Positions 1-64,000 of a stretch of 64,000 nucleotides of DNA are shown here, piece after piece; the first letter of the stretch is position 1; each line of letters starts with the position of its first letter. A program made the position numbers and the translations under genes. A model generated the notes under the pieces. The model ran no database searches. It was not told the DNA's origin and worked only from the letters and a program-made list of their open reading frames with translations. Source of the DNA: Candidatus Komeilibacteria bacterium (GTDB lineage: Bacteria; Patescibacteriota; Patescibacteriia; UBA1558); the NCBI GenBank assembly GCA_048538275.1, contig JBLYPW010000003.1, forward strand, positions 15,248 to 79,247. Direction: 5' to 3'.

Positions 1-315
1 AAAACCACCCCAATAACATTCTTGATAATAATAATTATCATCGCTGATATGCTCATTTTGTTCACGCTTACCTTTGATTGTAATCATTTCATTGTTGATA
101 GAGATATCAATATCTTCCGGACGTACGCCAGCAATAGTAGATTTGATTACGATATTATCGCCTTCATCGTAAACATCCACTGACAATTGTCCCTCATAGT
201 CGTCTTCATTAATCCATTGATCGTCAGCGCCACTTTGATTATTGGTGGTTTGCAGAAAATCTTCTGTGTTGTCGTTGTCAACAGGATTAATTTTTTTCTT
301 GCCCAGTTTAAACAT
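1..315 (-). CDS. Hsp20/alpha-crystallin family small heat shock protein (partial, continues beyond window start)
   Basis: Reverse-strand translation from ATG at 315: MFKLGKKKINPVDNDN...QLSVDVYDEGDNIVIKSTIAGVRPEDIDISINNEMITIKGKREQNEHISDDNYYYQECYWGGF. This matches the alpha-crystallin domain pattern VDV(Y)E..D.(V)V.A.LPGV..EDI.V.VE...L.I.G.R......YYRRERSYGSF. It was not in the ORF track because it is truncated. Confidence 0.7.
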   Translation of the reverse strand, partial: MFKLGKKKINPVDNDNTEDFLQTTNNQSGADDQWINEDDYEGQLSVDVYDEGDNIVIKSTIAGVRPEDIDISINNEMITIKGKREQNEHISDDNYYYQECYWGGF

Positions 316-367
316 ATGTTTAGCTGCTTAGAGAATTAATTGAGCATTATTATTATAAAATAAAACA

Positions 368-393
368 CCCCGCCTGCGCAAGCCCTGGCGGGG
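368..393 (-). terminator. Rho-independent terminator hairpin downstream of the 409..2202 gene
   Basis: CCCCGCC-N12-GGCGGGG stem. On the minus strand it is followed by GTGTTTTATTTTATAAT (T-rich). Confidence 0.5.
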
Positions 394-408
394 CGTTATT
401 AATATTTT

Positions 409-2202
409 TTATAAATTGTTGCCATCGGGATAATGCCAATAAGTGGGGATAGTAAATATTCTATCCCAACGGAAACGATAAGCATTGAAAGCTGCTGGGC
501 TAGTAATCCAGTGTTTAGTGCTATCTCGTAATAGGTAAACCTTAGCGCTATCGGCATATTTTATGAGCGTGCCATCGGGATGAATGAAATTATCTTTATT
601 GTATACTTCGTCATTTTCGTATAAACGTAGATGTTGCGCTGATACATAGTCAATCTGGTTCCAGTGATAGCCGGCACGTAGAAAGGTATCGGCGTCAGCC
701 AAAGCATGTAAACTACGATTGTCTACAACATAGACGGTGCTATCATCTGAGCGCAATAAGCTGCCCGCAGGATAAAGCAAGGGGCCAGCATAATGATAGG
801 CATCTATAGTGTTTTGATTTACAATGCGAATATTAGACCAGGCAAAGTTCCAAGCGGCAAATATTCTATCATTACCTATTATATAGGCTTGGTTGTCATT
901 AATATAATAAACAGCTGGATTGTTGGGCAGTTTTAGAAGCTGGCGTATTGGATTATGATAGACGGTTGGTTCTTGACCGCCCCAAGCTTGTCCTTGACCA
1001 TCCACCATGATCAGACGATAATAATACGTATTTCCTGGCATGACAGTATTGTCAGTATACTGGTTTTTTGTCAGACGGTCGGCAATGACCTCTCCTTGAT
1101 CATAAGAAAAGTGTGAACGATAAAGAGTGTAAAATTGAAAATTATCAGGAATGCCAGCCGCCCAGCTCAAACTAACATTATTATCACCTGTTGGCTGAGC
1201 TTTGAGACTAGTGTATAAGGCAGCGCTCTTTATTTTTAGATTGGTCCAATATAAATCATGGCTGCCGTCACTCATTTCTTTTTGCCAAACAACAATATCA
1301 CCAGATAGCTGAGGTTGGTTGTCATTAGCTGAGTCTTTGGTTAGGGCTATAGAACTTTTAGTTTCAGTATTGTATAGGTAAATGTCAGAATTATTACTTC
1401 GCCAAGTTTGAAAAACCACATTGGATCCAAAAATATCGGCGTTGACATTGGCATAAGGCTGATTGTCTATGATTTGCAGTGAGCCGGAGATCAGATTTTT
1501 GATATAAATAGTGTCTTGGCTTTGCCAGGCTACTTGATCACCAGAGACGCTGGGGAAATAATGATCCCAACTATTGTCCGATAAATTAGTGATTTCTTTT
1601 GTATTAAAATTATAGGCATAAATATTATCGTATGACCCTCGATTGTCTTGCCAAACCACCCAGTTATCAGTGATGGCTTGATTAGTTTGTTGGCTATCAA
1701 AAGTTCCACCTACACCTGTAAGTTCTTGGGTGTCTAAATTATAAATCATAAGACTGGCATGCGGATTGGCAAAGAACCAGCGTATGAAAGTCACATACTG
1801 ATCATTAATACGAGGGTGAGTATCGTGATACCAGCTTTGCGGATAGGCAATGGGTCGGGTATCGCCGCTAGTCAGGTCATAATACATAATATTCTTTTTG
1901 CCATCTTCGGCTTTAACATAAGCTAGGCCGACATTGCTTAGATCTGGTTCAAACGAGCCTTCCTTTTGTTGGGCGATTAATTGCTTGGTGTCAGCGCTAA
2001 TATCATAAAGATATAATTCGTAGTTTTCTTTGTTTGTTTGCGTATAGGCGATGTAGTGACCAGCTATACTATATTCAATTTGGTCAGCCGTATCCCGGGT
2101 TAAATTTATTGTCGGATTATCGTTTATTGCCGGTAGACTTGCCCCTCCCGGTAAGGACAGGAGCAATAGTAAAAAAAAGCTGAAAATAAGTATTTTTTTC
2201 AT
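409..2202 (-). CDS. Secreted beta-propeller repeat protein (PD40/TolB-like repeats plus FN3-like segment), function unknown
   Basis: 597-aa ORF with an N-terminal signal peptide (MKKILIFSFFLLLLLSLPGGASLPA). It has repeated D.(Q)P.(L)SGD.VVWQ / ..IY.YN..T motifs typical of 6-bladed propellers. Confidence 0.6.
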   Translation of the reverse strand: MKKILIFSFFLLLLLSLPGGASLPAINDNPTINLTRDTADQIEYSIAGHYIAYTQTNKENYELYLYDISADTKQLIAQQKEGSFEPDLSNVGLAYVKAEDGKKNIMYYDLTSGDTRPIAYPQSWYHDTHPRINDQYVTFIRWFFANPHASLMIYNLDTQELTGVGGTFDSQQTNQAITDNWVVWQDNRGSYDNIYAYNFNTKEITNLSDNSWDHYFPSVSGDQVAWQSQDTIYIKNLISGSLQIIDNQPYANVNADIFGSNVVFQTWRSNNSDIYLYNTETKSSIALTKDSANDNQPQLSGDIVVWQKEMSDGSHDLYWTNLKIKSAALYTSLKAQPTGDNNVSLSWAAGIPDNFQFYTLYRSHFSYDQGEVIADRLTKNQYTDNTVMPGNTYYYRLIMVDGQGQAWGGQEPTVYHNPIRQLLKLPNNPAVYYINDNQAYIIGNDRIFAAWNFAWSNIRIVNQNTIDAYHYAGPLLYPAGSLLRSDDSTVYVVDNRSLHALADADTFLRAGYHWNQIDYVSAQHLRLYENDEVYNKDNFIHPDGTLIKYADSAKVYLLRDSTKHWITSPAAFNAYRFRWDRIFTIPTYWHYPDGNNL

Positions 2203-2264
2203 AAGATTTTTTGTATATTAGTGTTTGCTTTTTAGCACGATGGTTTTTTTTTGTCAATATAAAA

Positions 2265-2291
2265 AACCACCTCGCTTCCGGCGAGGTGGTT
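2265..2291 (-). terminator. Hairpin terminator (AACCACCTCGC / GCGAGGTGGTT) between minus-strand genes
   Basis: 11-bp stem. On the minus strand it is followed by TTTTTTATATTGAC. Confidence 0.4.
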
Positions 2292-2497
2292 TGGGCTATT
2301 ATTTATTTGTTTGCGTATTTATCACGATTTATAAATTGTTTCCAGCGGCGTAATAGGCTGTGCTGGCCCACTTGTTTGTTATTGGGTGTTCGTTTGCGTA
2401 GTTTATGGTTGGAATACAAAGGGACAGATATTCTTTCTTGGTTAGCTAGTTGATCAATGTTTTTAGGAGTGGCGTCTGTTATTTTGCTAGTTGGAGT

Positions 2498-2920
2498 TTA
2501 GTGAATGGTTTGTCTTTTTTCTCGGGCAATCATTAATTTATCAGTATCATAATTTTCATCCGCTGCTTCAAAATGAGCTGAAGCAATAGAGCCGTCATTG
2601 TCATCTAATCTATGTTCATCAACGGGTTGAATCTTCTCGCGATTATCATATTGCTTGCCTATCACTGAGAGATCTTCGGGTGTGTCAATTTCTTCTTCCT
2701 CGGTATCAGCATCACCTAAAGCTTCAATGTTGTAAGCCTCAATTTTTTTATTTTGTGGATCATTAGCTTTTATACGCTCCTCTTCTTCTTTCCACTCACC
2801 ACCATCTAGCCAGCCGTCGTGCTTTCTACCGGGTCGGTTACCGACGTCTTTGTTGCGAGCTTGGCGTTTTTCCTCTTCTTTATCTAGTTGGTTATTCATT
2901 GATGGTTGTTCAAAGCTCAT
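2498..2920 (-). CDS. Highly acidic, low-complexity hypothetical protein (stress-protein-like composition)
   Basis: 140-aa ORF rich in E/D/K (EEEKRQARNKD...TEEEEIDTPEDL), with no recognisable catalytic motif. Confidence 0.45.
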   Translation of the reverse strand: MSFEQPSMNNQLDKEEEKRQARNKDVGNRPGRKHDGWLDGGEWKEEEERIKANDPQNKKIEAYNIEALGDADTEEEEIDTPEDLSVIGKQYDNREKIQPVDEHRLDDNDGSIASAHFEAADENYDTDKLMIAREKRQTIH

Positions 2921-2977
2921 ATAATTTTTTTAGTAGATTATGATTAAATTATATAGTATTGATTAGTAGCTGACAAT

Positions 2978-3565
2978 TTATAGTAGTTTTAGGGTTTGAT
3001 TAGCATTGGCTATTTCTTTGTCTAAGTCTTTAACAATTGAATTGTTTAGGTATTTTTTTAGTACGGCCAATACTGATTTATAATACCACATTTGTTGGTC
3101 AGGAGTGCCGGCAAAGCGTTGCCAGATACTGGCTCCTTGTTGGCGGTAAGCATTTTGCAGGGAGCGTAGGTTATGAATTTTATCAGCGGCTGCGATCAAT
3201 AATGCGCCTGAGTCAGCTTGTTCTAGTCCGGCAATATATTTTTCTTTTCGTTGTTGCCAAACAGATTTACCATTGGTTGGTTTGGTTATGGATTTATCTT
3301 CGCTGACTTGTTTTACCAATTTGGCTATATTTGCGCCAAAGTCGTCAGCTAAATTATTAAAATTATAGCCGGCTACATCTTCTATAACATCATGTAGGAG
3401 GCCGGCGGCAATAATATTTTCATCATCGGTATGTTCGGCTAGCAACCAAGCTACGCTAAAGGGGTGGACTATATAAGGTAGGTTGTCGTCGCTTTTTCTT
3501 TCCTGGCCATTATGTAGCTTGCTGGCTATATTAATAGCTTTTTGTATGAGAGGGGTTAGTTTCAT
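2978..3565 (-). CDS. HD-domain phosphohydrolase, RelA/SpoT-type (p)ppGpp hydrolase-like (small alarmone hydrolase)
   Basis: The HD motif context IVHPFSVAWLLAEH ... LLHDVIEDV matches the SpoT/Mesh1 hydrolase signature (H..HD..ED). It is about 195 aa with no synthetase domain. Confidence 0.55.
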   Translation of the reverse strand: MKLTPLIQKAINIASKLHNGQERKSDDNLPYIVHPFSVAWLLAEHTDDENIIAAGLLHDVIEDVAGYNFNNLADDFGANIAKLVKQVSEDKSITKPTNGKSVWQQRKEKYIAGLEQADSGALLIAAADKIHNLRSLQNAYRQQGASIWQRFAGTPDQQMWYYKSVLAVLKKYLNNSIVKDLDKEIANANQTLKLL

Positions 3566-3830
3566 TTTTTTGAGCTAGATTTAGATTTTATTATAGAGGA
3601 AAATTGATTTGAGAGCAAAATAAATTACTTCTGTTCTTGGCATAGCGGTTAACTTTTATTTATTTTGTAAATAATTATTGTCTAGAATAAAAAAACAGAT
3701 TTTCACTTGGCTAAGTCTTGCTAAATGCAGGACGTAGTAAGTGTGAACCTGAGATATGTAGACACTATGAGTTAAGCGGAATGACTTTGGCTTGACCGAA
3801 GACATGGAGCGGCGAAGAGTGACTAGGACG

Positions 3831-3905
3831 TGGTACCGCCTAGGGGAATCGAACCCCTGTTGCCAGGATGAAAACCTGATGTCCTAACCACTAGACGAAG
3901 GCGGC
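3831..3905 (-). tRNA. tRNA-Glu (anticodon UUC)
   Basis: Minus-strand read GCCGCCTTCGTCTAGTGGTTAGGACATCAGGTTTTCATCCTGGCAACAGGGGTTCGATTCCCCTAGGCGGTACCA. It shows a cloverleaf with a G1-U72 acceptor, the D-loop AGTGGTTAGG, anticodon loop TTTTCAT (U33, UUC, A37), a GGGGTTCGATTCCCC T-arm and an encoded CCA. Confidence 0.85.
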
Positions 3906-4046
3906 ACAAAACTGTATTAACTTTGATAATACTATACAATTTTTGGGATTTTGTCAAGGTTTATTAAAAAATCCCCGATATAATATCAGGGATTTTTTAG
4001 TTGTTTTTGCCTGTCAAAAACTTGCGAGGGCCATTGGCAAGCAAAA

Positions 4047-5357
4047 TCAATGAACGGTGGTAGACCATCGGGGAATGTGTAAGTGTTGGCGTTTGTTTTC
4101 ACCGGGTAACAATTTGTCCCAACGTTTTGTTACTTTGTCACGATTGCCACGTGCGCCATTATTTACTAGTAAGCTGGTTAGAGGGTGAATGGTGTGTTTG
4201 CCCCAGCGGTGATTAATGATATCTATGCTATTAGTCAGTCTGGCTGTTTTAGCAGTAATCTGTGGGTCAATAAATAAATTCATTTGTTTGTTGTTTTGGC
4301 TAGATAATTTTTCTAGCACAATGCCGGTGGCGCGATAGGAGGTGTGCGGCTGATAAATTTCTGAAAAATGCCGGCGCAATAAAGGAAGAATAGGAAGTTC
4401 GCTGTTTACCGATTGGTCTAATTTTATAGTCAAACCATGATAAGCAAAATTTTGTGTTTTTAAATAAAAGCTGATTTGACTGACGGTGAGGTGGTGGCGA
4501 CGCAGTTTATCGGTAGCTGATTCTAAGTTGCGTACTAATTGTGCTAGTAGCCAGTTGGCGTCTTGGCGAGGAGGGGTGAAGGTTTTGGTTTTGCTGATGG
4601 ATTGTTGGGCGGCTGGATGAGGGTTGATGGTATAAACCATTTGACCACGCAGCTCGTGCCAGATCTCTTGCCCAGGTTTGGTTAATTTTTGTTTAACCCA
4701 GTTCTCTGGACGGCTAGCAAAATCATAAGCGGTACGCAATCCTTGGTGTTGTAGATAAGCGGTGGTCTGTAGGCCAAAGCCCCAAATATCAGCTAAAGGG
4801 ATATTTTTTAAAAGAGCGTTAATTTGTTTACCTGGTATCATGGTTAAACCATTGGGTTTGCCTTGTTTGGCGGCCAACTTAGCTAAACTTTTATTGAGGC
4901 TTACTCCTACTGATATAGTAATGCCCAGTTCTTGATTGACGGTTTTACGAATATTGTCAGCGATATTTTTGTAGCTACTATTGAGAGGGCGTTGCAAGCC
5001 AGTGATATCAGCCCAGGCCTCGTCAATAGAATATTCTTCCACACTTTCGGTAAAACGCCGAACAATACTAAACATGCGTTGGGAAAAAATACTATAACTT
5101 TCATAGTCACTGGTGACAATTGCTATTTGTGGCCAGCGTTGTTTTACTTGATAAAGCGGCATGCCACGGGTGACACCCAGAGCTTTAGCTTCATAGCTGG
5201 CAGCGGAAACAATGCCGCGTTCAGCGCCGGTGACAATGGGCTGATTACGCAATTGTGGTTGTAAAGCCTGTTCGCAACTAGCAAAGAAAGCGTCAGCGTC
5301 CAAATGTAATATGGCACGCGGCCAGTCTTGGATTGTAAATAATTTTCCCTCCTGCAT
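4047..5357 (-). CDS. dinB: Y-family DNA polymerase IV (DinB/UmuC family)
   Basis: The N-terminal catalytic motifs LHLDADAFFASCEQ and SIDEAWADITG are DinB-typical. It is about 436 aa with a little-finger region, and lies 37 nt downstream of lexA. Confidence 0.85.
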   Translation of the reverse strand: MQEGKLFTIQDWPRAILHLDADAFFASCEQALQPQLRNQPIVTGAERGIVSAASYEAKALGVTRGMPLYQVKQRWPQIAIVTSDYESYSIFSQRMFSIVRRFTESVEEYSIDEAWADITGLQRPLNSSYKNIADNIRKTVNQELGITISVGVSLNKSLAKLAAKQGKPNGLTMIPGKQINALLKNIPLADIWGFGLQTTAYLQHQGLRTAYDFASRPENWVKQKLTKPGQEIWHELRGQMVYTINPHPAAQQSISKTKTFTPPRQDANWLLAQLVRNLESATDKLRRHHLTVSQISFYLKTQNFAYHGLTIKLDQSVNSELPILPLLRRHFSEIYQPHTSYRATGIVLEKLSSQNNKQMNLFIDPQITAKTARLTNSIDIINHRWGKHTIHPLTSLLVNNGARGNRDKVTKRWDKLLPGENKRQHLHIPRWSTTVH

Positions 5358-5394
5358 ATTGATATTCCCTTTTTATTAAAATACAAATGAGCTG

Positions 5395-5973
5395 TTATTT
5401 ATACTTTCTTATCGCAGCTACGATCACGCCGCCGATTTCTAATTCGTCTTGCGGTATCAATTGCGGATAATTGTCATTGGCAGCTTGTAAAAAAGTCTTT
5501 TTTCCTTGGTGACGTAAGTATTTTAAAGTCCAGTCACCGTCAATCTTGGCCAGGACAATATCATTGTCATGCGCTTGACGTTTACGATCCACCACTACCA
5601 AATCGTGCGGATGAAGACCGGCATCAAGCATGGATTCGCCGCTTACTTCTACCAAGAAACTAGCGGTAGGATTGTCTATCAAGTATTCATCCAATGTTAA
5701 AGTATCTATCAATTCTTCTTCTGCCGGAGAGGGAAAGCCGGCTTGCACACTACCTAACCAAGGTAGGGCAGAGAATAGCTTGCCAGGAATTAAACGTCCG
5801 GTCTTGTCTTGATCCACGATTTGTTCTTCTCGTAGGCGCTTAATTAATTTACTGGCGGCATTTTTAGAAGCATAGCCACAAAGTTTAGCTAGTTCAGCAA
5901 AAGAGGGTAGGCGCTTATTTTGGCGCCAGAAGCGGTGTAGCTGATCAGTTGTTTTTTTTATACTTTCGTCCAT
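5395..5973 (-). CDS. lexA: LexA repressor (S24 peptidase with N-terminal HTH); the track ORF extends to 6042, but the start at 5973 is preferred
   Basis: The HTH is LPSFAELAKLCGYASKNAASKLIKRL, the Ala-Gly cleavage site is QAGF, the serine motif is VSGESM, and the catalytic Lys is in DWTLKYL. The long ORF would place the SOS box inside the coding region, whereas the start at MDESIKK puts the box 15 nt upstream. Confidence 0.8.
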   Translation of the reverse strand: MDESIKKTTDQLHRFWRQNKRLPSFAELAKLCGYASKNAASKLIKRLREEQIVDQDKTGRLIPGKLFSALPWLGSVQAGFPSPAEEELIDTLTLDEYLIDNPTASFLVEVSGESMLDAGLHPHDLVVVDRKRQAHDNDIVLAKIDGDWTLKYLRHQGKKTFLQAANDNYPQLIPQDELEIGGVIVAAIRKYK

Positions 5974-5987
5974 ATAAACATTATAGG

Positions 5988-6001
5988 TGAACGTTCGTTC
6001 A
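5988..6001. promoter_or_regulatory. LexA operator (Cheo-box-like palindrome TGAACGTTCGTTCA, GAAC-N4-GTTC)
   Basis: A perfect GAAC-N4-GTTC palindrome lies immediately upstream of the preferred lexA start. It matches the Gram-positive SOS box consensus CGAACRNRYGTTCG. Confidence 0.55.
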
Positions 6002-6084
6002 CTTGTCAAGGAAATGATTGTGGACAAGTTTGGCTGTAACACAATTCTTTTTTATCCGTCTAAATAAGTAGAGAGGAAAAAAAT

Positions 6085-6261
6085 ATGAATAATGCAAAAG
6101 ACAATCAGATAAAGAATCAACAGCATCCAAAAGCTATGATTAATCGCGGCTGGGTATCTTATGATGCCAAGTCTTTTTTGGTGGACACTGAGAAGCAGTG
6201 GACCCAGGCGGTTTATCATGCGGTTGCTGATTATAGCGGATTGCAATTGGATAGCAATTAA
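6085..6261 (+). CDS. Small hypothetical protein (58 aa)
   Basis: ATG is preceded by GAGAGGAAAAAAAT (a good SD). The product is MNNAKDNQIKNQQHPKAMINRGWVSYDAKSFLVDTEKQWTQAVYHAVADYSGLQLDSN. A hairpin at 6289-6316 follows it. The minus-strand track ORF 6052..6246 is its antisense shadow. Confidence 0.35.
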   Translation: MNNAKDNQIKNQQHPKAMINRGWVSYDAKSFLVDTEKQWTQAVYHAVADYSGLQLDSN

Positions 6262-6288
6262 TTATTCGTAAATAATTTAGATAAACAT

Positions 6289-6316
6289 AACCCCTGGGAT
6301 TACCACTCAGGGGTTC
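6289..6316 (+). terminator. Hairpin AACCCCTG-N11-CAGGGGTT followed by a T-rich tract
   Basis: 8-bp GC-rich stem, then CTTTGTACCTTGTT. Confidence 0.4.
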
Positions 6317-6357
6317 TTTGTACCTTGTTAACTTAAAATCAAAGAAAGGAGGGCGTC

Positions 6358-7554
6358 ATGGCCAAGCGAATATTGATGACTTATTTAGTCTTGACGTGGT
6401 TAGGTTCTATGTTGGTCACTTTACACGCACCGATTTATGTCATGTTTTTATTGCAAACGTTAAATTATTGGCAAGTTGGTTTGGTAAATACTGTCTTCAT
6501 GGTTGGCGTTGTACTGTGGGAAATTCCGACTGGTGCGGTAGCTGATCGTTGGGGACGGAAGTTGTCCTATGTATTGTCACATGTAGTTGTCGGCGGTGGA
6601 TTTCTTATCTACTATTGTGCGGGGGATTGGTTGGGCTATATGTTAGCTGAAGCTGTAATCGCTATTGGCGTCACTCTAGCCTCAGGTTCTTTTCGGGCCT
6701 GGGTGGTGGATAGTTTGGCAGCTCATGGTTGGACCGGGCAATTAAGCTATTTATTTCGTTGGGAAGGACGGGTGATGAAAACTGCTAGTATTGTTGGTGG
6801 TTTAATGGGCGCTTGGTTGGGCGCACGTGATTTGTCCTTGCCCTTTATAGTCTCCGGTATCGGTTTTATAATATTGGCGATTTTTTCATGGTTGGCTATT
6901 GTAGAAGATAGGTTGGTTATAGTAGATGACGCAACACAACAGTTGAGTTGGCGACAATTAATGGTGCATGGTATTGGTATTAGTTGGCAACGACCAGTAG
7001 TGAAGATTATAGTTTTGGTAAGCTTTGTCTTTGGACTGGCCTTCCAACCGCTTAATATGTACTGGCAGCCTTGGTTCCAAGCTCATCAGTTGACCACGCA
7101 GGACTTCGGTTTGATTTGGACAGGTATTGTAATATTCTCATTAGCTGGTAACGAATTGGTGGATTGGTTTAGTCGGCTACATTCCCAACATAGTCGCGTT
7201 TACAGCTATTTGTCGGTGTTTATAGGAGTGGTGATCATTTTTACGGTAGCGGCCGGGCATTGGTATTGGACATTAGTTTGGTTTTTAATACACGAAATCG
7301 GTCGGGGCATGATTCAGCCCTTGCAAAATAGCTGGCTACAAGCAGAGCTTACTAGTCAAACAAGAGCAACGGTTGATTCTTTTGTTTCCATGATCGGTAA
7401 AGCCGGCGCCGCTATCGGTCTGGTCGGATTTGGTTGGTTGACCGAGTTTGCTGGCATTGGCTGGTCTTGGTCATTAGCGGCGGTATTATTAATAATAATT
7501 TTGCCCACGCTATTATGGTTGTGGCAGCAAAATCAACAAAAACCGTCCCTTTAA
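6358..7554 (+). CDS. MFS-type membrane transporter
   Basis: 398 aa with about 12 predicted TM helices. The MFS-like loop GAVADRWGRK (G-x-x-x-D-R-x-G-R-K/R) lies between TM2 and TM3. The RBS is AAAGGAGGG. Confidence 0.6.
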   Translation: MAKRILMTYLVLTWLGSMLVTLHAPIYVMFLLQTLNYWQVGLVNTVFMVGVVLWEIPTGAVADRWGRKLSYVLSHVVVGGGFLIYYCAGDWLGYMLAEAVIAIGVTLASGSFRAWVVDSLAAHGWTGQLSYLFRWEGRVMKTASIVGGLMGAWLGARDLSLPFIVSGIGFIILAIFSWLAIVEDRLVIVDDATQQLSWRQLMVHGIGISWQRPVVKIIVLVSFVFGLAFQPLNMYWQPWFQAHQLTTQDFGLIWTGIVIFSLAGNELVDWFSRLHSQHSRVYSYLSVFIGVVIIFTVAAGHWYWTLVWFLIHEIGRGMIQPLQNSWLQAELTSQTRATVDSFVSMIGKAGAAIGLVGFGWLTEFAGIGWSWSLAAVLLIIILPTLLWLWQQNQQKPSL

Positions 7555-7595
7555 AAGGGGCGGTTTTGCCTTATAGCACTGATGTCATTTAAATA

Positions 7596-8384
7596 TTATT
7601 TCCAAGGATTTTCCACTGCGTCAGCAAAGCCAAATATTGTTTCAAATAGAACATTTATCATATTAACGATGTTTTTGTGTTGTATTATAACAACTAAAGA
7701 ATTGTCTGGGGTTAAGAAAGCAACCTTAGAGTTGTAGAGAAGAATGAGGTTGTCAACAGGCAGTTGATTTTCTTTTAACAATCTCATATTCCACATCCTA
7801 TCGGAAAATTTTTTGTAGCTGGAGTGGGACATTTGCTTTCTAACAGTATTTATAAGTTCATTTGTAAATAAAGCTTTGGTAATAATTCTTTTTTGTATTA
7901 TTTTTTTAAAAAAAGATTCCCACTGTTCATCAGTCAATAAGGATAATTCTGCTTCCCCAGATTTATTATTTTCCAGTACTTTAAACTCAGCACCTTGTGG
8001 CATATTAGATATTTCTTCATAGACTTGTTTAAAACCCAGAGCTGATTCGTAAATTTCTATTTGCGGCAATGTATTTTCAGTACTGGTCAGAGCGTTTAAC
8101 TGGGGGATTAGATTTTTAAATATATTAACATTCGTTTGTAATGTTTTAACAAGGTGAGAAGGCGGCGTGGGCGTAATTAATATTTTGGTTCCTTTTTTTG
8201 ATTCTTGTAGGACGTTTTTGTTAATTAAATTTTTTATATGAAAATAGGCATTAGTGCGACTAAGCTTAGCCTTATGAGCTATTTGACTAATAGGAGATTT
8301 GCCCAATTCTAAGGCAGCGAGATATATCTTAACTTCTTGATCGGTAAAGGAAAATTTTTGCAGTATTTGGGTTATTCCATCCAT
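7596..8384 (-). CDS. TrmB-family transcriptional regulator (N-terminal wHTH)
   Basis: The N-terminus FTDQEVKIYLAALELGKSPISQIAHKAKLSRTNAYFHIKNLINKNVL resembles the TrmB HTH. The protein is 262 aa. Confidence 0.5.
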   Translation of the reverse strand: MDGITQILQKFSFTDQEVKIYLAALELGKSPISQIAHKAKLSRTNAYFHIKNLINKNVLQESKKGTKILITPTPPSHLVKTLQTNVNIFKNLIPQLNALTSTENTLPQIEIYESALGFKQVYEEISNMPQGAEFKVLENNKSGEAELSLLTDEQWESFFKKIIQKRIITKALFTNELINTVRKQMSHSSYKKFSDRMWNMRLLKENQLPVDNLILLYNSKVAFLTPDNSLVVIIQHKNIVNMINVLFETIFGFADAVENPWK

Positions 8385-8527
8385 ATTAATAAGGTATTGT
8401 ATTGTTTATGTAGTATATAATATAGAAAACTATATTATTTGTCAAATAATTTTTTCAACAGTATATATTGATAAAATGCTGTAAATAGCCTATTATTGAC
8501 ATTTTATATCAGCATTATAAAAAAGAA

Positions 8528-8556
8528 TTGACAGTTTATTCAGTTTAGGTTATACT
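8528..8556 (+). promoter_or_regulatory. Sigma70-like promoter: TTGACA-N17-TATACT
   Basis: A near-consensus -35/-10 pair with 17-bp spacing lies about 75 nt upstream of the 8631 ORF. Confidence 0.4.
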
Positions 8557-8630
8557 GTTTTATTAACCTAAAGGTGGGTTAAGGAATATTGAAAACTTAA
8601 TAAAGGTAAACACCTCAAGAGGAGAGAAAA

Positions 8631-8930
8631 ATGAGTAAAAATTTTAAGAGAGATGATATGGGGAACTGGTCGGGTGATTTAACGGTAAAGAAAAAGGTGA
8701 TGAGTATGAGAGTAATTTTTTTTGGGTTGGTCTATGGATTCAGCGCTACGTTTTATGGCGCAATTGTGCTATATAGAGTAGTTATAAACGAGGCGCCCCG
8801 CGGCGATTTTGTACTTGCTGGAATCACGATGCTTATGGGTCTCTCAGTTCTGGTTTGGAGCATTTTTCAGACCTTTAAGAGCTATTTCAGCTCAAAAGTT
8901 GATTTATATCAACGGATTACCTGGAAATAA
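8631..8930 (+). CDS. Small membrane protein, hypothetical
   Basis: 99 aa with two hydrophobic helices and the RBS GAGGAGAG. Confidence 0.5.
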   Translation: MSKNFKRDDMGNWSGDLTVKKKVMSMRVIFFGLVYGFSATFYGAIVLYRVVINEAPRGDFVLAGITMLMGLSVLVWSIFQTFKSYFSSKVDLYQRITWK

Positions 8931-8949
8931 ATAATTATTTTCTGGGATT

Positions 8950-8983
8950 CCCCAAGTCAGTTACAAAGTAACTGGCTTGGGGA
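8950..8983 (+). terminator. Perfect 15-bp hairpin CCCCAAGTCAGTTAC-AAAG-GTAACTGGCTTGGGG
   Basis: Inverted repeat directly after the stop of the 8631..8930 ORF. Confidence 0.4.
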
Positions 8984-9222
8984 GTAAAATTATTCATCAG
9001 GTTGAGATAAGGAGATGATATGGAGCAAGTTTATTGATTTTTATATATAGATTTAGTAATGATGCACCTCTCATAGCTGAGTAAAAAAATGCAGTGAGGT
9101 TTTACGGATTTAGTTAATTATATTTATTAATATCCTACGTTATGTAGGTTTTTTTATTTATTTTAAGATTGTTTAATAAAATATTTGAACAATCAGATAA
9201 GCATAGGTATAATGTTAGCATT

Positions 9223-10266
9223 ATGAGAATACTAGGTATAGAAAGTAGTTGTGATGAGACAGCCTTTTGCCTGCTCAAGATAAGCGGCTCTAAAATTGAA
9301 GTGGAGCGCAATTTAGTGTCGTCACAAATTGATATTCACTCTCGTTATGGCGGAGTGGTGCCGGAAGTGGCTGCCCGTCAGCATACGGAAGTGATTATTC
9401 CTTTATTACAAGAGACCTGGGGTAGAAAATATCGTCCGCAGGATATTGATTTGTTGGCTGTCACGCAGGGGCCGGGTTTGATCACCTCTTTGCTCATCGG
9501 TTTGCAAACTGCTCAGACCTTATCTTATGTTTGGCAAAAACCATTACTTGGCGTCAATCATTTAGCCGGCCATCTTTATTCTAGTTGGTTGGAGAGTGAC
9601 GAGTTGAATGCTAAGAGTAAAAATATTTTTCCGGCTTTGGGTTTATTGGTCTCCGGCGGCCATACGGAATTGGTTTTAATACGAGATTATGATAGTTATA
9701 AATTAATTGGTCATACAAGGGATGATGCGGCTGGAGAGGCTTTTGATAAAGTAGCTAAAATATTGGGTATGGGTTATCCGGGGGGGCCAGCCATTGCCGA
9801 AGCGGCCGCCGAAGGCAATCCGAGCGAGATAAATTTTCCACGGCCGATGCTTAATAGCAAAAATTTTGATTTTTCTTTTTCCGGTTTAAAAACCGCTGTG
9901 CGTTATTATGTATCAGAACATCGTTTACGTGAACGCCAGATTAATAATGTTTGTGCGAGTTTTCAGCAGGCGGCAGTGGATGTATTGGTAGAAAAAAGCA
10001 AACGAGCTATAGACAAATATCAGGTTAAAAGTTTGCTATTGGGTGGTGGCGTAGCGGCTAATAAAAAATTGCGTAAAGAATTATTGATCATGGCTGATCG
10101 TCAGGGTGTGCAATTTTATTGTCCTCGGATGAAATATACTGGGGATAATGCCGCTATGATTGCTTTGGCTGCTTATTTTCGTTGGCGACATTTATCCATT
10201 AAACAACGGAAGGATTTATTGACCAATTGGTATCGTTTAGAACCAAAACCAAATTGGGATTTATAG
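9223..10266 (+). CDS. tsaD: tRNA N6-adenosine threonylcarbamoyltransferase TsaD (Kae1/Gcp family)
   Basis: MRILGIESSCDETAFCLL...HSRYGGVVPEVAARQHTE is the canonical TsaD N-terminus with the metal-binding motif region. The track ORF begins 18 codons upstream (9169), and the internal Met is the conserved start position. Confidence 0.85.
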   Translation: MRILGIESSCDETAFCLLKISGSKIEVERNLVSSQIDIHSRYGGVVPEVAARQHTEVIIPLLQETWGRKYRPQDIDLLAVTQGPGLITSLLIGLQTAQTLSYVWQKPLLGVNHLAGHLYSSWLESDELNAKSKNIFPALGLLVSGGHTELVLIRDYDSYKLIGHTRDDAAGEAFDKVAKILGMGYPGGPAIAEAAAEGNPSEINFPRPMLNSKNFDFSFSGLKTAVRYYVSEHRLRERQINNVCASFQQAAVDVLVEKSKRAIDKYQVKSLLLGGGVAANKKLRKELLIMADRQGVQFYCPRMKYTGDNAAMIALAAYFRWRHLSIKQRKDLLTNWYRLEPKPNWDL

Positions 10267-10355
10267 TAATAAATTTTTTTAACTACATTTTCAGTTAAGT
10301 CCGCTTCTTATATGGGCGGATTGATTTTTTAGCTAAAATAAGGTATAATTAAAAT

Positions 10356-10796
10356 ATGAAGCAAAAGCATAAAAGTAAAAATGAGGCAGAAACATTGAAT
10401 TTAGCTAAAGAGTTAGCTAAAAATTTTAAAGGTGGTGAAGTTGTTGCCTTGACCGGAGATTTGGGTGCCGGTAAGACGGTTTTTACCAAAGGACTAGCTC
10501 AAGGGGTGGGCTATAAAAAAGTCATTACTAGCCCTACTTTTGTTTTGATGAAAGTTTATCATCCGGACAATTTGACGGTGAAAAATTTTGTTCACGTTGA
10601 TTGTTATCGGATAGATTCTTCTGATGATCTTTATGGCATTGGTTTTAACGATTATTTAGGTAGAGCAGATACGGTAGTAGCTATAGAGTGGGCGGACAAA
10701 GTGAGTGATTTATTACAGAATAAAAAAGGTCATATTATCAATGTAAAAATTAAGGCGGGGCGTAAGGATTTAGAGAGAATAATTGACATAAATTAA
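10356..10796 (+). CDS. tsaE: tRNA threonylcarbamoyladenosine biosynthesis ATPase TsaE (YjeE)
   Basis: Contains the P-loop ALTGDLGAGKTVFTKG and the SPTFVLM motif. It is about 146 aa and lies immediately downstream of tsaD. Confidence 0.8.
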   Translation: MKQKHKSKNEAETLNLAKELAKNFKGGEVVALTGDLGAGKTVFTKGLAQGVGYKKVITSPTFVLMKVYHPDNLTVKNFVHVDCYRIDSSDDLYGIGFNDYLGRADTVVAIEWADKVSDLLQNKKGHIINVKIKAGRKDLERIIDIN

Positions 10797-10798
10797 TT

Positions 10799-12100
10799 AT
10801 GTATAATAAAGAAAATCCATTAGCAGGTAATAATTATGAAAATAAAGAAGTGGCGGAGGGCTTGATAGAAGCCGCTTTGCTTTATTCTCGCAAGGTTAAT
10901 GAAGGTAATAATGGTATTATCAACCAGTTGCAGCTGGATCAGTTAGCGCCGGAAATTTTAAATTATTTTCGTGAGGCTAGCGATGGGCAAATAAATGAAC
11001 AAGAGAGTGTAGCTACTAAATTATTAAAAGTGTATTCACCGGAAGTGGGTAAAACAGAAGCTGCGCGTCAGCAGCAAGCTTATAAAATTTGGGAAGCGGC
11101 GGAAGACAAGAGTGCTTTAGCCAAGGTGCCACGCTTATTATTTTATAAAGAAATAACTATAAAAAATCAGGAATTATTGGAGCGCCTGAGTAATGATGGT
11201 GTGCATGCCATGGACGGCAAGGTAGCGGTTTTGGTGATGGATTTTATTGAGGGGGAAGATTTAGCCATGTACTTAGTTAAGCAAATAGTAGCTCATCATC
11301 CAGAACTGGCTGATTTGCAACAAGCTTTGCAGGATGGCGCAGATATTTCTTTCGCACAATTACATAGTGGCATGTCGGCCGCTTTGGGGTTTGCTACAGC
11401 AGGCGGTCAGCATCGCAATTTGAATGACAATATTTTTGAAGAACAAAAAGTGAATAATGATAATGTTAAGTTAATGGTTGAATTCATGCGACGCAAGGGT
11501 ATAATTATTAATTCAGATATTTTACGAAAGGTTAAAAATACCATTGATCTGTTTCATGCCAATGATTTCCAACACGGAGATTTACATGAGCGCAATATCA
11601 TGTTGCAGTTTGATGAGGCACATAATTTAGCGGATGTTTTTATCATTGATTATGGTCAGCCACCGGCGGAGTTGGAAGAAGAGGGTAGTAAAATTAAATT
11701 GAATGATTATTTATTGTATGCGCGTTATTGGGATTTGACTTTGACGCCAGAGGAAAGAGAAGCAAGCGAGCATAATAAATTGTGGCAAAAACTAGATCGG
11801 TTGGAAAAACGATTACAAGGACAGGCGGATTGGATAACCTTGGCGGACCAGTTGGTGGATAAAGAAAAAAAACTGACCGTAGTCAGTTTAGAAAGATTAT
11901 TTAAAATCAATATTGGTAAGATAACGATGGATCAAGAATTATATTGGGACATAGTCATGGTGGCTTGGCGCAAGTTATTAAAGACAAGACCAAATTTAGC
12001 TTATGAGCACTTGGGACAGGTAGTGGCTAGTAATTTGCCGATTTTTATTCGCAATAAGGTGCGTCAGTTTTGGTCAGCTTTAGAAAAGAGTAAAGCCTAG
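10799..12100 (+). CDS. Protein-kinase-like fold protein (Bud32/RIO/APH-type atypical kinase signature), function unknown
   Basis: It has a hinge-like VAVLVMDFIEGEDL, a catalytic-loop-like HGDLHERNIML, a DFG-like FIIDYGQ, and a candidate VAIK lysine in ATKLLKVY. Its start lies 3 nt after the tsaE stop. Confidence 0.5.
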   Translation: MYNKENPLAGNNYENKEVAEGLIEAALLYSRKVNEGNNGIINQLQLDQLAPEILNYFREASDGQINEQESVATKLLKVYSPEVGKTEAARQQQAYKIWEAAEDKSALAKVPRLLFYKEITIKNQELLERLSNDGVHAMDGKVAVLVMDFIEGEDLAMYLVKQIVAHHPELADLQQALQDGADISFAQLHSGMSAALGFATAGGQHRNLNDNIFEEQKVNNDNVKLMVEFMRRKGIIINSDILRKVKNTIDLFHANDFQHGDLHERNIMLQFDEAHNLADVFIIDYGQPPAELEEEGSKIKLNDYLLYARYWDLTLTPEEREASEHNKLWQKLDRLEKRLQGQADWITLADQLVDKEKKLTVVSLERLFKINIGKITMDQELYWDIVMVAWRKLLKTRPNLAYEHLGQVVASNLPIFIRNKVRQFWSALEKSKA

Positions 12101-12282
12101 GTTTTCCCAGGCTTTAAAAATTGATTAATTGTCTGTATAGACAATGTTTGTTTATTGGCTATTTTAGGGTGGTCATATAAAGTCACCGCACCGTTTTCGT
12201 GGAAACTTATATTTTTCCAGCCCCGAGCTCTAAAAGTTTCTATCAGGGCTTTTTTTTGCTGGGGGTTTAGCTTTTTTAGCAT
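12097..12282 (-). CDS. Small basic protein (61 aa), weak HicA-toxin-like pattern
   Basis: On the minus strand the RBS AAGGAAAAACC precedes the ATG. The product MLKKLNPQQKKALIETFRARGWKNISFHENGAVTLYDHPKIANKQTLSIQTINQFLKPGKT loosely resembles the HicA consensus (..LIKLLEKNGW...GSHH.F.HP.G..TVP.H..KDI..GTL..ILKQAGL). Confidence 0.35.
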   Translation of the reverse strand: MLKKLNPQQKKALIETFRARGWKNISFHENGAVTLYDHPKIANKQTLSIQTINQFLKPGKT

Positions 12283-12372
12283 ATTGGTTTTTCCTTTATG
12301 TAGCCTATTTTTTGTTTGGATGTCTAATCTATCATATTATGAATAGTTTGTCAACCCTATGTAAAAGAAGCT

Positions 12373-14064
12373 TTACTCTGTTTTATCAAACACTTCTTCT
12401 AAAGAAGTGATGCCGTCTTTGGCTTTGAGTAAACCATCTTGAATCATTGTTACCATCCCGTGTTGGATGGCAATATTTTGTGCTTCTTCTTCTGACACTT
12501 TGCCGGACATAACCATTTTTTCAATATCAGTATTCATGGTAAGCACTTCATAGACACCAATGCGGCCTTTGTAGCCAGCATGACATTTATCACAACCCAC
12601 AGCTTTATAAAATTTGAGTTTATCTAACTCTTCTGTTGATAAGGCATCACCAGATTGGGGAGAGATATTGCTGAGTTCATCTTTTACCTTTTGTAGAGTA
12701 TCATCGTCCGGTTTATATTCTTGTTTACAATGTTCACAAAGTTTTCGGACTAAACGTTGGCCAATAAAAGCATTGATAGCAGGAGCGAGTAAAAATGGTT
12801 TGACGCCCATTGCTAAAAAACGAGGTATGGCACCGGCTGCCGAATTAGTATGTAGGGTTGATATCATCAGGTGTCCGGTCAAGGCGGCATTGATGGCCAC
12901 TTCAGCTGTTTCCAAGTCGCGAATTTCACCCACCATCACAATGTCTGGGTCCTGGCGTAAAATAGAGCGCAGGCCGGACGCAAAAGTATAGCCCTTGCTA
13001 GGATCAATTTGGCTTTGATTGATGCCAGCCAGTTTGTATTCTACCGGATCTTCTAAAGTAATGATTTTACTATTTTCATTATTCAGTTTATTGAGAATAG
13101 CATACAGTGTAGTCGTTTTACCTGAACCGGTGGGACCGGTAGTCACGATCATGCCATTGGGACGATTTATATTTTCTTCCATGTCTTGGAAAGAGCGGCC
13201 GCGCAAACCCAGCTGTTCAAATTTTAATCCAACGGAAGAAGATTTTAATAAACGCATGACAATAGATTCGCCATAGCTAGTGGGCATAGTAGAAACACGC
13301 ACATCAATTTTGTCATCGGGTAGAAATATAGTGAAACGACCATCTTGGGGGGCGGTGGTCAGATTTAGCTTTAATCCGGATAACAATTTTACACGAGCGG
13401 TAATTTTAGGCCAATCACTTTTATTCATGGCAGCCATGGTGGTTAGCTCACCGTCAATACGCAGACGCAGCTTAACACTTTTTTCCTCGGCTTCTACATG
13501 AATGTCAGAGGTGTCAAAACGTAAGGCGCTAGCAATGATGAGGGTGACGATTTGGCTGGTGTTGGCTGTATTTAGTTTATTTTGTAAATCTTTTTTGTCC
13601 TGGATACTGTCTTGTAGCTTGGTTAGTTCATCAGCGTCTATCTTTACGCCAGTGCTGATTTCTTGTTGTTTTGGTACACGAGCATACACTTCCATACCCT
13701 TGTCAAAACTTGTTTTAGAAACTAAATACAATTCATACTCTGCGTGCTGCTCTTTTGCCAGAGCTTGACTGGCATTTTGCACGGCTTTATTTTGTGGGTC
13801 GGTAGAAGCGAGGCGCAATTTTTTACCATCATAAAAAAAACAAAGTAAGGGTAACTTGCGTGCTTCGCTTTCTTCTAGCAAGGCCAAAGCTTCTGGGTCA
13901 ATCGGGTAGTCACGCAGATTTATATAAGACAGGCCGCTGCGTTGGGCGCGTTGTTTAATCTCGTCTTCTTGTTCATCAGCTTTGATATTGGCTAATTTAC
14001 TGGCTAGCTCTTCAGCCTTTTCATCACTGCTAATATGAAGTTGTGGTTTTTTATCCTCGGTCAT
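12373..14064 (-). CDS. pilB: Type IV pilus/type II secretion assembly ATPase (PilB/GspE family), paralog 1
   Basis: Shows the Walker A GPTGSGKTTT, the Asp box EDPVEY, Walker B DIVMVGEIRD, the His box GHLMISTLHT, a C-terminal tetracysteine (CEHC...CDKC) and an N-terminal GSPII_E_N-like domain. Confidence 0.85.
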   Translation of the reverse strand: MTEDKKPQLHISSDEKAEELASKLANIKADEQEDEIKQRAQRSGLSYINLRDYPIDPEALALLEESEARKLPLLCFFYDGKKLRLASTDPQNKAVQNASQALAKEQHAEYELYLVSKTSFDKGMEVYARVPKQQEISTGVKIDADELTKLQDSIQDKKDLQNKLNTANTSQIVTLIIASALRFDTSDIHVEAEEKSVKLRLRIDGELTTMAAMNKSDWPKITARVKLLSGLKLNLTTAPQDGRFTIFLPDDKIDVRVSTMPTSYGESIVMRLLKSSSVGLKFEQLGLRGRSFQDMEENINRPNGMIVTTGPTGSGKTTTLYAILNKLNNENSKIITLEDPVEYKLAGINQSQIDPSKGYTFASGLRSILRQDPDIVMVGEIRDLETAEVAINAALTGHLMISTLHTNSAAGAIPRFLAMGVKPFLLAPAINAFIGQRLVRKLCEHCKQEYKPDDDTLQKVKDELSNISPQSGDALSTEELDKLKFYKAVGCDKCHAGYKGRIGVYEVLTMNTDIEKMVMSGKVSEEEAQNIAIQHGMVTMIQDGLLKAKDGITSLEEVFDKTE

Positions 14065-14190
14065 AAGTTTAACCTTTATGCTATTCTAGAATACAGTTTT
14101 TTTTCGCTTTTTACAAGCTAAAAATCTGATCATAAAAATAAAACCCCTATCATTTTAAAAGATGAGAGGGGTAAAATTGTATATATAATT

Positions 14191-15228
14191 TTATAATTTT
14201 GCTTGGCTTTTTTTAACGGCACGAGCGGCTACCCAACGGACAATTTTAGCAAATACTTGACCGGATTGTAATTTACGGAATAATAATGTCCAAGCGACAT
14301 TTTGCCAGGCAGTAAAGACAGCGCTACCAAATAAGAATATAGCGGCGCTTATAACCAGGGCAGCGCCCAAGAAGATATAGAATAATTGGGAGTTGCCACT
14401 CAGCATGCCAATGACTAATAATGGAGAGGCCAGCAGTAGACTCGCCAGGCTCATAATAAAAGCCAAGGCAATGTAAACGATCAAAGCGATAATAGCCATT
14501 TCAATACTGATGAGCCAGTGTTGGGCAAATAGACGCCAACCATGACCAAAGGATTCCCAGAATTTATGCTTTTCTAAAACTACAAAGTTGATAGCGTATT
14601 TGGTTACAAAAGATAGGATGATAGTGAGCGGGACGAAAATGACTAGGGTTATTATGGTCATAGGTAGAGCCCAGGCGCTGCCATTAGCCACCAATATCGT
14701 CAGTAACGGAGTTATTAATAAAGTAAGCAATATAAAGATAATTACCTTGGCTAAAAGATTTAGACCAAAGGCGCGCCAGAAAAATTTATGACTATTTTGC
14801 AGAAGACGAGGCCATTTGAAAGATTTGTCTTCCCTGATGTCATCAGCCGCTTGAATGATTGTAACTTGTGAGACAGTAGCCAACCAAGCCATGACAATGA
14901 CTAATAATATCCCCAACAGGATGGTCAGTAATACGGCTAAAAGATTAGCTAGGGGCAGTTGCCAAATAGCTTGCCAAGCAGTGCCATAGATGGTTATAGT
15001 TCTGGCAATAGCATCATAGACGTTCGGTTGATTACTTAAACGGGATAATTCTACAAAGAGGCTTTTATATTCTGCTACTGTGCCAAAAAACATGGCAAAT
15101 AATCCTAAAAGCCAGAAAAATTTGTATTTTTTTACCATTTCCCAAGAGCGAGCAATGATATTACGATAGAGTGAAGTCATACTTACCCTCCTTTTTGCTA
15201 AATAATTAAGCGCGGTTATTGCCGCCAA
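14191..15228 (-). CDS. Polytopic membrane protein, hypothetical
   Basis: 345 aa with multiple TM helices and no catalytic motif recognised. A terminator-like hairpin lies at about 14120-14155. Confidence 0.5.
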   Translation of the reverse strand: MAAITALNYLAKRRVSMTSLYRNIIARSWEMVKKYKFFWLLGLFAMFFGTVAEYKSLFVELSRLSNQPNVYDAIARTITIYGTAWQAIWQLPLANLLAVLLTILLGILLVIVMAWLATVSQVTIIQAADDIREDKSFKWPRLLQNSHKFFWRAFGLNLLAKVIIFILLTLLITPLLTILVANGSAWALPMTIITLVIFVPLTIILSFVTKYAINFVVLEKHKFWESFGHGWRLFAQHWLISIEMAIIALIVYIALAFIMSLASLLLASPLLVIGMLSGNSQLFYIFLGAALVISAAIFLFGSAVFTAWQNVAWTLLFRKLQSGQVFAKIVRWVAARAVKKSQAKL

Positions 15229-15278
15229 TCAAATACTGATAATAGGCATATATCCGCGCTTATATTTTACCACGATTA

Positions 15279-17096
15279 TTAATTGGCGAAAAGAGCGGCG
15301 AATTCATCTTTCTCCAAAGTTTCTTTAGCCAAAAGAGTGTCGGCAATTTTATCCAATTGTTTGCGATGTTTGCTTATCACTTCATTAGCTTTGTCAGCAC
15401 ATTGGTTGATGATATTGGATACTTCCTTATCAATCGCTTCTGCTGTTTTTTCGCTATAATCACGGCGTTCGTGAATTTCGTTTCCTAAGAAAATCATTTC
15501 TTCTTTTTCGCCAAAAGTTCTCGGTCCAAGATTTTGGTTCATGCCATATTGGGTGACTAGCTGGTTAGCCAATTTTGTGGCACGTTGTAAGTCATTACTA
15601 GCTCCGGTTGTTACTTGACCAAAGATATTTTTTTCAGCTAGATAACCGCCGAGCATGACGCTTATTTCCGCTAAAAATTCAGAATAAGTGTGCAGGTGTT
15701 TATCTTCGGTAGGGAGTTTCATGGTATAGCCGGCAGCGCGTCCGCGTGATATGATGGAGACTTTATGTACCGGATCAGCTTCGGGCAAGATATGAGCTAT
15801 GAGAGCATGACCACCTTCATGATAGGCTGTAACTTTCTTTTCTTTGTCAGATAAAATATGACTTTTGCGTTGCGGTCCGATGGTAACTTTTTCTAATGCT
15901 TCTAATAAATCTTCCATATTTATTTTTTTACGATCTTCCCGACCCGCCAAGATAGCCGCTTCATTGAGAATATTAGCCAAATCTGCTCCGGCTAGACCGG
16001 GGGTTCGTTCGGCGATAGGGCGTAAAGCAACGTCAGCCGATAGCGGCTTGTTAGTGGCATGTATTTTGAGAATAGCTTCTCTTTCCTTTATATCCGGTAA
16101 ATCAATAACCACCTGACGGTCAAAACGTCCTGGTCGCAGGAGAGCCGGGTCTAGGACGTCAGGGCGATTGGTCGCTGCCAGAACAATAATATTGGTAGTT
16201 TGTTCAAAGCCATCCATTTCTACCAAGATTTGATTGAGTGTTTGTTCACGTTCATCGTGTGAACCGCCCAAACCAGCGCCACGACGACGACCAACGGCAT
16301 CTATTTCATCAATAAAGATTATACAAGGAGAAGTTTTTTTAGCGCGTTTGAAAAGATCACGCACTCGAGAAGCACCTACGCCGACAAACATTTCTACAAA
16401 TTCAGATCCAGAAATATGAAAAAATGGAACCTTAGCTTCTCCTGCCACAGCCCGAGCTAAAAGCGTTTTTCCAGTACCGGGAGCGCCAAGTAACAGCGTG
16501 CCTTTTGGTATTTTAGCGCCTAAGTCAAGGAATTTTTTGGGATTGCGTAAAAATTGTACCACTTCTTCTAGTTCTTGTTTGGCCTCCGTACTGCCAGCTA
16601 CGTTTTTGAAAGTAACATTATTTTTACCCAAAGGACTAATTTTTGCACCAGACTGCCCAAAAGATAAAGCTCTATTATTTGCACCCTGTACTTGGCGAAA
16701 CATAAAGAATATGAATAAACCAATGAATAGGATTGGCAGTACAATGGGTAAAATAGCAGTTAGCCAAATGGAGCTTTCCGTATTGGTGGCAATATCTAGA
16801 TTCAAATTTTGTAGCTTTTCACCACTGACGCCATAATTGCGCAGGGTTGTCGTCAGCGATTCGCCAACTTCTTTTTTAGCTAGTTTGGTAGAGCCGTCAG
16901 TCAGCTTGACTACTAGCTCTTCGCCGTCCACTTGGATATTATTGATTTGATCAGACTGAATATATTGTACCAGTTGATTGAGATTTATTTTTTCCGATAC
17001 TTGCTGTTTGGTATTGTATAAGCTGAAAAAAGAAGCTAATAACAAGAATACAAATAGAAAGACAAAGAAATTTTTTGTCAGATTATTTTTTTTCAT
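15279..17096 (-). CDS. ftsH: ATP-dependent zinc metalloprotease FtsH
   Basis: An N-terminal TM region is followed by the AAA Walker [19 protein letters not shown], Walker B IIFIDEID, the SRH, and the zinc site HEGGHAL. Confidence 0.9.
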
Positions 17097-17114
17097 AAGT
17101 AAGTTAGTTAGATT

Positions 17115-18383
17115 TTAGCTTTGGGTTACTTTATTATCAGTGGCTGTTGTTTCATCTTTTGTATTCTGTTTGGTTTTTGCTTCAGCGACTGACGAGACCG
17201 GTTTCTTTTTTTCCTCTTTTTTATCTTCATTAGTTTGAGTCTCGACCGGTTTTTCTTTTGCTTTGGACTCAGTTTTCACTTTGTCGGCGATCAAACTCAA
17301 GCCCAGACGATGATTGGTGGGCTCTATGGAAATGATAGTAAATTTATAAGTTTCATCAGGCTGTACCACCTCACTAGGGTCGGCAATTTCTTTAGTTGAT
17401 AGTTCGGAAACATGAGCCAAGCCATGAATATCTTCATCTAGTTCTACAAAAGCACCAAAAGGATTGGTTTTCAATACCTTGCCCTCAACCTGCTGACCGA
17501 TTTTGTACTTATCGGTAATTTCTTTCCAGGGATCAGTCTTTAATTTTTTAATAGATAAAGATATTTTAGAATTTTCAATAGCAATAATGGCGGCTTTAAT
17601 TTTATCACCCACATGGATAATGTCACGTGGGTCATCAATGCGCTGCCAGGCTAATTCAGAAATATGAACCAAGCCTTCTAGATTATCACCAAATTCTACG
17701 AAAGCGCCAAAATCAACTACTCCGGTGACCACACCTTCAATAGTGCTACCAACCTTATATTCAGAGATCGCGGCTTGCTGTTTTTCTTCCCAAGCGGCTT
17801 TTTCTGAAACAATAAGTTTTTCTTCCGCTTCATTGACATCAATAATTTTGACTTTAAACTCATCACCAATAAATTCTTTCAAGTGGGCAAGAATTTTATT
17901 ACGATCACCACCTTCTACACGTGGATAATGTTCGGTGGTCAACTGGGATACAGGCAAAAAGCCGACTACATTGCCAACTTTTATCATCAGACCGCCCTTA
18001 TTAGCATCAATGATTTTAGCCATGACAATTTCTCCAGACTCTTGTAATTCATCCAATTGTTCCCAAGCTTTTTGATGTCCAGCATAACGGAAGGATAATT
18101 CCATCAAGCCATTTTCATTTTCTAGATCCAGTACAGTGGCGGCGGCTGTGTCGCCTATTTTTATATTATCCAGATCACCTGACTCATCTTGAATTTCTTT
18201 ACCACGCACCACGCCACTAGTGACACCGTTGATATCTAGATGAACTTCATTTTTGCCGATACTTATTATAGTACCCTCTACCAAGTCACCCACTTGCGGT
18301 ACATTGATAGCATTGGGTTCTTGCGCCAATAGCTCTGCCATTTTGCTTCCGGAGGCGTCTTTTTTATTTAGTGTTTTAGACAT
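17115..18383 (-). CDS. rpsA: 30S ribosomal protein S1 (four S1 domains) with Lys/Glu-rich C-terminal tail
   Basis: Repeated S1-domain cores (GDLVEGTIISI..., GFLPVSQL, GLVHISEL, GLAHVSEL) sit in a 422-aa protein. Confidence 0.8.
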   Translation of the reverse strand: MSKTLNKKDASGSKMAELLAQEPNAINVPQVGDLVEGTIISIGKNEVHLDINGVTSGVVRGKEIQDESGDLDNIKIGDTAAATVLDLENENGLMELSFRYAGHQKAWEQLDELQESGEIVMAKIIDANKGGLMIKVGNVVGFLPVSQLTTEHYPRVEGGDRNKILAHLKEFIGDEFKVKIIDVNEAEEKLIVSEKAAWEEKQQAAISEYKVGSTIEGVVTGVVDFGAFVEFGDNLEGLVHISELAWQRIDDPRDIIHVGDKIKAAIIAIENSKISLSIKKLKTDPWKEITDKYKIGQQVEGKVLKTNPFGAFVELDEDIHGLAHVSELSTKEIADPSEVVQPDETYKFTIISIEPTNHRLGLSLIADKVKTESKAKEKPVETQTNEDKKEEKKKPVSSVAEAKTKQNTKDETTATDNKVTQS

Positions 18384-18804
18384 TTAATGATTAGATTAGC
18401 CCAAAATTTGAGCGCCTGAACGGTTTGACCATAAATTGGCCGCCGCCAGGCTTAATTAATTAGTAAAATAGCTATGACAGCTTACAATATTTCTACTTTT
18501 TTGGCAAGGGGTAGAGGAGTAATTTTGTTTTTGGGTATTTTTATTGCAAGGGGGCTGATTTTTTGTTTATTTTTATAAATTTATAAATAACCATAATTAA
18601 TTATAATATGGCTAGTTTTATACTTGATTTATGCAGTTTTTTTTGTTAAAATAAAGGAGCTGTATGTTAAACTTTTATTCTTGCCACAGCGGGTCGGTGG
18701 GGTAAATGTGAAGCCATCATTTGTGTTCCCGGCGGGCCGATTTTGGCTCGTAAGTGATTTTGTGCCGGGGCTATAAAGGTGTTTTATTTTTATATTAAAA
18801 AAAT

Positions 18805-19428
18805 ATGCATGTCCAATGGTTTGGCAATACTTGTTTAAAGATTCAGTCTAATGGCGCTACGGTGGTTATTGATCCTTATAAGATCGGTAATTTAAAATCA
18901 CCACGCATGGCGGCTGACGTTTTATTATTAACTAGTCAAGATTTTTTTGGAGCCTCTTCTAGTGTGAGTGGCGATAAGTTTTTGATAGATTCGCCGGGAG
19001 AATACGAGGTTAAGAATATTATGATCACGGCTTTATCCAGCAATGGCAATGGTGATACCAAGGCGCAAACTTTTTATTATCTTGATTTGCATGGTATTTC
19101 CGTGGCTCATTTGGGACGCGCGCAGAAGGGTCAGCTGTCTGATAAACAATTGGAGATGTTGGAAAACGTAGACTTGTTATTTGTGCCGGTTGGTGGTAGC
19201 AATGCGGTAGATGCTAAGGGAGCCGCACAGTTGGTCAGTCAGATTGATCCTAAAATTGTCGTGCCTATATATTATAGTACGACTAAGTTGAAAATGAAGT
19301 TGGATAGTTTAGACAAGTTTATTAAAGAAATGAGTGTGAAGTCAGAATCAACCGATAAAATTTCTTTGAAGGCTAAAGATTTGCCAGTAGATGATATGAA
19401 AATGATAATTCTTCAACCATCAGTTTGA
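18805..19428 (+). CDS. MBL-fold hydrolase-like protein (UPF0173-like), metal-binding motif apparently degenerate
   Basis: The N-terminus MHVQWFGNTCLKIQSNGATVVIDPYK matches the MBL-fold UPF0173 start. The position of HxHxDH is occupied by LLLTSQDFFGAS. Confidence 0.4.
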   Translation: MHVQWFGNTCLKIQSNGATVVIDPYKIGNLKSPRMAADVLLLTSQDFFGASSSVSGDKFLIDSPGEYEVKNIMITALSSNGNGDTKAQTFYYLDLHGISVAHLGRAQKGQLSDKQLEMLENVDLLFVPVGGSNAVDAKGAAQLVSQIDPKIVVPIYYSTTKLKMKLDSLDKFIKEMSVKSESTDKISLKAKDLPVDDMKMIILQPSV

Positions 19429-19429
19429 T

Positions 19430-20152
19430 ATGACAGCGCAACACATTAAAAAACAATGGTATGGATGGGTTATAATTCTAGTTATTTTGGTTATCATTAT
19501 GTGGTTTGTAACTTGGCAGAACGAATGGTATCAGAGTCGTCAAGTAAATAATGAAGACAGTTTGCAATCTACTTGGCAGGATTTGGCCAAGCAGTGGCAA
19601 AAATTGCAAGGGGAGACTAATGTAAATAGCAATAAAGTGGCTGCAATATTACGCCAATGGAGACAACAGACAACTAATGATCTTGGTGCTGGCGAGTGGT
19701 TAAATTATCTTAGTCAAAGGATAGATACCTGGCAACTGGCTGATTGGCAAGAGGTTAGCATGGCCACATTAAACTGGCGCATGCCGGCTGATTGGCAGGC
19801 GCAAGAGGAGGACGGTGTTATTTTGATAATGAATGATATTGCTGAACCAGTAATGCGCATAGTTTCTCTGGCGCAAGCTAGTGATTTGCCGGATAATATT
19901 AACAATTTAACTTTAATTGATTGGTTGGATCAGCAGCAGCAGCGTGCTTTAGGCATCGTGGCTGATTGGCAAGAGCAAAGCATGCATGACATTTCTGATG
20001 GCTATTTAGTAACTTATAAAAACAATGATTGGCAAACCGGGTTTTGGTGGCAAATGGGTGACGGCGTTTATCATATTGATGCTACCAGTATTATAGACAA
20101 TAATCTTTTTTCATTAATTATTTCAACTTTAAATTATAACAATGCCAGCTAA
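19430..20152 (+). CDS. Membrane-anchored protein with periodic DWQ/WQ repeats, hypothetical
   Basis: An N-terminal TM helix is followed by about 7 W-Q containing repeats ([51 protein letters not shown]). The gene is tightly coupled to its neighbours. Confidence 0.45.
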
Positions 20153-22715
20153 AAAAACTAATAAGAAAAAAACAGCTAAAGCAAAGGTTCGGACAAAAGC
20201 AGCCAAAGCCAAAGCGGTGCAGCCCCAAAAAACCGTTGCAAAAAAGGCCAAGCCGGTGGAAGATAGCAAGGTGAAAGAACCTGCCCGCATTGAGCATCTG
20301 TCCATCGTACAGGAGATGGAGACTTCCTATTTGGATTATGCTATGAGTGTTATTGTGCAGCGCGCTTTGCCTGATGTACGTGATGGTTTAAAGCCGGTAC
20401 ACCGCCGTATTTTATATGCTATGTGGGGGATTGGTTTGAAGCCGGGGGCTAAATTTAGAAAATCTGCCACTGTGGTTGGTGAGGTGTTGGGTAAATATCA
20501 TCCGCACGGTGATTCGGCGGTTTATGATTCTATGGTGCGTATGGCACAGGATTTTGCTATGCGTTATCCACTAGTAAATGGCCAAGGTAACTTTGGTTCT
20601 ATGGACGGCGACACAGCGGCGGCTATGCGTTATACAGAAGCTAAGTTAATGCCGGTAGCGGAAGAAATGTTAGCTGACTTGGATAAGGATACGGTTAATT
20701 TTATACCCAATTATGATGGTACTCAAAAAGAGCCATCTGTATTACCGGCTCGCTTGCCCAATCTATTATTAAACGGTGCTATGGGCATTGCGGTGGGCAT
20801 GGCGACCAATATTCCGCCCCACAATTTAACTGAGTTGGCCGATGGCATTATTTATTTGTTGGAACATAGCGATGCCACAGTGGATGATTTGATGCAATTT
20901 GTTACTGGCCCTGATTTTCCAACCGGCGGTATTATTTATGATATTAATGAAATCAAATCTGCTTATGCTTCAGGTAAAGGTTCTATCGTGATGCGCGGCA
21001 GAGCCGAGATAGTAGAGGCCGGTAATGACCGTTTTAATATTATCATTACCGAAGTTCCTTATCAGGTAAATAAAGCAACGATGCTGGAACAGATTGCCGA
21101 CTTGGTGAAAAATAAGAAAATTGACGGCATTAAAGATTTGCGTGATGAATCAGATAAAGATGGCGTGCGCGTCGTGATTGAATTAAAAAAAGATGCCTAC
21201 CCCAAGAAAGTTCTTAATAGTTTGTATAAACATACCCAATTGCAATCAAGTTTCCATGTCAATATGTTGGCTCTGGTGGACGGTTTACAACCCAAAGTAC
21301 TAACTTTGAAAATGATTTTGGAAGAATATGTTAAACACCGAGAAGAAGTAGTCAGACGACGGACACAGTATGATTTGGATAAGGCTAAAGATAGAGCACA
21401 TATTTTAGAAGGTTTAGTATTGGCTTTGCATGATATTGATAAGGTGATCGCCACTATCAAAAAATCCAAAGATCGTGATGATGCCAAAATAAATTTGATT
21501 AAAAAGTTTAAGCTAAGTGAATTGCAGGCTCTGGCTATTTTAGAAATGCGCTTACAGCAATTAGCCAATTTGGAGCGCATCAAAGTAGAAACTGAATTAA
21601 AAGAAAAACAAAAGTTAATTAAAGAATTAACGGCTATTTTGAAGAGTGTACAGAAGATTCGCGCTATTATAAAAAAGGAAGTAGAGGACTTGCGTGATAA
21701 ATATGGTGATGAACGCCGTACCAAAGTAGTAAAATCAGCTGTCAACAAATTATCATCAGAAGATCTTATTCCCAATGAAGCCACAGTTGTGATGGTGACC
21801 AGAGATGGTTATATCAAGCGCCTGGCACCGGATACTTTCCGTAGTCAAGGTCGGGGTGGTAAGGGCGTAATTGGTTTAACTACCAAAGAGGAAGATATGG
21901 TAGATCAATTCTTTTCCACTAATACGCATGCCGACTTGATGTTTTTTACCACGCGAGGACGGGTATTTAAGCTCAAGGCTTATGAAGTGCCGACCGGCAG
22001 TCGTCAGGCTAAGGGTCAGGCGATTGTGAACTTTTTACAATTGGCGCCGGAAGAAAAAGTTACTTCCATATTGTCTTTGGAAGATTTGACGCCGTATAAG
22101 TATTTACTCATGGTAACGCGACAAGCGGTTATCAAAAAAGTGTCTTTGGATGCCTTTACTAATGTACGTCGTTCTGGTTTGATCGCTATCAAGCTTAAAG
22201 AAGATGATGTGTTGGAATGGGTCAAGCCGACTTCAGGCAAAGACAATATTATATTAGTTAGCGCCAAAGGACAGGCGATTCGTTTCAAAGAGGACGATGT
22301 GCGAGCAATGGGCCGCGGTGCGGCCGGTGTACGCGGGATTCGGCTCAAAGGCGATGATGTGGTAGTGGGAATGGATGTTTTGGATAGCGGTAAGGCCAGT
22401 AATACTGAGCAGTTATTGGTGGTAATGTCCAAAGGTTATGGCAAGCGTACGGCTTTAAGCGCTTATAAGATTCAACACCGTGGCGGCACTGGCATTCGCA
22501 CGGCGCGTATTACCGATAAGACCGGAGAGATTATCGGAGGTTTCATTGTAGATGCTAAACGAGAAAAAGAAGACATTATTATTATTTCGGAAAAAGGTCA
22601 GGTGATTCGTTTACAGCTCAAGACCGTCAATGTGATTGGTCGTGACACGCAAGGCGTGCGTCTGATGAAATTTAAAGATGTAGAAGATAAAGCAGCTAAT
22701 GTGACTTTTATTTAA
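20142..22715 (+). CDS. gyrA: DNA gyrase subunit A with a 43-codon in-frame Lys/Ala-rich N-terminal extension (alternative start GTG 20271)
   Basis: [33 protein letters not shown] is followed by the active-site AAMRYTE (Tyr) and the GyrA box QGRGGKG. The C-terminus has beta-pinwheel repeats. Confidence 0.9.
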
Positions 22716-22721
22716 TTTTTT

Positions 22722-22752
22722 AAGCCGCGAGACAAGCTTGTCTCGCGGCTTA
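22722..22752. terminator. Perfect 15-bp palindrome AAGCCGCGAGACAAG/CTTGTCTCGCGGCTT (HindIII site at centre)
   Basis: Lies between the convergent gyrA and M23 peptidase genes. Confidence 0.5.
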
Positions 22753-22756
22753 ACAC

Positions 22757-22794
22757 AAAACCCCCACTTTGCCGATGGCATAGTGGGGGTTTTA
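22757..22794. terminator. Second hairpin AAAACCCCCACT-N13-AGTGGGGGTTTT, followed by a T-rich tract on plus
   Basis: 11-bp stem. It is probably the gyrA terminator and bidirectional. Confidence 0.5.
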
Positions 22795-22805
22795 TTAATA
22801 AATTA

Positions 22806-24068
22806 TTATTTGATATATTCCAGCGGATTTACTTTTTTGTCATTGGATCTGACTTCAAAATGGATATGAGGACCGGTGGATCGTCCGGTAGAGCCAATAG
22901 CGGCAATTATATCTCCACGAGATACGGTTTCACCTTTTTTTACATATAGTTTGGAACAATGCCCGTAGAGCGTTTTTAATCCACCACCGTGATTAATTAT
23001 AATATAGTAACCATAACCACCATTATTCCAACCAGCTGCTTCAACTTTGCCGGATTCGGCCGCGTAAATTGGTTGGCCTACGCCATTGCCTATATCTAGA
23101 CCGGTGTGACGCCAGCTAAAATACTGAGTGATACGTCTAGACGTAGTGGGCCATAAGAAACGTCCGCCAGCATCAGTAGCGGGGTCATTGGCGGTGGGCT
23201 GACTACTAAAAACATTGGTAACGGGTTTACTTACTGGGCGGTATGTTGCTGGCTTGATACCGCCGGGCAGTATCAAATCTTCGCCCGCTCTAATATCGTT
23301 GGCAGAGGCTAATTTGTTGAATTCTATAATTTTATTGATATCCGACTGATAGGTAGTGGCAATTTTTTCTAAAGTATCACCACTTTTAACACTGTAAAGT
23401 AATCCGCTGGTAGGCATTATTTTTAATTTTTGACCAGGCCGAATAATGCTGTAAGCGGTTAAGTCATTTGCCCACAGTAGAGTGTCGGTGCTGATATTAA
23501 ATTGCGCCGCAATGGTGGATAAAACATCGCCAGATTGCACGGTGTATTCTATAATTTCTCGTGTTTGGCTAGGCTCTGGCGTGGCGCCACCGGTATCAAC
23601 CGCCTGCAATGAACTCTCATCCGGTGTTAGCATGGCTAGGTCTGGTTTGCTGACAGGAGGCTCGTCTAAAATCACATCTTCTTCCGACAAAGCTTCATTA
23701 CGTAAAAATGATTGAGGCGGTGTTAGTTGGCTGTCGCTTAGAGGACCTTCTGTGACTTCTTCATTTTCATGAAAATCTTCTCCGCTATTTGTTAAAGAAA
23801 AAATAAGAGTATCGCGTGCGAAATTTTCTGGAGCAACATTTTGGGCATGCAAGCTTTGCCAGGCAGTTAATAATAGTATAATTATTATTAGAGAGTAGGG
23901 TAAATAGCGAGATAACCAGCGCAAAATATTTTGGCGATTTTCATATAATTTGCTTAGGCGGTAACCAGATTTTTTTAGTAATGAATATAGCGGTAATAGT
24001 AGCCATCGCCACAATAATAATAGTAGCCACCGCAAAGGAGTTATAAACCATAAAAAAACTTGCCGCAA
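22806..24068 (-). CDS. LysM-domain M23-family metallopeptidase (LytM/NlpD-like cell wall hydrolase)
   Basis: An N-terminal TM is followed by two LysM repeats (DVLSTIAAQFNIS..., DTLEKIATTYQSD...). The M23 signatures are HTGLDIG...GGYGYYIIINHGGGLKTLYGHCS and GRSTGPHIHFEV. Confidence 0.85.
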   Translation of the reverse strand: MRQVFLWFITPLRWLLLLLWRWLLLPLYSLLKKSGYRLSKLYENRQNILRWLSRYLPYSLIIIILLLTAWQSLHAQNVAPENFARDTLIFSLTNSGEDFHENEEVTEGPLSDSQLTPPQSFLRNEALSEEDVILDEPPVSKPDLAMLTPDESSLQAVDTGGATPEPSQTREIIEYTVQSGDVLSTIAAQFNISTDTLLWANDLTAYSIIRPGQKLKIMPTSGLLYSVKSGDTLEKIATTYQSDINKIIEFNKLASANDIRAGEDLILPGGIKPATYRPVSKPVTNVFSSQPTANDPATDAGGRFLWPTTSRRITQYFSWRHTGLDIGNGVGQPIYAAESGKVEAAGWNNGGYGYYIIINHGGGLKTLYGHCSKLYVKKGETVSRGDIIAAIGSTGRSTGPHIHFEVRSNDKKVNPLEYIK

Positions 24069-24455
24069 GCCTCTGCCAATATAGAAAAGAAACTTGATAG
24101 CAAGTAATAAACTTTTGAGTAGTATTTGTTTGAATCGTATAGAGATACGATTAAATCTTCTAAAGTAATAAGCTTTTTAAGCGCATTATTAAACAGCGTC
24201 TAACCAGCTTAAAACTATCATTTATGATAGACAAAATATAATAGATTTATCTTAAAATGTCAAAACGCTTTTTCAGCTTTTTCAACCTTGGTGGTTGAAA
24301 CCTTGTATAATTTTATTTTTACGCTAATTTCTGCTAAAATATAAAGGTTAATATCAATTTTATGAAAAAATACAATCAGGTAGAGATTGAAAATAAATGG
24401 CCCCGCGGCATTGCTCGGGACCCATCTTAAATGAGGCAGGTTTTATTTATATATT

Positions 24456-26834
24456 ATGGAAAAGTATAATCACAGAGAAATAGAGAGTAGCTGGCAAGAA
24501 TATTGGGAAAAGCAAAAGCTCAACCAAGTGCCGGTAGGCGATCATAGTCGTCCAAAAAAGTATATTTTGGATATGTTCCCTTACCCGTCCGCTCAGGGTT
24601 TACACGTTGGTCATCCCGAGGGTTATACAGCTACCGATATATATAGCCGTTATTTGCGTTATCAAAAATTCAATGTTCTTCATCCCATGGGTTGGGACGC
24701 TTTTGGCTTGCCGGCAGAAAATTATGCTATCAAGACCGGTACTCAGCCGGCTGTGGTTACCACCAAAAATATTGAAAATTTTAAACGCCAGATTATGTCG
24801 CTTGGTTTATCTTATGACTGGTCACGTGAAGTCAATACTACGGATCCTAAATATTTTCAGTGGACGCAGTGGATTTTTTTACAACTATTTAAAAAAGGCC
24901 TTGCCTATGAAGCAGTGGTACCAATTAATTGGTGTCCTTCTTGCAAAACCGGATTAGCCAATGAAGAAGTAGTAGCCGGTAAATGCGATCGTTGCGGGCA
25001 GGTGGTGGTCAAGCAGGATATGAAGCAATGGATGCTGAAAATTACCGCTTATGCCGATAGATTATTAAATGGCTTGGATGAATTGGATTGGCCGGAGTCT
25101 ATTAAATCTCTGCAAAAAAACTGGATTGGCCGTTCGGAAGGCGCGGAAGTTGATTTTAGTATTGCCGATAGTGCAGAAAAGTTGACGGTTTTTACTACCC
25201 GGCCGGACACTTTGTTTGGCGCAACCTATATGGTAGTCGCCCCGGAGCATGAAATTATTAATAAGCTAAAAAATAAAATTTCCAATTGGGATAAAGTGCA
25301 GGATTATATTAAACAAGCAAAGAACAAATCTGATTTGGAACGGACTGATTTGGCCAAAGAAAAAAGCGGTGTTGAGTTGAAAGGCATTCAGGCTATCAAC
25401 CCCGTGAATAATAAAGAAATTCCTATTTGGGTGGCGGATTATGTTTTAGCGTCTTATGGCACGGGCGCAATTATGGCGGTGCCCGCGCATGATGAGCGCG
25501 ATTATGAGTTTGCTAGCAAGTTTAGATTGGATATCATTCAAGTTGTAGACGGAGGTAAAGAAAAATTGTTTATCGGCGACGGCATAGCTATGAATTCTGG
25601 TGAGTATAATGGTTTATCCACAGCCGAGTTTAAGAAAAAAATTATTCAATGGTTAGAAAAGCATAAAGCAGGTCGGGCGGCGGTGAATTATAAATTACGC
25701 GACTGGGTTTTTTCTCGGCAGCGTTATTGGGGCGAGCCTATTCCATTAATACATTGTGCCAAGTGTGGAATAGTACCAGTAGATGAAAAGGATTTACCAT
25801 TAGAGCTTCCAGAGGTAGATAAATACGAGCCGACCGGCACCGGTGAGTCACCACTAGCTGGCATAATGGATTGGGTGAATACAAAATGTCCGCAATGCGG
25901 TGGTGCGGCCAAGCGCGAGACAAATACCATGCCTCAGTGGGCCGGGTCCTCTTGGTACTGGTTACGTTTTACGGATCCAAACAATGAGAAAGTTTTTGCC
26001 GATCAGGCAGAATTAAAATATTGGTTACCGGTGGATGTTTATGTCGGTGGCGCCGAACACGCGGTCTTGCATTTATTATATGCGCGCTTTTGGAATATGG
26101 TTTTGTTTGACCTGGGATTTGTTCCTATTGAAGAACCGTTTAAAAAACTAATTAATCAAGGGTTGATATTGGGTCCTGATGGCGAGAAAATGTCAAAGTC
26201 ACGTGGCAATGTAATCAATCCAGATAGCGTGGTGGAAGAATACGGCGCTGACACCTTGCGTTTGTATGAGATGTTTATGGGGCCCTTGGAAGATTCTAAA
26301 CCGTGGGATACCAAAAGTATTGTTGGTGTGCGCAGATTTTTGGACAAGGTTTATAGATTAAGCGATAAGATTGGCAATGCAGATAAAGACAATATTTTAT
26401 TGCATAAGACTATTAAAAAAGTTGGTGAAGATATTGTCGGTTTTCGTTTTAATACAGCGATTTCTGCTATGATGATTTTTATTAACGAAGCCAAGATTAT
26501 CAGTAAAAACGATTGGGAAAAATTTTTAATTATTCTTTCTCCTTTTGCGCCGCACTTGGCGGAAGAATTGTGGCATAGACTAGGCTATCAAGATTCTATC
26601 TTCTTGAGTGATTGGCCGCAGTATGATAAAAAATTGGCACAAGACGATAAATTTGAATTAGTAGTACAAGTGAACGGTAAGGTGCGGGATAAGGTGTTGG
26701 TTAAAACAGGTATTAGCCAAATAGAGGTAGAGAAATTGATTCAAAAATCAGACAAGGTGCAAAAATATTTAGATGGCGCGACTGTTAAAAAAATTATTTA
26801 TGTGCCCAATAAACTGGTTAATATAGTTTTTTAG
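24456..26834 (+). CDS. leuS: Leucyl-tRNA synthetase
   Basis: Has the HIGH motif HVGHPEGY and the KMSKS motif KMSKSRGN, with a class-I LeuS N-terminus and editing-domain architecture. The protein is 792 aa. Confidence 0.9.
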
Positions 26835-27042
26835 TTATTGACTAATAAAAGTATTTCTTGCGCTGAAAGACGACTCATTTTTTGAATGGTTGCAGGCTAG
26901 AGTTCAAGTTGTCGGCGATAACGGTCCACGATTTTCTGTGTTAGATGGTTGGACAAAATTATCCGTTTTTTATCGGCTCAGAGCGAAGTTTAAGCATTGT
27001 TCAGTGTGTTATAATATGAAAGTAAATAATAATTCTTTTTTT

Positions 27043-28212
27043 ATGCAACATAAAATTCATCAACTGATGACTTTTTTGCCACAGCGGATGCGGCAGGAGA
27101 TTCGTGAGCTATATTCGTCAGCTCTAATTCTCAATTTTGGTTTAGCGTTGATTTTTATTTTTGAGCCGATTTACTTATTCCGATTGGGTTATTCTTTGCA
27201 ACAGATTATGTTGTTTTGGGTTATGGTCTATGGTATTTATGTTTTTACTTTGCCACTGGGAGCAAAGGTAGCGGAAAGGTTTGGTTATGAACATACTATG
27301 TTTTACGGAACTTTCTTTTGGATTTTGCTATATTTAAGTATGTATATGATTCAGATTTATCCGGTTTTTTTCTATATTACGCCACTGATTTATGTATTGC
27401 AGAAATCATTGTACTGGCCGGCATATCATGCTGATTTCGCCAAATATTCGGAAGGTAGCGAAGGTGGCAGGGAAATAAGCACTTTGACTACTTTAAATTC
27501 TCTCATTTTTATTATTGGCCCGGCTTTGGGCGGTTTTATATTGTATGAATGGGGCTTTTCGGTTTTGTTTATTTTGGTATCGGTGATATTTTTATTGTCC
27601 AATATTCCCATGTTGATAACCAAAGAAAAGTTTGTGCCGGTGAAAATTGATTATGAGCATTCATTAAAGCGATTATTTAGACCAGAGCATCGCAAGAGTT
27701 TTTTGGCTTATTTGGGATTTGGCGAAGAAATTTTAGTGGTAGTGGTGTGGCCTATTTTTATTTCTTTATTTATCAAAAGTTATTTATCTATCGGCGGCTT
27801 GATCGCAGCCACCACTTTGTTGACGGCGGTGGTTACTATGCTGTCCGGGCGTATGTCTGATCAGATGGATAAGCGGCGCATCTTGCGTTATGGCGTGTCT
27901 TTTTATTTTATCTCTTGGATGATGCGTATATTTTGGCATTCGTCAGTGGGTATTTTTTTCACCGATACTTTGTCTCGTTTGTCTAAATCCGGTTTAATCG
28001 CCGTGCCTTTGACCGCAATCACTTATGAAAATGCCAAAAATGGTAAGGTAATAAACACCATTTTGCTATTTGAAATGAGTTTGGCTTTGGGTAAATTTTT
28101 AGCCGTACTGGCGGTATTTATTTTATTGTTTATGTTTGGCGGCGGTCTGTGGCCGTTTTATATTGCTTTTATTGTGGCTAGTTTGCTTACTTTATTGTAT
28201 GCCATTTTATAA
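27043..28212 (+). CDS. MFS-like polytopic membrane transporter (track ORF 26890..28212; start adjusted)
   Basis: About 12 TM helices. An extended -10 TGTTATAAT at 27007-27015 sits just upstream of the ATG at 27043 (MQHKIHQL...), which argues against the longer upstream extension. Confidence 0.45.
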   Translation: MQHKIHQLMTFLPQRMRQEIRELYSSALILNFGLALIFIFEPIYLFRLGYSLQQIMLFWVMVYGIYVFTLPLGAKVAERFGYEHTMFYGTFFWILLYLSMYMIQIYPVFFYITPLIYVLQKSLYWPAYHADFAKYSEGSEGGREISTLTTLNSLIFIIGPALGGFILYEWGFSVLFILVSVIFLLSNIPMLITKEKFVPVKIDYEHSLKRLFRPEHRKSFLAYLGFGEEILVVVVWPIFISLFIKSYLSIGGLIAATTLLTAVVTMLSGRMSDQMDKRRILRYGVSFYFISWMMRIFWHSSVGIFFTDTLSRLSKSGLIAVPLTAITYENAKNGKVINTILLFEMSLALGKFLAVLAVFILLFMFGGGLWPFYIAFIVASLLTLLYAIL

Positions 28213-28216
28213 ATTT

Positions 28217-29098
28217 ATGCATAGGGATTTAGCAGCGGAAACTAAATATTTGTTAAAACAGTATAATATGTCCGCCGGTCGAACAGCGGGGCAAAATTTT
28301 TTGATTGACGATAAAGTTTTACAGGACATCATTGCAGCGGCTGACATTCAGCCGTCTGATTTTGTTTTGGAAGTGGGGGCTGGTTTAGGAATATTGACTA
28401 CCCAATTGGCAAAAAGAGCTAAGCGAGTATTGGCCGTGGAATATGATGAGCGCTGTTTTCCGGCTCTACAAAAATTATCTTCCTTGCATGATAATTTGAT
28501 AATTATTCACGATGATATTCTACGATTAGCAAATAAAGAATTAGCACGGCATTTGTCCGGCGATGATTATAGAGTGATTGCCAATATACCTTATCAGATA
28601 ACGGCTAAGCTGATTTATAAATTTATACAAGACGTACCACCGGCTCAAGATTTGGTTTTATTAGTACAGCAAGAGGTGGCGGAGCGGATTACGGCTGAGC
28701 CGGGACAGATGAGCTTGTTGGCTTTAAGTGTACAGTTTTATGCTCAGGTAGAAATTATTCGTCAGGTGGATAAGCACTGTTTTTGGCCGGTGCCGGCGGT
28801 AGATTCTGCTTTGATTCATATTATTCGTCAGCCGCAAAAAATGATAGAAAGAGAGAGGCGAAATATTGATGAAAAGAGATTATGGCAGATATTGCGTAGT
28901 GGTTTTTCCAGTAAGCGCAAAACCCTGGCTAATAATTTAGCAAATAGTTTGCATTTAACCCGCACAGAGATAGAAGAAAATTTGAACAGAGTTGGTTTGT
29001 CAAAAAACTGTCGGGCACAAGAATTGTCGCTTCAGCAGTGGCTTGATTTGGTGGATATCCTGCCCGCGGGGCAGGCTTACCCCGCGGGCAGGATTTAG
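28217..29098 (+). CDS. rsmA: 16S rRNA (adenine1518/1519-N6)-dimethyltransferase RsmA/KsgA
   Basis: GQNFLIDDKVLQDII and the SAM motif VLEVGAGLGILT are present. The start is adjusted to the internal Met (MHRDLAAE), because the upstream extension overlaps the preceding gene and encodes a hydrophobic segment. Confidence 0.8.
   Translation: MHRDLAAETKYLLKQYNMSAGRTAGQNFLIDDKVLQDIIAAADIQPSDFVLEVGAGLGILTTQLAKRAKRVLAVEYDERCFPALQKLSSLHDNLIIIHDDILRLANKELARHLSGDDYRVIANIPYQITAKLIYKFIQDVPPAQDLVLLVQQEVAERITAEPGQMSLLALSVQFYAQVEIIRQVDKHCFWPVPAVDSALIHIIRQPQKMIERERRNIDEKRLWQILRSGFSSKRKTLANNLANSLHLTRTEIEENLNRVGLSKNCRAQELSLQQWLDLVDILPAGQAYPAGRI
29057..29094 (+). terminator. Perfect 15-bp hairpin ATCCTGCCCGCGGGG-N8-CCCCGCGGGCAGGAT that overlaps the last 14 codons of rsmA
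   Basis: Inverted repeat with a T-rich tract after it. It encodes the tail ...DILPAGQAYPAGRI. Confidence 0.45.
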
Positions 29099-29099
29099 G

Positions 29100-29128
29100 T
29101 TGTGAACATATGTAATTCCTGTTATAAT
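29100..29128 (+). promoter_or_regulatory. Sigma70-like promoter TTGTGA-N17-TATAAT upstream of the accessory-island operon
   Basis: Sequence TTGTGAacatatgtaattcctgtTATAAT, about 24 nt upstream of the ATG at 29152. Confidence 0.4.
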
Positions 29129-29151
29129 TTAATAGAAAAATGATCTGATTT

Positions 29152-29928
29152 ATGCCAGAATATTTAGATAAAGACGTACAACAACAAAAAGAGGGCCAAC
29201 AACCCTCTAATCCTTATTTATATTTAGGTGTTTTAGTGGGCGCAATGGTAATTTTTGGTATGACTTTTTGGCAAGTACAGCATAATATAAAAGCTCCCTT
29301 TGCCGACGATAATTCTGATAATAATGATAATCAAGTAATAGCTAATGCCGATAATCTTGATATTGAAAAACTCAAAAAACAAGATACGGACGGTGATGGT
29401 TTATCAGATTATTTGGAGCAATATGTTTATGGCACCTCCTCTTATATCGCGGACACGGATTCGGATGACATAAGTGATTCTGACGAAGTATTACAAGGTA
29501 CGGATCCATTGTGTGGTCAGGATGGTGGCTGCGCTCAGCCTATTAATACGCCCAGCGCAATGACTGGTGATGATTCTTTGGATGCTTTAATCAATAATGA
29601 TCAAGTTAATAATGATACCGGCGCATCCTCAGCAGATGGCATGACGCGTCAGCAATTAACGGATATTTTAGTACAGATGGGTTTCAATGCCACGGACCTG
29701 GCCAATGTAAGTGATCAAGATTTAGCTTTATTATACGACGAGGCTTTGCGTATGGCGCAAAATAGTGGTGATACTATAAACCCAGTCAATGATACTGGCA
29801 ATATCACGGCGGAGGAAATTCGCCAAGCCTTATTAGACAGTGGTGTTAGCGCCAGTCAGCTGGAAGGTATCACCGATGAAGAATTGATACAACTTTATCA
29901 GCAAGCTATTAGTAGCCAAGCACAATAA
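29152..29928 (+). CDS. Membrane-anchored Asp-rich protein with dockerin/thrombospondin-type-3-like Ca-binding motifs and a duplicated C-terminal helical motif
   Basis: Has a TM helix (LYLGVLVGAMVIFGMTFW), the motifs DTDGDGLSDYLE and DTDSDDISDSDE, and two approximately 35-aa repeats (...LTDILVQMGFNATDLANVSDQDLALLYDEA / ...IRQALLDSGVSASQLEGITDEELIQLYQQA). Its stop overlaps the start of the giant gene (TAATG). Confidence 0.5.
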   Translation: MPEYLDKDVQQQKEGQQPSNPYLYLGVLVGAMVIFGMTFWQVQHNIKAPFADDNSDNNDNQVIANADNLDIEKLKKQDTDGDGLSDYLEQYVYGTSSYIADTDSDDISDSDEVLQGTDPLCGQDGGCAQPINTPSAMTGDDSLDALINNDQVNNDTGASSADGMTRQQLTDILVQMGFNATDLANVSDQDLALLYDEALRMAQNSGDTINPVNDTGNITAEEIRQALLDSGVSASQLEGITDEELIQLYQQAISSQAQ

Positions 29929-32900
29929 TGTTTAATCCCCAACAAAAATTAATCTCTAGTATTGTATTGGTGGTGATGTTGTTTTTTGTTATCAGTGGTG
30001 CTGTGGTGACTCCACAGCCGGCTCATGCTTCTACGTTTGGTGTCATTGCCGTCAATACCGCCAAGTGGGTGTGGGAGAAAGTGGGTGATATTTATACTGC
30101 CTTAAAGTCGCGTTTAAGCACGACATTAATTACTAATTCGGTTGATTTATTTGCGCAGCGCATGGCGGTAAATATGGCTAAAACACTAGCTACTGGGGGA
30201 AGAGGTCAGCAGCCGATGTTTAGTACCAAGGTTTTTAATGATGTTGTGAAGGATGCAGCTGGGGCAGCGGCTGGTGATTTTATTGGGCAATTGAGTAGTG
30301 CGTGGGGTGATTTAGGCATTAATTTATGTGAGCCCAGTCTGGATGTAAAGGCTACCATCACTATGTCATTGCTTAAATCGCAGAAAGCGCCAGAACCAAA
30401 ATGTGATCTTGCTAGTGTAGTACGTAACTGGGATAGTTTTATTAAAACAAATACTGACCCCAAGGCCTTGGCTGAAGGCTTACAGGTGCAGTTTCAAACG
30501 GGAAAAAGTGATTTTTCTGCGTCTTTTGCTTTGAATAATAAATTATTGAACCAGATAAAAAGTGATGAACTGGTAGCATTGTTTGATACAGAAAGCCAAG
30601 GATATAAAAGCAAAACCAATACTACGAATACCGAAATTCAAACTCCTAGCTCTTCGGTAGAAGACACAGCGGAAGCACCAGCTAGAGAGGCTAGCAATGC
30701 GCAGCTGGCTAAAACCTTTGCTGCTATTACCAGTCAGGATACTATCTTTGGCAGGGCTTTGAGTACATTTGGTAATACTTTTCTTTCCCAGTTATTAAAT
30801 CGTTGGATCTTAGATGGCATGAATAAACTGAATAATTGGAAAAATAGTCAGGTAGCCAGTACTGGCGGGGCGAATAGCATAAATTTTGATAATAATTCTG
30901 GGCCTGGTCCTGAAGCGGCTAGCGCCTACTATAGTAATTTAATATCAGTGAGTTTCAATAGCGTAGATGACTATACACCAACGTCTGATTTTACCATTTG
31001 TCCAACTACGGGTATTGTCCCATATAATAATTGTGTGATGAATCAAAAGTTTTATTCTGCGTTCAATCGTACTCAGCCCATGACAGTGCAACAAGCGATT
31101 GATGCTAAATTATTGAGCCCTGATTTGCCTTTGATTAGCCAGGATGATCCACGTAACAATGATGTTAATTATTGTTATAATAGTGCTTTGTGTTATTCTA
31201 ATTTGCAAAAAATGCGTTTGGCTCGTTTGATTCCCTTGGGCTGGGAAATTGCTGCTAGCATAAGCTCAGCTAACACTCCTGCGACCATGGGTGAGGTTTT
31301 GGCGGCATTTGATAACCCAGATAGCCCTTATCATAATTTGATTGATCCCAATTGGGTATTAAAAGAGCCACGAGCACAATGTTTGGCTATGGGTCCTGGA
31401 CCTCAATTACAGTCTATTGGCAGTGACCAACGTACGGAGATGTGTGTGGACAGTCAGACTTGTCTGCGTAGTGATGACAATGGTGAATGTTTGCCGGGAG
31501 CGTGGGGCTATTGTACACGCGAAGAAAATATTTGGCGCTTTGGTGGTCAGCAGTGTTCTCCGGCTTATGCTTCTTGTCGTAATTATAAGGCTGATGGGCA
31601 GACATACAGCTATATCAAAGATACTTTAGATTTTTGTACGGCTGATGAAGTGGGTTGTCAGTGGTATAGCGTAGCTCAAGAATTGGGTGCTGCTGCCACT
31701 GAGACTTTTAGCCCTCCCCAAGTAGATTTTAATAATGTTCCTTCCACTATTACATATGACCAGGCGTCGGCTGATCAGTTTTGTTTGCAGCGGGGCTATG
31801 ATTTTGCTCAAAGTTATGACCAAGAGGGAGCCGGCACAGGAGATATCATTTGGAATAGTGAGCAGAGTAGCTGGGAGTTGAATACCGCTGCTGCGCCACA
31901 TGCTATCATCTCAGATATAAGCTGTGTGAGGCAAGGGTATGATTGGCTGGCTGATGAAAACATTTATCTGAATGCTCAGGCTGGTGATTGCGACGCTACT
32001 GATGCCGGTTGTACTAAGTTGTTACCGATCCAATGGGGAGTTAATTTATTATATAATGGTGGTTTTGAAAAAGTAGGTTCTAATAATAACAGGCCAGACG
32101 GCTGGTATTGGTCTGACACTGATGTAAGTTTAACTGACAACAGATCAGAAGTTTTCGCTGGTGAACGAGCTGTCAGCACTATGAATAATTATAGTTATGT
32201 CTATACTGATGTGCCATTGATTGGTGGCCTACCTTATTATATTGCCATAGCCGCCAAAACCAATGATAGTAAAGCGATGGGTGTGACCATTAAGTTTTAT
32301 GATAGCAACGACGCTCTTATCATGCCTACTAATGATGATGATATTGATATAGGCGATAGTAGTGTGGTGAATTGGCGTGAGGGCTGTGGTGGTGGCGTCT
32401 GTCATTTTAGTGGCGACCTGACTATAACCAATCAATATGTTAAATATGACTTGCCTTTTATAGCACCGGAGGGAGCTGTCAAAATTATTATTGGTATGGG
32501 CACTGGTGGTGCCGGTTCTGGTGATGTTTACCTTGATAATGTCCAGCTCAGCCTTGGTAATTCAGCTATGAGTTATCGTGATTATAATAGTAATTCTTTT
32601 AATTATCTTAAAATAGCCCCGGATTATTTAGATTGTAGTAATAGTAGCAGCGTAGAATGTGCCAATTATGCCCCTAGCTGTACGGCTGAGGAAATGGGAT
32701 GCCAATTATATACTCCGGTAAATGGTGATCCGGCCGTGGCGGGCGTGGTAAATAGCGGTGATTATTGTAGTCAAAGTTGTGCCGGATTGGATCAATATTG
32801 GCAAAAACAAACCACTATTGAAAATATGTTTGGTGATGATCCGGCCGGTGCTTTTGTGAATTTTATACCCAGCAGCGCCCAACAATGTCAGGTGCAAGAT

Positions 32901-35900
32901 GTGGGCTGTGAAGAATTTACTAATTTAGATAGAAATGAAGCGTTAGAATATTATAGTGATCTGCGTATGTGTGTATCAGAAGCGGATGTAGATATAGCCA
33001 CTTATTATACTTGGGAGGGATCGGATACGGCCGGTTATCAGCTGAAGACTTGGCGTTTGTTGAAAAGTAATGATAATGATGGCCCTTGTACAAATATAGC
33101 TTTTGATGGAGAAAACAATATTTGCGTTGATAGTGAAGTGAGTGCGCCTGCTTGTGATACTAGTGCCGGTGATGATTGTCGTACTTTTATTGATGCCGAG
33201 CAAAATAGTTTTGTAGTGAACCAAGCGCAAGTTATCAAAGCTAGCGCCGATTGCACGCTTGTGCGGCGCACTGCAAACCCTCAGGATATTGCCGTCATTT
33301 TGCCTAGCGAATCAAATAGTTGTACAGTTGCTGCTGTTGGTTGCCATGCTTATCAAGGCAATAGCGCTGGTAATACGCGCATTATAAGTTATGATGATTT
33401 TGAAAGTGGTCAAGCCGGTTGGAGTGGCGGTGGTTTGACGACAGAGTCTTTAACAGCCGGTGGACATTCGCTTTGGAGCAATGGTGATATAAACAAATCT
33501 TTATTCATTAATGATAATCATAGTTTCACCCTTTCCTTTTATGCCAAGAGGCAAGAGATCGGTAATTCTAATTTGTCAGCTCAATTATTGGTCGGTGATC
33601 ATGTTTATGATTTGGGGAGCGTTGCTATTAATGATGAGTGGCAACAGTATGCCTTGGGTCCGATAGGTGTTCATGAAGCTAGTAGTGAGATTTTGGAAGC
33701 GACATTGCAATTTTCCATTGGTAGTACGACAGGCTATTTTTTGGATAATATAAATCTTAAGCAAATTAATTCTGATTTGTATTTATTAGCTGGTTCTTGG
33801 CAAACACCAGATATATGTTTGAACGGTAATAATGGTCCGGTGCTGGGCTGTCAGGAGTATAAGGACGTAGCTAATAATAGCCATCATCTCTATCAGTTTT
33901 CATCTTTATGCGGTGAGGATAAAGTAGGTTGCAGCGCCTTTATAAATACGCAGAATAGCACTAGTCCTTTAGCGCAGAGCTGGCCGATGGGAGCGGATGA
34001 TGAGATCATTACTGTGTCGGCTGATAAACTAGTTTATCTGGTGGATCGTCCTGAGTTTAGGTGTGATGCTGGGGTCCAAGGTTGTTCGGCTTTGGGTGAA
34101 CCGGTGATGCAAACAGATCCGGCCACTGGTAATCAGAGCGTGGCCAGCTGGTCTGATGTCTATAAATTGAATAATCCGGATAATTATGAAGGTTCTTTGT
34201 GTCGGGAAGATGCCTTATATTGTCGGGCCTATCAAAGTGATGAAGGCGTTGTCTATATCACTGATCCGGGCGACAAGACTTGCGCTTATCTGGAAAATTA
34301 TACTTACGATGGCACAACTTATGAGCCGGGCTGGTATTTGAGCAGTAGTTTATCCGGCGAGCCACAGGAGTGTGGCCCAGGCATTGAGCTACCAAAACGC
34401 CGTGACGACAACTACCAAGGTTATGCTGGTTTATGCATTCCAGAGGCCAATGGTTGTACCGAGTTTATTGATCCGGTAGGTACTACCGGCGATGATTTGA
34501 TCCGCAATGGTAATTTTGAGTTTAATAATAATACGCTTACTACCCCAGATTTTTGGAGCTATAATAAGAATTTGGCTGATAATATTCGTTGGGATGCGAG
34601 TGAGGGCTGGGATGATAGTTATGCTGCTAGTGCTCTTTATGCTGATAATACGTCTTATGTGCAGAATATTTCAGGATTATCTGGCGGTGTAGATTATGTG
34701 GTGCGCATAAAAGCCAAAGGAATTGCCAATGGTGATAGACTACGTCTTGGTTTGGAGTGTGAAGGAGCAAATATTAGCTCCCGAGACAATAGTTTTATTA
34801 TCAGTGGTAATGTGGGTGATAGGCAATTTATCATTAATAATACTAATGGCGATTTTGTAGATGTCTCGGCCAAGTTTAGAATCAACAATAATATAGATAA
34901 TAATAGTTGTGATATAAGTTTAGGATTTGCGGGCAATGATTTAGATGGTCGTTATTTTGATAATGTTAGTGTCAGGCGCTTGCAGTCTTATTATTATATA
35001 AACGATGACAAGCTTAATGGCGTTAGTTGTAGTGGGCAGGTTTCACAGGATAAGGGGTGTGTTTTGGTAGAAGATACGTCACAATTGTCATTGGATGATG
35101 GGCAGATAATCACTCAGTATGATAGTAGTAGCACGTATCATAATAGCACACAAAATAGTGGTAATTTGGTATTGCCAGTCAGTTGCCAAGATGGATCAGT
35201 CGGTTGTGATGCTAATCGTATTATTAGTGTTAGTCGTGATCGTCAATGCTCAGAGTGGCTAGCTTGTCAGTCTTCTACTGTTATCACTCAGCCTGATGGT
35301 AGCCAACAACAATTGTGCTATGATCTCGGTCGTTGTACTCAATTGTCGCCGGATGGTACGCAATGTTTACAGTGGGTGGATAGGCCGGTGACAGAGAAGC
35401 TGGATGTGGCTAAGTACCAGTCTCGCGAAGTAGGCTGGTCGGGGCAGGATTATAGTGGTTATTCTTTGTTGGATATACCGCCTTTGGAGACTTTGGTGTC
35501 TAGTGCCAATAATGATACTTTGACTTTGCATTTGCCGACTGGCACTGAAGGTATGTCATTTAATTCCATATCGCCCTCTTGTCGTCTTTATCCCAGCACC
35601 AATGCGCCGTTTTCCACAGAGAATATGACTGTCCGACGAGATGATAATGGTAATATTATAAGCAAACCGCAGACTTTTGCGCAGGCTAATCTTTGCGATG
35701 AAGGCGGCGCTGGTTGTGAGTGTAGCTATCGGGAGATAAGTTATAGTCAGGGAGAAACTAGGTATTATGGTTTGGACTATCAATATCCTGATGCTATTAC
35801 TCACACGGATGGCTCTCCAGACAGTACTATAACCAAGATAAATGAATATCGTGGCGCTTGGGGATTCTGTTTACAAAGAGATATGTCCCGTACTATTCAA

Positions 35901-38567
35901 GGTGTCGGCGGTCAAGAACATCCTTGTATTACTTGGTTGCCATTGAATATATTAAGCGGAGAATATGATCCTAATGCTGTTGATGTGCAAGCTTCATTAA
36001 ATTTGCCTATCGGTAATATGTATTATTGCGCTGCAGGTAGTAGTGACGAAGTAACTCTGCCATCTGGTGATTATAGCAGTCTTGTACAATTTGGAGATAT
36101 GTCCCAATTAGATAGCGGTGATCTGCCACAGGGTGGGTGGACGGCGTATCCGAGTAATGTTTCTAATCAGCAAGGGTCGTCTTGCATTAGTTATCCTGCT
36201 GCCAATCAGGGAACTAGTTGGATGGAACTTTATGCCCCATCAGGTTCGTGTTATATAGAGAACAATAATTTGGGTGATGTTACGCTAGGTCCTGATAATC
36301 AATATCATTATCGTTTGACTTTTGAGTTGGGTGATATATATGGCACTATTAGTGATCAAATACCTTATTTCGCGGTTGAATTATCGTGTAATCAGACAGA
36401 CTATCTTGCTACTATTCCTGACGGTGGAAATGATGATGTTTTATTGGATATTAATTCTCCGGTTCCTTGTGATTCTGTTGTTGTGGGCGTTGTTGGTAGT
36501 GGCGAGGAAAGATTAATGCAGATCAGAAATTTAGTAGTATCTACACCTGATTATATTACGCAACAACAAACCATGTGTACCGATATAGTGCAAGTTGAAT
36601 ACCCCAAATTCAATCAATTAATTAATCCGCCTGTTACTTTGGCAGCTTGGCCCAATCAGTATAAAGATTGGTATGGACGAATGTCCGTCTCTGCTGATAC
36701 TGTTTTGAATAATTATAATACCCCAATTAATGTAGAGTCGGTGGGGCAGTTTTCTGGCGTGGATGTAATTAATAGTGCTGGGACACCTTATAGTAATATT
36801 TCTGGTAGTGAGGATATACCCTATTCTCAATGTGTGGGCGTTGCAGCTGCTGCGGGCGCCACTTGTGCCGGCGGTGAGAGAGAGGGTCAGTCATGCAGTA
36901 GCGACATGCAGTGCCCCGTGAATCACAATGATACTTGTGAAGGTTATATAGAGTCTCAAATTGATCAGAGCAGTTGTGATTATGAGGCTGGCCAATATAC
37001 TCATTGCGATACTATTCCTGAAGTTATGGGCACCTGTGTTAATTCTGGTGCTAGTTGTCGTGTTGATAATGATTGCGCTCCTTATAATACTTACGCTATT
37101 TGCCAATCAAGTAACGCTACATACGATTGTCACACAGACGAGGGTAAAGATAATTGTTATGCAGCCGGTGGTCGTTGCTTGGGTCTTGATACAGCTACTC
37201 CACTGACCGTATATAATCAGATTAATGATGTTGATAATACTGGATTTGCCAATGTTTTTAGTGTTATTAAGGAATTATTTGCAAAAATAGTAGCTCGTTT
37301 CAGTTGGTCAAATGGTAGTTATCAATCAAATAGTAGTGAAGTAGGCGGATCAATCAGTGATGCCGAAGTGGTCACAATCAGGCCAGTTATCACCCTTGCT
37401 GGCGAGGAGACAGCCGGATCTAGCAAGGGCATCACTATCAATAGCAAGACAAGCGGTGATATTTCTTTTGCTAAGGATAGTGCCAATGTTACCATGAAGT
37501 TTTATGCTTATAATGTAAGCGGTGATCAGATACCGTTGAATAATTTAGTAGTGGACTGGGGTGATGGTAGTATCTTTGGTGGTTCAGGTAGCGGGAATTC
37601 TATTGTACCAGGTGACGTGTCATTGAAAAATCATCAATCCATGTGTATTAATAATTGTTCTACCGGCATACTGGACGATGCTTTTGGTGCCCCGGCGTTT
37701 TCTGCTACTGCTAATAATTTTAATTTTTATGCTTATCCCAATACCCAGCACGATTGGCATTCAGGCTATGCTTATATGACGCAAAAAACAGGATATGATG
37801 CATCTAATAATTCAACTCGTAATTGGATGACATTGCGTTTGCCAGCGAATAAGATGAGTGCTATCCCTCGTTTTGCCGCCGGAGATGTGTTGACTTTGGA
37901 GTATGATTATCAAATTAGTCCTGGCTTCTTAAAGAATGGAATAGCAAATCATATTTGTTATGGTATCGGTTATTGTAGTCAAGGCAAGCAGTATCCCTTT
38001 TTGAGCTTTGCCACGCTTGACAGTATGGATGATTTTGATAGCCATGTTAATACTTGGGGACATTATAGCAGCACAGCCGTAGTGACCCCTGATATGGTTA
38101 GCGCTTGCGTGGATAATAATAATCCCTCCGGTTATTGTTTGCGAGAACTGGCGGTAGCGAATTTGCGTGATCAGGCATTGGCCTCCCCACAAACTATTAG
38201 AATTAAAAATGTTCATTTGTTGTGGGGTTGTCGTAATAATAATAGCTGTACGGCCAGCAAATTTGGCAATCTGGGTCAGTGCCAAGCCATAGATATCGGC
38301 GATGACTTGCGTTTTTGCGTGGATGACTATCAAAATAGCATTGGTTATTTTAGCTTTAATCATACTTATACTTGTGCTGATCCGAATCCACCTGGTGATA
38401 TTGATGGTAGTAGTAATTCTTGTATCTATAAGCCTAAAGTTTATATAGAAGATAATTGGGGCTATTGCACGGAGGGGAGTAGTAATGTTTGTAAAGATAA
38501 TTATTCTAATTCGATACAATCTACTGGTTGGTTTGAATATCCAGGCAGTATAAGATTAACACCATAG
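29928..38567 (+). CDS. Giant (2879 aa) secreted Cys-rich surface protein with three CBM4/9-like beta-sandwich modules
   Basis: Has a signal peptide (…VTPQPAHA/S), more than 100 Cys often in paired spacing, and three modules. The modules begin LLYNGGFE...GWYWSD...VYLDNVQLS, ISYDDFESGQAGWSGG...YFLDNINLKQ and LIRNGNFEFNNN...DFWSY...RYFDNVSVRR. It is one uninterrupted 8.6-kb ORF in an AT-rich genome. Confidence 0.7.
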   Translation: MFNPQQKLISSIVLVVMLFFVISGAVVTPQPAHASTFGVIAVNTAKWVWEKVGDIYTALKSRLSTTLITNSVDLFAQRMAVNMAKTLATGGRGQQPMFSTKVFNDVVKDAAGAAAGDFIGQLSSAWGDLGINLCEPSLDVKATITMSLLKSQKAPEPKCDLASVVRNWDSFIKTNTDPKALAEGLQVQFQTGKSDFSASFALNNKLLNQIKSDELVALFDTESQGYKSKTNTTNTEIQTPSSSVEDTAEAPAREASNAQLAKTFAAITSQDTIFGRALSTFGNTFLSQLLNRWILDGMNKLNNWKNSQVASTGGANSINFDNNSGPGPEAASAYYSNLISVSFNSVDDYTPTSDFTICPTTGIVPYNNCVMNQKFYSAFNRTQPMTVQQAIDAKLLSPDLPLISQDDPRNNDVNYCYNSALCYSNLQKMRLARLIPLGWEIAASISSANTPATMGEVLAAFDNPDSPYHNLIDPNWVLKEPRAQCLAMGPGPQLQSIGSDQRTEMCVDSQTCLRSDDNGECLPGAWGYCTREENIWRFGGQQCSPAYASCRNYKADGQTYSYIKDTLDFCTADEVGCQWYSVAQELGAAATETFSPPQVDFNNVPSTITYDQASADQFCLQRGYDFAQSYDQEGAGTGDIIWNSEQSSWELNTAAAPHAIISDISCVRQGYDWLADENIYLNAQAGDCDATDAGCTKLLPIQWGVNLLYNGGFEKVGSNNNRPDGWYWSDTDVSLTDNRSEVFAGERAVSTMNNYSYVYTDVPLIGGLPYYIAIAAKTNDSKAMGVTIKFYDSNDALIMPTNDDDIDIGDSSVVNWREGCGGGVCHFSGDLTITNQYVKYDLPFIAPEGAVKIIIGMGTGGAGSGDVYLDNVQLSLGNSAMSYRDYNSNSFNYLKIAPDYLDCSNSSSVECANYAPSCTAEEMGCQLYTPVNGDPAVAGVVNSGDYCSQSCAGLDQYWQKQTTIENMFGDDPAGAFVNFIPSSAQQCQVQDVGCEEFTNLDRNEALEYYSDLRMCVSEADVDIATYYTWEGSDTAGYQLKTWRLLKSNDNDGPCTNIAFDGENNICVDSEVSAPACDTSAGDDCRTFIDAEQNSFVVNQAQVIKASADCTLVRRTANPQDIAVILPSESNSCTVAAVGCHAYQGNSAGNTRIISYDDFESGQAGWSGGGLTTESLTAGGHSLWSNGDINKSLFINDNHSFTLSFYAKRQEIGNSNLSAQLLVGDHVYDLGSVAINDEWQQYALGPIGVHEASSEILEATLQFSIGSTTGYFLDNINLKQINSDLYLLAGSWQTPDICLNGNNGPVLGCQEYKDVANNSHHLYQFSSLCGEDKVGCSAFINTQNSTSPLAQSWPMGADDEIITVSADKLVYLVDRPEFRCDAGVQGCSALGEPVMQTDPATGNQSVASWSDVYKLNNPDNYEGSLCREDALYCRAYQSDEGVVYITDPGDKTCAYLENYTYDGTTYEPGWYLSSSLSGEPQECGPGIELPKRRDDNYQGYAGLCIPEANGCTEFIDPVGTTGDDLIRNGNFEFNNNTLTTPDFWSYNKNLADNIRWDASEGWDDSYAASALYADNTSYVQNISGLSGGVDYVVRIKAKGIANGDRLRLGLECEGANISSRDNSFIISGNVGDRQFIINNTNGDFVDVSAKFRINNNIDNNSCDISLGFAGNDLDGRYFDNVSVRRLQSYYYINDDKLNGVSCSGQVSQDKGCVLVEDTSQLSLDDGQIITQYDSSSTYHNSTQNSGNLVLPVSCQDGSVGCDANRIISVSRDRQCSEWLACQSSTVITQPDGSQQQLCYDLGRCTQLSPDGTQCLQWVDRPVTEKLDVAKYQSREVGWSGQDYSGYSLLDIPPLETLVSSANNDTLTLHLPTGTEGMSFNSISPSCRLYPSTNAPFSTENMTVRRDDNGNIISKPQTFAQANLCDEGGAGCECSYREISYSQGETRYYGLDYQYPDAITHTDGSPDSTITKINEYRGAWGFCLQRDMSRTIQGVGGQEHPCITWLPLNILSGEYDPNAVDVQASLNLPIGNMYYCAAGSSDEVTLPSGDYSSLVQFGDMSQLDSGDLPQGGWTAYPSNVSNQQGSSCISYPAANQGTSWMELYAPSGSCYIENNNLGDVTLGPDNQYHYRLTFELGDIYGTISDQIPYFAVELSCNQTDYLATIPDGGNDDVLLDINSPVPCDSVVVGVVGSGEERLMQIRNLVVSTPDYITQQQTMCTDIVQVEYPKFNQLINPPVTLAAWPNQYKDWYGRMSVSADTVLNNYNTPINVESVGQFSGVDVINSAGTPYSNISGSEDIPYSQCVGVAAAAGATCAGGEREGQSCSSDMQCPVNHNDTCEGYIESQIDQSSCDYEAGQYTHCDTIPEVMGTCVNSGASCRVDNDCAPYNTYAICQSSNATYDCHTDEGKDNCYAAGGRCLGLDTATPLTVYNQINDVDNTGFANVFSVIKELFAKIVARFSWSNGSYQSNSSEVGGSISDAEVVTIRPVITLAGEETAGSSKGITINSKTSGDISFAKDSANVTMKFYAYNVSGDQIPLNNLVVDWGDGSIFGGSGSGNSIVPGDVSLKNHQSMCINNCSTGILDDAFGAPAFSATANNFNFYAYPNTQHDWHSGYAYMTQKTGYDASNNSTRNWMTLRLPANKMSAIPRFAAGDVLTLEYDYQISPGFLKNGIANHICYGIGYCSQGKQYPFLSFATLDSMDDFDSHVNTWGHYSSTAVVTPDMVSACVDNNNPSGYCLRELAVANLRDQALASPQTIRIKNVHLLWGCRNNNSCTASKFGNLGQCQAIDIGDDLRFCVDDYQNSIGYFSFNHTYTCADPNPPGDIDGSSNSCIYKPKVYIEDNWGYCTEGSSNVCKDNYSNSIQSTGWFEYPGSIRLTP

Positions 38568-38589
38568 GAGTTTGTTATAGTAAAAATAA

Positions 38590-38618
38590 AACCGGTCTAG
38601 TTTGCTACTAGACCGGTT
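38590..38618. terminator. Hairpin AACCGGTCTAG-N7-CTAGACCGGTT between the convergent giant gene and T9SS-CTD paralog 1
   Basis: 11-bp perfect stem. Confidence 0.45.
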
Positions 38619-38638
38619 ATGCCTTTCATTTCAACAAA

Positions 38639-39889
38639 TCATTTCAACAAAATCATCTTATATGTTTTGTTGAAGTTACCGGCCCGCAACTGGTAGAAAT
38701 AGATTCCCGTTCCAACTTGCTGTCCGGCATTATTAAGACCATCCCAAACCACGGCCTGATACCCTGCTGCTTTTTCATCGTTCACCAAAATTCGGATTGG
38801 TTGACCAAGCTGATTGAAGATGGTCAGGCTTACCAAGGCTGGTTCGGGCAGTTCATATGATATGACCGTACTGGCGTTGAACGGATTGGGATAGTTTTGC
38901 TCTAGCGAGTATTGCTGTGGCATTGACAATGAATTGGTTGGAATAATAGCGGTCACCAGGTCAGTACTCACAATGTCTCCTTGATAATTGACCATCCAAA
39001 GGATCCCGTTCTGATCCTTCATAATATCATTGAATAGCACACTTATACCGGTAGGGTAGCTTTGCCACGAGTTGCCATTATCAATAGAGTGATGCATATC
39101 GTGTCCAGCGGTCACGATTTCTGTCGGGCCTGCCATGAACAAGGTCATGGTGTAGTCATTTGGGTTGGGATTACTGATTTCATCCCATGTTTGGCCATTA
39201 TCATTGCTTTGCAATAATAAACCTCCCAAAGCTGCAAAAACAGTGCCGTTGTTGTGATCCATATCATATACACGGCCCTCTGAGACGTGATCGCTAACAA
39301 TGGTCCAGCTTTCACCATAATCAATTGATCTGAGCATGACATACGGATCGCCACCGGCTAAGAGTACGCCATTACCCAAATAATCAACACAGTATAAGTA
39401 ACTCTCAGTCACGCCGGCGCCGACTTGGGTCCATGATTCCCAACCGTCTGATGTTTTGATAATAAATCCATCGTCACCTACTGCAATCGCATCATTGTCT
39501 GACCAAAATACCAGGTCGTGAACCGGATGTCCGTCAAGGCGTTTCCATTCCCAGTTTAAACCAGCGTCAACACTTTTGATTATAACGCCATGGCCTAAAG
39601 AGGCCCACCCGCTAATATAAAAAATACTGTCATCAATTGCAACCATTTTTTTTAAGTGCCAACCTAGATTTTGTTGCAACACAAAATGATCAGACTCCGG
39701 CGTTTTCAGAAGCCAGGTGCCGTTGGCACCGACCATATTGATATTGCCATTCGGTTGAATGGCAATGCTGGACAGGCTGTAACCTACCGGACTTTCCCAG
39801 TAGGTAAACTGTACGTCTTGAGCTTCCTGACCAAGCAGGTTACCGTTACTCAAAATAACCAAAATCATTAAAGACATCATCTTTTTCAT
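38639..39889 (-). CDS. Secreted BNR/Asp-box repeat beta-propeller protein with T9SS-type C-terminal sorting domain (paralog 1)
   Basis: A signal peptide is followed by Asp-box motifs (KSVDAGLNW, SIDYGESW, SNDNGQTW, SIDNGNSW). The C-terminus NYPNPFNASTVISYELPEPALVSLTIFNQLGQ...GIYFYQLRAGNF matches the Por secretion CTD pattern. Confidence 0.6.
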   Translation of the reverse strand: MKKMMSLMILVILSNGNLLGQEAQDVQFTYWESPVGYSLSSIAIQPNGNINMVGANGTWLLKTPESDHFVLQQNLGWHLKKMVAIDDSIFYISGWASLGHGVIIKSVDAGLNWEWKRLDGHPVHDLVFWSDNDAIAVGDDGFIIKTSDGWESWTQVGAGVTESYLYCVDYLGNGVLLAGGDPYVMLRSIDYGESWTIVSDHVSEGRVYDMDHNNGTVFAALGGLLLQSNDNGQTWDEISNPNPNDYTMTLFMAGPTEIVTAGHDMHHSIDNGNSWQSYPTGISVLFNDIMKDQNGILWMVNYQGDIVSTDLVTAIIPTNSLSMPQQYSLEQNYPNPFNASTVISYELPEPALVSLTIFNQLGQPIRILVNDEKAAGYQAVVWDGLNNAGQQVGTGIYFYQLRAGNFNKTYKMILLK

Positions 39890-39989
39890 GATGAGCCCTC
39901 CTTTTTCTTTAATTTATTGTTTTGTTAGTTTTCAAGGTTCTTTATCTCCTGAAAAAGGGGATAAATTATCACTTTTATGATAACATATT

Positions 39990-40018
39990 ATCATACATTA
40001 TTTTAGTAGATTTGTCAA
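39990..40018 (-). promoter_or_regulatory. Promoter of paralog 1 (minus strand): TTGACA-N17-TATGAT
   Basis: The minus-strand read is TTGACAaatctactaaaataatgTATGAT. The identical sequence recurs upstream of paralog 2 at 41509-41537. Confidence 0.45.
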
Positions 40019-40192
40019 GCTAAGTAGGGCTGGCTCATTTTTTTTAATATTTCTTCCCTTATTTGATTTTTCTAGCTATAGTACCAGATTGATTAGGGTC
40101 AATCCAGCCTAGCTAGTTCAATCGTGCTTTGTACAGGTGGCAAATAAAAAAGCCGATCTTTGTTAAGACCGGCTTGGTTTATTTTTTGATTA

Positions 40193-41443
40193 TTATTTTA
40201 TTATTGTTAGTTTTCTACTCAGTTGTTTATTCTGAGCAGTTATAACAACAATGTATGTGCCACTGGCAATATTGCCCGGTGACCAGTTAATCTCGTGCTG
40301 CCCAGCTGTTTGCCAGTTATTTATCAGCTGAGCCATTTGTTCACCTTTCATATTATATACAGACAGTTGAACTTGCCCGGACTGTGGCAGTTCATAGCTT
40401 ATGACCGTACTGGCATTGAAAGGGTTGGGATAATTGGGCAAAAGCGCATAATCCTGTGCGCTTATTGGCTCGGTTTCAAGGGCGGTGATATTGTATTCCG
40501 CACTTAAAATTATTCCGTTATAGCTGATAGTCCACAAGACTTCATTAATTTTTAGCTGGGCGCTGAAGAAATCCATACCGTCCAGTGGAGGATCAATGAT
40601 ATGTGACTGCCAAGTATTGCCATGATTTTCTGAGGCGTGTAATAGTTGGCCGCCCGTTATTATTGTCTGTTCATTCACCACAGTAAGCACCGTAGTCGGA
40701 TCAAAATTATCCGGAGTAGTAGGATAATTTATCACATTCCAGCTCAATCCCGCGTCATTACTGATCAAGATGGCATCCAGAGCGGTTGCATATATGGTAT
40801 TGCCACTGGTTTGCATTGTGGATATGCCCCAACCACCTATATTATACATAACCAATGACCAGGTGACGCCATAATTATCAGAGCGATAGATGCTATTGCT
40901 AAAGGGGTAGCTACCCATCAGCAAAACACCGTCACCAAGTTCCAGTAGGCCGTTTAAGCCGCTGCTAATGTCAACGCTCATTACTTGCCAACTGGACCCG
41001 CTATTCATTGATTTGGCCATAAAGCCGTTTGCCCCTACTACCAACATAGTTGAATTTGATAATTCAATTATGTCATAAATATGGGTTGCTTGGTTGAAAA
41101 CGGTTTTTGTCCATCCCGACTCATCACCTCGCAACACATATCCTTCGCCACGACTATGACCACCGACAATATAGAAATTATTGTCAGAGCTTAGCAGGGC
41201 ATCATACACTTCTTCGTGATCCAACTCTTTTATGAGCTGAAGACCAAATTCTGTATCATCCGGTGCTTTTTTGAGCCATATCCCGTTATTGCCGAATACA
41301 TTGATTGTGTCATTATTCGGTACGATGGCACGCAGCTGGCCAACCACTGGTGGATGATCCCAACTCATTATATTGGTAATACCAGCTATTGCGGTATTAT
41401 ACACCAATGATATTGCCAAGGTTATAATAAAACTTGATTTCAC
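40193..41443 (-). CDS. Secreted BNR/Asp-box repeat protein with T9SS-type C-terminal sorting domain (paralog 2)
   Basis: Same length (416 aa) and architecture as paralog 1. Asp-box motifs are SMNSGSSW, RSDNYGVTW, SNDAGLSW and SENHGNTW. The C-terminus NYPNPFNASTVISYELPQSGQVQLSVYNMKGE...GTYIVVITAQNK follows the same CTD pattern. Confidence 0.6.
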   Translation of the reverse strand: MKSSFIITLAISLVYNTAIAGITNIMSWDHPPVVGQLRAIVPNNDTINVFGNNGIWLKKAPDDTEFGLQLIKELDHEEVYDALLSSDNNFYIVGGHSRGEGYVLRGDESGWTKTVFNQATHIYDIIELSNSTMLVVGANGFMAKSMNSGSSWQVMSVDISSGLNGLLELGDGVLLMGSYPFSNSIYRSDNYGVTWSLVMYNIGGWGISTMQTSGNTIYATALDAILISNDAGLSWNVINYPTTPDNFDPTTVLTVVNEQTIITGGQLLHASENHGNTWQSHIIDPPLDGMDFFSAQLKINEVLWTISYNGIILSAEYNITALETEPISAQDYALLPNYPNPFNASTVISYELPQSGQVQLSVYNMKGEQMAQLINNWQTAGQHEINWSPGNIASGTYIVVITAQNKQLSRKLTIIK

Positions 41444-41508
41444 GAGAAACCTCCCTACATTTTTGGTTAAAGTACAATTTTTATAGCTAAGCTATAAATA
41501 ATTATATT

Positions 41509-41537
41509 ATCATACATTATTTTAGTAGATTTGTCAA
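41509..41537 (-). promoter_or_regulatory. Promoter of paralog 2 (minus strand): TTGACA-N17-TATGAT, abutting the repeat element
   Basis: Identical 29-nt promoter block to the one at 39990-40018. The -35 hexamer ends exactly at the left inverted repeat of the element. Confidence 0.45.
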
Positions 41538-41675
41538 CCCCGTTAGAGGTTTAGATAATTTTTTAACCTATTTTTACTATAGTTTTGCTTAGGTTTTGTG
41601 TCTAGTGTTTTTTAGTTACACTATATTGTATATGGTGTAAGAAAGTGTATTTATAGACCCAAACCTCTAACGGGG
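41538..41675. repeat. MITE-like intergenic element, copy A (138 bp) with 15-bp terminal inverted repeats CCCCGTTAGAGGTTT ... AAACCTCTAACGGGG
   Basis: It is about 85% identical over its length to copy B at 49732-49866. It has perfect terminal inverted repeats, is AT-rich internally and has no ORF. Confidence 0.6.
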
Positions 41676-41739
41676 CGGGTCTTCAAGAGATGATAATTTT
41701 CTGGTATAATAATAATGTAATTTATAACCGGTCAACACC

Positions 41740-44700
41740 GTGTTAAAACCTTTTCGGCCAGCGAAAAAAAAGAATGGCTATCGGCAACTGCGGGCAGTAC
41801 AATTACCCCTGGTTGTCTTGTTTTTGTTGGTGGCGGGAGCCGCTCTGTTTTGGTTGGTACCGCAGCCGGTCTTGGCTGTTGCTAGTATTAGTGATGCCAT
41901 TGCTAGCGCTCTAGCTACTATTTTGAATTGGGTGCTGAATTTTATTGGCAGCTTGATTAGTTCTATCCTCATACCCGTATTATCGCAATTGGCTGTTTTT
42001 AATGACTTTACCGGCTCCGGAGCCGTGGTGCAGGGATGGAAGTTGGTGCGTGATATCTGCAACATGTTTTTCATTGTCATGATGTTGGTGATATCAGTGG
42101 GTACAGTATTGAATATATCTTCTTATAGCTATAAGAATTTTCTTAAAAAGATTATTTTTATGGCTATTTTAATAAATTTTTCTAAAACCATTGCTGGTGC
42201 TTTGATTGATGTCGCGCAAATCGTCATGCTGACTTTTGTCAGCGCTTTCAAGGATAGCTTGATCGTGGGTTTTGCGCAGGCTTTTGGCTTGAATAAATTG
42301 ACCAGTTTAGGGACTACTGTGAATGACGCTGGCTATGTTGAAAAAGACAATTGGTCTATTTTGATGGGCGTTGTTTTTGCTATAGTGATAGCGGCCATAT
42401 TAGCGATTGTTTTGATTGGTATGATTATTATGTTAGCTGCCCGTATTGTGATGTTATGGGTTTTGGTAGTCTTATCACCCTTTGCGTATTTGGCCAATAT
42501 TTTGCCCGGCCGCTTGTCTTCATTGGGTGGACAGTGGTGGAAACAATTTACTGATCAGTTGATAGTTGGCCCGGTAATTGCCTTCTTTTTATGGTTAGCT
42601 TTATCTGTTGCCGGATCACCGGGTGGTTTTATTGGTGAAAACGTTGATACGAGCAATCAGCCTACCAGTTTGATTGACAGTAGCTTGGCTAATGCTAGTT
42701 TTTTGATGAATTATGTGATGGGTATTTTGATGTTGATAGTGGGTATGAAAATGGCTAAGAGCATGGGTGGAGCGGCCGGCGCTGCTTTTGGTAAGGGCAC
42801 TGGTTGGGCGCAGAAATATGGTTGGCAAGGGGTCAAGGGATCTTTCAAAGGCGTTGGCAAGTCTGTTTCTTGGGCTAGAGATGCTAGTAAGGCTTTTGGT
42901 CGTAAAGGGGGTAGTAAAGAATATTTGGATGAATTGGATCAAAAACGTGACGCCTATGCTGCTCGGGGTGGCGTTATGGGAACTTTAAATTCTTTGCGCT
43001 TGGCACGTAAAATTGATAAATATAAAGGTAGGGAAAAGAGTAGAAAGGAAGCAGCGGGGATTGTTTTGAAAAAATTTGGTTTGGATGGCGAGGCCGCTCA
43101 AAAGACTTTAGTGACTGCTAGTCAAATAAGGGAAGATAAGAAAAAAAATAACATTAAGAGAGTAGTTGTTGATGAGGTAAGTAAGGAGTTTGCCGGTGAT
43201 GATAAATTAGCGCAAGTGAAGACAGATATTAAGACGAAAAAAGCTAAGACATTGTTATCTGGTGATAAAGAAAGCGCGATGATGAATTATTATGCTGATA
43301 AAGAAATCAACGTCACCGAAGAAGATAAACAGGCTTATCGTGAAAAAAATCCCTCTGCTATATCGCCAGATTATGATTTGACTGATGATCAGCTGCGTGA
43401 AGTCAGGGAACAGAAAACCAAAACGGCCTGGCAAAAGTTGAGCAAAAAGGAACAAGGTGAATGGCAGGACAGGTTTTTGCAGGATATAAATAATAAACCA
43501 TTTCTCAATGAACAACCAGTTACTGAGGAAGATATAGAGCAGTTCAAACAAGAAGAAATAAATCAACGTACGGAAGCAAAGTTGAAAGATTTTACTTATA
43601 GGCCACGGGGCATGAGTATGACCGCTCCGGCTAATATTATGCGCTATGCGGTTGACTGGGCTAAGGGCAAACAGGAAGACCGTTTGAATATGGAAAAATT
43701 AGGTCAGGTTTTGCCCGCTAATCCTGACTCTTTTAGAGCTTATAATATTTTGGATCCATTGAACGCAGTTAAACCAGCGGCAGCAGAAGCGATCATGAAA
43801 CAAATGGACGCGAATGCAATATATAAGCAGTATAAGCATTTGGATGACAAAGTAAATGATGCCGAAACCAAAGAAAAAAGACAAAAGGCCAATAAAGCAA
43901 GAACAGCATGGCTAATGGGAGCCCAATTTCTTAAGGGAAAATTATCTCAAGTGGATGAGTTCCTTGGTCGTTTACCAGATGGTGTGAGCGTGGTGCAGCC
44001 TGATGAAAAGGTTGAGGCGTTAAGTAGTGTTAAAATAGAAAAATCCAAACGTGATTTCCGTGTGGACAATACCGATATTGAAAAAATGGAAAATACCAAG
44101 CGTGCCGCCATGGAACACATGATAAGCCTGGGACCCGAAGAGACGGTAAATAGTATTAAAGGTGAGTCTGGCTGGCAGATTGACACGACCAATTCTGACT
44201 TGGATGCCGATCAGGTGGTGCTGAAAAATGGTGATCAAAGTCAAACTATGACTACGGATCAATTTGTACGTAGCAACGGCAAGTTAATGTCGGAGCGATT
44301 TTATGATAGCGCTAGCGCAAAAATGGGTAGTGATAATTTTGTGGAGAAAGATAAGTTTGATGACTATACTCGGATACGTCAGAGTAGCCAATATGGCGTT
44401 ACTTTGCGGGCCGGCAATGACAAAGCAGCGGTTGATTTTGATCGTTTGCAAGAAGTAGTTGGTGACAAATTGGATATAAACGATATAGCTTTGCAAGGTG
44501 AAAATGTTAATGGTGATGAAGCTGTGATTATTGCCAATGGTATGCGACAAATGATAGAAGAGCAAAAGCAGGCTTTGGCTGACAGCGAAGATGAAGAACA
44601 GACCAGGCAGATATTGTTTGATTATTTTGGTAAAGATACGTCGGCCTCTGGTGAAAAATTGGCAAAAATAAAAAATGAAACCTTGATAAACGCGGATGCC

Positions 44701-46875
44701 AATATAGCAAATTTGGACATGGCCGATGCCACAAATGTTCAAACAATGCGTGAAAATGGTTTGCGTTTATTTAACAAACATCGGGCGGGCGGAGAGATAA
44801 GGCAGTTGTACGAACATGAAACTAAACATGGTTGGTTGGATAAGGTTGATCCGGATAAATCTATGCGCCAGCAAGCTTGGGCCGATATGACAGAGACAGA
44901 TCGCCAGGCTGCCAAAGATTATATTATACGCACGAGAGGCGAGGGTGATTGGACTGATGAAGAAATCGCTGGTGAGTATTTGGTGGATGCTTTGCAAAAA
45001 CGGCAAAGCAAGGATTCGGCTGAACGACCACCAGAGTTACCACAAGCTATTAAGCGACGTTTCACGGAAGCAGAAGATTATCAGATAAGTGAAGAATCTG
45101 GCTCAGCAGTAGATCATGAGTCTATGATCAAGACTTTAGCCGGTAAATATGTTGCTCGTAAAAATATCAAACAGCAAGATTATGAACAATCAGCCAGAGA
45201 ACAAAATACCTCTTTCTTGAATGCGGCTGCCAGAGCCGAGCAAGCGAACCAGCAAGCCAAAGTTGAGTTTAAGACAGCGACTAGTAAAGCACGACAAGAC
45301 AGCATTGGCAGCGCGCCCCAATCTATTGGCGGTAGCCAAACATTTGTTAGTACTGCACAGCGAGCTGATTTGGAAAAACGTTTTGGCCGCACTCTTTCTA
45401 GTGAAGAAGTTAAAAAATTCTCCGATATGAAGCGTAAAGAATTGAACCAAACAATAGAGGGGGAAAAGGCCAAGCAATTACGACAACAAGAGTCTGAGCG
45501 CGCGGCCGAGCTTAGTAAACAATATTATAGCGAACAAGAACGTAAACAGGATTATCTACGCAACAAAGCCAAGGAAGTTAATAAATATAGAGACGAGCAA
45601 AAGTATTATAATAATAATGCGGCAGCTCGTCAGGTGATAGCTGATAATGTAAAAAGTGGTGACTTGCCTATTGGTCAGTTAATGAAAATGAGTTCTACGG
45701 AAAGACAAGAACAACTTACCAATCTTTTACAACAAGCTGTCAAAGAGGGCGGGCTTGATGTGCAAGCTGAGTCATTACCCGCTATTGTTAACAATATAGA
45801 GGCGCAGCTGGATACAGAGGATATTAAAGTAGGTAACACATATGATCAAGGAGTAGCTTATCAAGCTTTACAGAGTCAGGCTAAGACGGATAAGAAGCTA
45901 GCAAATGATGCTGGTAAAGAAGCTGATAAATCTGTTAAATTTTGGGACAAAGAGATTACCAAGATTGATAGATCTGCTGGTCAGATAAAGACACGGGCAG
46001 AAAAAAGCGCGGCAGCTGCCAAGGCAACGACGACTGGCGGAAGTGATGCAATATCATCAATGCGCCAGGAATCAGCTAAACAACAGTCTGGCAAAAGACC
46101 AGTAGCGCCCAGCACAAGCAGTCGTTCTGATAATATGCCCGCTACTGGATCAGATGGAGTTGAACGAATGGAGCAGCGGTCAGAGCAGCGGTCAGAGCAG
46201 CGGTCAGAGCAGCGGTCAGAGCAGCGGTCAGAGCATGAGCGTAAGACCGACACGAGGACGCAATCCAATCAGACCGGGTCGGCTGAAAAGAAGGCTACGG
46301 ATCGTGTGATTCGTAGTGAAAAGAATACTATCACTTCGTCAGAAGCTGGCGCAAAGCCTGCCAGTCCGACAGCTGCACCGGCTGCCAAACCGCTTGGCAA
46401 AGCGACAGAGGCACCTTCTCAGCCAGCAGGCAATATAACTAGTACGGTTGAGCAGAGTGATAAAGTAGTTGGATTGTTAAATGATATTAGAGGTTTATTG
46501 AACGGACGTACTGGTCCTATAGCAGCCAGCAATACGTCTGTTATGGGACAGGCTTTGATGTCGCCGCAGCAATTTAAGTTATTAAAAAAACAATTTCAGT
46601 CTTTGGCCGCCAGTATAGCTGCCAATAAATCAAGTCAGAAAGTACTGGGTCAGGAAACAATGGATAAGTTAAATCACGTGAATAGCGCCTTACAGTCCAC
46701 GCAAGTAGATGATGATCATGATGTTGATATTGATTTGACAATGCAGGCAATGGATATAAATCCGTCCGACCTGGCCGCGATTTTAAAGAAAGTGGAGGAG
46801 CAACAAAAGAAAGATGCGGAAGATGATCAGGATGATGATATCCAGCCGCCCGCTAATTTACCAACAGCCACTTAG
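41740..46875 (+). CDS. Giant (1711 aa) polytopic membrane protein with about 1350-aa charged, low-complexity C-terminal region; VirB6/TrbL-like architecture is speculative
   Basis: The N-terminal roughly 340 aa have 6-8 TM helices. Downstream are a Gly-rich linker (GGAAGAAFGKGTGW) and a long E/K/Q/D-rich region with coiled-coil character that contains a (EQRS)5 repeat. Confidence 0.6.
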   Translation: MLKPFRPAKKKNGYRQLRAVQLPLVVLFLLVAGAALFWLVPQPVLAVASISDAIASALATILNWVLNFIGSLISSILIPVLSQLAVFNDFTGSGAVVQGWKLVRDICNMFFIVMMLVISVGTVLNISSYSYKNFLKKIIFMAILINFSKTIAGALIDVAQIVMLTFVSAFKDSLIVGFAQAFGLNKLTSLGTTVNDAGYVEKDNWSILMGVVFAIVIAAILAIVLIGMIIMLAARIVMLWVLVVLSPFAYLANILPGRLSSLGGQWWKQFTDQLIVGPVIAFFLWLALSVAGSPGGFIGENVDTSNQPTSLIDSSLANASFLMNYVMGILMLIVGMKMAKSMGGAAGAAFGKGTGWAQKYGWQGVKGSFKGVGKSVSWARDASKAFGRKGGSKEYLDELDQKRDAYAARGGVMGTLNSLRLARKIDKYKGREKSRKEAAGIVLKKFGLDGEAAQKTLVTASQIREDKKKNNIKRVVVDEVSKEFAGDDKLAQVKTDIKTKKAKTLLSGDKESAMMNYYADKEINVTEEDKQAYREKNPSAISPDYDLTDDQLREVREQKTKTAWQKLSKKEQGEWQDRFLQDINNKPFLNEQPVTEEDIEQFKQEEINQRTEAKLKDFTYRPRGMSMTAPANIMRYAVDWAKGKQEDRLNMEKLGQVLPANPDSFRAYNILDPLNAVKPAAAEAIMKQMDANAIYKQYKHLDDKVNDAETKEKRQKANKARTAWLMGAQFLKGKLSQVDEFLGRLPDGVSVVQPDEKVEALSSVKIEKSKRDFRVDNTDIEKMENTKRAAMEHMISLGPEETVNSIKGESGWQIDTTNSDLDADQVVLKNGDQSQTMTTDQFVRSNGKLMSERFYDSASAKMGSDNFVEKDKFDDYTRIRQSSQYGVTLRAGNDKAAVDFDRLQEVVGDKLDINDIALQGENVNGDEAVIIANGMRQMIEEQKQALADSEDEEQTRQILFDYFGKDTSASGEKLAKIKNETLINADANIANLDMADATNVQTMRENGLRLFNKHRAGGEIRQLYEHETKHGWLDKVDPDKSMRQQAWADMTETDRQAAKDYIIRTRGEGDWTDEEIAGEYLVDALQKRQSKDSAERPPELPQAIKRRFTEAEDYQISEESGSAVDHESMIKTLAGKYVARKNIKQQDYEQSAREQNTSFLNAAARAEQANQQAKVEFKTATSKARQDSIGSAPQSIGGSQTFVSTAQRADLEKRFGRTLSSEEVKKFSDMKRKELNQTIEGEKAKQLRQQESERAAELSKQYYSEQERKQDYLRNKAKEVNKYRDEQKYYNNNAAARQVIADNVKSGDLPIGQLMKMSSTERQEQLTNLLQQAVKEGGLDVQAESLPAIVNNIEAQLDTEDIKVGNTYDQGVAYQALQSQAKTDKKLANDAGKEADKSVKFWDKEITKIDRSAGQIKTRAEKSAAAAKATTTGGSDAISSMRQESAKQQSGKRPVAPSTSSRSDNMPATGSDGVERMEQRSEQRSEQRSEQRSEQRSEHERKTDTRTQSNQTGSAEKKATDRVIRSEKNTITSSEAGAKPASPTAAPAAKPLGKATEAPSQPAGNITSTVEQSDKVVGLLNDIRGLLNGRTGPIAASNTSVMGQALMSPQQFKLLKKQFQSLAASIAANKSSQKVLGQETMDKLNHVNSALQSTQVDDDHDVDIDLTMQAMDINPSDLAAILKKVEEQQKKDAEDDQDDDIQPPANLPTAT
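46171..46230 (+). repeat. Five perfect tandem copies of GAGCAGCGGTCA (12 nt) inside the 41740..46875 CDS
   Basis: They encode EQRSEQRSEQRSEQRSEQRS, and a degenerate sixth unit (GAGCATGAGCGT) follows. Confidence 0.8.
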
Positions 46876-46876
46876 T

Positions 46877-47686
46877 ATGGTTAAAGAAAAAAATGTTAAA
46901 CAATATCTAGAAGATGATGAAACAGCTGCCAAGCTGGATATTTTGAGTTATAAATATAATATTCCTGCGCGAGCCGTGGCGAGCGCGATATTGTCGGGTG
47001 AGTTACCGCATGATTTGGTCACCGGCTTTTTAGAAGAGGAGTTAAAGTTGGAAGCAGAACAAGCCAAAGAATTATGGATCAGTATTCAAGAAGTGATTAT
47101 TGCTCCTTGGCAAGATTGGCAGCCGGTCAAGACTACTATTGCTGCGCCAGAAGATAATTCTGGATCTATACATTTTCACAAGGATAGCTGGCGTGAATTT
47201 TTGAAACCGGATAATTTATTGGCCGCGCAAGCCGAGTTACAACGGGTCAGTAGCGGTCAGATAGCAAAAATAGTTGATTATTTATGGCAATCACTAGGCC
47301 TGGAGAAAAAGCAAGAAGTAATTACTATTTTAGTATATCTTGCAAAAAAAGGTCAGTTATTAAAATTGTGGCAAGACCATAGGCTAGCCGGTATATTACG
47401 TAAGTACTTGATAGTAGATAAACAATTTGGTGAGGCTCAGGTAGAAAAATGGCTCAATTCGCCTTGGACTGCCGGTATGTTGAGCCTAGCTTTGCGCCAG
47501 ATTTTACAGAGTAAACTTGGTTTTGATAATAGCGAGGCAGCACAAATTAGCTTGTCTATTATTGATCAGCTGGGGCCGGCCGATAAAGCTCGCTTTATTT
47601 TGATAGCTTATGTTGATACTAAAGATAATAAACTTTATTGGTCTGAGGTAGAGCCGGATGATAGCGGTTTATTGCTAGCGGTGTGA
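46877..47686 (+). CDS. Hypothetical protein (269 aa); start adjusted to the ATG overlapping the upstream stop (TAGTATG)
   Basis: The track ORF 46814..47686 overlaps the giant gene by 62 nt, whereas the internal Met at 46877 follows its stop codon directly. No motif was recognised. Confidence 0.45.
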   Translation: MVKEKNVKQYLEDDETAAKLDILSYKYNIPARAVASAILSGELPHDLVTGFLEEELKLEAEQAKELWISIQEVIIAPWQDWQPVKTTIAAPEDNSGSIHFHKDSWREFLKPDNLLAAQAELQRVSSGQIAKIVDYLWQSLGLEKKQEVITILVYLAKKGQLLKLWQDHRLAGILRKYLIVDKQFGEAQVEKWLNSPWTAGMLSLALRQILQSKLGFDNSEAAQISLSIIDQLGPADKARFILIAYVDTKDNKLYWSEVEPDDSGLLLAV

Positions 47687-47708
47687 GCTGTATAAAAATA
47701 TTAAAAAA

Positions 47709-47735
47709 CCTCTGCCCTAAGGCAGAGGTTTTTTG
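47709..47735. terminator. Hairpin CCTCTGCC-CTAA-GGCAGAGG followed by TTTTTTG, bidirectional between convergent genes
   Basis: 8-bp stem with a T-run on plus and an A-run upstream that gives a T-run on minus. Confidence 0.55.
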
Positions 47736-47754
47736 AACCTAATACAATTATGAT

Positions 47755-48312
47755 TTAAGCCCTTTCCACATATTCGCCAGTTTCGGTATTGACACGAATT
47801 GTGTCGCCTTGATTAATAAACAAAGGAGCTTTGATTTCCGCACCGGTTTCCAGCGTTACCACTTTATTAGCAGATCCAGCAGTGTCACCCTTGATTCCAG
47901 GAGGAGCCTCTGTTACTTTCAGCTCAACTTTGGTGGGCAGCTTGATTGATACTGGCTTATTATTAAATACTAAAGTATCAACTGTCATACCATCCATGAT
48001 AAAGTCAGCAGCCAAGCCAACTTCGTCCAAGTTTAGTTCAAACTGCTCAAAAGATTCATTATTCATAAAGTGAAAAGCGTCTCCTTCGCGGTAAAGAAAG
48101 TTAGCTTTTTGTCTTTGCAGGTTGGCTTCTTCTACTTTATCTCCGCCAGAAAAAGTTTTTTCCAAAGTTTGTCCGGTGACAAGATTTTTTAATTTAGTGC
48201 GTAGACTGGCGCCGCCGCGGGCAACTTTTATGTGTTGAGTATAGGTGATTTGATAAGGTTGGCTGTCTATATCTATGACCGTTCCTAGTTTTAGTTCACT
48301 CATTGATAACAT
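47755..48312 (-). CDS. efp: Elongation factor P, Arg-type loop (R at the position of the modified Lys)
   Basis: ...YQITYTQHIKVARGGASLRTKLKNLVTGQ...HFMNNESFEQFEL...GDTAG... runs through all three domains. Where E. coli has KPGKGQA, the loop reads VARGGAS. Confidence 0.85.
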   Translation of the reverse strand: MLSMSELKLGTVIDIDSQPYQITYTQHIKVARGGASLRTKLKNLVTGQTLEKTFSGGDKVEEANLQRQKANFLYREGDAFHFMNNESFEQFELNLDEVGLAADFIMDGMTVDTLVFNNKPVSIKLPTKVELKVTEAPPGIKGDTAGSANKVVTLETGAEIKAPLFINQGDTIRVNTETGEYVERA

Positions 48313-48351
48313 AAGTTTTATTTTAGTTAATAAGTGTATTTGATAAAAAAA

Positions 48352-48393
48352 CCCGCCCCAGTCCGTCGCCCGAAGGGGACGGACTGGGGCGGG
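48352..48393 (-). terminator. 16-bp perfect GC-rich hairpin CCCGCCCCAGTCCGTC-N10-GACGGACTGGGGCGGG downstream of rpsR
   Basis: On the minus strand TTTTTTTATCAAATAC follows it. Confidence 0.6.
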
Positions 48394-48403
48394 AGGAAAA
48401 TAA

Positions 48404-48637
48404 TTATTTACTGGTATAGGGGAGGAGAGCCATAAAACGAGCCCGTTTGATAGCTTGGGACATTATGCGTTGGTGCTTATTGCAGACTCCGCTACGTTTG
48501 CGCGGGACAATTTTACCATAGGAGGATAAGAACCGTTGTAGCAGTTGTACATTCTTAAAGTCAATATCAGCGATACCATTAACACAGAAATGACAGTATT
48601 TTTTATCAGTTTTTATCAATTGATTATTCTTGGCCAT
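48404..48637 (-). CDS. rpsR: 30S ribosomal protein S18
   Basis: ...CHFCVNGIADIDFKNVQLLQRFLSSYGKIVPRKRSGVCNKHQRIMSQAIKRARFMALLPYT is the S18 signature. Confidence 0.85.
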   Translation of the reverse strand: MAKNNQLIKTDKKYCHFCVNGIADIDFKNVQLLQRFLSSYGKIVPRKRSGVCNKHQRIMSQAIKRARFMALLPYTSK

Positions 48638-48662
48638 AATTTTTTAGTGATTTAAATCTTGT

Positions 48663-49594
<932 letters not shown>

Positions 49595-49702
49595 TAGGTC
49601 TCCATCTTACCCCACGGTGACTAAATCCGGGGGACTGTCGGCCGCGAACAGCCGATAGCACGGTTAAGACTAAATAATAAAATATACTTTAAAAGCGTTT
49701 GT

Positions 49703-49731
49703 ATTCTAGATTATATTGTTTTTTTTGTCAA
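49703..49731 (-). promoter_or_regulatory. Candidate rpsF operon promoter (minus strand): TTGACA-N17-TAGAAT, abutting repeat copy B
   Basis: The minus-strand read is TTGACAaaaaaaacaatataatcTAGAAT. It would give an approximately 105-nt GC-rich structured leader before the rpsF ATG. Confidence 0.4.
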
Positions 49732-49866
49732 CCCCGTTAGAGGTTTAGATAATTTTTCAACCTATTTTTACTATAGTTTCTTCAGGTTTTATGTTTAGTG
49801 TTTTTTGTTGAACTAGATTATATGTGGTGTAGGGAAATGTATTTATAGACCAAACCTCTAATGGGG
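49732..49866. repeat. MITE-like intergenic element, copy B (135 bp), with terminal inverted repeats CCCCGTTAGAGGTTT ... AAACCTCTAATGGGG
   Basis: About 85% identical to copy A. It lies between the rpsF promoter and the htpX stop codon (49867-49869). Confidence 0.6.
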
Positions 49867-50769
49867 TTAGTTTTCAAGGTTGAAACTTTGCAGTTTTGCT
49901 ATCCGTTCTTCAATGGGTGGATGAGTTGCTAGGGCGCGGGCAAACAATTTTTTTGTATTAGCCCAGGGACTGGCAATATAGAGATGAGCAGTCGCATTAT
50001 TAGCGTGGCGTAGAGGTTGGTTTTGTTGTTTTATTTTACTTAGTGCATTGGCTAGGCCAGCGGGATAGCGTGTTAACATGGCGCCTGCAGCATCTGCCAA
50101 ATATTCTCTGCGCCGGGAGATGGCTAGTTGGATTAGTTTGGCAAACAAGGGAGATAAAATAGCTAATATAATACCAATTATCAAAATGATACCACCGGCA
50201 TTATTATTGCGATTATTATTGTGACCACCCAGGCCGTATAGACGGGTGCGTAGTAGCCAGTCCGCAACCAAAGTAATCAAACCTATGCAAACGATAACTA
50301 TCATCATCAGACGAATATCATAATTTTGAATATGAGATAATTCGTGCGCTATGACGCCTTCTAACTCTTCATTGGCCAGCTGGTCAATGGCGCCGCTGGT
50401 GATGGCGATAGAGGCGTGCTTGGGGTCGCGTCCGGTGGCAAAAGCATTGATGGCCGGATCGTTGATAATATAAATTTTTGGTAATGGCAAGCCCGCGGTA
50501 ATGCACAAATTCTCTACCATCCGATAGACATAAGCATTGTCCTGCTTGCTAATTTGTTTAGCGCCAGCAGTGGCTAAAGCTACTTTGTCACCGCCATAAT
50601 AACTACTTAAAGACAAAAGCAAGGCAATAATTATTGCCCCTAAGAAAAAAATATAACTGCCATTACCATACCAAAGACTTATTATATAACCGAGCGCGCT
50701 GATTATGATTATAAATAATAGCAGTAAAAGCCAAGTTTTACGCTTATTGGCGGTGATTGCTTGGTACAT
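49867..50769 (-). CDS. htpX: Zinc metalloprotease HtpX (M48 family)
   Basis: N-terminal TM helices are followed by the HEXXH motif HELSHIQNYD and the downstream glutamate region REYLADAAGA. Confidence 0.85.
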   Translation of the reverse strand: MYQAITANKRKTWLLLLLFIIIISALGYIISLWYGNGSYIFFLGAIIIALLLSLSSYYGGDKVALATAGAKQISKQDNAYVYRMVENLCITAGLPLPKIYIINDPAINAFATGRDPKHASIAITSGAIDQLANEELEGVIAHELSHIQNYDIRLMMIVIVCIGLITLVADWLLRTRLYGLGGHNNNRNNNAGGIILIIGIILAILSPLFAKLIQLAISRRREYLADAAGAMLTRYPAGLANALSKIKQQNQPLRHANNATAHLYIASPWANTKKLFARALATHPPIEERIAKLQSFNLEN

Positions 50770-50770
50770 T

Positions 50771-51322
50771 TTAGAACTTTATTTTTACCGGTTCTTTGCT
50801 TTCCGCTTCGGTAACAAAAAAATCGCGCGCCTTAAAGCCTAGCAGTTTAGCAATGAGATTGCTGGGAAAAGTTTGTAAGGCAATGTTTAGATCGCGGACA
50901 TTGGTATTATAAAAACGTCTAGCGGCTTGGATTTTATTTTCCGTATCAGTCAGCTCATCCTGCAATTGGAGAAAATTTTGATTAGCTTTGAGATCCGGAT
51001 AATTTTCCGATAGCGCGAAAATAGATTTGAGAGTAGCTGATAGTTCATTTTCCGCTTGAGCCTTGTCAGCTCCTTGAGCCTGCATGGCGGAGTTACGAGC
51101 TTTGATTACTTTGTCTAGTGTTTCCTGTTCATGTTTGGCATAACCTTTGACTGCCTCTACCAGATTGGGGATAAGGTCATAGCGTCTTTTTAGCTGGACA
51201 TCTATATCAGACCAGGCTTCTTGGCAGCGATTGCGCAAGTTTATCAATTTATTGTAAAGCGCGATTAACCAGATGATGACAAGCGCTATTATTATTAAAA
51301 TGTATTTTGTTATAGTGTTCAT
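50771..51322 (-). CDS. lemA: LemA family protein
   Basis: An N-terminal TM is followed by NKLINLRNRCQEAWSDIDVQLKRRYDLIPNLVEAVKGYAKHEQETLDKVIKAR, the LemA signature. It is adjacent to htpX, a common pairing. Confidence 0.8.
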   Translation of the reverse strand: MNTITKYILIIIALVIIWLIALYNKLINLRNRCQEAWSDIDVQLKRRYDLIPNLVEAVKGYAKHEQETLDKVIKARNSAMQAQGADKAQAENELSATLKSIFALSENYPDLKANQNFLQLQDELTDTENKIQAARRFYNTNVRDLNIALQTFPSNLIAKLLGFKARDFFVTEAESKEPVKIKF

Positions 51323-51331
51323 AGTTTTTTA

Positions 51332-51643
51332 TTATTCAATTGGTGGCGTTGGGACGCTATTATTATTTTGATTGGGGGCTGAGGTGGCCGGTTGTTGATT
51401 GTCTAATGGTGGCAAGGGAACTCCTGTTGTAGGGCTGTTTGGATCATTTGTTGGTGGGGAAACATTATTCTTGTCTTGATCATAACCAAGATCACCCTGG
51501 TATTTGTTAATGATGTCTTGCCCACTAGCCAAACCATTGCGATAGCCCCAATTATAGCCCCACAGGGTAAATAGTGCCAGCACTATCAGGCCGGCGATAA
51601 TGAACAGGGCAATGCTTTTGCTTGTCCAATTTGTATTGTTCAT
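51332..51643 (-). CDS. Small membrane-anchored Pro/Asn-rich protein, hypothetical
   Basis: 103 aa with an N-terminal TM and a low-complexity P/N/T-rich tail. Confidence 0.45.
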   Translation of the reverse strand: MNNTNWTSKSIALFIIAGLIVLALFTLWGYNWGYRNGLASGQDIINKYQGDLGYDQDKNNVSPPTNDPNSPTTGVPLPPLDNQQPATSAPNQNNNSVPTPPIE

Positions 51644-51739
51644 AGGATTATTTTTATCTTGTCGTATTTATGAATATATTGTATAATAAAGTCAGTAACT
51701 AGTCAAAAAAATTATTATTTTATTAGTAAAATCAAAATT

Positions 51740-53260
51740 ATGAGACAAAGCAAATTTTTACTGTTGTTTTTTGCCTTTGCTCTGCTTTTATTTTTACCGC
51801 AAGGCAGCAATGCGGCGTGGTCAGATCCAACTTGTGCTCCCCCTGGTTGCAATCGGCCACAACCAATTACAGTGGAAGGGGGTACTATTCAGTCCGGTAG
51901 TTTAAATCTGTCTAATGGCGTTCCACTTCAAGCTGGCGACATAAGTGTAGATGATTCTGGTATTACCGTAGGAGCGAAATTGGTTCCCAATGGCGGCTTA
52001 TCTGGGTATGATGATAAGTATCTTGTTTGTAGCTGGGACAGCGGTGCAGAACAATTGGTATGCACGGAAGAATCCTTAGGAAAAACCGCTCACACTTTAG
52101 CAAATGATTTATTGGTTGCTACTAATAATATTTTACTGACCAATGATGGTATTTTAAATATGACGGGGGGTAATAATAGAATTTATATAGCAGAGGGTGG
52201 GGAAGGCGTTGGTGGTTATGGTTTGTATAGCCAAGCCCACAGTATTGCAAAGGAGGTAGAGTCTATAGAGTCTTACAATAGCGCTGTTCATGGCAAGTCT
52301 GCTGACACCACTACTGCGGCTAAGTTTGTGAGTTATGGTGTAATAGGACAGGCATTAGCCGGGTCTAATAGTATTGGTGTCTATGGCACGGCGCCGGCTG
52401 CTGGTTTCGGTGTTTACGGTTATAATAGTGGCGGCGCATCTGCTACCGGTTATGCTGGTTATTATTATGGCAATTTTAAAGTGAAATTACCCCGTTCTGG
52501 TGGCTTGGGCAATGCTTTTATAGTGCAAAGTGATTGGGGCAGCGGTGTTGTGCCGCAGGTGATTACCATAGAACCTTCCAGCACCAGTGGTACGGATAAT
52601 ATTTTCTTTGATGGTGATGTTTATATTGGTGGCGATACGCGAGGCACGCATCAAATTTGTTTGAATGATAGCGGTAATGGGCAAAATTGTGTTAGTAGTT
52701 GGGATGAAGTATCTGGCCAGGGTACGGGTAATGCTGTATTCAAAACCGTAGACGTGCCCACTGGTACTGATCCGGTCGCTGATAATGCGGCTGATATTTT
52801 AACAGTTAGTGGCGATACAAATATTTTAGTTTATGGCAATGCTTCTATAGATAGCATCGGCATTTCTTTAAATAGTAGTTTGAGCAATATAGTAGCGGTT
52901 AACGGTGAAATTGATGATTATCTTTATCTTAATGGCGATGATAAGTTTGGCGTCCAAGTTTATGACGCTTTGTTGGTTGATGGTAATGTGACAGTCAATG
53001 GCTTGTCAGCTAATTGTGATAAGGTGACTACTGATGGAAATAAAATTTTAACTTGTGGCACAGATGCAGTAGATGATGCGGATAGCAGTTCAACTAATGA
53101 GATTCAGGGCTTGGGGGATGTTACTAAAATAGATAGCATGACTAAAGACGACATTACTACCGGCTCTATTACTATTAATTCTGCTACGGGACAACTATGC
53201 ATTGGTACTACGTGTATGACGGAGTCTGATTTGATAGATCTTCTTAAGTTACTTAAATAA
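51740..53260 (+). CDS. Secreted Gly/Tyr-rich beta-rich protein, hypothetical (possibly pilus- or surface-associated)
   Basis: Has a signal peptide (LLLFLPQGSNA/AW), GVYG/GYNSGG/GYAGYYYGN Gly-Tyr repeats and a C-terminal Cys pair. It is the first gene of the plus-strand block that leads into the pil operon. Confidence 0.5.
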   Translation: MRQSKFLLLFFAFALLLFLPQGSNAAWSDPTCAPPGCNRPQPITVEGGTIQSGSLNLSNGVPLQAGDISVDDSGITVGAKLVPNGGLSGYDDKYLVCSWDSGAEQLVCTEESLGKTAHTLANDLLVATNNILLTNDGILNMTGGNNRIYIAEGGEGVGGYGLYSQAHSIAKEVESIESYNSAVHGKSADTTTAAKFVSYGVIGQALAGSNSIGVYGTAPAAGFGVYGYNSGGASATGYAGYYYGNFKVKLPRSGGLGNAFIVQSDWGSGVVPQVITIEPSSTSGTDNIFFDGDVYIGGDTRGTHQICLNDSGNGQNCVSSWDEVSGQGTGNAVFKTVDVPTGTDPVADNAADILTVSGDTNILVYGNASIDSIGISLNSSLSNIVAVNGEIDDYLYLNGDDKFGVQVYDALLVDGNVTVNGLSANCDKVTTDGNKILTCGTDAVDDADSSSTNEIQGLGDVTKIDSMTKDDITTGSITINSATGQLCIGTTCMTESDLIDLLKLLK

Positions 53261-53276
53261 TGTTTTGTTTTTTTAG

Positions 53277-54743
53277 TTGATGAAAATTATCACTCACATT
53301 TTTCACTATTTATTAATTTTGGTTTTGGGTTTGGCAGCGATTGTTTGGTGGTTGATTGCCAGCCAGCCCAGTATTCAGGCTGCCTTGGATAATGGCGAGA
53401 TTACGGGTTGGGGATGGACTGATACAGTGGGTTGGATATCTTTGAATTGTGAAAATGTTTATGCCGGTGAAAATCAAGGCCAATTAAGCAGTCATTGTGA
53501 TGACAGCAATTATGGCGTGATTATTGATCCAGATAGCGGTGCTATTTCTGGCCAAGCTTGGTCTTCCAATATAGGTTGGATTGATTTTAATCCAACGGTC
53601 GGTGAGTCTAGTATTGGCTCTCTACCTACCATAACCGGCGGCGATGATTTTGCTTATCCCGTAGCCATGGATTCGGATACTAAGGAATTGTCAGGTTGGG
53701 CGGTGGCTACTTTTTCTGATTTTGATCCCAATAATAATGCCTGGATACGATTTAGAGCGGGTAATACTTGTGATACTAGTGTGACGCCGGCAGAGGATAC
53801 TTATTGTGTGCGGCAGAATGACGCCGGTTATCTCGTTGGCTGGGCGTGGAGTGGTGGTGACAATGGTTTGGGTTGGATTCGTTTTGAGCAGACTTTTTCC
53901 GGTGGCCCTTATGTGAAAACAGAATATAGCGACGTATATAGCGGCGGCGATATCAGAGGCTCTCGTGCGCCAGAAGGCGAGTATAATGCTACTTATTGTA
54001 TTATTTCTCAGAGTTCTGCCAGCAATATCACCTTATCCAGTAGCAAAGCTTGTTTGGTAGGCAATATTGATTTAGATTTTCCCAGCACTACCAATACCTA
54101 TAGCACGTCTATAGTAGAGATTGATTTAGATGATTTGTCGTCTCAAGCCACTAACAATGACACTTATTTTGATATTACCGAGGGTACGAGTTATGACATT
54201 AGTCAAAATTTATTAAATAATGGAGCTTTGAATGGAGCGGTTTATTATTTTACCAGTAGCGATGATAGCGTCAGTCAGTGGCGTTTATCAGAGGCGCGAG
54301 CTTTTAGTGATGCGGTGGGCCCAAATATTAGTGGCGAGGGAACTATAGTAATAGATGGCGATTTGTATATTGATCAAGCTTTGACTTATAACCCCGGTAC
54401 GCCTAGCGACCTCAGCCAGATTGCCTCAGTGGCTTGGATTGTTTTGGGCAATGTTTACATTGATCCTGCCGTTAGTGAAGTGGTTGGCACCTATGTGTTA
54501 TTGGGTGATGGCACTATTGCCAGCGGCAAATTATTTACTGGTGATGATTCTTCTTTAAACGACGGTGTCGGTAATCAGTTAGTATTTTCTGGCATGGTGA
54601 TAGCTAAAGAGATAGATTTTCAACGTAAATATTTTGTTGGTTTGAAAGCAGCGGAGGTATTTAGTTATGATGGTCGTACCTTGGTAAATACGCCCCCTGG
54701 TTTGCAAAACTTAGCTGGCTATCTGCCCAGTTGGAATAGGTAG
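53277..54743 (+). CDS. Membrane-anchored W-repeat extracellular protein, hypothetical (candidate pilus-associated adhesin)
   Basis: An N-terminal TM is followed by five GW-containing repeats of about 45 aa (GWGWTDTVGWISLNCEN, SSNIGWIDFNP, GWAVATFSDFDP, AWIRFRAGNTC, GWAWSGGDNGLGWIRFEQ). Confidence 0.5.
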   Translation: MMKIITHIFHYLLILVLGLAAIVWWLIASQPSIQAALDNGEITGWGWTDTVGWISLNCENVYAGENQGQLSSHCDDSNYGVIIDPDSGAISGQAWSSNIGWIDFNPTVGESSIGSLPTITGGDDFAYPVAMDSDTKELSGWAVATFSDFDPNNNAWIRFRAGNTCDTSVTPAEDTYCVRQNDAGYLVGWAWSGGDNGLGWIRFEQTFSGGPYVKTEYSDVYSGGDIRGSRAPEGEYNATYCIISQSSASNITLSSSKACLVGNIDLDFPSTTNTYSTSIVEIDLDDLSSQATNNDTYFDITEGTSYDISQNLLNNGALNGAVYYFTSSDDSVSQWRLSEARAFSDAVGPNISGEGTIVIDGDLYIDQALTYNPGTPSDLSQIASVAWIVLGNVYIDPAVSEVVGTYVLLGDGTIASGKLFTGDDSSLNDGVGNQLVFSGMVIAKEIDFQRKYFVGLKAAEVFSYDGRTLVNTPPGLQNLAGYLPSWNR

Positions 54744-54774
54744 AGTTTGCTCAATTAGTTAGAAAATTTATAAG

Positions 54775-55932
54775 TTGGTAATTTTCAAGATGGGACTTTT
54801 CTCCAAAACAAAAACTTATGTCGGCGTTGATGTTGGTACCGCTAGTATTAAATTGGTACAATTAACACACGATGGAAAAAATATTAAGCTGGATACTTTT
54901 GGTTATGTTGATGTAGCCAATGATATTATTCATGACAATACTCCGGAAAGTAAAACTAAGTTAATTAGCGTTCTGAAGTCTTTGCTTGCCAAAGCGGGTG
55001 TTACCAGTAAGCAAGCCATTGCTGCTTTACCTACTTTTGCTGTTTTTACTTCAATTATAAATTTACCGAAACTGCCTGGTAAAGAATTAACGTCGGCTAT
55101 TAATTGGGAGGCAAAGAAATATATTCCCTTGCCGTTGGAAGAAATGGTATTGGACTGGAAGATGGTAGATAATGATTTGGCGGAGGAAAAGAAAAAAGAT
55201 GATGGTTGGCAGCTGTTTAAAAAGAAGGAAGAAAATGCGGATAGTATCACGTCCGAACAACCAGAAGTCAAAGACAAGATTATTTCTAAACAGCAGGATT
55301 ATATAAAAGTTTTGATAACCGCCGCGCCCAAAAGTTTGGTGAATAAATATGTAGAAGTTTTTCAAGGCGCGGGATTGAATTTGGTATCTTTGGAAACCGA
55401 GGCCTTTGCTTTGAGCAGGTCTTTATTGCCGCAAGATGGCCAATTGGCTATGATCGTGGATATTGGTTCTATTACCACGGATATTTGCGTGATCGCCAAC
55501 CGCATTCCCGTATTAAATCGTAGTATAGATGTAGGCGGCTTGACTATCACCAAAGCGATTGCCGCTAGCTTAAATGTCAGCCAAGAAAGAGCAGAGCAGT
55601 TTAAGCGGGACTTTGGTTTGGTTTTGGGCGAAGCACAACGTGGTATTCCCAAAACAATTGAAGCTTCACTGGGCCCGATTATCAATGAAATAAAATATGT
55701 TTTTGATATGTATCGTAGCCAATCGGCGCGCGGTATAGAGAAAATTTTATTAGCTGGCGGTTCTTCAGAATTGCCTAATTTGACTGATTATTTTGGTAAT
55801 TTATTCAAAGTGCCTATTTATATTGGCAATCCTTGGGTAGATTTACAATATGCTGATGAGCTGCAACCCATGCTTGATCAGATCGGTACCCGCATGGCAG
55901 TGGCCATTGGCTTGGCACGGCGTGATCTGTAA
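54775..55932 (+). CDS. pilM: Type IV pilus assembly protein PilM (actin-like ATPase fold)
   Basis: YVGVDVGTASIKLVQL is the N-terminal phosphate-1 motif. The protein is 385 aa and lies upstream of pilN/pilO. Confidence 0.75.
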   Translation: MVIFKMGLFSKTKTYVGVDVGTASIKLVQLTHDGKNIKLDTFGYVDVANDIIHDNTPESKTKLISVLKSLLAKAGVTSKQAIAALPTFAVFTSIINLPKLPGKELTSAINWEAKKYIPLPLEEMVLDWKMVDNDLAEEKKKDDGWQLFKKKEENADSITSEQPEVKDKIISKQQDYIKVLITAAPKSLVNKYVEVFQGAGLNLVSLETEAFALSRSLLPQDGQLAMIVDIGSITTDICVIANRIPVLNRSIDVGGLTITKAIAASLNVSQERAEQFKRDFGLVLGEAQRGIPKTIEASLGPIINEIKYVFDMYRSQSARGIEKILLAGGSSELPNLTDYFGNLFKVPIYIGNPWVDLQYADELQPMLDQIGTRMAVAIGLARRDL

Positions 55933-55938
55933 AATATT

Positions 55939-56790
55939 ATGGTAGATTTTTTAGATAAAAAAGATAATAAAAAAATAGAAAAATCTGACACTAAAGGATG
56001 GTCAGCTCGTTTATTGCAGCCATTGCATAAAAAAGATCAGGCTGGTAAAGATTTGACTGTTGATTTATTAGCTGCCGGACAAGGTCAGGCCGGCGCGGAT
56101 AAAATAAAAAAACCAGCACCCAAGCAAAATAAAAATGCCGCTGATGATAAGGGGGCAAAGTTAAAAGTAAAGGCCGCCCCAACAAGTCGGCCAAAAGATG
56201 ATGACGATGAAGAGGGTGGTTTTGAGGTCAATTTGTTGCCCGCCAGTCTTGGTTTTCAGTCCAATAAAAAAATATTTTTACAATTGGCCGGATGGGCTTT
56301 GTTGGCTATTTTAGTGGTGGCTGGGATATCTATAATTATTTCTATTTATGGGCAGTCTATCAGTGATGAGGCCATCAGTTTGCAAGAGGAAATAGATTAT
56401 CTAGATGCGCAAAGTCGCCAATACAATCAAGCCTTGGCTTTAGGCACTACTTTGGAGACCAAAGCAACAGCCGTTGACACATTATTACGGTCTCACATTT
56501 ATTGGACAAATTTTTTTACTGCTTTAGAAAAAGTAACCTTACCCAAAGTTTATTATCAAGGTTTTACTGCTAGTATTATTAGCTTGGATATAAATTTAAG
56601 TTCTTTTGCTCCTACTTTTACCGATGTAGCCAGACAATTAGTAGCTTATGAAAAATTTCCCCAAGTATTCAGTAATTATAGTGTCAGTGAAGCTTCTTTG
56701 AGTAAAGGAGTGGGTGTAAATTATACAGCTCGCGTGACATTGGATCCCACCTTATTTTACGATGCAGCTTTTATTATCACACCAAAATAA
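55939..56790 (+). CDS. pilN: PilN-like type IV pilus assembly protein with basic N-terminal extension
   Basis: EVNLLPASLGF and a single TM (LAGWALLAILVVAGISIIISI) are followed by a coiled-coil periplasmic part. The gene is positioned after pilM. Confidence 0.55.
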   Translation: MVDFLDKKDNKKIEKSDTKGWSARLLQPLHKKDQAGKDLTVDLLAAGQGQAGADKIKKPAPKQNKNAADDKGAKLKVKAAPTSRPKDDDDEEGGFEVNLLPASLGFQSNKKIFLQLAGWALLAILVVAGISIIISIYGQSISDEAISLQEEIDYLDAQSRQYNQALALGTTLETKATAVDTLLRSHIYWTNFFTALEKVTLPKVYYQGFTASIISLDINLSSFAPTFTDVARQLVAYEKFPQVFSNYSVSEASLSKGVGVNYTARVTLDPTLFYDAAFIITPK

Positions 56791-57494
56791 TGGTAGAACA
56801 AAAAGAAAAAAATGAGGTCAGTGTTTTGAATATAACTCTCAATAAGTATAAGAGTATTTTTGCTATCGTGACAGTGGTAATTATTGTTTTGGTTGGAGCT
56901 GTCTTGGTGTGGTGGCCGGCTTGGCAAACTATCAATCATGATAATCAAAACCGAGTGCCCCAGTTACGCGCGGATCGCGACAGTAAAGCCAATTATTTAC
57001 AACAATTGAAAAGACTTGACCAACGTTTACAAACTTTGCAACGATCAGGAGATGATTCTATTGCTGTATTAGACGAGATATTGCCTAGCCAGGCTTCCGC
57101 GCAGTTACTTTTTGTAGCCATAGAAAATATGGTACAGCAAGCCGGCTTTGCTATGCAGAAAATCACCGTCACTGAATCCAAAACAGATATTAATGATTTG
57201 GCAGAATTTCAGACGCAAGATTTTATGAGTTTACCCGCCTTACCAGATCAGGTGAAAGCTTTGGATGTCAACATTATAGTGGAAGGCGGTGGTTATAATC
57301 AGTTTAAAAATTTATTGGCCAGAATTGAGCGCGATAGTCGTTTATTTAATATCATTACAGTAAATTTTGCGGCTTTGTCTGATCGGGGATATGTTAATGA
57401 GCAAGGTGATGAGGTGGCTAGTAAACAATATTCTTTTAATTTGCGGACTTATTATTTGAGTGATAACAATGCTGAAGCAAAAGGGACCAAGTAA
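56790..57494 (+). CDS. pilO: PilO-like type IV pilus assembly protein
   Basis: A single TM near the N-terminus is followed by a coiled coil (YLQQLKRLDQRLQTLQ). The start overlaps the pilN stop (ATAATG). Confidence 0.5.
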   Translation: MVEQKEKNEVSVLNITLNKYKSIFAIVTVVIIVLVGAVLVWWPAWQTINHDNQNRVPQLRADRDSKANYLQQLKRLDQRLQTLQRSGDDSIAVLDEILPSQASAQLLFVAIENMVQQAGFAMQKITVTESKTDINDLAEFQTQDFMSLPALPDQVKALDVNIIVEGGGYNQFKNLLARIERDSRLFNIITVNFAALSDRGYVNEQGDEVASKQYSFNLRTYYLSDNNAEAKGTK

Positions 57495-57804
57495 AAAGAA
57501 AAATATTATATTGATATCTATTTTAGGCATCTCTGTTTTGGGTATTGTTTTTATGCTCTGGCAGCAAAGCGCCCCGGTAAGCGTTCCAGAAGTGGAAGAG
57601 GGCGGATCCTTGTCTACTGATTTTATTCTCAATCGTAAGATAAAAAAAGTAAAATCTATTTTACAGTCTTTGGATTTTCCTTTTATAGAATATGATGTTT
57701 ATAAAAGACTGAGCAAACCAGTGCCAGTACCCGAGGTGACAGACGATGAGGTGGGCAATGATTTACCTTTTCAGATACAAGAATTTTTTCCTCAATCTTT
57801 TTAA
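57460..57804 (+). CDS. Small membrane-anchored protein in the pil operon (PilP-like position), hypothetical
   Basis: 114 aa with an N-terminal TM and a P/V-rich linker. It overlaps the pilO 3' end. Confidence 0.35.
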   Translation: MITMLKQKGPSKKKNIILISILGISVLGIVFMLWQQSAPVSVPEVEEGGSLSTDFILNRKIKKVKSILQSLDFPFIEYDVYKRLSKPVPVPEVTDDEVGNDLPFQIQEFFPQSF

Positions 57805-57813
57805 ATTATAATT

Positions 57814-59589
57814 ATGGTAAATAAAGTAACAAAAGATAGTCCTTTATTGGATAAGCTTTTGGAGAAAGGCTTGATAAGTAGCCAGCAGTACAGTGAAGTG
57901 ATGGCTAAAAAAGAAGCCGGCAATGCTTCGGTAGAAAGAATTTTACAAGAAGCTCAGCTGGTGAGCGAGGAAGAGCTGACTCGTGCCAAGGGAGAGGTTT
58001 TGAATGTGCCTTATGTTGATTTGCATGAGGCGGTTATCAATCAGCAGGATTTACGTTTTTTGCCTCAAAATTTGGCGCAAAATTATCAGATGATAGTTTT
58101 TGCTATTAAAGATAATCAATTGCAAGTTGGCTTGGTAGATCCGACCAATTTTCAAGCCCTAGAAGTTGTAGAATATTTAGCACGCAAAAATAATTATAAA
58201 GTAAAATATTATATTATTTCTCGCAGTGGGTTTGTTTGGGCTAGCAAAAAGTATGAATCATTGAAACAGGAAGTAGGTGAAGTACTGGGTGAAGCGGAAG
58301 AAAAATTTTCTCAGCGTCGCTCGGTAGCCAAAGGCATTAAATTGGATAAGGTAGAAGGTGATTTGGAAGATATTATTAAGTCTGCACCGGTATCAAAGAT
58401 GGTTTCTGTTATTATCCGTCACGCCGTGGAAGGCAAGGCTTCTGATATTCATATTGAGCCGGTTGGTGACGGTTCTCGCGTGCGTTATCGTATTGATGGC
58501 ATTTTGCATACTTCTTTAACCTTGCCCGAATATGTTCATTCCGCGATCGTAACGCGTATCAAAGTATTGTCAAATTTAAAAATTGATGAAACTCGTATAC
58601 CTCAGGATGGTCGTATCCGGCTTGATATCAATGATCGTGATGTGGATTTTCGTGTTTCCACTATTCCGCTGGTCGGTAAAGAAAAGGTAGTGATGCGTAT
58701 TTTAGAATCTCCGGACAAAGCTCCCACCTTGGAAGATCTTGGATTTATTGGCCATTATGCCACCATTCTCAAGCGGGAATTAAAAAAACCAAACGGTCTG
58801 TTTTTGGTGACTGGACCAACTGGGTCTGGTAAATCAACCACCTTATTTGCCACTTTAGATATTTTAAATCGTGAAGAGGTCAATATATCTACGCTGGAGG
58901 ATCCGGTTGAGTATTTTGTGCCGGGCGTCAATCAATCACAGGTGCATCCTGAAATCGGTTATACTTTTGCTTCTGGTTTGCGTTCTTTATTGCGTCAGGA
59001 TCCGGATATTGTCATGGTGGGTGAGATTCGTGATGGTGAAACGGCAGAGCTAGCCATACACGCTGCTTTGACCGGTCACTTTGTATTATCCACTTTGCAT
59101 ACCAATGACGCTCCCGGAGCTATTCCTCGTTTTCTTGATATGGGAGCAGAATCATTTTTATTGGGTTCAACTTTAAATGTTATTATAGCGCAACGTTTGA
59201 TTCGTAAAATTTGTGATAAATGTAAAGAGGAAATTCAAATTCCACCCGAGGCTATGGCTGAGGTGAAGGCGGAGGTTAGTAAGATCAAACCGGAGTATCG
59301 TTATGATGGTATTGATTTGGATAATATGAAATTTTATAAAGGCAAGGGTTGCCATTATTGTGGTGATACTGGCTATAAAGGACGTTTTGCCATTGCTGAG
59401 TTGATTGCCATAAATCAGACGATGCGCGAAATTATTACGGAGGAGTTTGATCAGGAAGCTTTAGAAAAAGAATTAGAGCGTCAAGGATTTTTCCCTATGA
59501 AAACGGATGGTTTTATGAAAGCATTGCTGGGCATTACTACCGTGGAAGAGATATTGCGCGTTACTCGTCAAGAAGAAGCAAAAGATTAA
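57814..59589 (+). CDS. pilB: Type IV pilus assembly ATPase PilB (paralog 2, inside the pil operon)
   Basis: Has an N-terminal GSPII_E_N domain, Walker A GPTGSGKSTT, the EDPVEY motif, Walker B DIVMVGEIRD, the His box GHFVLSTLHT, and the zinc motif CDKCKEE...CHYC. Confidence 0.9.
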   Translation: MVNKVTKDSPLLDKLLEKGLISSQQYSEVMAKKEAGNASVERILQEAQLVSEEELTRAKGEVLNVPYVDLHEAVINQQDLRFLPQNLAQNYQMIVFAIKDNQLQVGLVDPTNFQALEVVEYLARKNNYKVKYYIISRSGFVWASKKYESLKQEVGEVLGEAEEKFSQRRSVAKGIKLDKVEGDLEDIIKSAPVSKMVSVIIRHAVEGKASDIHIEPVGDGSRVRYRIDGILHTSLTLPEYVHSAIVTRIKVLSNLKIDETRIPQDGRIRLDINDRDVDFRVSTIPLVGKEKVVMRILESPDKAPTLEDLGFIGHYATILKRELKKPNGLFLVTGPTGSGKSTTLFATLDILNREEVNISTLEDPVEYFVPGVNQSQVHPEIGYTFASGLRSLLRQDPDIVMVGEIRDGETAELAIHAALTGHFVLSTLHTNDAPGAIPRFLDMGAESFLLGSTLNVIIAQRLIRKICDKCKEEIQIPPEAMAEVKAEVSKIKPEYRYDGIDLDNMKFYKGKGCHYCGDTGYKGRFAIAELIAINQTMREIITEEFDQEALEKELERQGFFPMKTDGFMKALLGITTVEEILRVTRQEEAKD

Positions 59590-59601
59590 TAATATTAGCT
59601 T

Positions 59602-59979
59602 ATGAACAATAAAGAAACAATTTTATTAATAGAAGACGATAGCTTTTTATTGCAAATGTATGCCACCAAATTAGAGCTGGCAGGCTTTGCTGTGGAAGTG
59701 GCTAGCGATGGCGCTAAGGGATTACAAATGGCCGGCAAGATTTTACCCGATTTAATACTATTAGACTTGATCATGCCCAAGATGGATGGTTTTGTGGTAT
59801 TGGAGGCTTTGAAGAAGAATGATAACACTAAAGATATACCCGTGATTATCTTGACCAATTTAGGACAACGGGAGGATGTACAAAAGTGTTTGGCTATGGG
59901 AGCGGTGGATTATATGATTAAGGCGCATTATGTTCCGGCTGAGGTGGTGAGCAAGATTAGAGCGGTATTGGGCCAATAA
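59602..59979 (+). CDS. Stand-alone CheY-like response regulator receiver (PilH-like)
   Basis: LLIEDDSFLL carries the acidic pocket, DLILLDLIMPKMDG carries the phospho-acceptor Asp, and ILTNLGQ and K in MIKAHY are present. There is no output domain. Confidence 0.8.
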   Translation: MNNKETILLIEDDSFLLQMYATKLELAGFAVEVASDGAKGLQMAGKILPDLILLDLIMPKMDGFVVLEALKKNDNTKDIPVIILTNLGQREDVQKCLAMGAVDYMIKAHYVPAEVVSKIRAVLGQ

Positions 59980-60009
59980 TAAATTATGAATGATACGGAT
60001 GATAACTCT

Positions 60010-60045
60010 GCCCCGCCCCGTCAGCTTGAGCTGACGGGGCGGGGC
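60010..60045 (+). terminator. 16-bp perfect hairpin GCCCCGCCCCGTCAGC-TTGA-GCTGACGGGGCGGGGC after the receiver gene
   Basis: GC-rich stem in an AT-rich context. Confidence 0.55.
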
Positions 60046-60092
60046 AAGCTAATAAGTTTTAGATTTTAATTATTTAATTTTTTTATAGGCAC

Positions 60093-61169
60093 ATGGCAAC
60101 TACAGACACTTTAATTATCAATAGAATATTGGGAGCGGCCGCTGAACGACGGGCATCAGATTTACACTTGTCCGCTGGTAATTATCCAGTCATGCGGATC
60201 AATGACGAGCTGGTTCCTTTGGAGGGAGAGGAGGTTATTACCCCTGATTTTGTCCAACAGTTGGTAGAGTTTTTTATCCCTGAAGATAAGCGAGAGGAAT
60301 TTAATAAAAATAAAGAGATTTTATTGATTCATGAGTGGATGAACCAACTACGTTTGAAAGTAGCTATTTTTTATCAGAAAAATTTACCGGTGGTAGCAAT
60401 ACATATTATTCCGGAAGTGGTTCCTGAGTTGCGTAGCTTGGGCCTACCCCAGGGAGTAGACAATTTGATAAATAGCAAAAAAGGTTTGCTGTTGATTGGC
60501 GGCACTTTTGGTTCTGGCCGTTCTACCACGGCCGCAGTTTTATTAAACACTATTAATGCCCAGCGTAAGGAAAGAATTTTGACCATAGAGGAGCCGATAG
60601 AATTTTTATTGGCCAATAATCAAAGCATGATTGCACAACAGGAGGTGGGTAAGGATATTGTTTCTCGTCGCGATGGTTTGGCACAGGCTATGAATCAAGA
60701 CATTGACGTATTATTTGTCAGTGAAGTGTCAGACTGGGAAGAATGGGAGCTAGTATTGAAGCATGCTGAGGCTGGCCGGTTGGTATTGGTGGTGATGACA
60801 GCAGAAAGTTCTACCTTGGCTTTAGAGCGGATTATCAATGCTTATCCAGAAGATAAACAGAATTGGGCTAGAGAATTATTAGCGAATCACTTGGAGGCAG
60901 TTTTAATACAGCGTTTATTGCCAAGGGTAGGTGGCGGCTTGGCTATGGCTAGCGAGTTGTTATTTAATAATCAAGCGGTAGCCGGCTCTATCAAAGAAAA
61001 CAAACTTTATCAGATTTTTAGTATTTTACAGAGTAATCGTGATATGGGCATGCTAGCTCTTGATCAGTCACTGCTAGAATTGGTGCGTACCGGCGAGGTT
61101 GCGAAAGAAGATGCTTTGCCCGAAGTTATTGATAAAGTTAATTTTAATAATTCATTAAAGAAATTTTAG
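60093..61169 (+). CDS. pilT: PilT-like protein (twitching-motility ATPase family) with degenerate Walker A and His box
   Basis: It aligns to PilT throughout (INRILGAAAERRASDLHL..., IEEPIEF, DVLFVSEVSD). However, Walker A reads GGTFGSGRSTT (Lys to Arg) and the His-box region reads GRLVLVVMTAES in place of GHLV..TLHT. Confidence 0.65.
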   Translation: MATTDTLIINRILGAAAERRASDLHLSAGNYPVMRINDELVPLEGEEVITPDFVQQLVEFFIPEDKREEFNKNKEILLIHEWMNQLRLKVAIFYQKNLPVVAIHIIPEVVPELRSLGLPQGVDNLINSKKGLLLIGGTFGSGRSTTAAVLLNTINAQRKERILTIEEPIEFLLANNQSMIAQQEVGKDIVSRRDGLAQAMNQDIDVLFVSEVSDWEEWELVLKHAEAGRLVLVVMTAESSTLALERIINAYPEDKQNWARELLANHLEAVLIQRLLPRVGGGLAMASELLFNNQAVAGSIKENKLYQIFSILQSNRDMGMLALDQSLLELVRTGEVAKEDALPEVIDKVNFNNSLKKF

Positions 61170-61225
61170 CTATTTATTGTGGAATTATTCCTCATCAATA
61201 GTATTGCAGTTTTTAAATTATATAC

Positions 61226-62434
61226 ATGGCTATTTTTAAATATCGCGCTCATCGGGGTCAGGATATTACCACTGGCATGGTAGAGGCTCCTAATCTGGAG
61301 GCAGCCTCGGAAATTTTAGGCGATCGCGGTTTAAACATTATAAATATCAGTGAGGCAGAAGAGGGTAAAAAGGGCCTGTCTTTAAATATTGCTATTTTAC
61401 AAAGAGTCAAGCCTAAAGATTTGGTGATTTTTTCACGTCAGCTTTCCGTGATGATATCAGCGACTTTGCCGATTGTGCAGGCTTTGCGTATTTTAGTCAA
61501 ACAAACTACCAATCCATTTTTCAAAGGTATTATTTCTGAGCTGGCTGATGAAGTGGAGGGTGGACAAAAATTTTCTGTGGCCTTAGGTAAGCACCGTAAT
61601 ATTTTTTCCAACTTTTATGTCAGTATGGTCAAGAGCGGTGAGACCTCGGGCAAGCTGGATGATGTCTTAGAATATTTAGCGGATCAATTGGAAAAAGATT
61701 ATGATTTACGGAGCAAGATAAAAGGTGCCATGATTTATCCGGCTTTTATTATCTCCGGTTTGGTAGTGGTAGGTATAGTAATGATGATTTTTGTCATTCC
61801 GAAATTAACGGAAATGTTGACGGCTTCCGGTCAAGAATTACCCATTGCCACTCGTATGTTAATAGCTACCAGCACTTTTATGCGTGATTATTGGTGGTTG
61901 TTGATTGTATTGGTATTGGGCATAGTCTTTGGTTTGCGTTATGTGATTAAGACTAAAAAAGGAAAAAAAGCCTTTGATTTGTTATTGATTAAGTTGCCGG
62001 TATTTGGCAAATTATTTCAGCGTATTTATTTAGTACGTTTAACGCGCTCTTTATCCACCCTGATCGTGGGTGGCGTGCCGTTGACAGCGGGTTTGAAGAT
62101 TGTTAATGAGGTAGTGGGCAATACCGCCTATCAAGAAATTATTGAGGAAACTATCAAGGTAGTGGAAGATGGTGATTCGGTAGCCAGTATTATGCTTAAT
62201 TCTAATATTATTCCCAGCTTGGTGTCGCAAATGATGAGCGTGGGAGAAAAAACCGGTCGTTTGGATGAGGTGCTGCGCCGGGTATCTGATTTTTATTCTC
62301 GTGAAATTGAAAATATTGTGTCTAATTTGACCAGCTTAATAGAGCCTTTTATTATGGTTGTGATTGGCGTGGCAGTGGGTGGCATGGTGGCAGCCATTAT
62401 TTTACCAATGTATAACTTAGCGAATCAGTTTTAG
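61226..62434 (+). CDS. pilC: Type IV pilus inner-membrane platform protein PilC (GspF family)
   Basis: Two GspF repeats and three TM segments. The N-terminus is MAIFKYRAHRGQDITTGMVEAPNLEAASEILGDRGL. Confidence 0.85.
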   Translation: MAIFKYRAHRGQDITTGMVEAPNLEAASEILGDRGLNIINISEAEEGKKGLSLNIAILQRVKPKDLVIFSRQLSVMISATLPIVQALRILVKQTTNPFFKGIISELADEVEGGQKFSVALGKHRNIFSNFYVSMVKSGETSGKLDDVLEYLADQLEKDYDLRSKIKGAMIYPAFIISGLVVVGIVMMIFVIPKLTEMLTASGQELPIATRMLIATSTFMRDYWWLLIVLVLGIVFGLRYVIKTKKGKKAFDLLLIKLPVFGKLFQRIYLVRLTRSLSTLIVGGVPLTAGLKIVNEVVGNTAYQEIIEETIKVVEDGDSVASIMLNSNIIPSLVSQMMSVGEKTGRLDEVLRRVSDFYSREIENIVSNLTSLIEPFIMVVIGVAVGGMVAAIILPMYNLANQF

Positions 62435-62557
62435 CATTTTCGCCAGTTTTTATTTACCGTTTATGAAAAATATTGTATAATTATAATACCTGTGGATATC
62501 TTTGGTAATTTAACTTACCTAGTTTCCTATAATATTTAGTGATTAAATTGTAATATT

Positions 62558-63031
62558 ATGAAAAATAACAAAGGTTTTACCTTGATTGAGTTATTGGTAG
62601 TGATTGCCATCATTGGTTTACTTTCCACTTTAGCGGTGGTTTCTTTGAATTCGGCTAGATCAAAAGCTAGGGATGCTCGCCGTACTTCTGATATCAGACA
62701 ATTACAGACCGCTTTAGAGATGTATTTTAATGATAAGGGAGCTTATCCAGCAACGCCAAGTAACTCAACATACTTGGGTGAGGATACCACTGGCACTGAT
62801 GATCCACGAGTATTAACCAGCGCTGGTTTTGAGGAAACAGGAACTGCTGGTGAAACTGTATTTATGAATCAAGTACCTTCTGATCCCCAGCCAGATACTT
62901 ATCATTACGATTACGCTGCAACTGGCACGGGCAATACGGGTTATACAATAAGTTTTACACTTGAAAATGATAATTCCAGTTGGGGTGGAGATGTGTGTGT
63001 AGCGTCTCCCGGGCAAATTTCCTGTAATTAA
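62558..63031 (+). CDS. pilA: Type IV major pilin (class III signal peptide, C-terminal disulfide)
   Basis: The prepilin leader and cleavage site are MKNNKG/FTLIELLVVIAIIGLL, with Glu at +5. C-terminal Cys lie at ...DVCVASPGQISCN. A strong terminator follows. Confidence 0.85.
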   Translation: MKNNKGFTLIELLVVIAIIGLLSTLAVVSLNSARSKARDARRTSDIRQLQTALEMYFNDKGAYPATPSNSTYLGEDTTGTDDPRVLTSAGFEETGTAGETVFMNQVPSDPQPDTYHYDYAATGTGNTGYTISFTLENDNSSWGGDVCVASPGQISCN

Positions 63032-63046
63032 TAGTTGATTATTTAA

Positions 63047-63077
63047 AACCCGCTAGGCCTATTTAGCGGGTTTTTTT
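63047..63077 (+). terminator. Hairpin AACCCGCTA-N8-TAGCGGGTT followed by TTTTTTT
   Basis: Canonical rho-independent terminator after the pilin gene. Confidence 0.6.
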
Positions 63078-63078
63078 A

Positions 63079-63879
63079 TTGGTTAAAAAATGCTATAATA
63101 TAGCCATGATTTACTTTATTTTAGTGATTTTAGGCTTATTGTTAGGTAGTTTTTATAATGCTTTAATTTATCGTTTATATAAAGGTGAAAGTATTGTTCG
63201 GGGGCGTTCTCATTGTCCGCATTGTGGTCATACTTTGAGCTGGCGGGACTTATTTCCTATTTTCAGTTGGTTGTGGTTAGGCGGGCATTGTCGCTATTGT
63301 CAGGCAAAGATTGGCTGGCAGTATCCAATGATTGAATTGGTGAGTGCGGGTTTATTAGTAATGGGTTATGCGGTTTTGGGACCAGCTCAGCCATTATTAA
63401 ATTTTACTACTTGGTTGCCATTTATTTATTATGCGATTGCCAGCGCCGGTTTATTAATCATCTTTATTTTTGACGGCCGTTATACTTTAATACCGGATAA
63501 AGTGAGCTTGCCACTGATGGTGGTGGCTTTATTGTTTACTTGGTTGACCGGGCAGGATTTAGTACAACATATTTTAGCTGGGGTAGTTGGTTTGGCGTGG
63601 TTTGGTTGGCAATATGTGATTTCTCGTGGGCGTTGGATTGGCGGGGGAGATTTACGGATGGGTTTGTTAATGGGTTTGTTGTTAGGTTGGCCGGGCATAG
63701 TCATAGCTTTATTTATATCTTATATTTTAGGCGCGGTGGTGGCTATTGGTTTATTACTTAGTCATCGTCGCCAAATTGGCAGTCAGCTGGCTTTTGGCAC
63801 TTTTTTGAGTGTAGCTGCTTTACTCACTTGGTTGTGGGGAGATCAATTATTACATTGGTATCTGAATTTATTTATTTGA
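63079..63879 (+). CDS. pilD: Prepilin peptidase PilD (A24 family) with N-terminal zinc-binding CxxC pairs
   Basis: CPHCGHTL...CRYCQAKI are the two CxxC pairs. It has multiple TM helices and the conserved Asp motif region (GGGDLRM). Confidence 0.85.
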   Translation: MVKKCYNIAMIYFILVILGLLLGSFYNALIYRLYKGESIVRGRSHCPHCGHTLSWRDLFPIFSWLWLGGHCRYCQAKIGWQYPMIELVSAGLLVMGYAVLGPAQPLLNFTTWLPFIYYAIASAGLLIIFIFDGRYTLIPDKVSLPLMVVALLFTWLTGQDLVQHILAGVVGLAWFGWQYVISRGRWIGGGDLRMGLLMGLLLGWPGIVIALFISYILGAVVAIGLLLSHRRQIGSQLAFGTFLSVAALLTWLWGDQLLHWYLNLFI

Positions 63880-63880
63880 T

Positions 63881-64000
63881 ATGAAATATAATTTTGTTTT
63901 CGTAAACAAAGGCTTCACCCTGATTGAATTAATAGTTTCCATGGGTATATTTATTAGCCTTTTTTTGATAGTGACGGTAAATTTTCGTTCTGGCGAATCA
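63881..64000 (+). CDS. Type IV (minor) pilin-like protein, partial (continues beyond window end)
   Basis: MKYNFVFVNKG/FTLIELIVSMGIFISLFLIVTV is a prepilin leader and hydrophobic alpha1 helix. The ORF is open to the window edge. Confidence 0.55.
   Translation, partial: MKYNFVFVNKGFTLIELIVSMGIFISLFLIVTVNFRSGES

Follow-up and report, generated by a model that had tools for sequence, protein, structure and literature searches.

A degenerate PilT-fold protein in the pilus operon of a Komeilibacteria genome, conserved in an old CPR clade, is probably a non-motor part of the pilus machine

We describe a PilT-fold protein, denoted PilT*, that is encoded in the pilus operon of Candidatus Komeilibacteria bacterium, within a window of 64,000 nucleotides (64 kb), the whole stretch of DNA that was analysed. 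In PilT* the Walker A lysine, both His-box histidines and both arginine fingers are replaced, and the PilT fold is intact. Since this degenerate form has been conserved throughout a large and old group of CPR bacteria, PilT* is probably a non-motor part of the pilus machine, either regulatory or structural. We consider it likely that the protein is a hydrolysis-impaired pilus subunit that does not act as a motor, and for the more specific mechanism of a clutch or gate we see about an even chance.

The gene is located between pilB and REC on the one side and pilC on the other, in an operon that runs from pilM to pilD (Table 1). For the second of the two conserved proteins at the operon head, that of 488 aa, most related loci have a homologue in the corresponding place. 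In a genome scan for PilT* loci, with a 13-sequence clade alignment as the query, the order pilM-N-O-pilB-REC-pilT*-pilC is nearly constant, the arrangement being seen in about 30 loci, and the spacing of pilT* to REC and to pilC is tight, often overlapping. In other CPR bacteria the same operon slot is occupied by a canonical PilT. The first-pass annotation had placed a CheY-like receiver directly before the gene and had taken the two PilB paralogues of the window as canonical, and both statements hold: the receiver has D12, D13, D55, T85 and K107, and both paralogues carry GPTGSGK[ST]TT and GEIRD. The 345-aa ORF adjoining the second pilB (14191-15228, minus strand) was considered as a hidden ATPase and rejected, having no PDB or Pfam match and the look of a multi-pass membrane protein.

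Table 1. Pilus genes, spacer hairpin and PilT* motifs, in positions of the window; canonical motifs are given in brackets.
Feature	Position	Strand	Detail	Basis
Second PilB paralogue	12373-14064	-		canonical GPTGSGK[ST]TT and GEIRD
Two conserved proteins	51740-54743	+	506 and 488 aa, operon head	no Pfam match
pilM	54775-55932	+		Pfam
pilN-like	55939-56790	+		conserved position, weak phmmer matches across loci
pilO-like	56790-57494	+		conserved position, weak phmmer matches across loci
Small ORF	57460-57804	+	114 aa	conserved position, weak phmmer matches across loci
pilB	57814-59589	+	canonical extension ATPase (MshEN + T2SSE)	Pfam, motifs
REC	59602-59979	+	stand-alone CheY-like receiver, 125 aa	Pfam Response_reg, E 8e-23, 81 bits
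REC-pilT* spacer hairpin	60009-60046	+	perfect, 17 bp, GC-rich, in 113-nt spacer	folding
pilT*	60093-61169	+	degenerate PilT-fold protein, 358 aa, ATG start	ORF
Arginine-finger positions, N-terminal domain	60357-60404	+	R83 to K89 (60357-60359), R98 to H104 (60402-60404)	alignment
Walker A / P-loop	60501-60527	+	G137-T145, G-T-F-G-S-G-R-S-T (G-P-T-G-S-G-K-S-T)	gapless alignment
Asp box	60582-60605	+	T164-F171, TIEEPIEF	alignment
Walker B region	60699-60734	+	D203-D214, DIDVLFVSEVSD (DPDVILVGEMRD)	alignment
His box	60765-60803	+	A225-A237, AEAGRLVLVVMTA (AETGHLVFATLHT)	alignment
AIRNLIRE-motif equivalent	60975-60998	+	A295-E302, AVAGSIKE	alignment
pilC	61226-62434	+	platform protein (T2SSF x2)	Pfam
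Major pilin	62558-63031	+		Pfam
Prepilin peptidase PilD	63079-63879	+		Pfam

In profile searches, the protein passes the broad Pfam model PF00437 (T2SSE) with 72 bits against a cut-off of 24.9, and with TIGR01420 (pilT_fam) it scores 292 bits, under the curated cut-off of 319.1. A phmmer search against the PDB gives a full-length match to the A. aeolicus PilT 2ewv with an E value of 3e-64, and the PilTs of T. thermophilus, Geobacter and P. aeruginosa are also aligned over the full length. The first-pass annotation had proposed a comparison of the fold by structure prediction, and the fold proves intact: the AF2 model has a pLDDT of 93.5 and a pTM of 0.88, and the best Foldseek matches are exclusively PilT or PilU, with TM scores of 0.85-0.91, that to the ATP-bound PilT4 6ojx being 0.91. 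The model shows the two-domain fold of PilT, with a PAS-like N-terminal domain and a RecA-like C-terminal domain and with neither MshEN nor zinc finger.

The active-site motifs, by contrast with this fold, depart widely from those of PilT. In Walker A, R143 replaces the invariant lysine of GxxGxGK[ST] and F139 stands where PilT_Gm has the interface Thr T133, residues 136-146 reading GGTFGSGRSTT against TGPTGSGKSTT, as the first-pass annotation had stated; the P-loop glycines and the Mg-binding S144 are kept. It had also stated correctly that the acidic residues of the Asp box and Walker B are retained. In the Asp box E166 and the Mg-coordinating E170 (for the role of which see PMC5424180) are present, and D161 of PilT_Gm is changed to E167. 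In Walker B the two aspartates (D203 and D205) are present, as is the catalytic Glu (E211), with the Gly changed to S210 and the GEMRD Arg (R207) changed to S213. The His box is lost: relative to PilT_Gm, T221 is changed to A227, H223 to R229 and H230 to T236, so that both histidines are indeed replaced, residues 228-237 being GRLVLVVMTA against GHLVFGTLHT.

At the two arginine-finger positions PilT* has no arginine; from the identical 15-residue spacing, R83 and R98 would be the counterparts of the PilB_Gm fingers R271 and R286 (PMC5424180). R195 and R278 (PilT_Gm numbering) are also replaced, and among the further catalytic and interface residues 1 of 9 is kept, the functions of the lost residues having been described (PMC5424180 and 10.1101/672212). 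The motif AVAGSIKE agrees with AIRNLIRE at A, I and E and has the conservative changes I to V and R to K. The packing Arg R81 is retained as R87. From these residues we infer that PilT* has lost hydrolysis and has retained nucleotide binding.

It might be supposed that the lysine and the histidines are really present and are merely shifted by indels, misaligned, or hidden by a sequencing or assembly error, which the first-pass annotation had named as the way in which its claim could fail. To this we assign practically no probability. The alignments to solved PilTs have zero gaps in the motif regions. The codon of R143 is CGT as against AAR for Lys, and those of R229 and T236 are CGG and ACA as against CAY for His, which are multi-base changes that exclude a single-base error. 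A Logan assembly holds a protein identical to PilT*. Moreover, ten close homologues, with 65-74% identity, have the same substitutions (GG[TS]FGSGR[ST]TT and ...MT[AT]E[ST]), and a change of the same type is seen in about 100 further, more distant homologues; with dozens of independent homologues an artefact of chance or assembly is ruled out.

The alignment with the PilT family, which had also been proposed, thus shows that the Lys and His are truly replaced and that the pattern extends clade-wide. Among the 150 best cluster representatives (50% identity clusters), about 100 have the degenerate pattern. Residue conservation was compared, in PilT_Gm numbering, between 144 canonical PilT domains and 109 degenerate domains. 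In the canonical domains K137, H223, H230 and R207 are each conserved to 100%, and R83, R98, R195, E205 and T221 each to 99%. In the degenerate domains the corresponding values are 31% for K137, 0% for both H223 and H230, about 0-3% for R207, 48% for R83, 55% for R98, 20% for R195, 45% for the catalytic Glu E205 and 3% for T221. The interface Thr (T133), present in 86% of the canonical PilTs, is replaced in the degenerate clade by F (55%) or Y (21%). On the other hand, G131, G136, E160, E164 and R81 are still conserved to 97-100% in the degenerate clade, the Asp-box residues E166 and E170 to 97-99%. At the Walker A Lys position (143) the clade has R in 67% and K in 31%, so that the charge is kept with R or K at 143 in 98% and at 229 in 74%.

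It is noted that the Arg residues at 143 and 229 are charge-conserving and that E211, the Mg ligands and the Walker B aspartates are kept, which we count against reading PilT* as a dead enzyme; slow or non-canonical hydrolysis is therefore conceivable. Based on such features, PilT* could still be the retraction motor of the operon, working with a non-canonical active site in which Arg takes the place of the Walker A Lys and Arg or Lys that of the first His, and giving a slow, low-force and economical retraction fit for DNA uptake or host attachment. The position in the pilT slot, the selection of charge-conserving replacements in the clade, the retention of S144, E166, E170, D203, D205 and E211, and the lack of a canonical PilT in the syntenic slot of the window would be consistent with such a motor. 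We nevertheless consider it unlikely, because the clade has lost the catalytic Glu in 55%, the GEMRD Arg in about all and H230 in all members, because PilT* in addition lacks both Arg fingers and R278, and because its evolution is accelerated relative to PilB. In RecA-type ATPases, the Walker A Lys-to-Arg change (RecA K72R) leaves ATP binding and nearly abolishes hydrolysis, and such mutants of related ATPases are hydrolysis-dead, which also argues against this motor. Furthermore, the PilT mutants E204A and H229A lose twitching (10.1101/672212).

The degenerate proteins form a monophyletic group with an NJ bootstrap of 199/200, and they group with the operon-type canonical CPR PilT with 137/200 in the same tree, on which long-branch effects may act; from this grouping, the operon-type canonical PilT is the probable ancestor type. 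The hosts are CPR bacteria of the Parcubacteria/ABY1 type, including Komeilibacteria, and the clade, as read from the sequences, is of one ancient origin and has been retained since. In the degenerate loci the identity of PilT* is 43% as against 53% for PilB, whereas in other CPR bacteria it is 55% for canonical PilT as against 51% for PilB, and in Aquificota 75% as against 65%. In other words, evolution is faster in PilT* than in PilB and PilC, and it is slower in canonical PilT than in PilB. The closest PilT* homologues (65-74% amino acid identity) are saturated at synonymous sites.

The fast evolution, together with the finding that the residues at the former catalytic positions differ between members, would fit a functionless, decaying relic left after a canonical paralogue took over. 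We regard this as very improbable. The genomes are of about 1 Mb and lose genes easily, and yet the ORFs are intact and full-length (355-360 aa) in over 100 divergent clusters; 17 positions are conserved to at least 90% in common with canonical PilT, and clade-specific residues (F/Y139, R143, R229 and S210) are conserved as well. The confident AF2 model, the tight and often overlapping spacing to REC and pilC, and the retention of the clade from one ancient origin speak against decay too.

The first-pass annotation had asked whether a second, canonical pilT exists elsewhere in the genome. Related genomes have one: lineages with PilT* encode, away from the operon, a further canonical PilT of high conservation. 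Within the 64-kb window there is no second PilT-family gene. This orphan PilT family was found in Komeili-, Kerfeld-, Nomura-, Falkow- and Parcubacteria, with 83% identity inside Komeilibacteria. In one Nomurabacteria genome PilT* and a canonical PilT are on the same 842-kb contig (JACKFO010000002.1), and the P0018/P0361 pair both come from one sample. The genomic setting of the orphan PilT in related genomes is an RNR/B12-type cassette, in view of which it is a putative pilus component. In the window this cassette is absent from the syntenic slot, and the Komeilibacteria genome at hand may thus lack any canonical PilT.

The co-occurrence of the two proteins on one contig, and the encoding of PilT* in the machine operon with the active paralogue elsewhere, would also agree with an adaptor, in which the dead, machine-proximal PilT* ring bridges the active orphan PilT to the platform, as a natural counterpart of the ATPase-dead PilT that supports PilU-driven retraction; in V. 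cholerae and P. aeruginosa dead PilT links PilU to the machine (PMC12607626; 10.1101/2025.10.30.685630). We give this bridging role a rather low probability, since the orphan is of the PilT type and not of the PilU type: it forms a clade separate from PilU-like sequences in the NJ tree, has AIANIIRE at the AIRNLIRE-like motif, and is 344-345 aa long without the PilU-style C-terminal extension. As the PilT-PilU contact is mediated by that extension (10.1101/2025.10.30.685630), the orphan should dock by itself.

With regard to expression, the first-pass annotation had seen a strong terminator before pilT* and in it a hint of regulated expression. The strong hairpin is real, the 121-nt region having a dG of -47 kcal/mol (z = -6.8). 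We reject a canonical intrinsic terminator at 60009-60046, because no U-tract is adjacent (the first U run lies about 11 nt past the stem), because a consensus scan for intrinsic terminators did not call the hairpin, and because it is not conserved, being missing in the relatives L085, where the spacer has 9 nt, and L087, where it has 55 nt. A search for a second copy gave a chance-level match with 3 mismatches at 41666. The hint at regulated expression is not supported, the hairpin being species-specific and REC and pilT* lying 2-20 nt apart or overlapping in most relatives; this spacing points to co-transcription of the two genes. In about 27 of 33 degenerate loci REC immediately precedes pilT*, and the two proteins may be functionally linked. 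Note also that REC adjoins canonical PilT in several CPR loci (L034, L039), so that its position does not speak specifically for regulation of PilT*, and a histidine kinase partner for REC was not found in the 64-kb window.

We return to the non-motor pilus subunit, for which we propose the following pathway. The ancestor of PilT* would be the PilT of an ancestral CPR operon pilMNO-pilB-REC-pilT-pilC, and in one old CPR clade the operon copy would have lost its network for catalysis and for signalling between subunits, with the canonical PilT encoded elsewhere meanwhile staying highly conserved. PilT* would keep the fold and the hexamer packing unit (the E170-R87 pair), and it would probably still bind Mg-nucleotide through the P-loop glycines, S144, E166/E170 and the positive charge at 143 and 229. 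Assuming from homology that PilT* forms a hexamer and binds PilC, this hexamer would dock on the PilC/PilM platform, at the site that is alternately used by PilB and PilT; the cryo-ET maps of M. xanthus reportedly place PilB and PilT in the same basal position. The docked PilT* would then be an ATP-free clutch or gate, by which PilB is displaced and extension is stopped, and it would hold the fibre or permit its passive relaxation. Powered retraction, where needed, would come from canonical PilT, and the co-operonic CheY-like receiver may select the engaged hexamer. This docking would have a precedent, in that ATPase-dead PilT still docks functionally in vivo (PMC12607626; 10.1101/2025.10.30.685630).

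The first-pass annotation had predicted a hydrolysis-impaired pseudo-ATPase that could regulate or brake the pilus motor. This prediction is strengthened in its first part by more catalytic losses (Arg fingers, R207, R195, R278, T133 and T221), by the old clade, by the fold and by the canonical PilT in relatives, while the brake becomes one among several fitting roles other than that of a motor. A far-reaching extension, which we hold to be distinctly doubtful, is that in much of the CPR radiation an obligately inactive PilT ring serves as an ATP-free latch or clutch, that PilT* is perhaps the sole PilT-family protein in genomes such as this one, and that retraction occurs there without retraction ATPase activity. 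If this is true, an ATP-free latch that holds and releases the fibre would suit energy-poor episymbionts attached to a host.

PilT-like ATPases have been described with an invariant core in all members (Walker A Lys, catalytic Glu, Arg fingers and His-box His), and an entire clade, both ancient and widespread, departs from this rule inside the core pilus operon. A literature search, with most subscription journals outside its reach, found no paper on a PilT that is degenerate or a pseudo-ATPase. In CPR genome papers the gene is labelled "PilT, twitching or retraction ATPase", and from it the cells are concluded to be motile and to take up DNA; as these inferences rest on the annotation, they should be revisited for lineages of the Parcubacteria/ABY1 type. 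If a natural dead ring does serve as clutch or adaptor, it would be a ready-made system that separates PilT docking from motor function, two functions for which point mutants have until now been the only means of study. PilT* bears also on the low-energy control of attachment and DNA uptake in ultrasmall episymbionts.

Finally, we compare PilT* with known systems. To canonical PilT (A. aeolicus 2ewv, G. metallireducens PilT4 6ojx and P. aeruginosa 3jvv) it is 29-35% identical over the full length, with the same length, the same two-domain fold and the same position between pilB and pilC, and it has in common with them the P-loop glycines, the Asp-box glutamates, the R81-type packing Arg, QRLLP..GGG and the C-terminal helices; it differs in that the Walker A Lys, His-box His, Arg fingers, GEMRD Arg, R195, R278, T133 and T221 are replaced and AIRNLIRE has become AVAGSIKE. 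The operon-encoded canonical CPR PilT (Saccharibacteria TM7x T4P locus one; L027, L034, L039, L040 and L046) occupies the same slot, often with the same upstream REC, but keeps GPTGHGKSTT, GEMRD and GHLVFATLHT. The TM7x PilT has been reported with conserved Walker boxes (PMC11623550). PilU and the other PilT paralogues (Neisseria PilT2/PilU, the four Geobacter PilTs and the M. xanthus paralogues) are likewise extra PilT-family members that modulate retraction, and in all the described paralogues the Walker A Lys, the catalytic Glu and both the Asp and the His box are intact (e.g., PMC5065972). PilU usually adjoins pilT and has a C-terminal extension, neither of which holds for PilT*. An identity of PilT* with PilU was also considered and is rejected, since its catalytic motifs are degenerate and no other group in the tree is more distant from the PilU-like sequences (mean distance 1.61). 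The archaellum protein ArlH/FlaH, of the RecA superfamily, binds ATP but turns over little or none of it, and the motor ATPase that it modulates, ArlI, belongs to a type-IV-filament machine; unlike PilT*, it belongs to a KaiC-like single-domain family and is not descended from the motor ATPase itself. The best precedent for a non-motor PilT ring is the engineered ATPase-dead PilT of V. cholerae and P. aeruginosa (Walker A/B mutants), which engages the machine and bridges PilU. Those are laboratory single-site mutants with PilU as the partner, whereas PilT* is natural, ancient and multiply substituted, and its presumed partner is of the PilT type.

The protein encoded by the PilT-like gene of the window, called the degenerate PilT below, is identical to MFW0838078.1 at NCBI, which comes from a Candidatus Komeilibacteria MAG and is named 'type IV pilus twitching motility protein PilT'. 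It matches Pfam T2SSE, and its best NCBIfam model is pilT_fam (TIGR01420), with 292 bits, under the curated cut-off of 319. In line with the first-pass annotation, which called it a PilT homologue, it is an intact PilT-fold protein, because all solved PilTs give full-length alignments with it (that of A. aeolicus with E 3e-64, and those of Thermus, Geobacter and Pseudomonas), because the AlphaFold2 model, calculated with 58 clade members as input, is very confident (pLDDT 93.5), and because the Foldseek top matches of the model are PilT and PilU structures only, with TM 0.91 to PilT4:ATP.

It had also been claimed that the Walker A lysine and both His-box histidines are replaced, with the Asp box and the Walker B acidic residues kept. 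Since the alignments are gap-free throughout the motifs, the motif strings were correctly placed and both statements hold; a shift of the lysine and histidines by indels is ruled out by the same alignments. With G. metallireducens PilT4 as the reference for numbering (offset +6, verified on the 6ojx alignment and against 144 canonical domains), T133 and K137 of the P-loop become F139 and R143, and T221, H223 and H230 of the His box become A227, R229 and T236. E160, D161 and E164 of the Asp box correspond to E166, E167 and E170, D197 and D199 of Walker B to D203 and D205, the catalytic E205 to the retained E211 and the packing residue R81 to the retained R87. Further replacements are R195 to N201, G204 to S210, R207 to S213, R278 to L283, the Arg-finger positions R83 and R98 to K89 and H104, and the motif AIRNLIRE to AVAGSIKE. 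Among the catalytic and interface residues scored, the catalytic Glu is kept and none of nine further ones is; the codons CGT, CGG and ACA lie at least two base changes from Lys/His codons. It is noted that in PilT-like ATPases complete conservation is reported for the Walker motifs, the catalytic Glu, two Arg fingers and an Asp-box Glu (McCallum et al., PMC5424180), that the closed inter-subunit interface consists of T133-T221-H230 (PMC5424180; 10.1101/672212), and that the PilT mutants E204A and H229A lose twitching (10.1101/672212).

The same motif strings are present in ten homologues with 65-74% identity, while the next 30-40 matches (38-44% identity) have GPF/YGSGR[ST] and contain neither the GEMRD Arg nor either His. 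When the representatives of 50% identity clusters were searched exhaustively, about 100 among the 150 best belonged to the degenerate type. Among 109 degenerate domains, the Walker A Lys position is occupied by R (67%) or K (31%), the P-loop Thr position by F (55%) or Y (21%) and the first His position by R (61%) or K (13%); no domain has His at the second His position, essentially none has the GEMRD Arg and only 45% retain the catalytic Glu, with G131, G136, E160, E164 and R81 at 97-100%. Of 41 positions conserved to at least 95% in canonical PilTs, 13 stay at 90% or more in the degenerate clade and 15 have essentially disappeared, the majority of them in or beside Walker A, Walker B and the His box. 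When 78 sequences were placed in a neighbour-joining tree with Kimura distances and 200 bootstraps, the degenerate proteins formed one clade (199/200), which grouped with the canonical PilTs of the operon type from other CPR bacteria (137/200). The degenerate active site is thus a family trait and no accident.

In 171 pairs of degenerate CPR loci, the identity is 43% for the degenerate PilT, 53% for PilB and 51% for PilC, and only in 1% of the pairs does the degenerate PilT show higher conservation than PilB. The identities of PilT and PilB are 55% and 51% in CPR loci with canonical PilT, and 75% and 65% in Aquificota. Since the degenerate PilT is less conserved than PilB, the constraint on it is relaxed or redirected, yet far from absent. 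That it is a functionless relic is unlikely, as its conservation speaks against this.

Note also the variants of the degenerate form. In L017, L018 and L021 (one of them on a 1.15-Mb contig) the Walker A Lys is kept (GSFGSGKTTT) and the His box is lost, the gene lying directly 5' of a pilM-like gene with pilB, the receiver gene and pilC absent nearby. In L057, L059 and L064 the sequence is GPRDSGRSTL, the second Glu of the Asp box is replaced (PIKA), and the gene lies between pilB and pilC without a receiver gene. Tandem double-PilT fusions of 700-1000 aa also occur (P0121-P0125, P0128, P0133, P0148, P0162, P0260), some with one half degenerate and the other canonical; the N-half is GNRGSGRS in P0148 and GANGSGRT, with the His box lost, in P0260. 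The mixed fusions resemble a dead PilT joined covalently to a live one.

Coordinates of the features in the window (W) and in related loci
Feature	Location	Strand	Remarks
tRNA-Glu	W 3831-3905	-	
LexA-like S24 peptidase beside ImpB/UmuC-type Y-family polymerase	W 4047-6042	-	looks like SOS-type cassette
second pilB	within W 12373-15228	-	fully canonical, 563 aa, stands alone
frame shared with L088/L098, first part	W 18805-19428		
240-aa ORF	W 19430-20152		
gyrA	W 20142-22715		
frame shared with L088/L098, second part	W 22806-38567		
giant ORF, 2879 aa	W 29928-38567	+	no Pfam match
two paralogous 416-aa proteins	W 38639-39889, 40193-41443	-	between giant ORFs
giant ORF, 1711 aa	W 41740-46875	+	no Pfam match
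two ~500-aa operon-head proteins	W 51740-54743	+	no Pfam match
CheY-like receiver gene	W 59602-59979	+	
hairpin	W 60009-60046		perfect 17-bp, GC-rich, in 113-nt receiver-pilT spacer, z = -6.8
degenerate pilT	W 60093-61169	+	ATG start, 358 aa, N-terminus agrees with homologues
degenerate PilT, L017, L018, L021	about 10001-12140		
degenerate PilT, L057, L059, L064	about 10001-11077		
P0011, degenerate PilT	JACKFO010000002.1, about 485 kb		in operon
P0431, canonical PilT	JACKFO010000002.1, about 644 kb		
orphan PilT with genes 5' of it, L088	8215-11038		
same, L094	8302-11035		
same, L095	8389-11038		
same, L097			
same, L098	8219-11038		

The type IV pilus operon in the window is complete, with the order two unknown proteins, pilM, pilN-like, pilO-like, small ORF, pilB, receiver gene, degenerate pilT, pilC, pilin and pilD. 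The second unknown protein is probably a pilus-machine component that has not been described, because most related CPR pilus loci have a homologue of it at that position. About 30 loci with degenerate PilT came from scanning a single genome for each GTDB species and from looking up individual homologues, and the order pilM-N-O-pilB-receiver-pilT-pilC is present in about 27 of 33 loci, with receiver-pilT spacers mostly of 2-20 nt or overlapping. The record titles are Parcubacteria, Nomurabacteria, Buchananbacteria, Jacksonbacteria, Kerfeldbacteria and 'Patescibacteria group'. The same CPR-type operon with degenerate PilT is present in a dozen TPA assemblies with the title 'uncultured Gammaproteobacteria' (among them L007, L008, L009, L011, L015, L019, L025, L026, L028, L059, L064), and these titles are probably wrong taxonomic labels. 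A canonical PilT (GPTGHGKSTT ... GHLVFATLHT) is in the identical slot in CPR loci titled Saccharibacteria, Doudnabacteria, Moranbacteria and others, and the degenerate PilT looks like the positional orthologue of this operon PilT.

The first-pass annotation took the receiver and a strong terminator before the gene as a hint of regulated expression. The receiver, which has all phospho-acceptor residues (no histidine kinase is present in the 64-kb window), does lie directly upstream; but as 8 of the 13 canonical loci also have it there, the receiver-PilT pairing is ancestral and not specific to the degenerate form. The strong hairpin is real but lacks a U-tract within 2 nt, and between it and the start codon the scan gave no promoter-like site. 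It could act as a partial terminator or else as an RNA-stability element. The hairpin is missing from relatives at 69-71% identity, whose spacers measure 9 and 55 nt, so that it is a species-level feature, gives no evidence of a conserved regulatory design and does not support that hint.

Outside the pilus operon, an isolated canonical PilT (orphan PilT below) occurs in two CPR loci of the scan, and one of these two proteins, used as query, led to a large and very conserved family with a length of about 345 aa (GPTGCGKST, GEMRD, GHLVLATLHT, AIANIIRE), with members named from Komeilibacteria (at least 6 entries, 83% identical to one another), Kerfeldbacteria, Nomurabacteria, Falkowbacteria and Parcubacteria; in the tree it is its own clade (196/200). 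Both PilTs are present on one Nomurabacteria contig, JACKFO010000002.1 (842,326 bp), and in a second such pair, P0018 and P0361, the two proteins share their metagenome of origin and the contig statistics. A second, canonical pilT thus exists in related genomes but not within the 64-kb window, where the only T2SSE-type ATPases are the two PilB and the degenerate PilT. Always 5' of the orphan PilT are a class II (B12-type) ribonucleotide reductase, a prenyltransferase/DUF4430 protein, BtuR, DUF4430 and DUF6580, the orphan PilT being directly 3' of BtuR(CobA_CobO_BtuR)-DUF4430-DUF6580 with a DUF6580-PilT spacer of 12-140 nt. This looks like a B12-salvage/RNR unit, which raises the question of whether the orphan PilT has a pilus role. 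In two relatives, L088 and L098, the cassette and canonical PilT lie between a Lactamase_B_3 gene and a block of LysM-M23(-), LeuRS, MFS, RrnaAD, a TSP3-repeat protein and a ~2900-aa giant protein. The window has the same frame, with only the 240-aa ORF and gyrA replacing the cassette, and the eight cassette proteins have no tblastn match anywhere in it.

Other features of the window are as follows. The second pilB adjoins ftsH and a putative multi-pass membrane protein of 345 aa without Pfam or PDB match, with no pilC or pilM nearby. The 416-aa paralogues have Sortilin/BNR-like repeats and a C-terminal Por_Secre_tail/CHU_C (T9SS-type) sorting domain, something not expected of a CPR bacterium.

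The plain interpretation of the lost residues is that the degenerate PilT would not hydrolyse ATP, because the catalytic Glu is lost in more than half of the clade, because H230 and R207 are universally lost and because Walker A Lys-to-Arg mutants generally behave so. RecA K72R, for example, reportedly binds ATP and hardly hydrolyses it. The hydrolysis-impaired pseudo-ATPase of the first-pass annotation thus stays a prediction from sequence, with more catalytic and interface losses than first noted, and clade-wide ones. The retention of the P-loop glycines, the Mg ligands S144 and E170, the positive charge at 143 and 229, and the E164-R81 packing pair, an O- and C-interface contact (10.1101/672212), suggests that nucleotide binding and hexamer packing persist. 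The replacement of the T133-T221-H230 triad by Phe/Tyr, Ser/Ala and Asn/Asp/Thr would alter nucleotide sensing between neighbouring subunits. Based on these lost, kept and changed residues, we propose that the degenerate PilT may form a non-motor ring on the PilC/PilM platform, where it would work as a clutch or gate, with powered retraction supplied by the canonical PilT where present. A rival reading is that it is a slow, non-canonical ATPase. An adaptor role, with the canonical PilT as partner, is less likely, since this partner is PilT-like and lacks the PilU C-terminal element.

In CPR genome papers the gene is treated as an ordinary PilT (PMC5220378, PMC6744442, PMC11809585), and no degenerate or pseudo-ATPase PilT was found in the mainly open-access literature searched. 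The Saccharibacteria PilT, with Walker boxes reported as conserved (PMC11623550), is of the canonical operon type, and the described PilT paralogues, unlike the degenerate PilT, keep all motifs (PMC5065972). An engineered PilT with a dead ATPase remains able to engage the machine and to support PilU-dependent retraction (PMC12607626; 10.1101/2025.10.30.685630), which is a precedent for the proposed non-motor ring.
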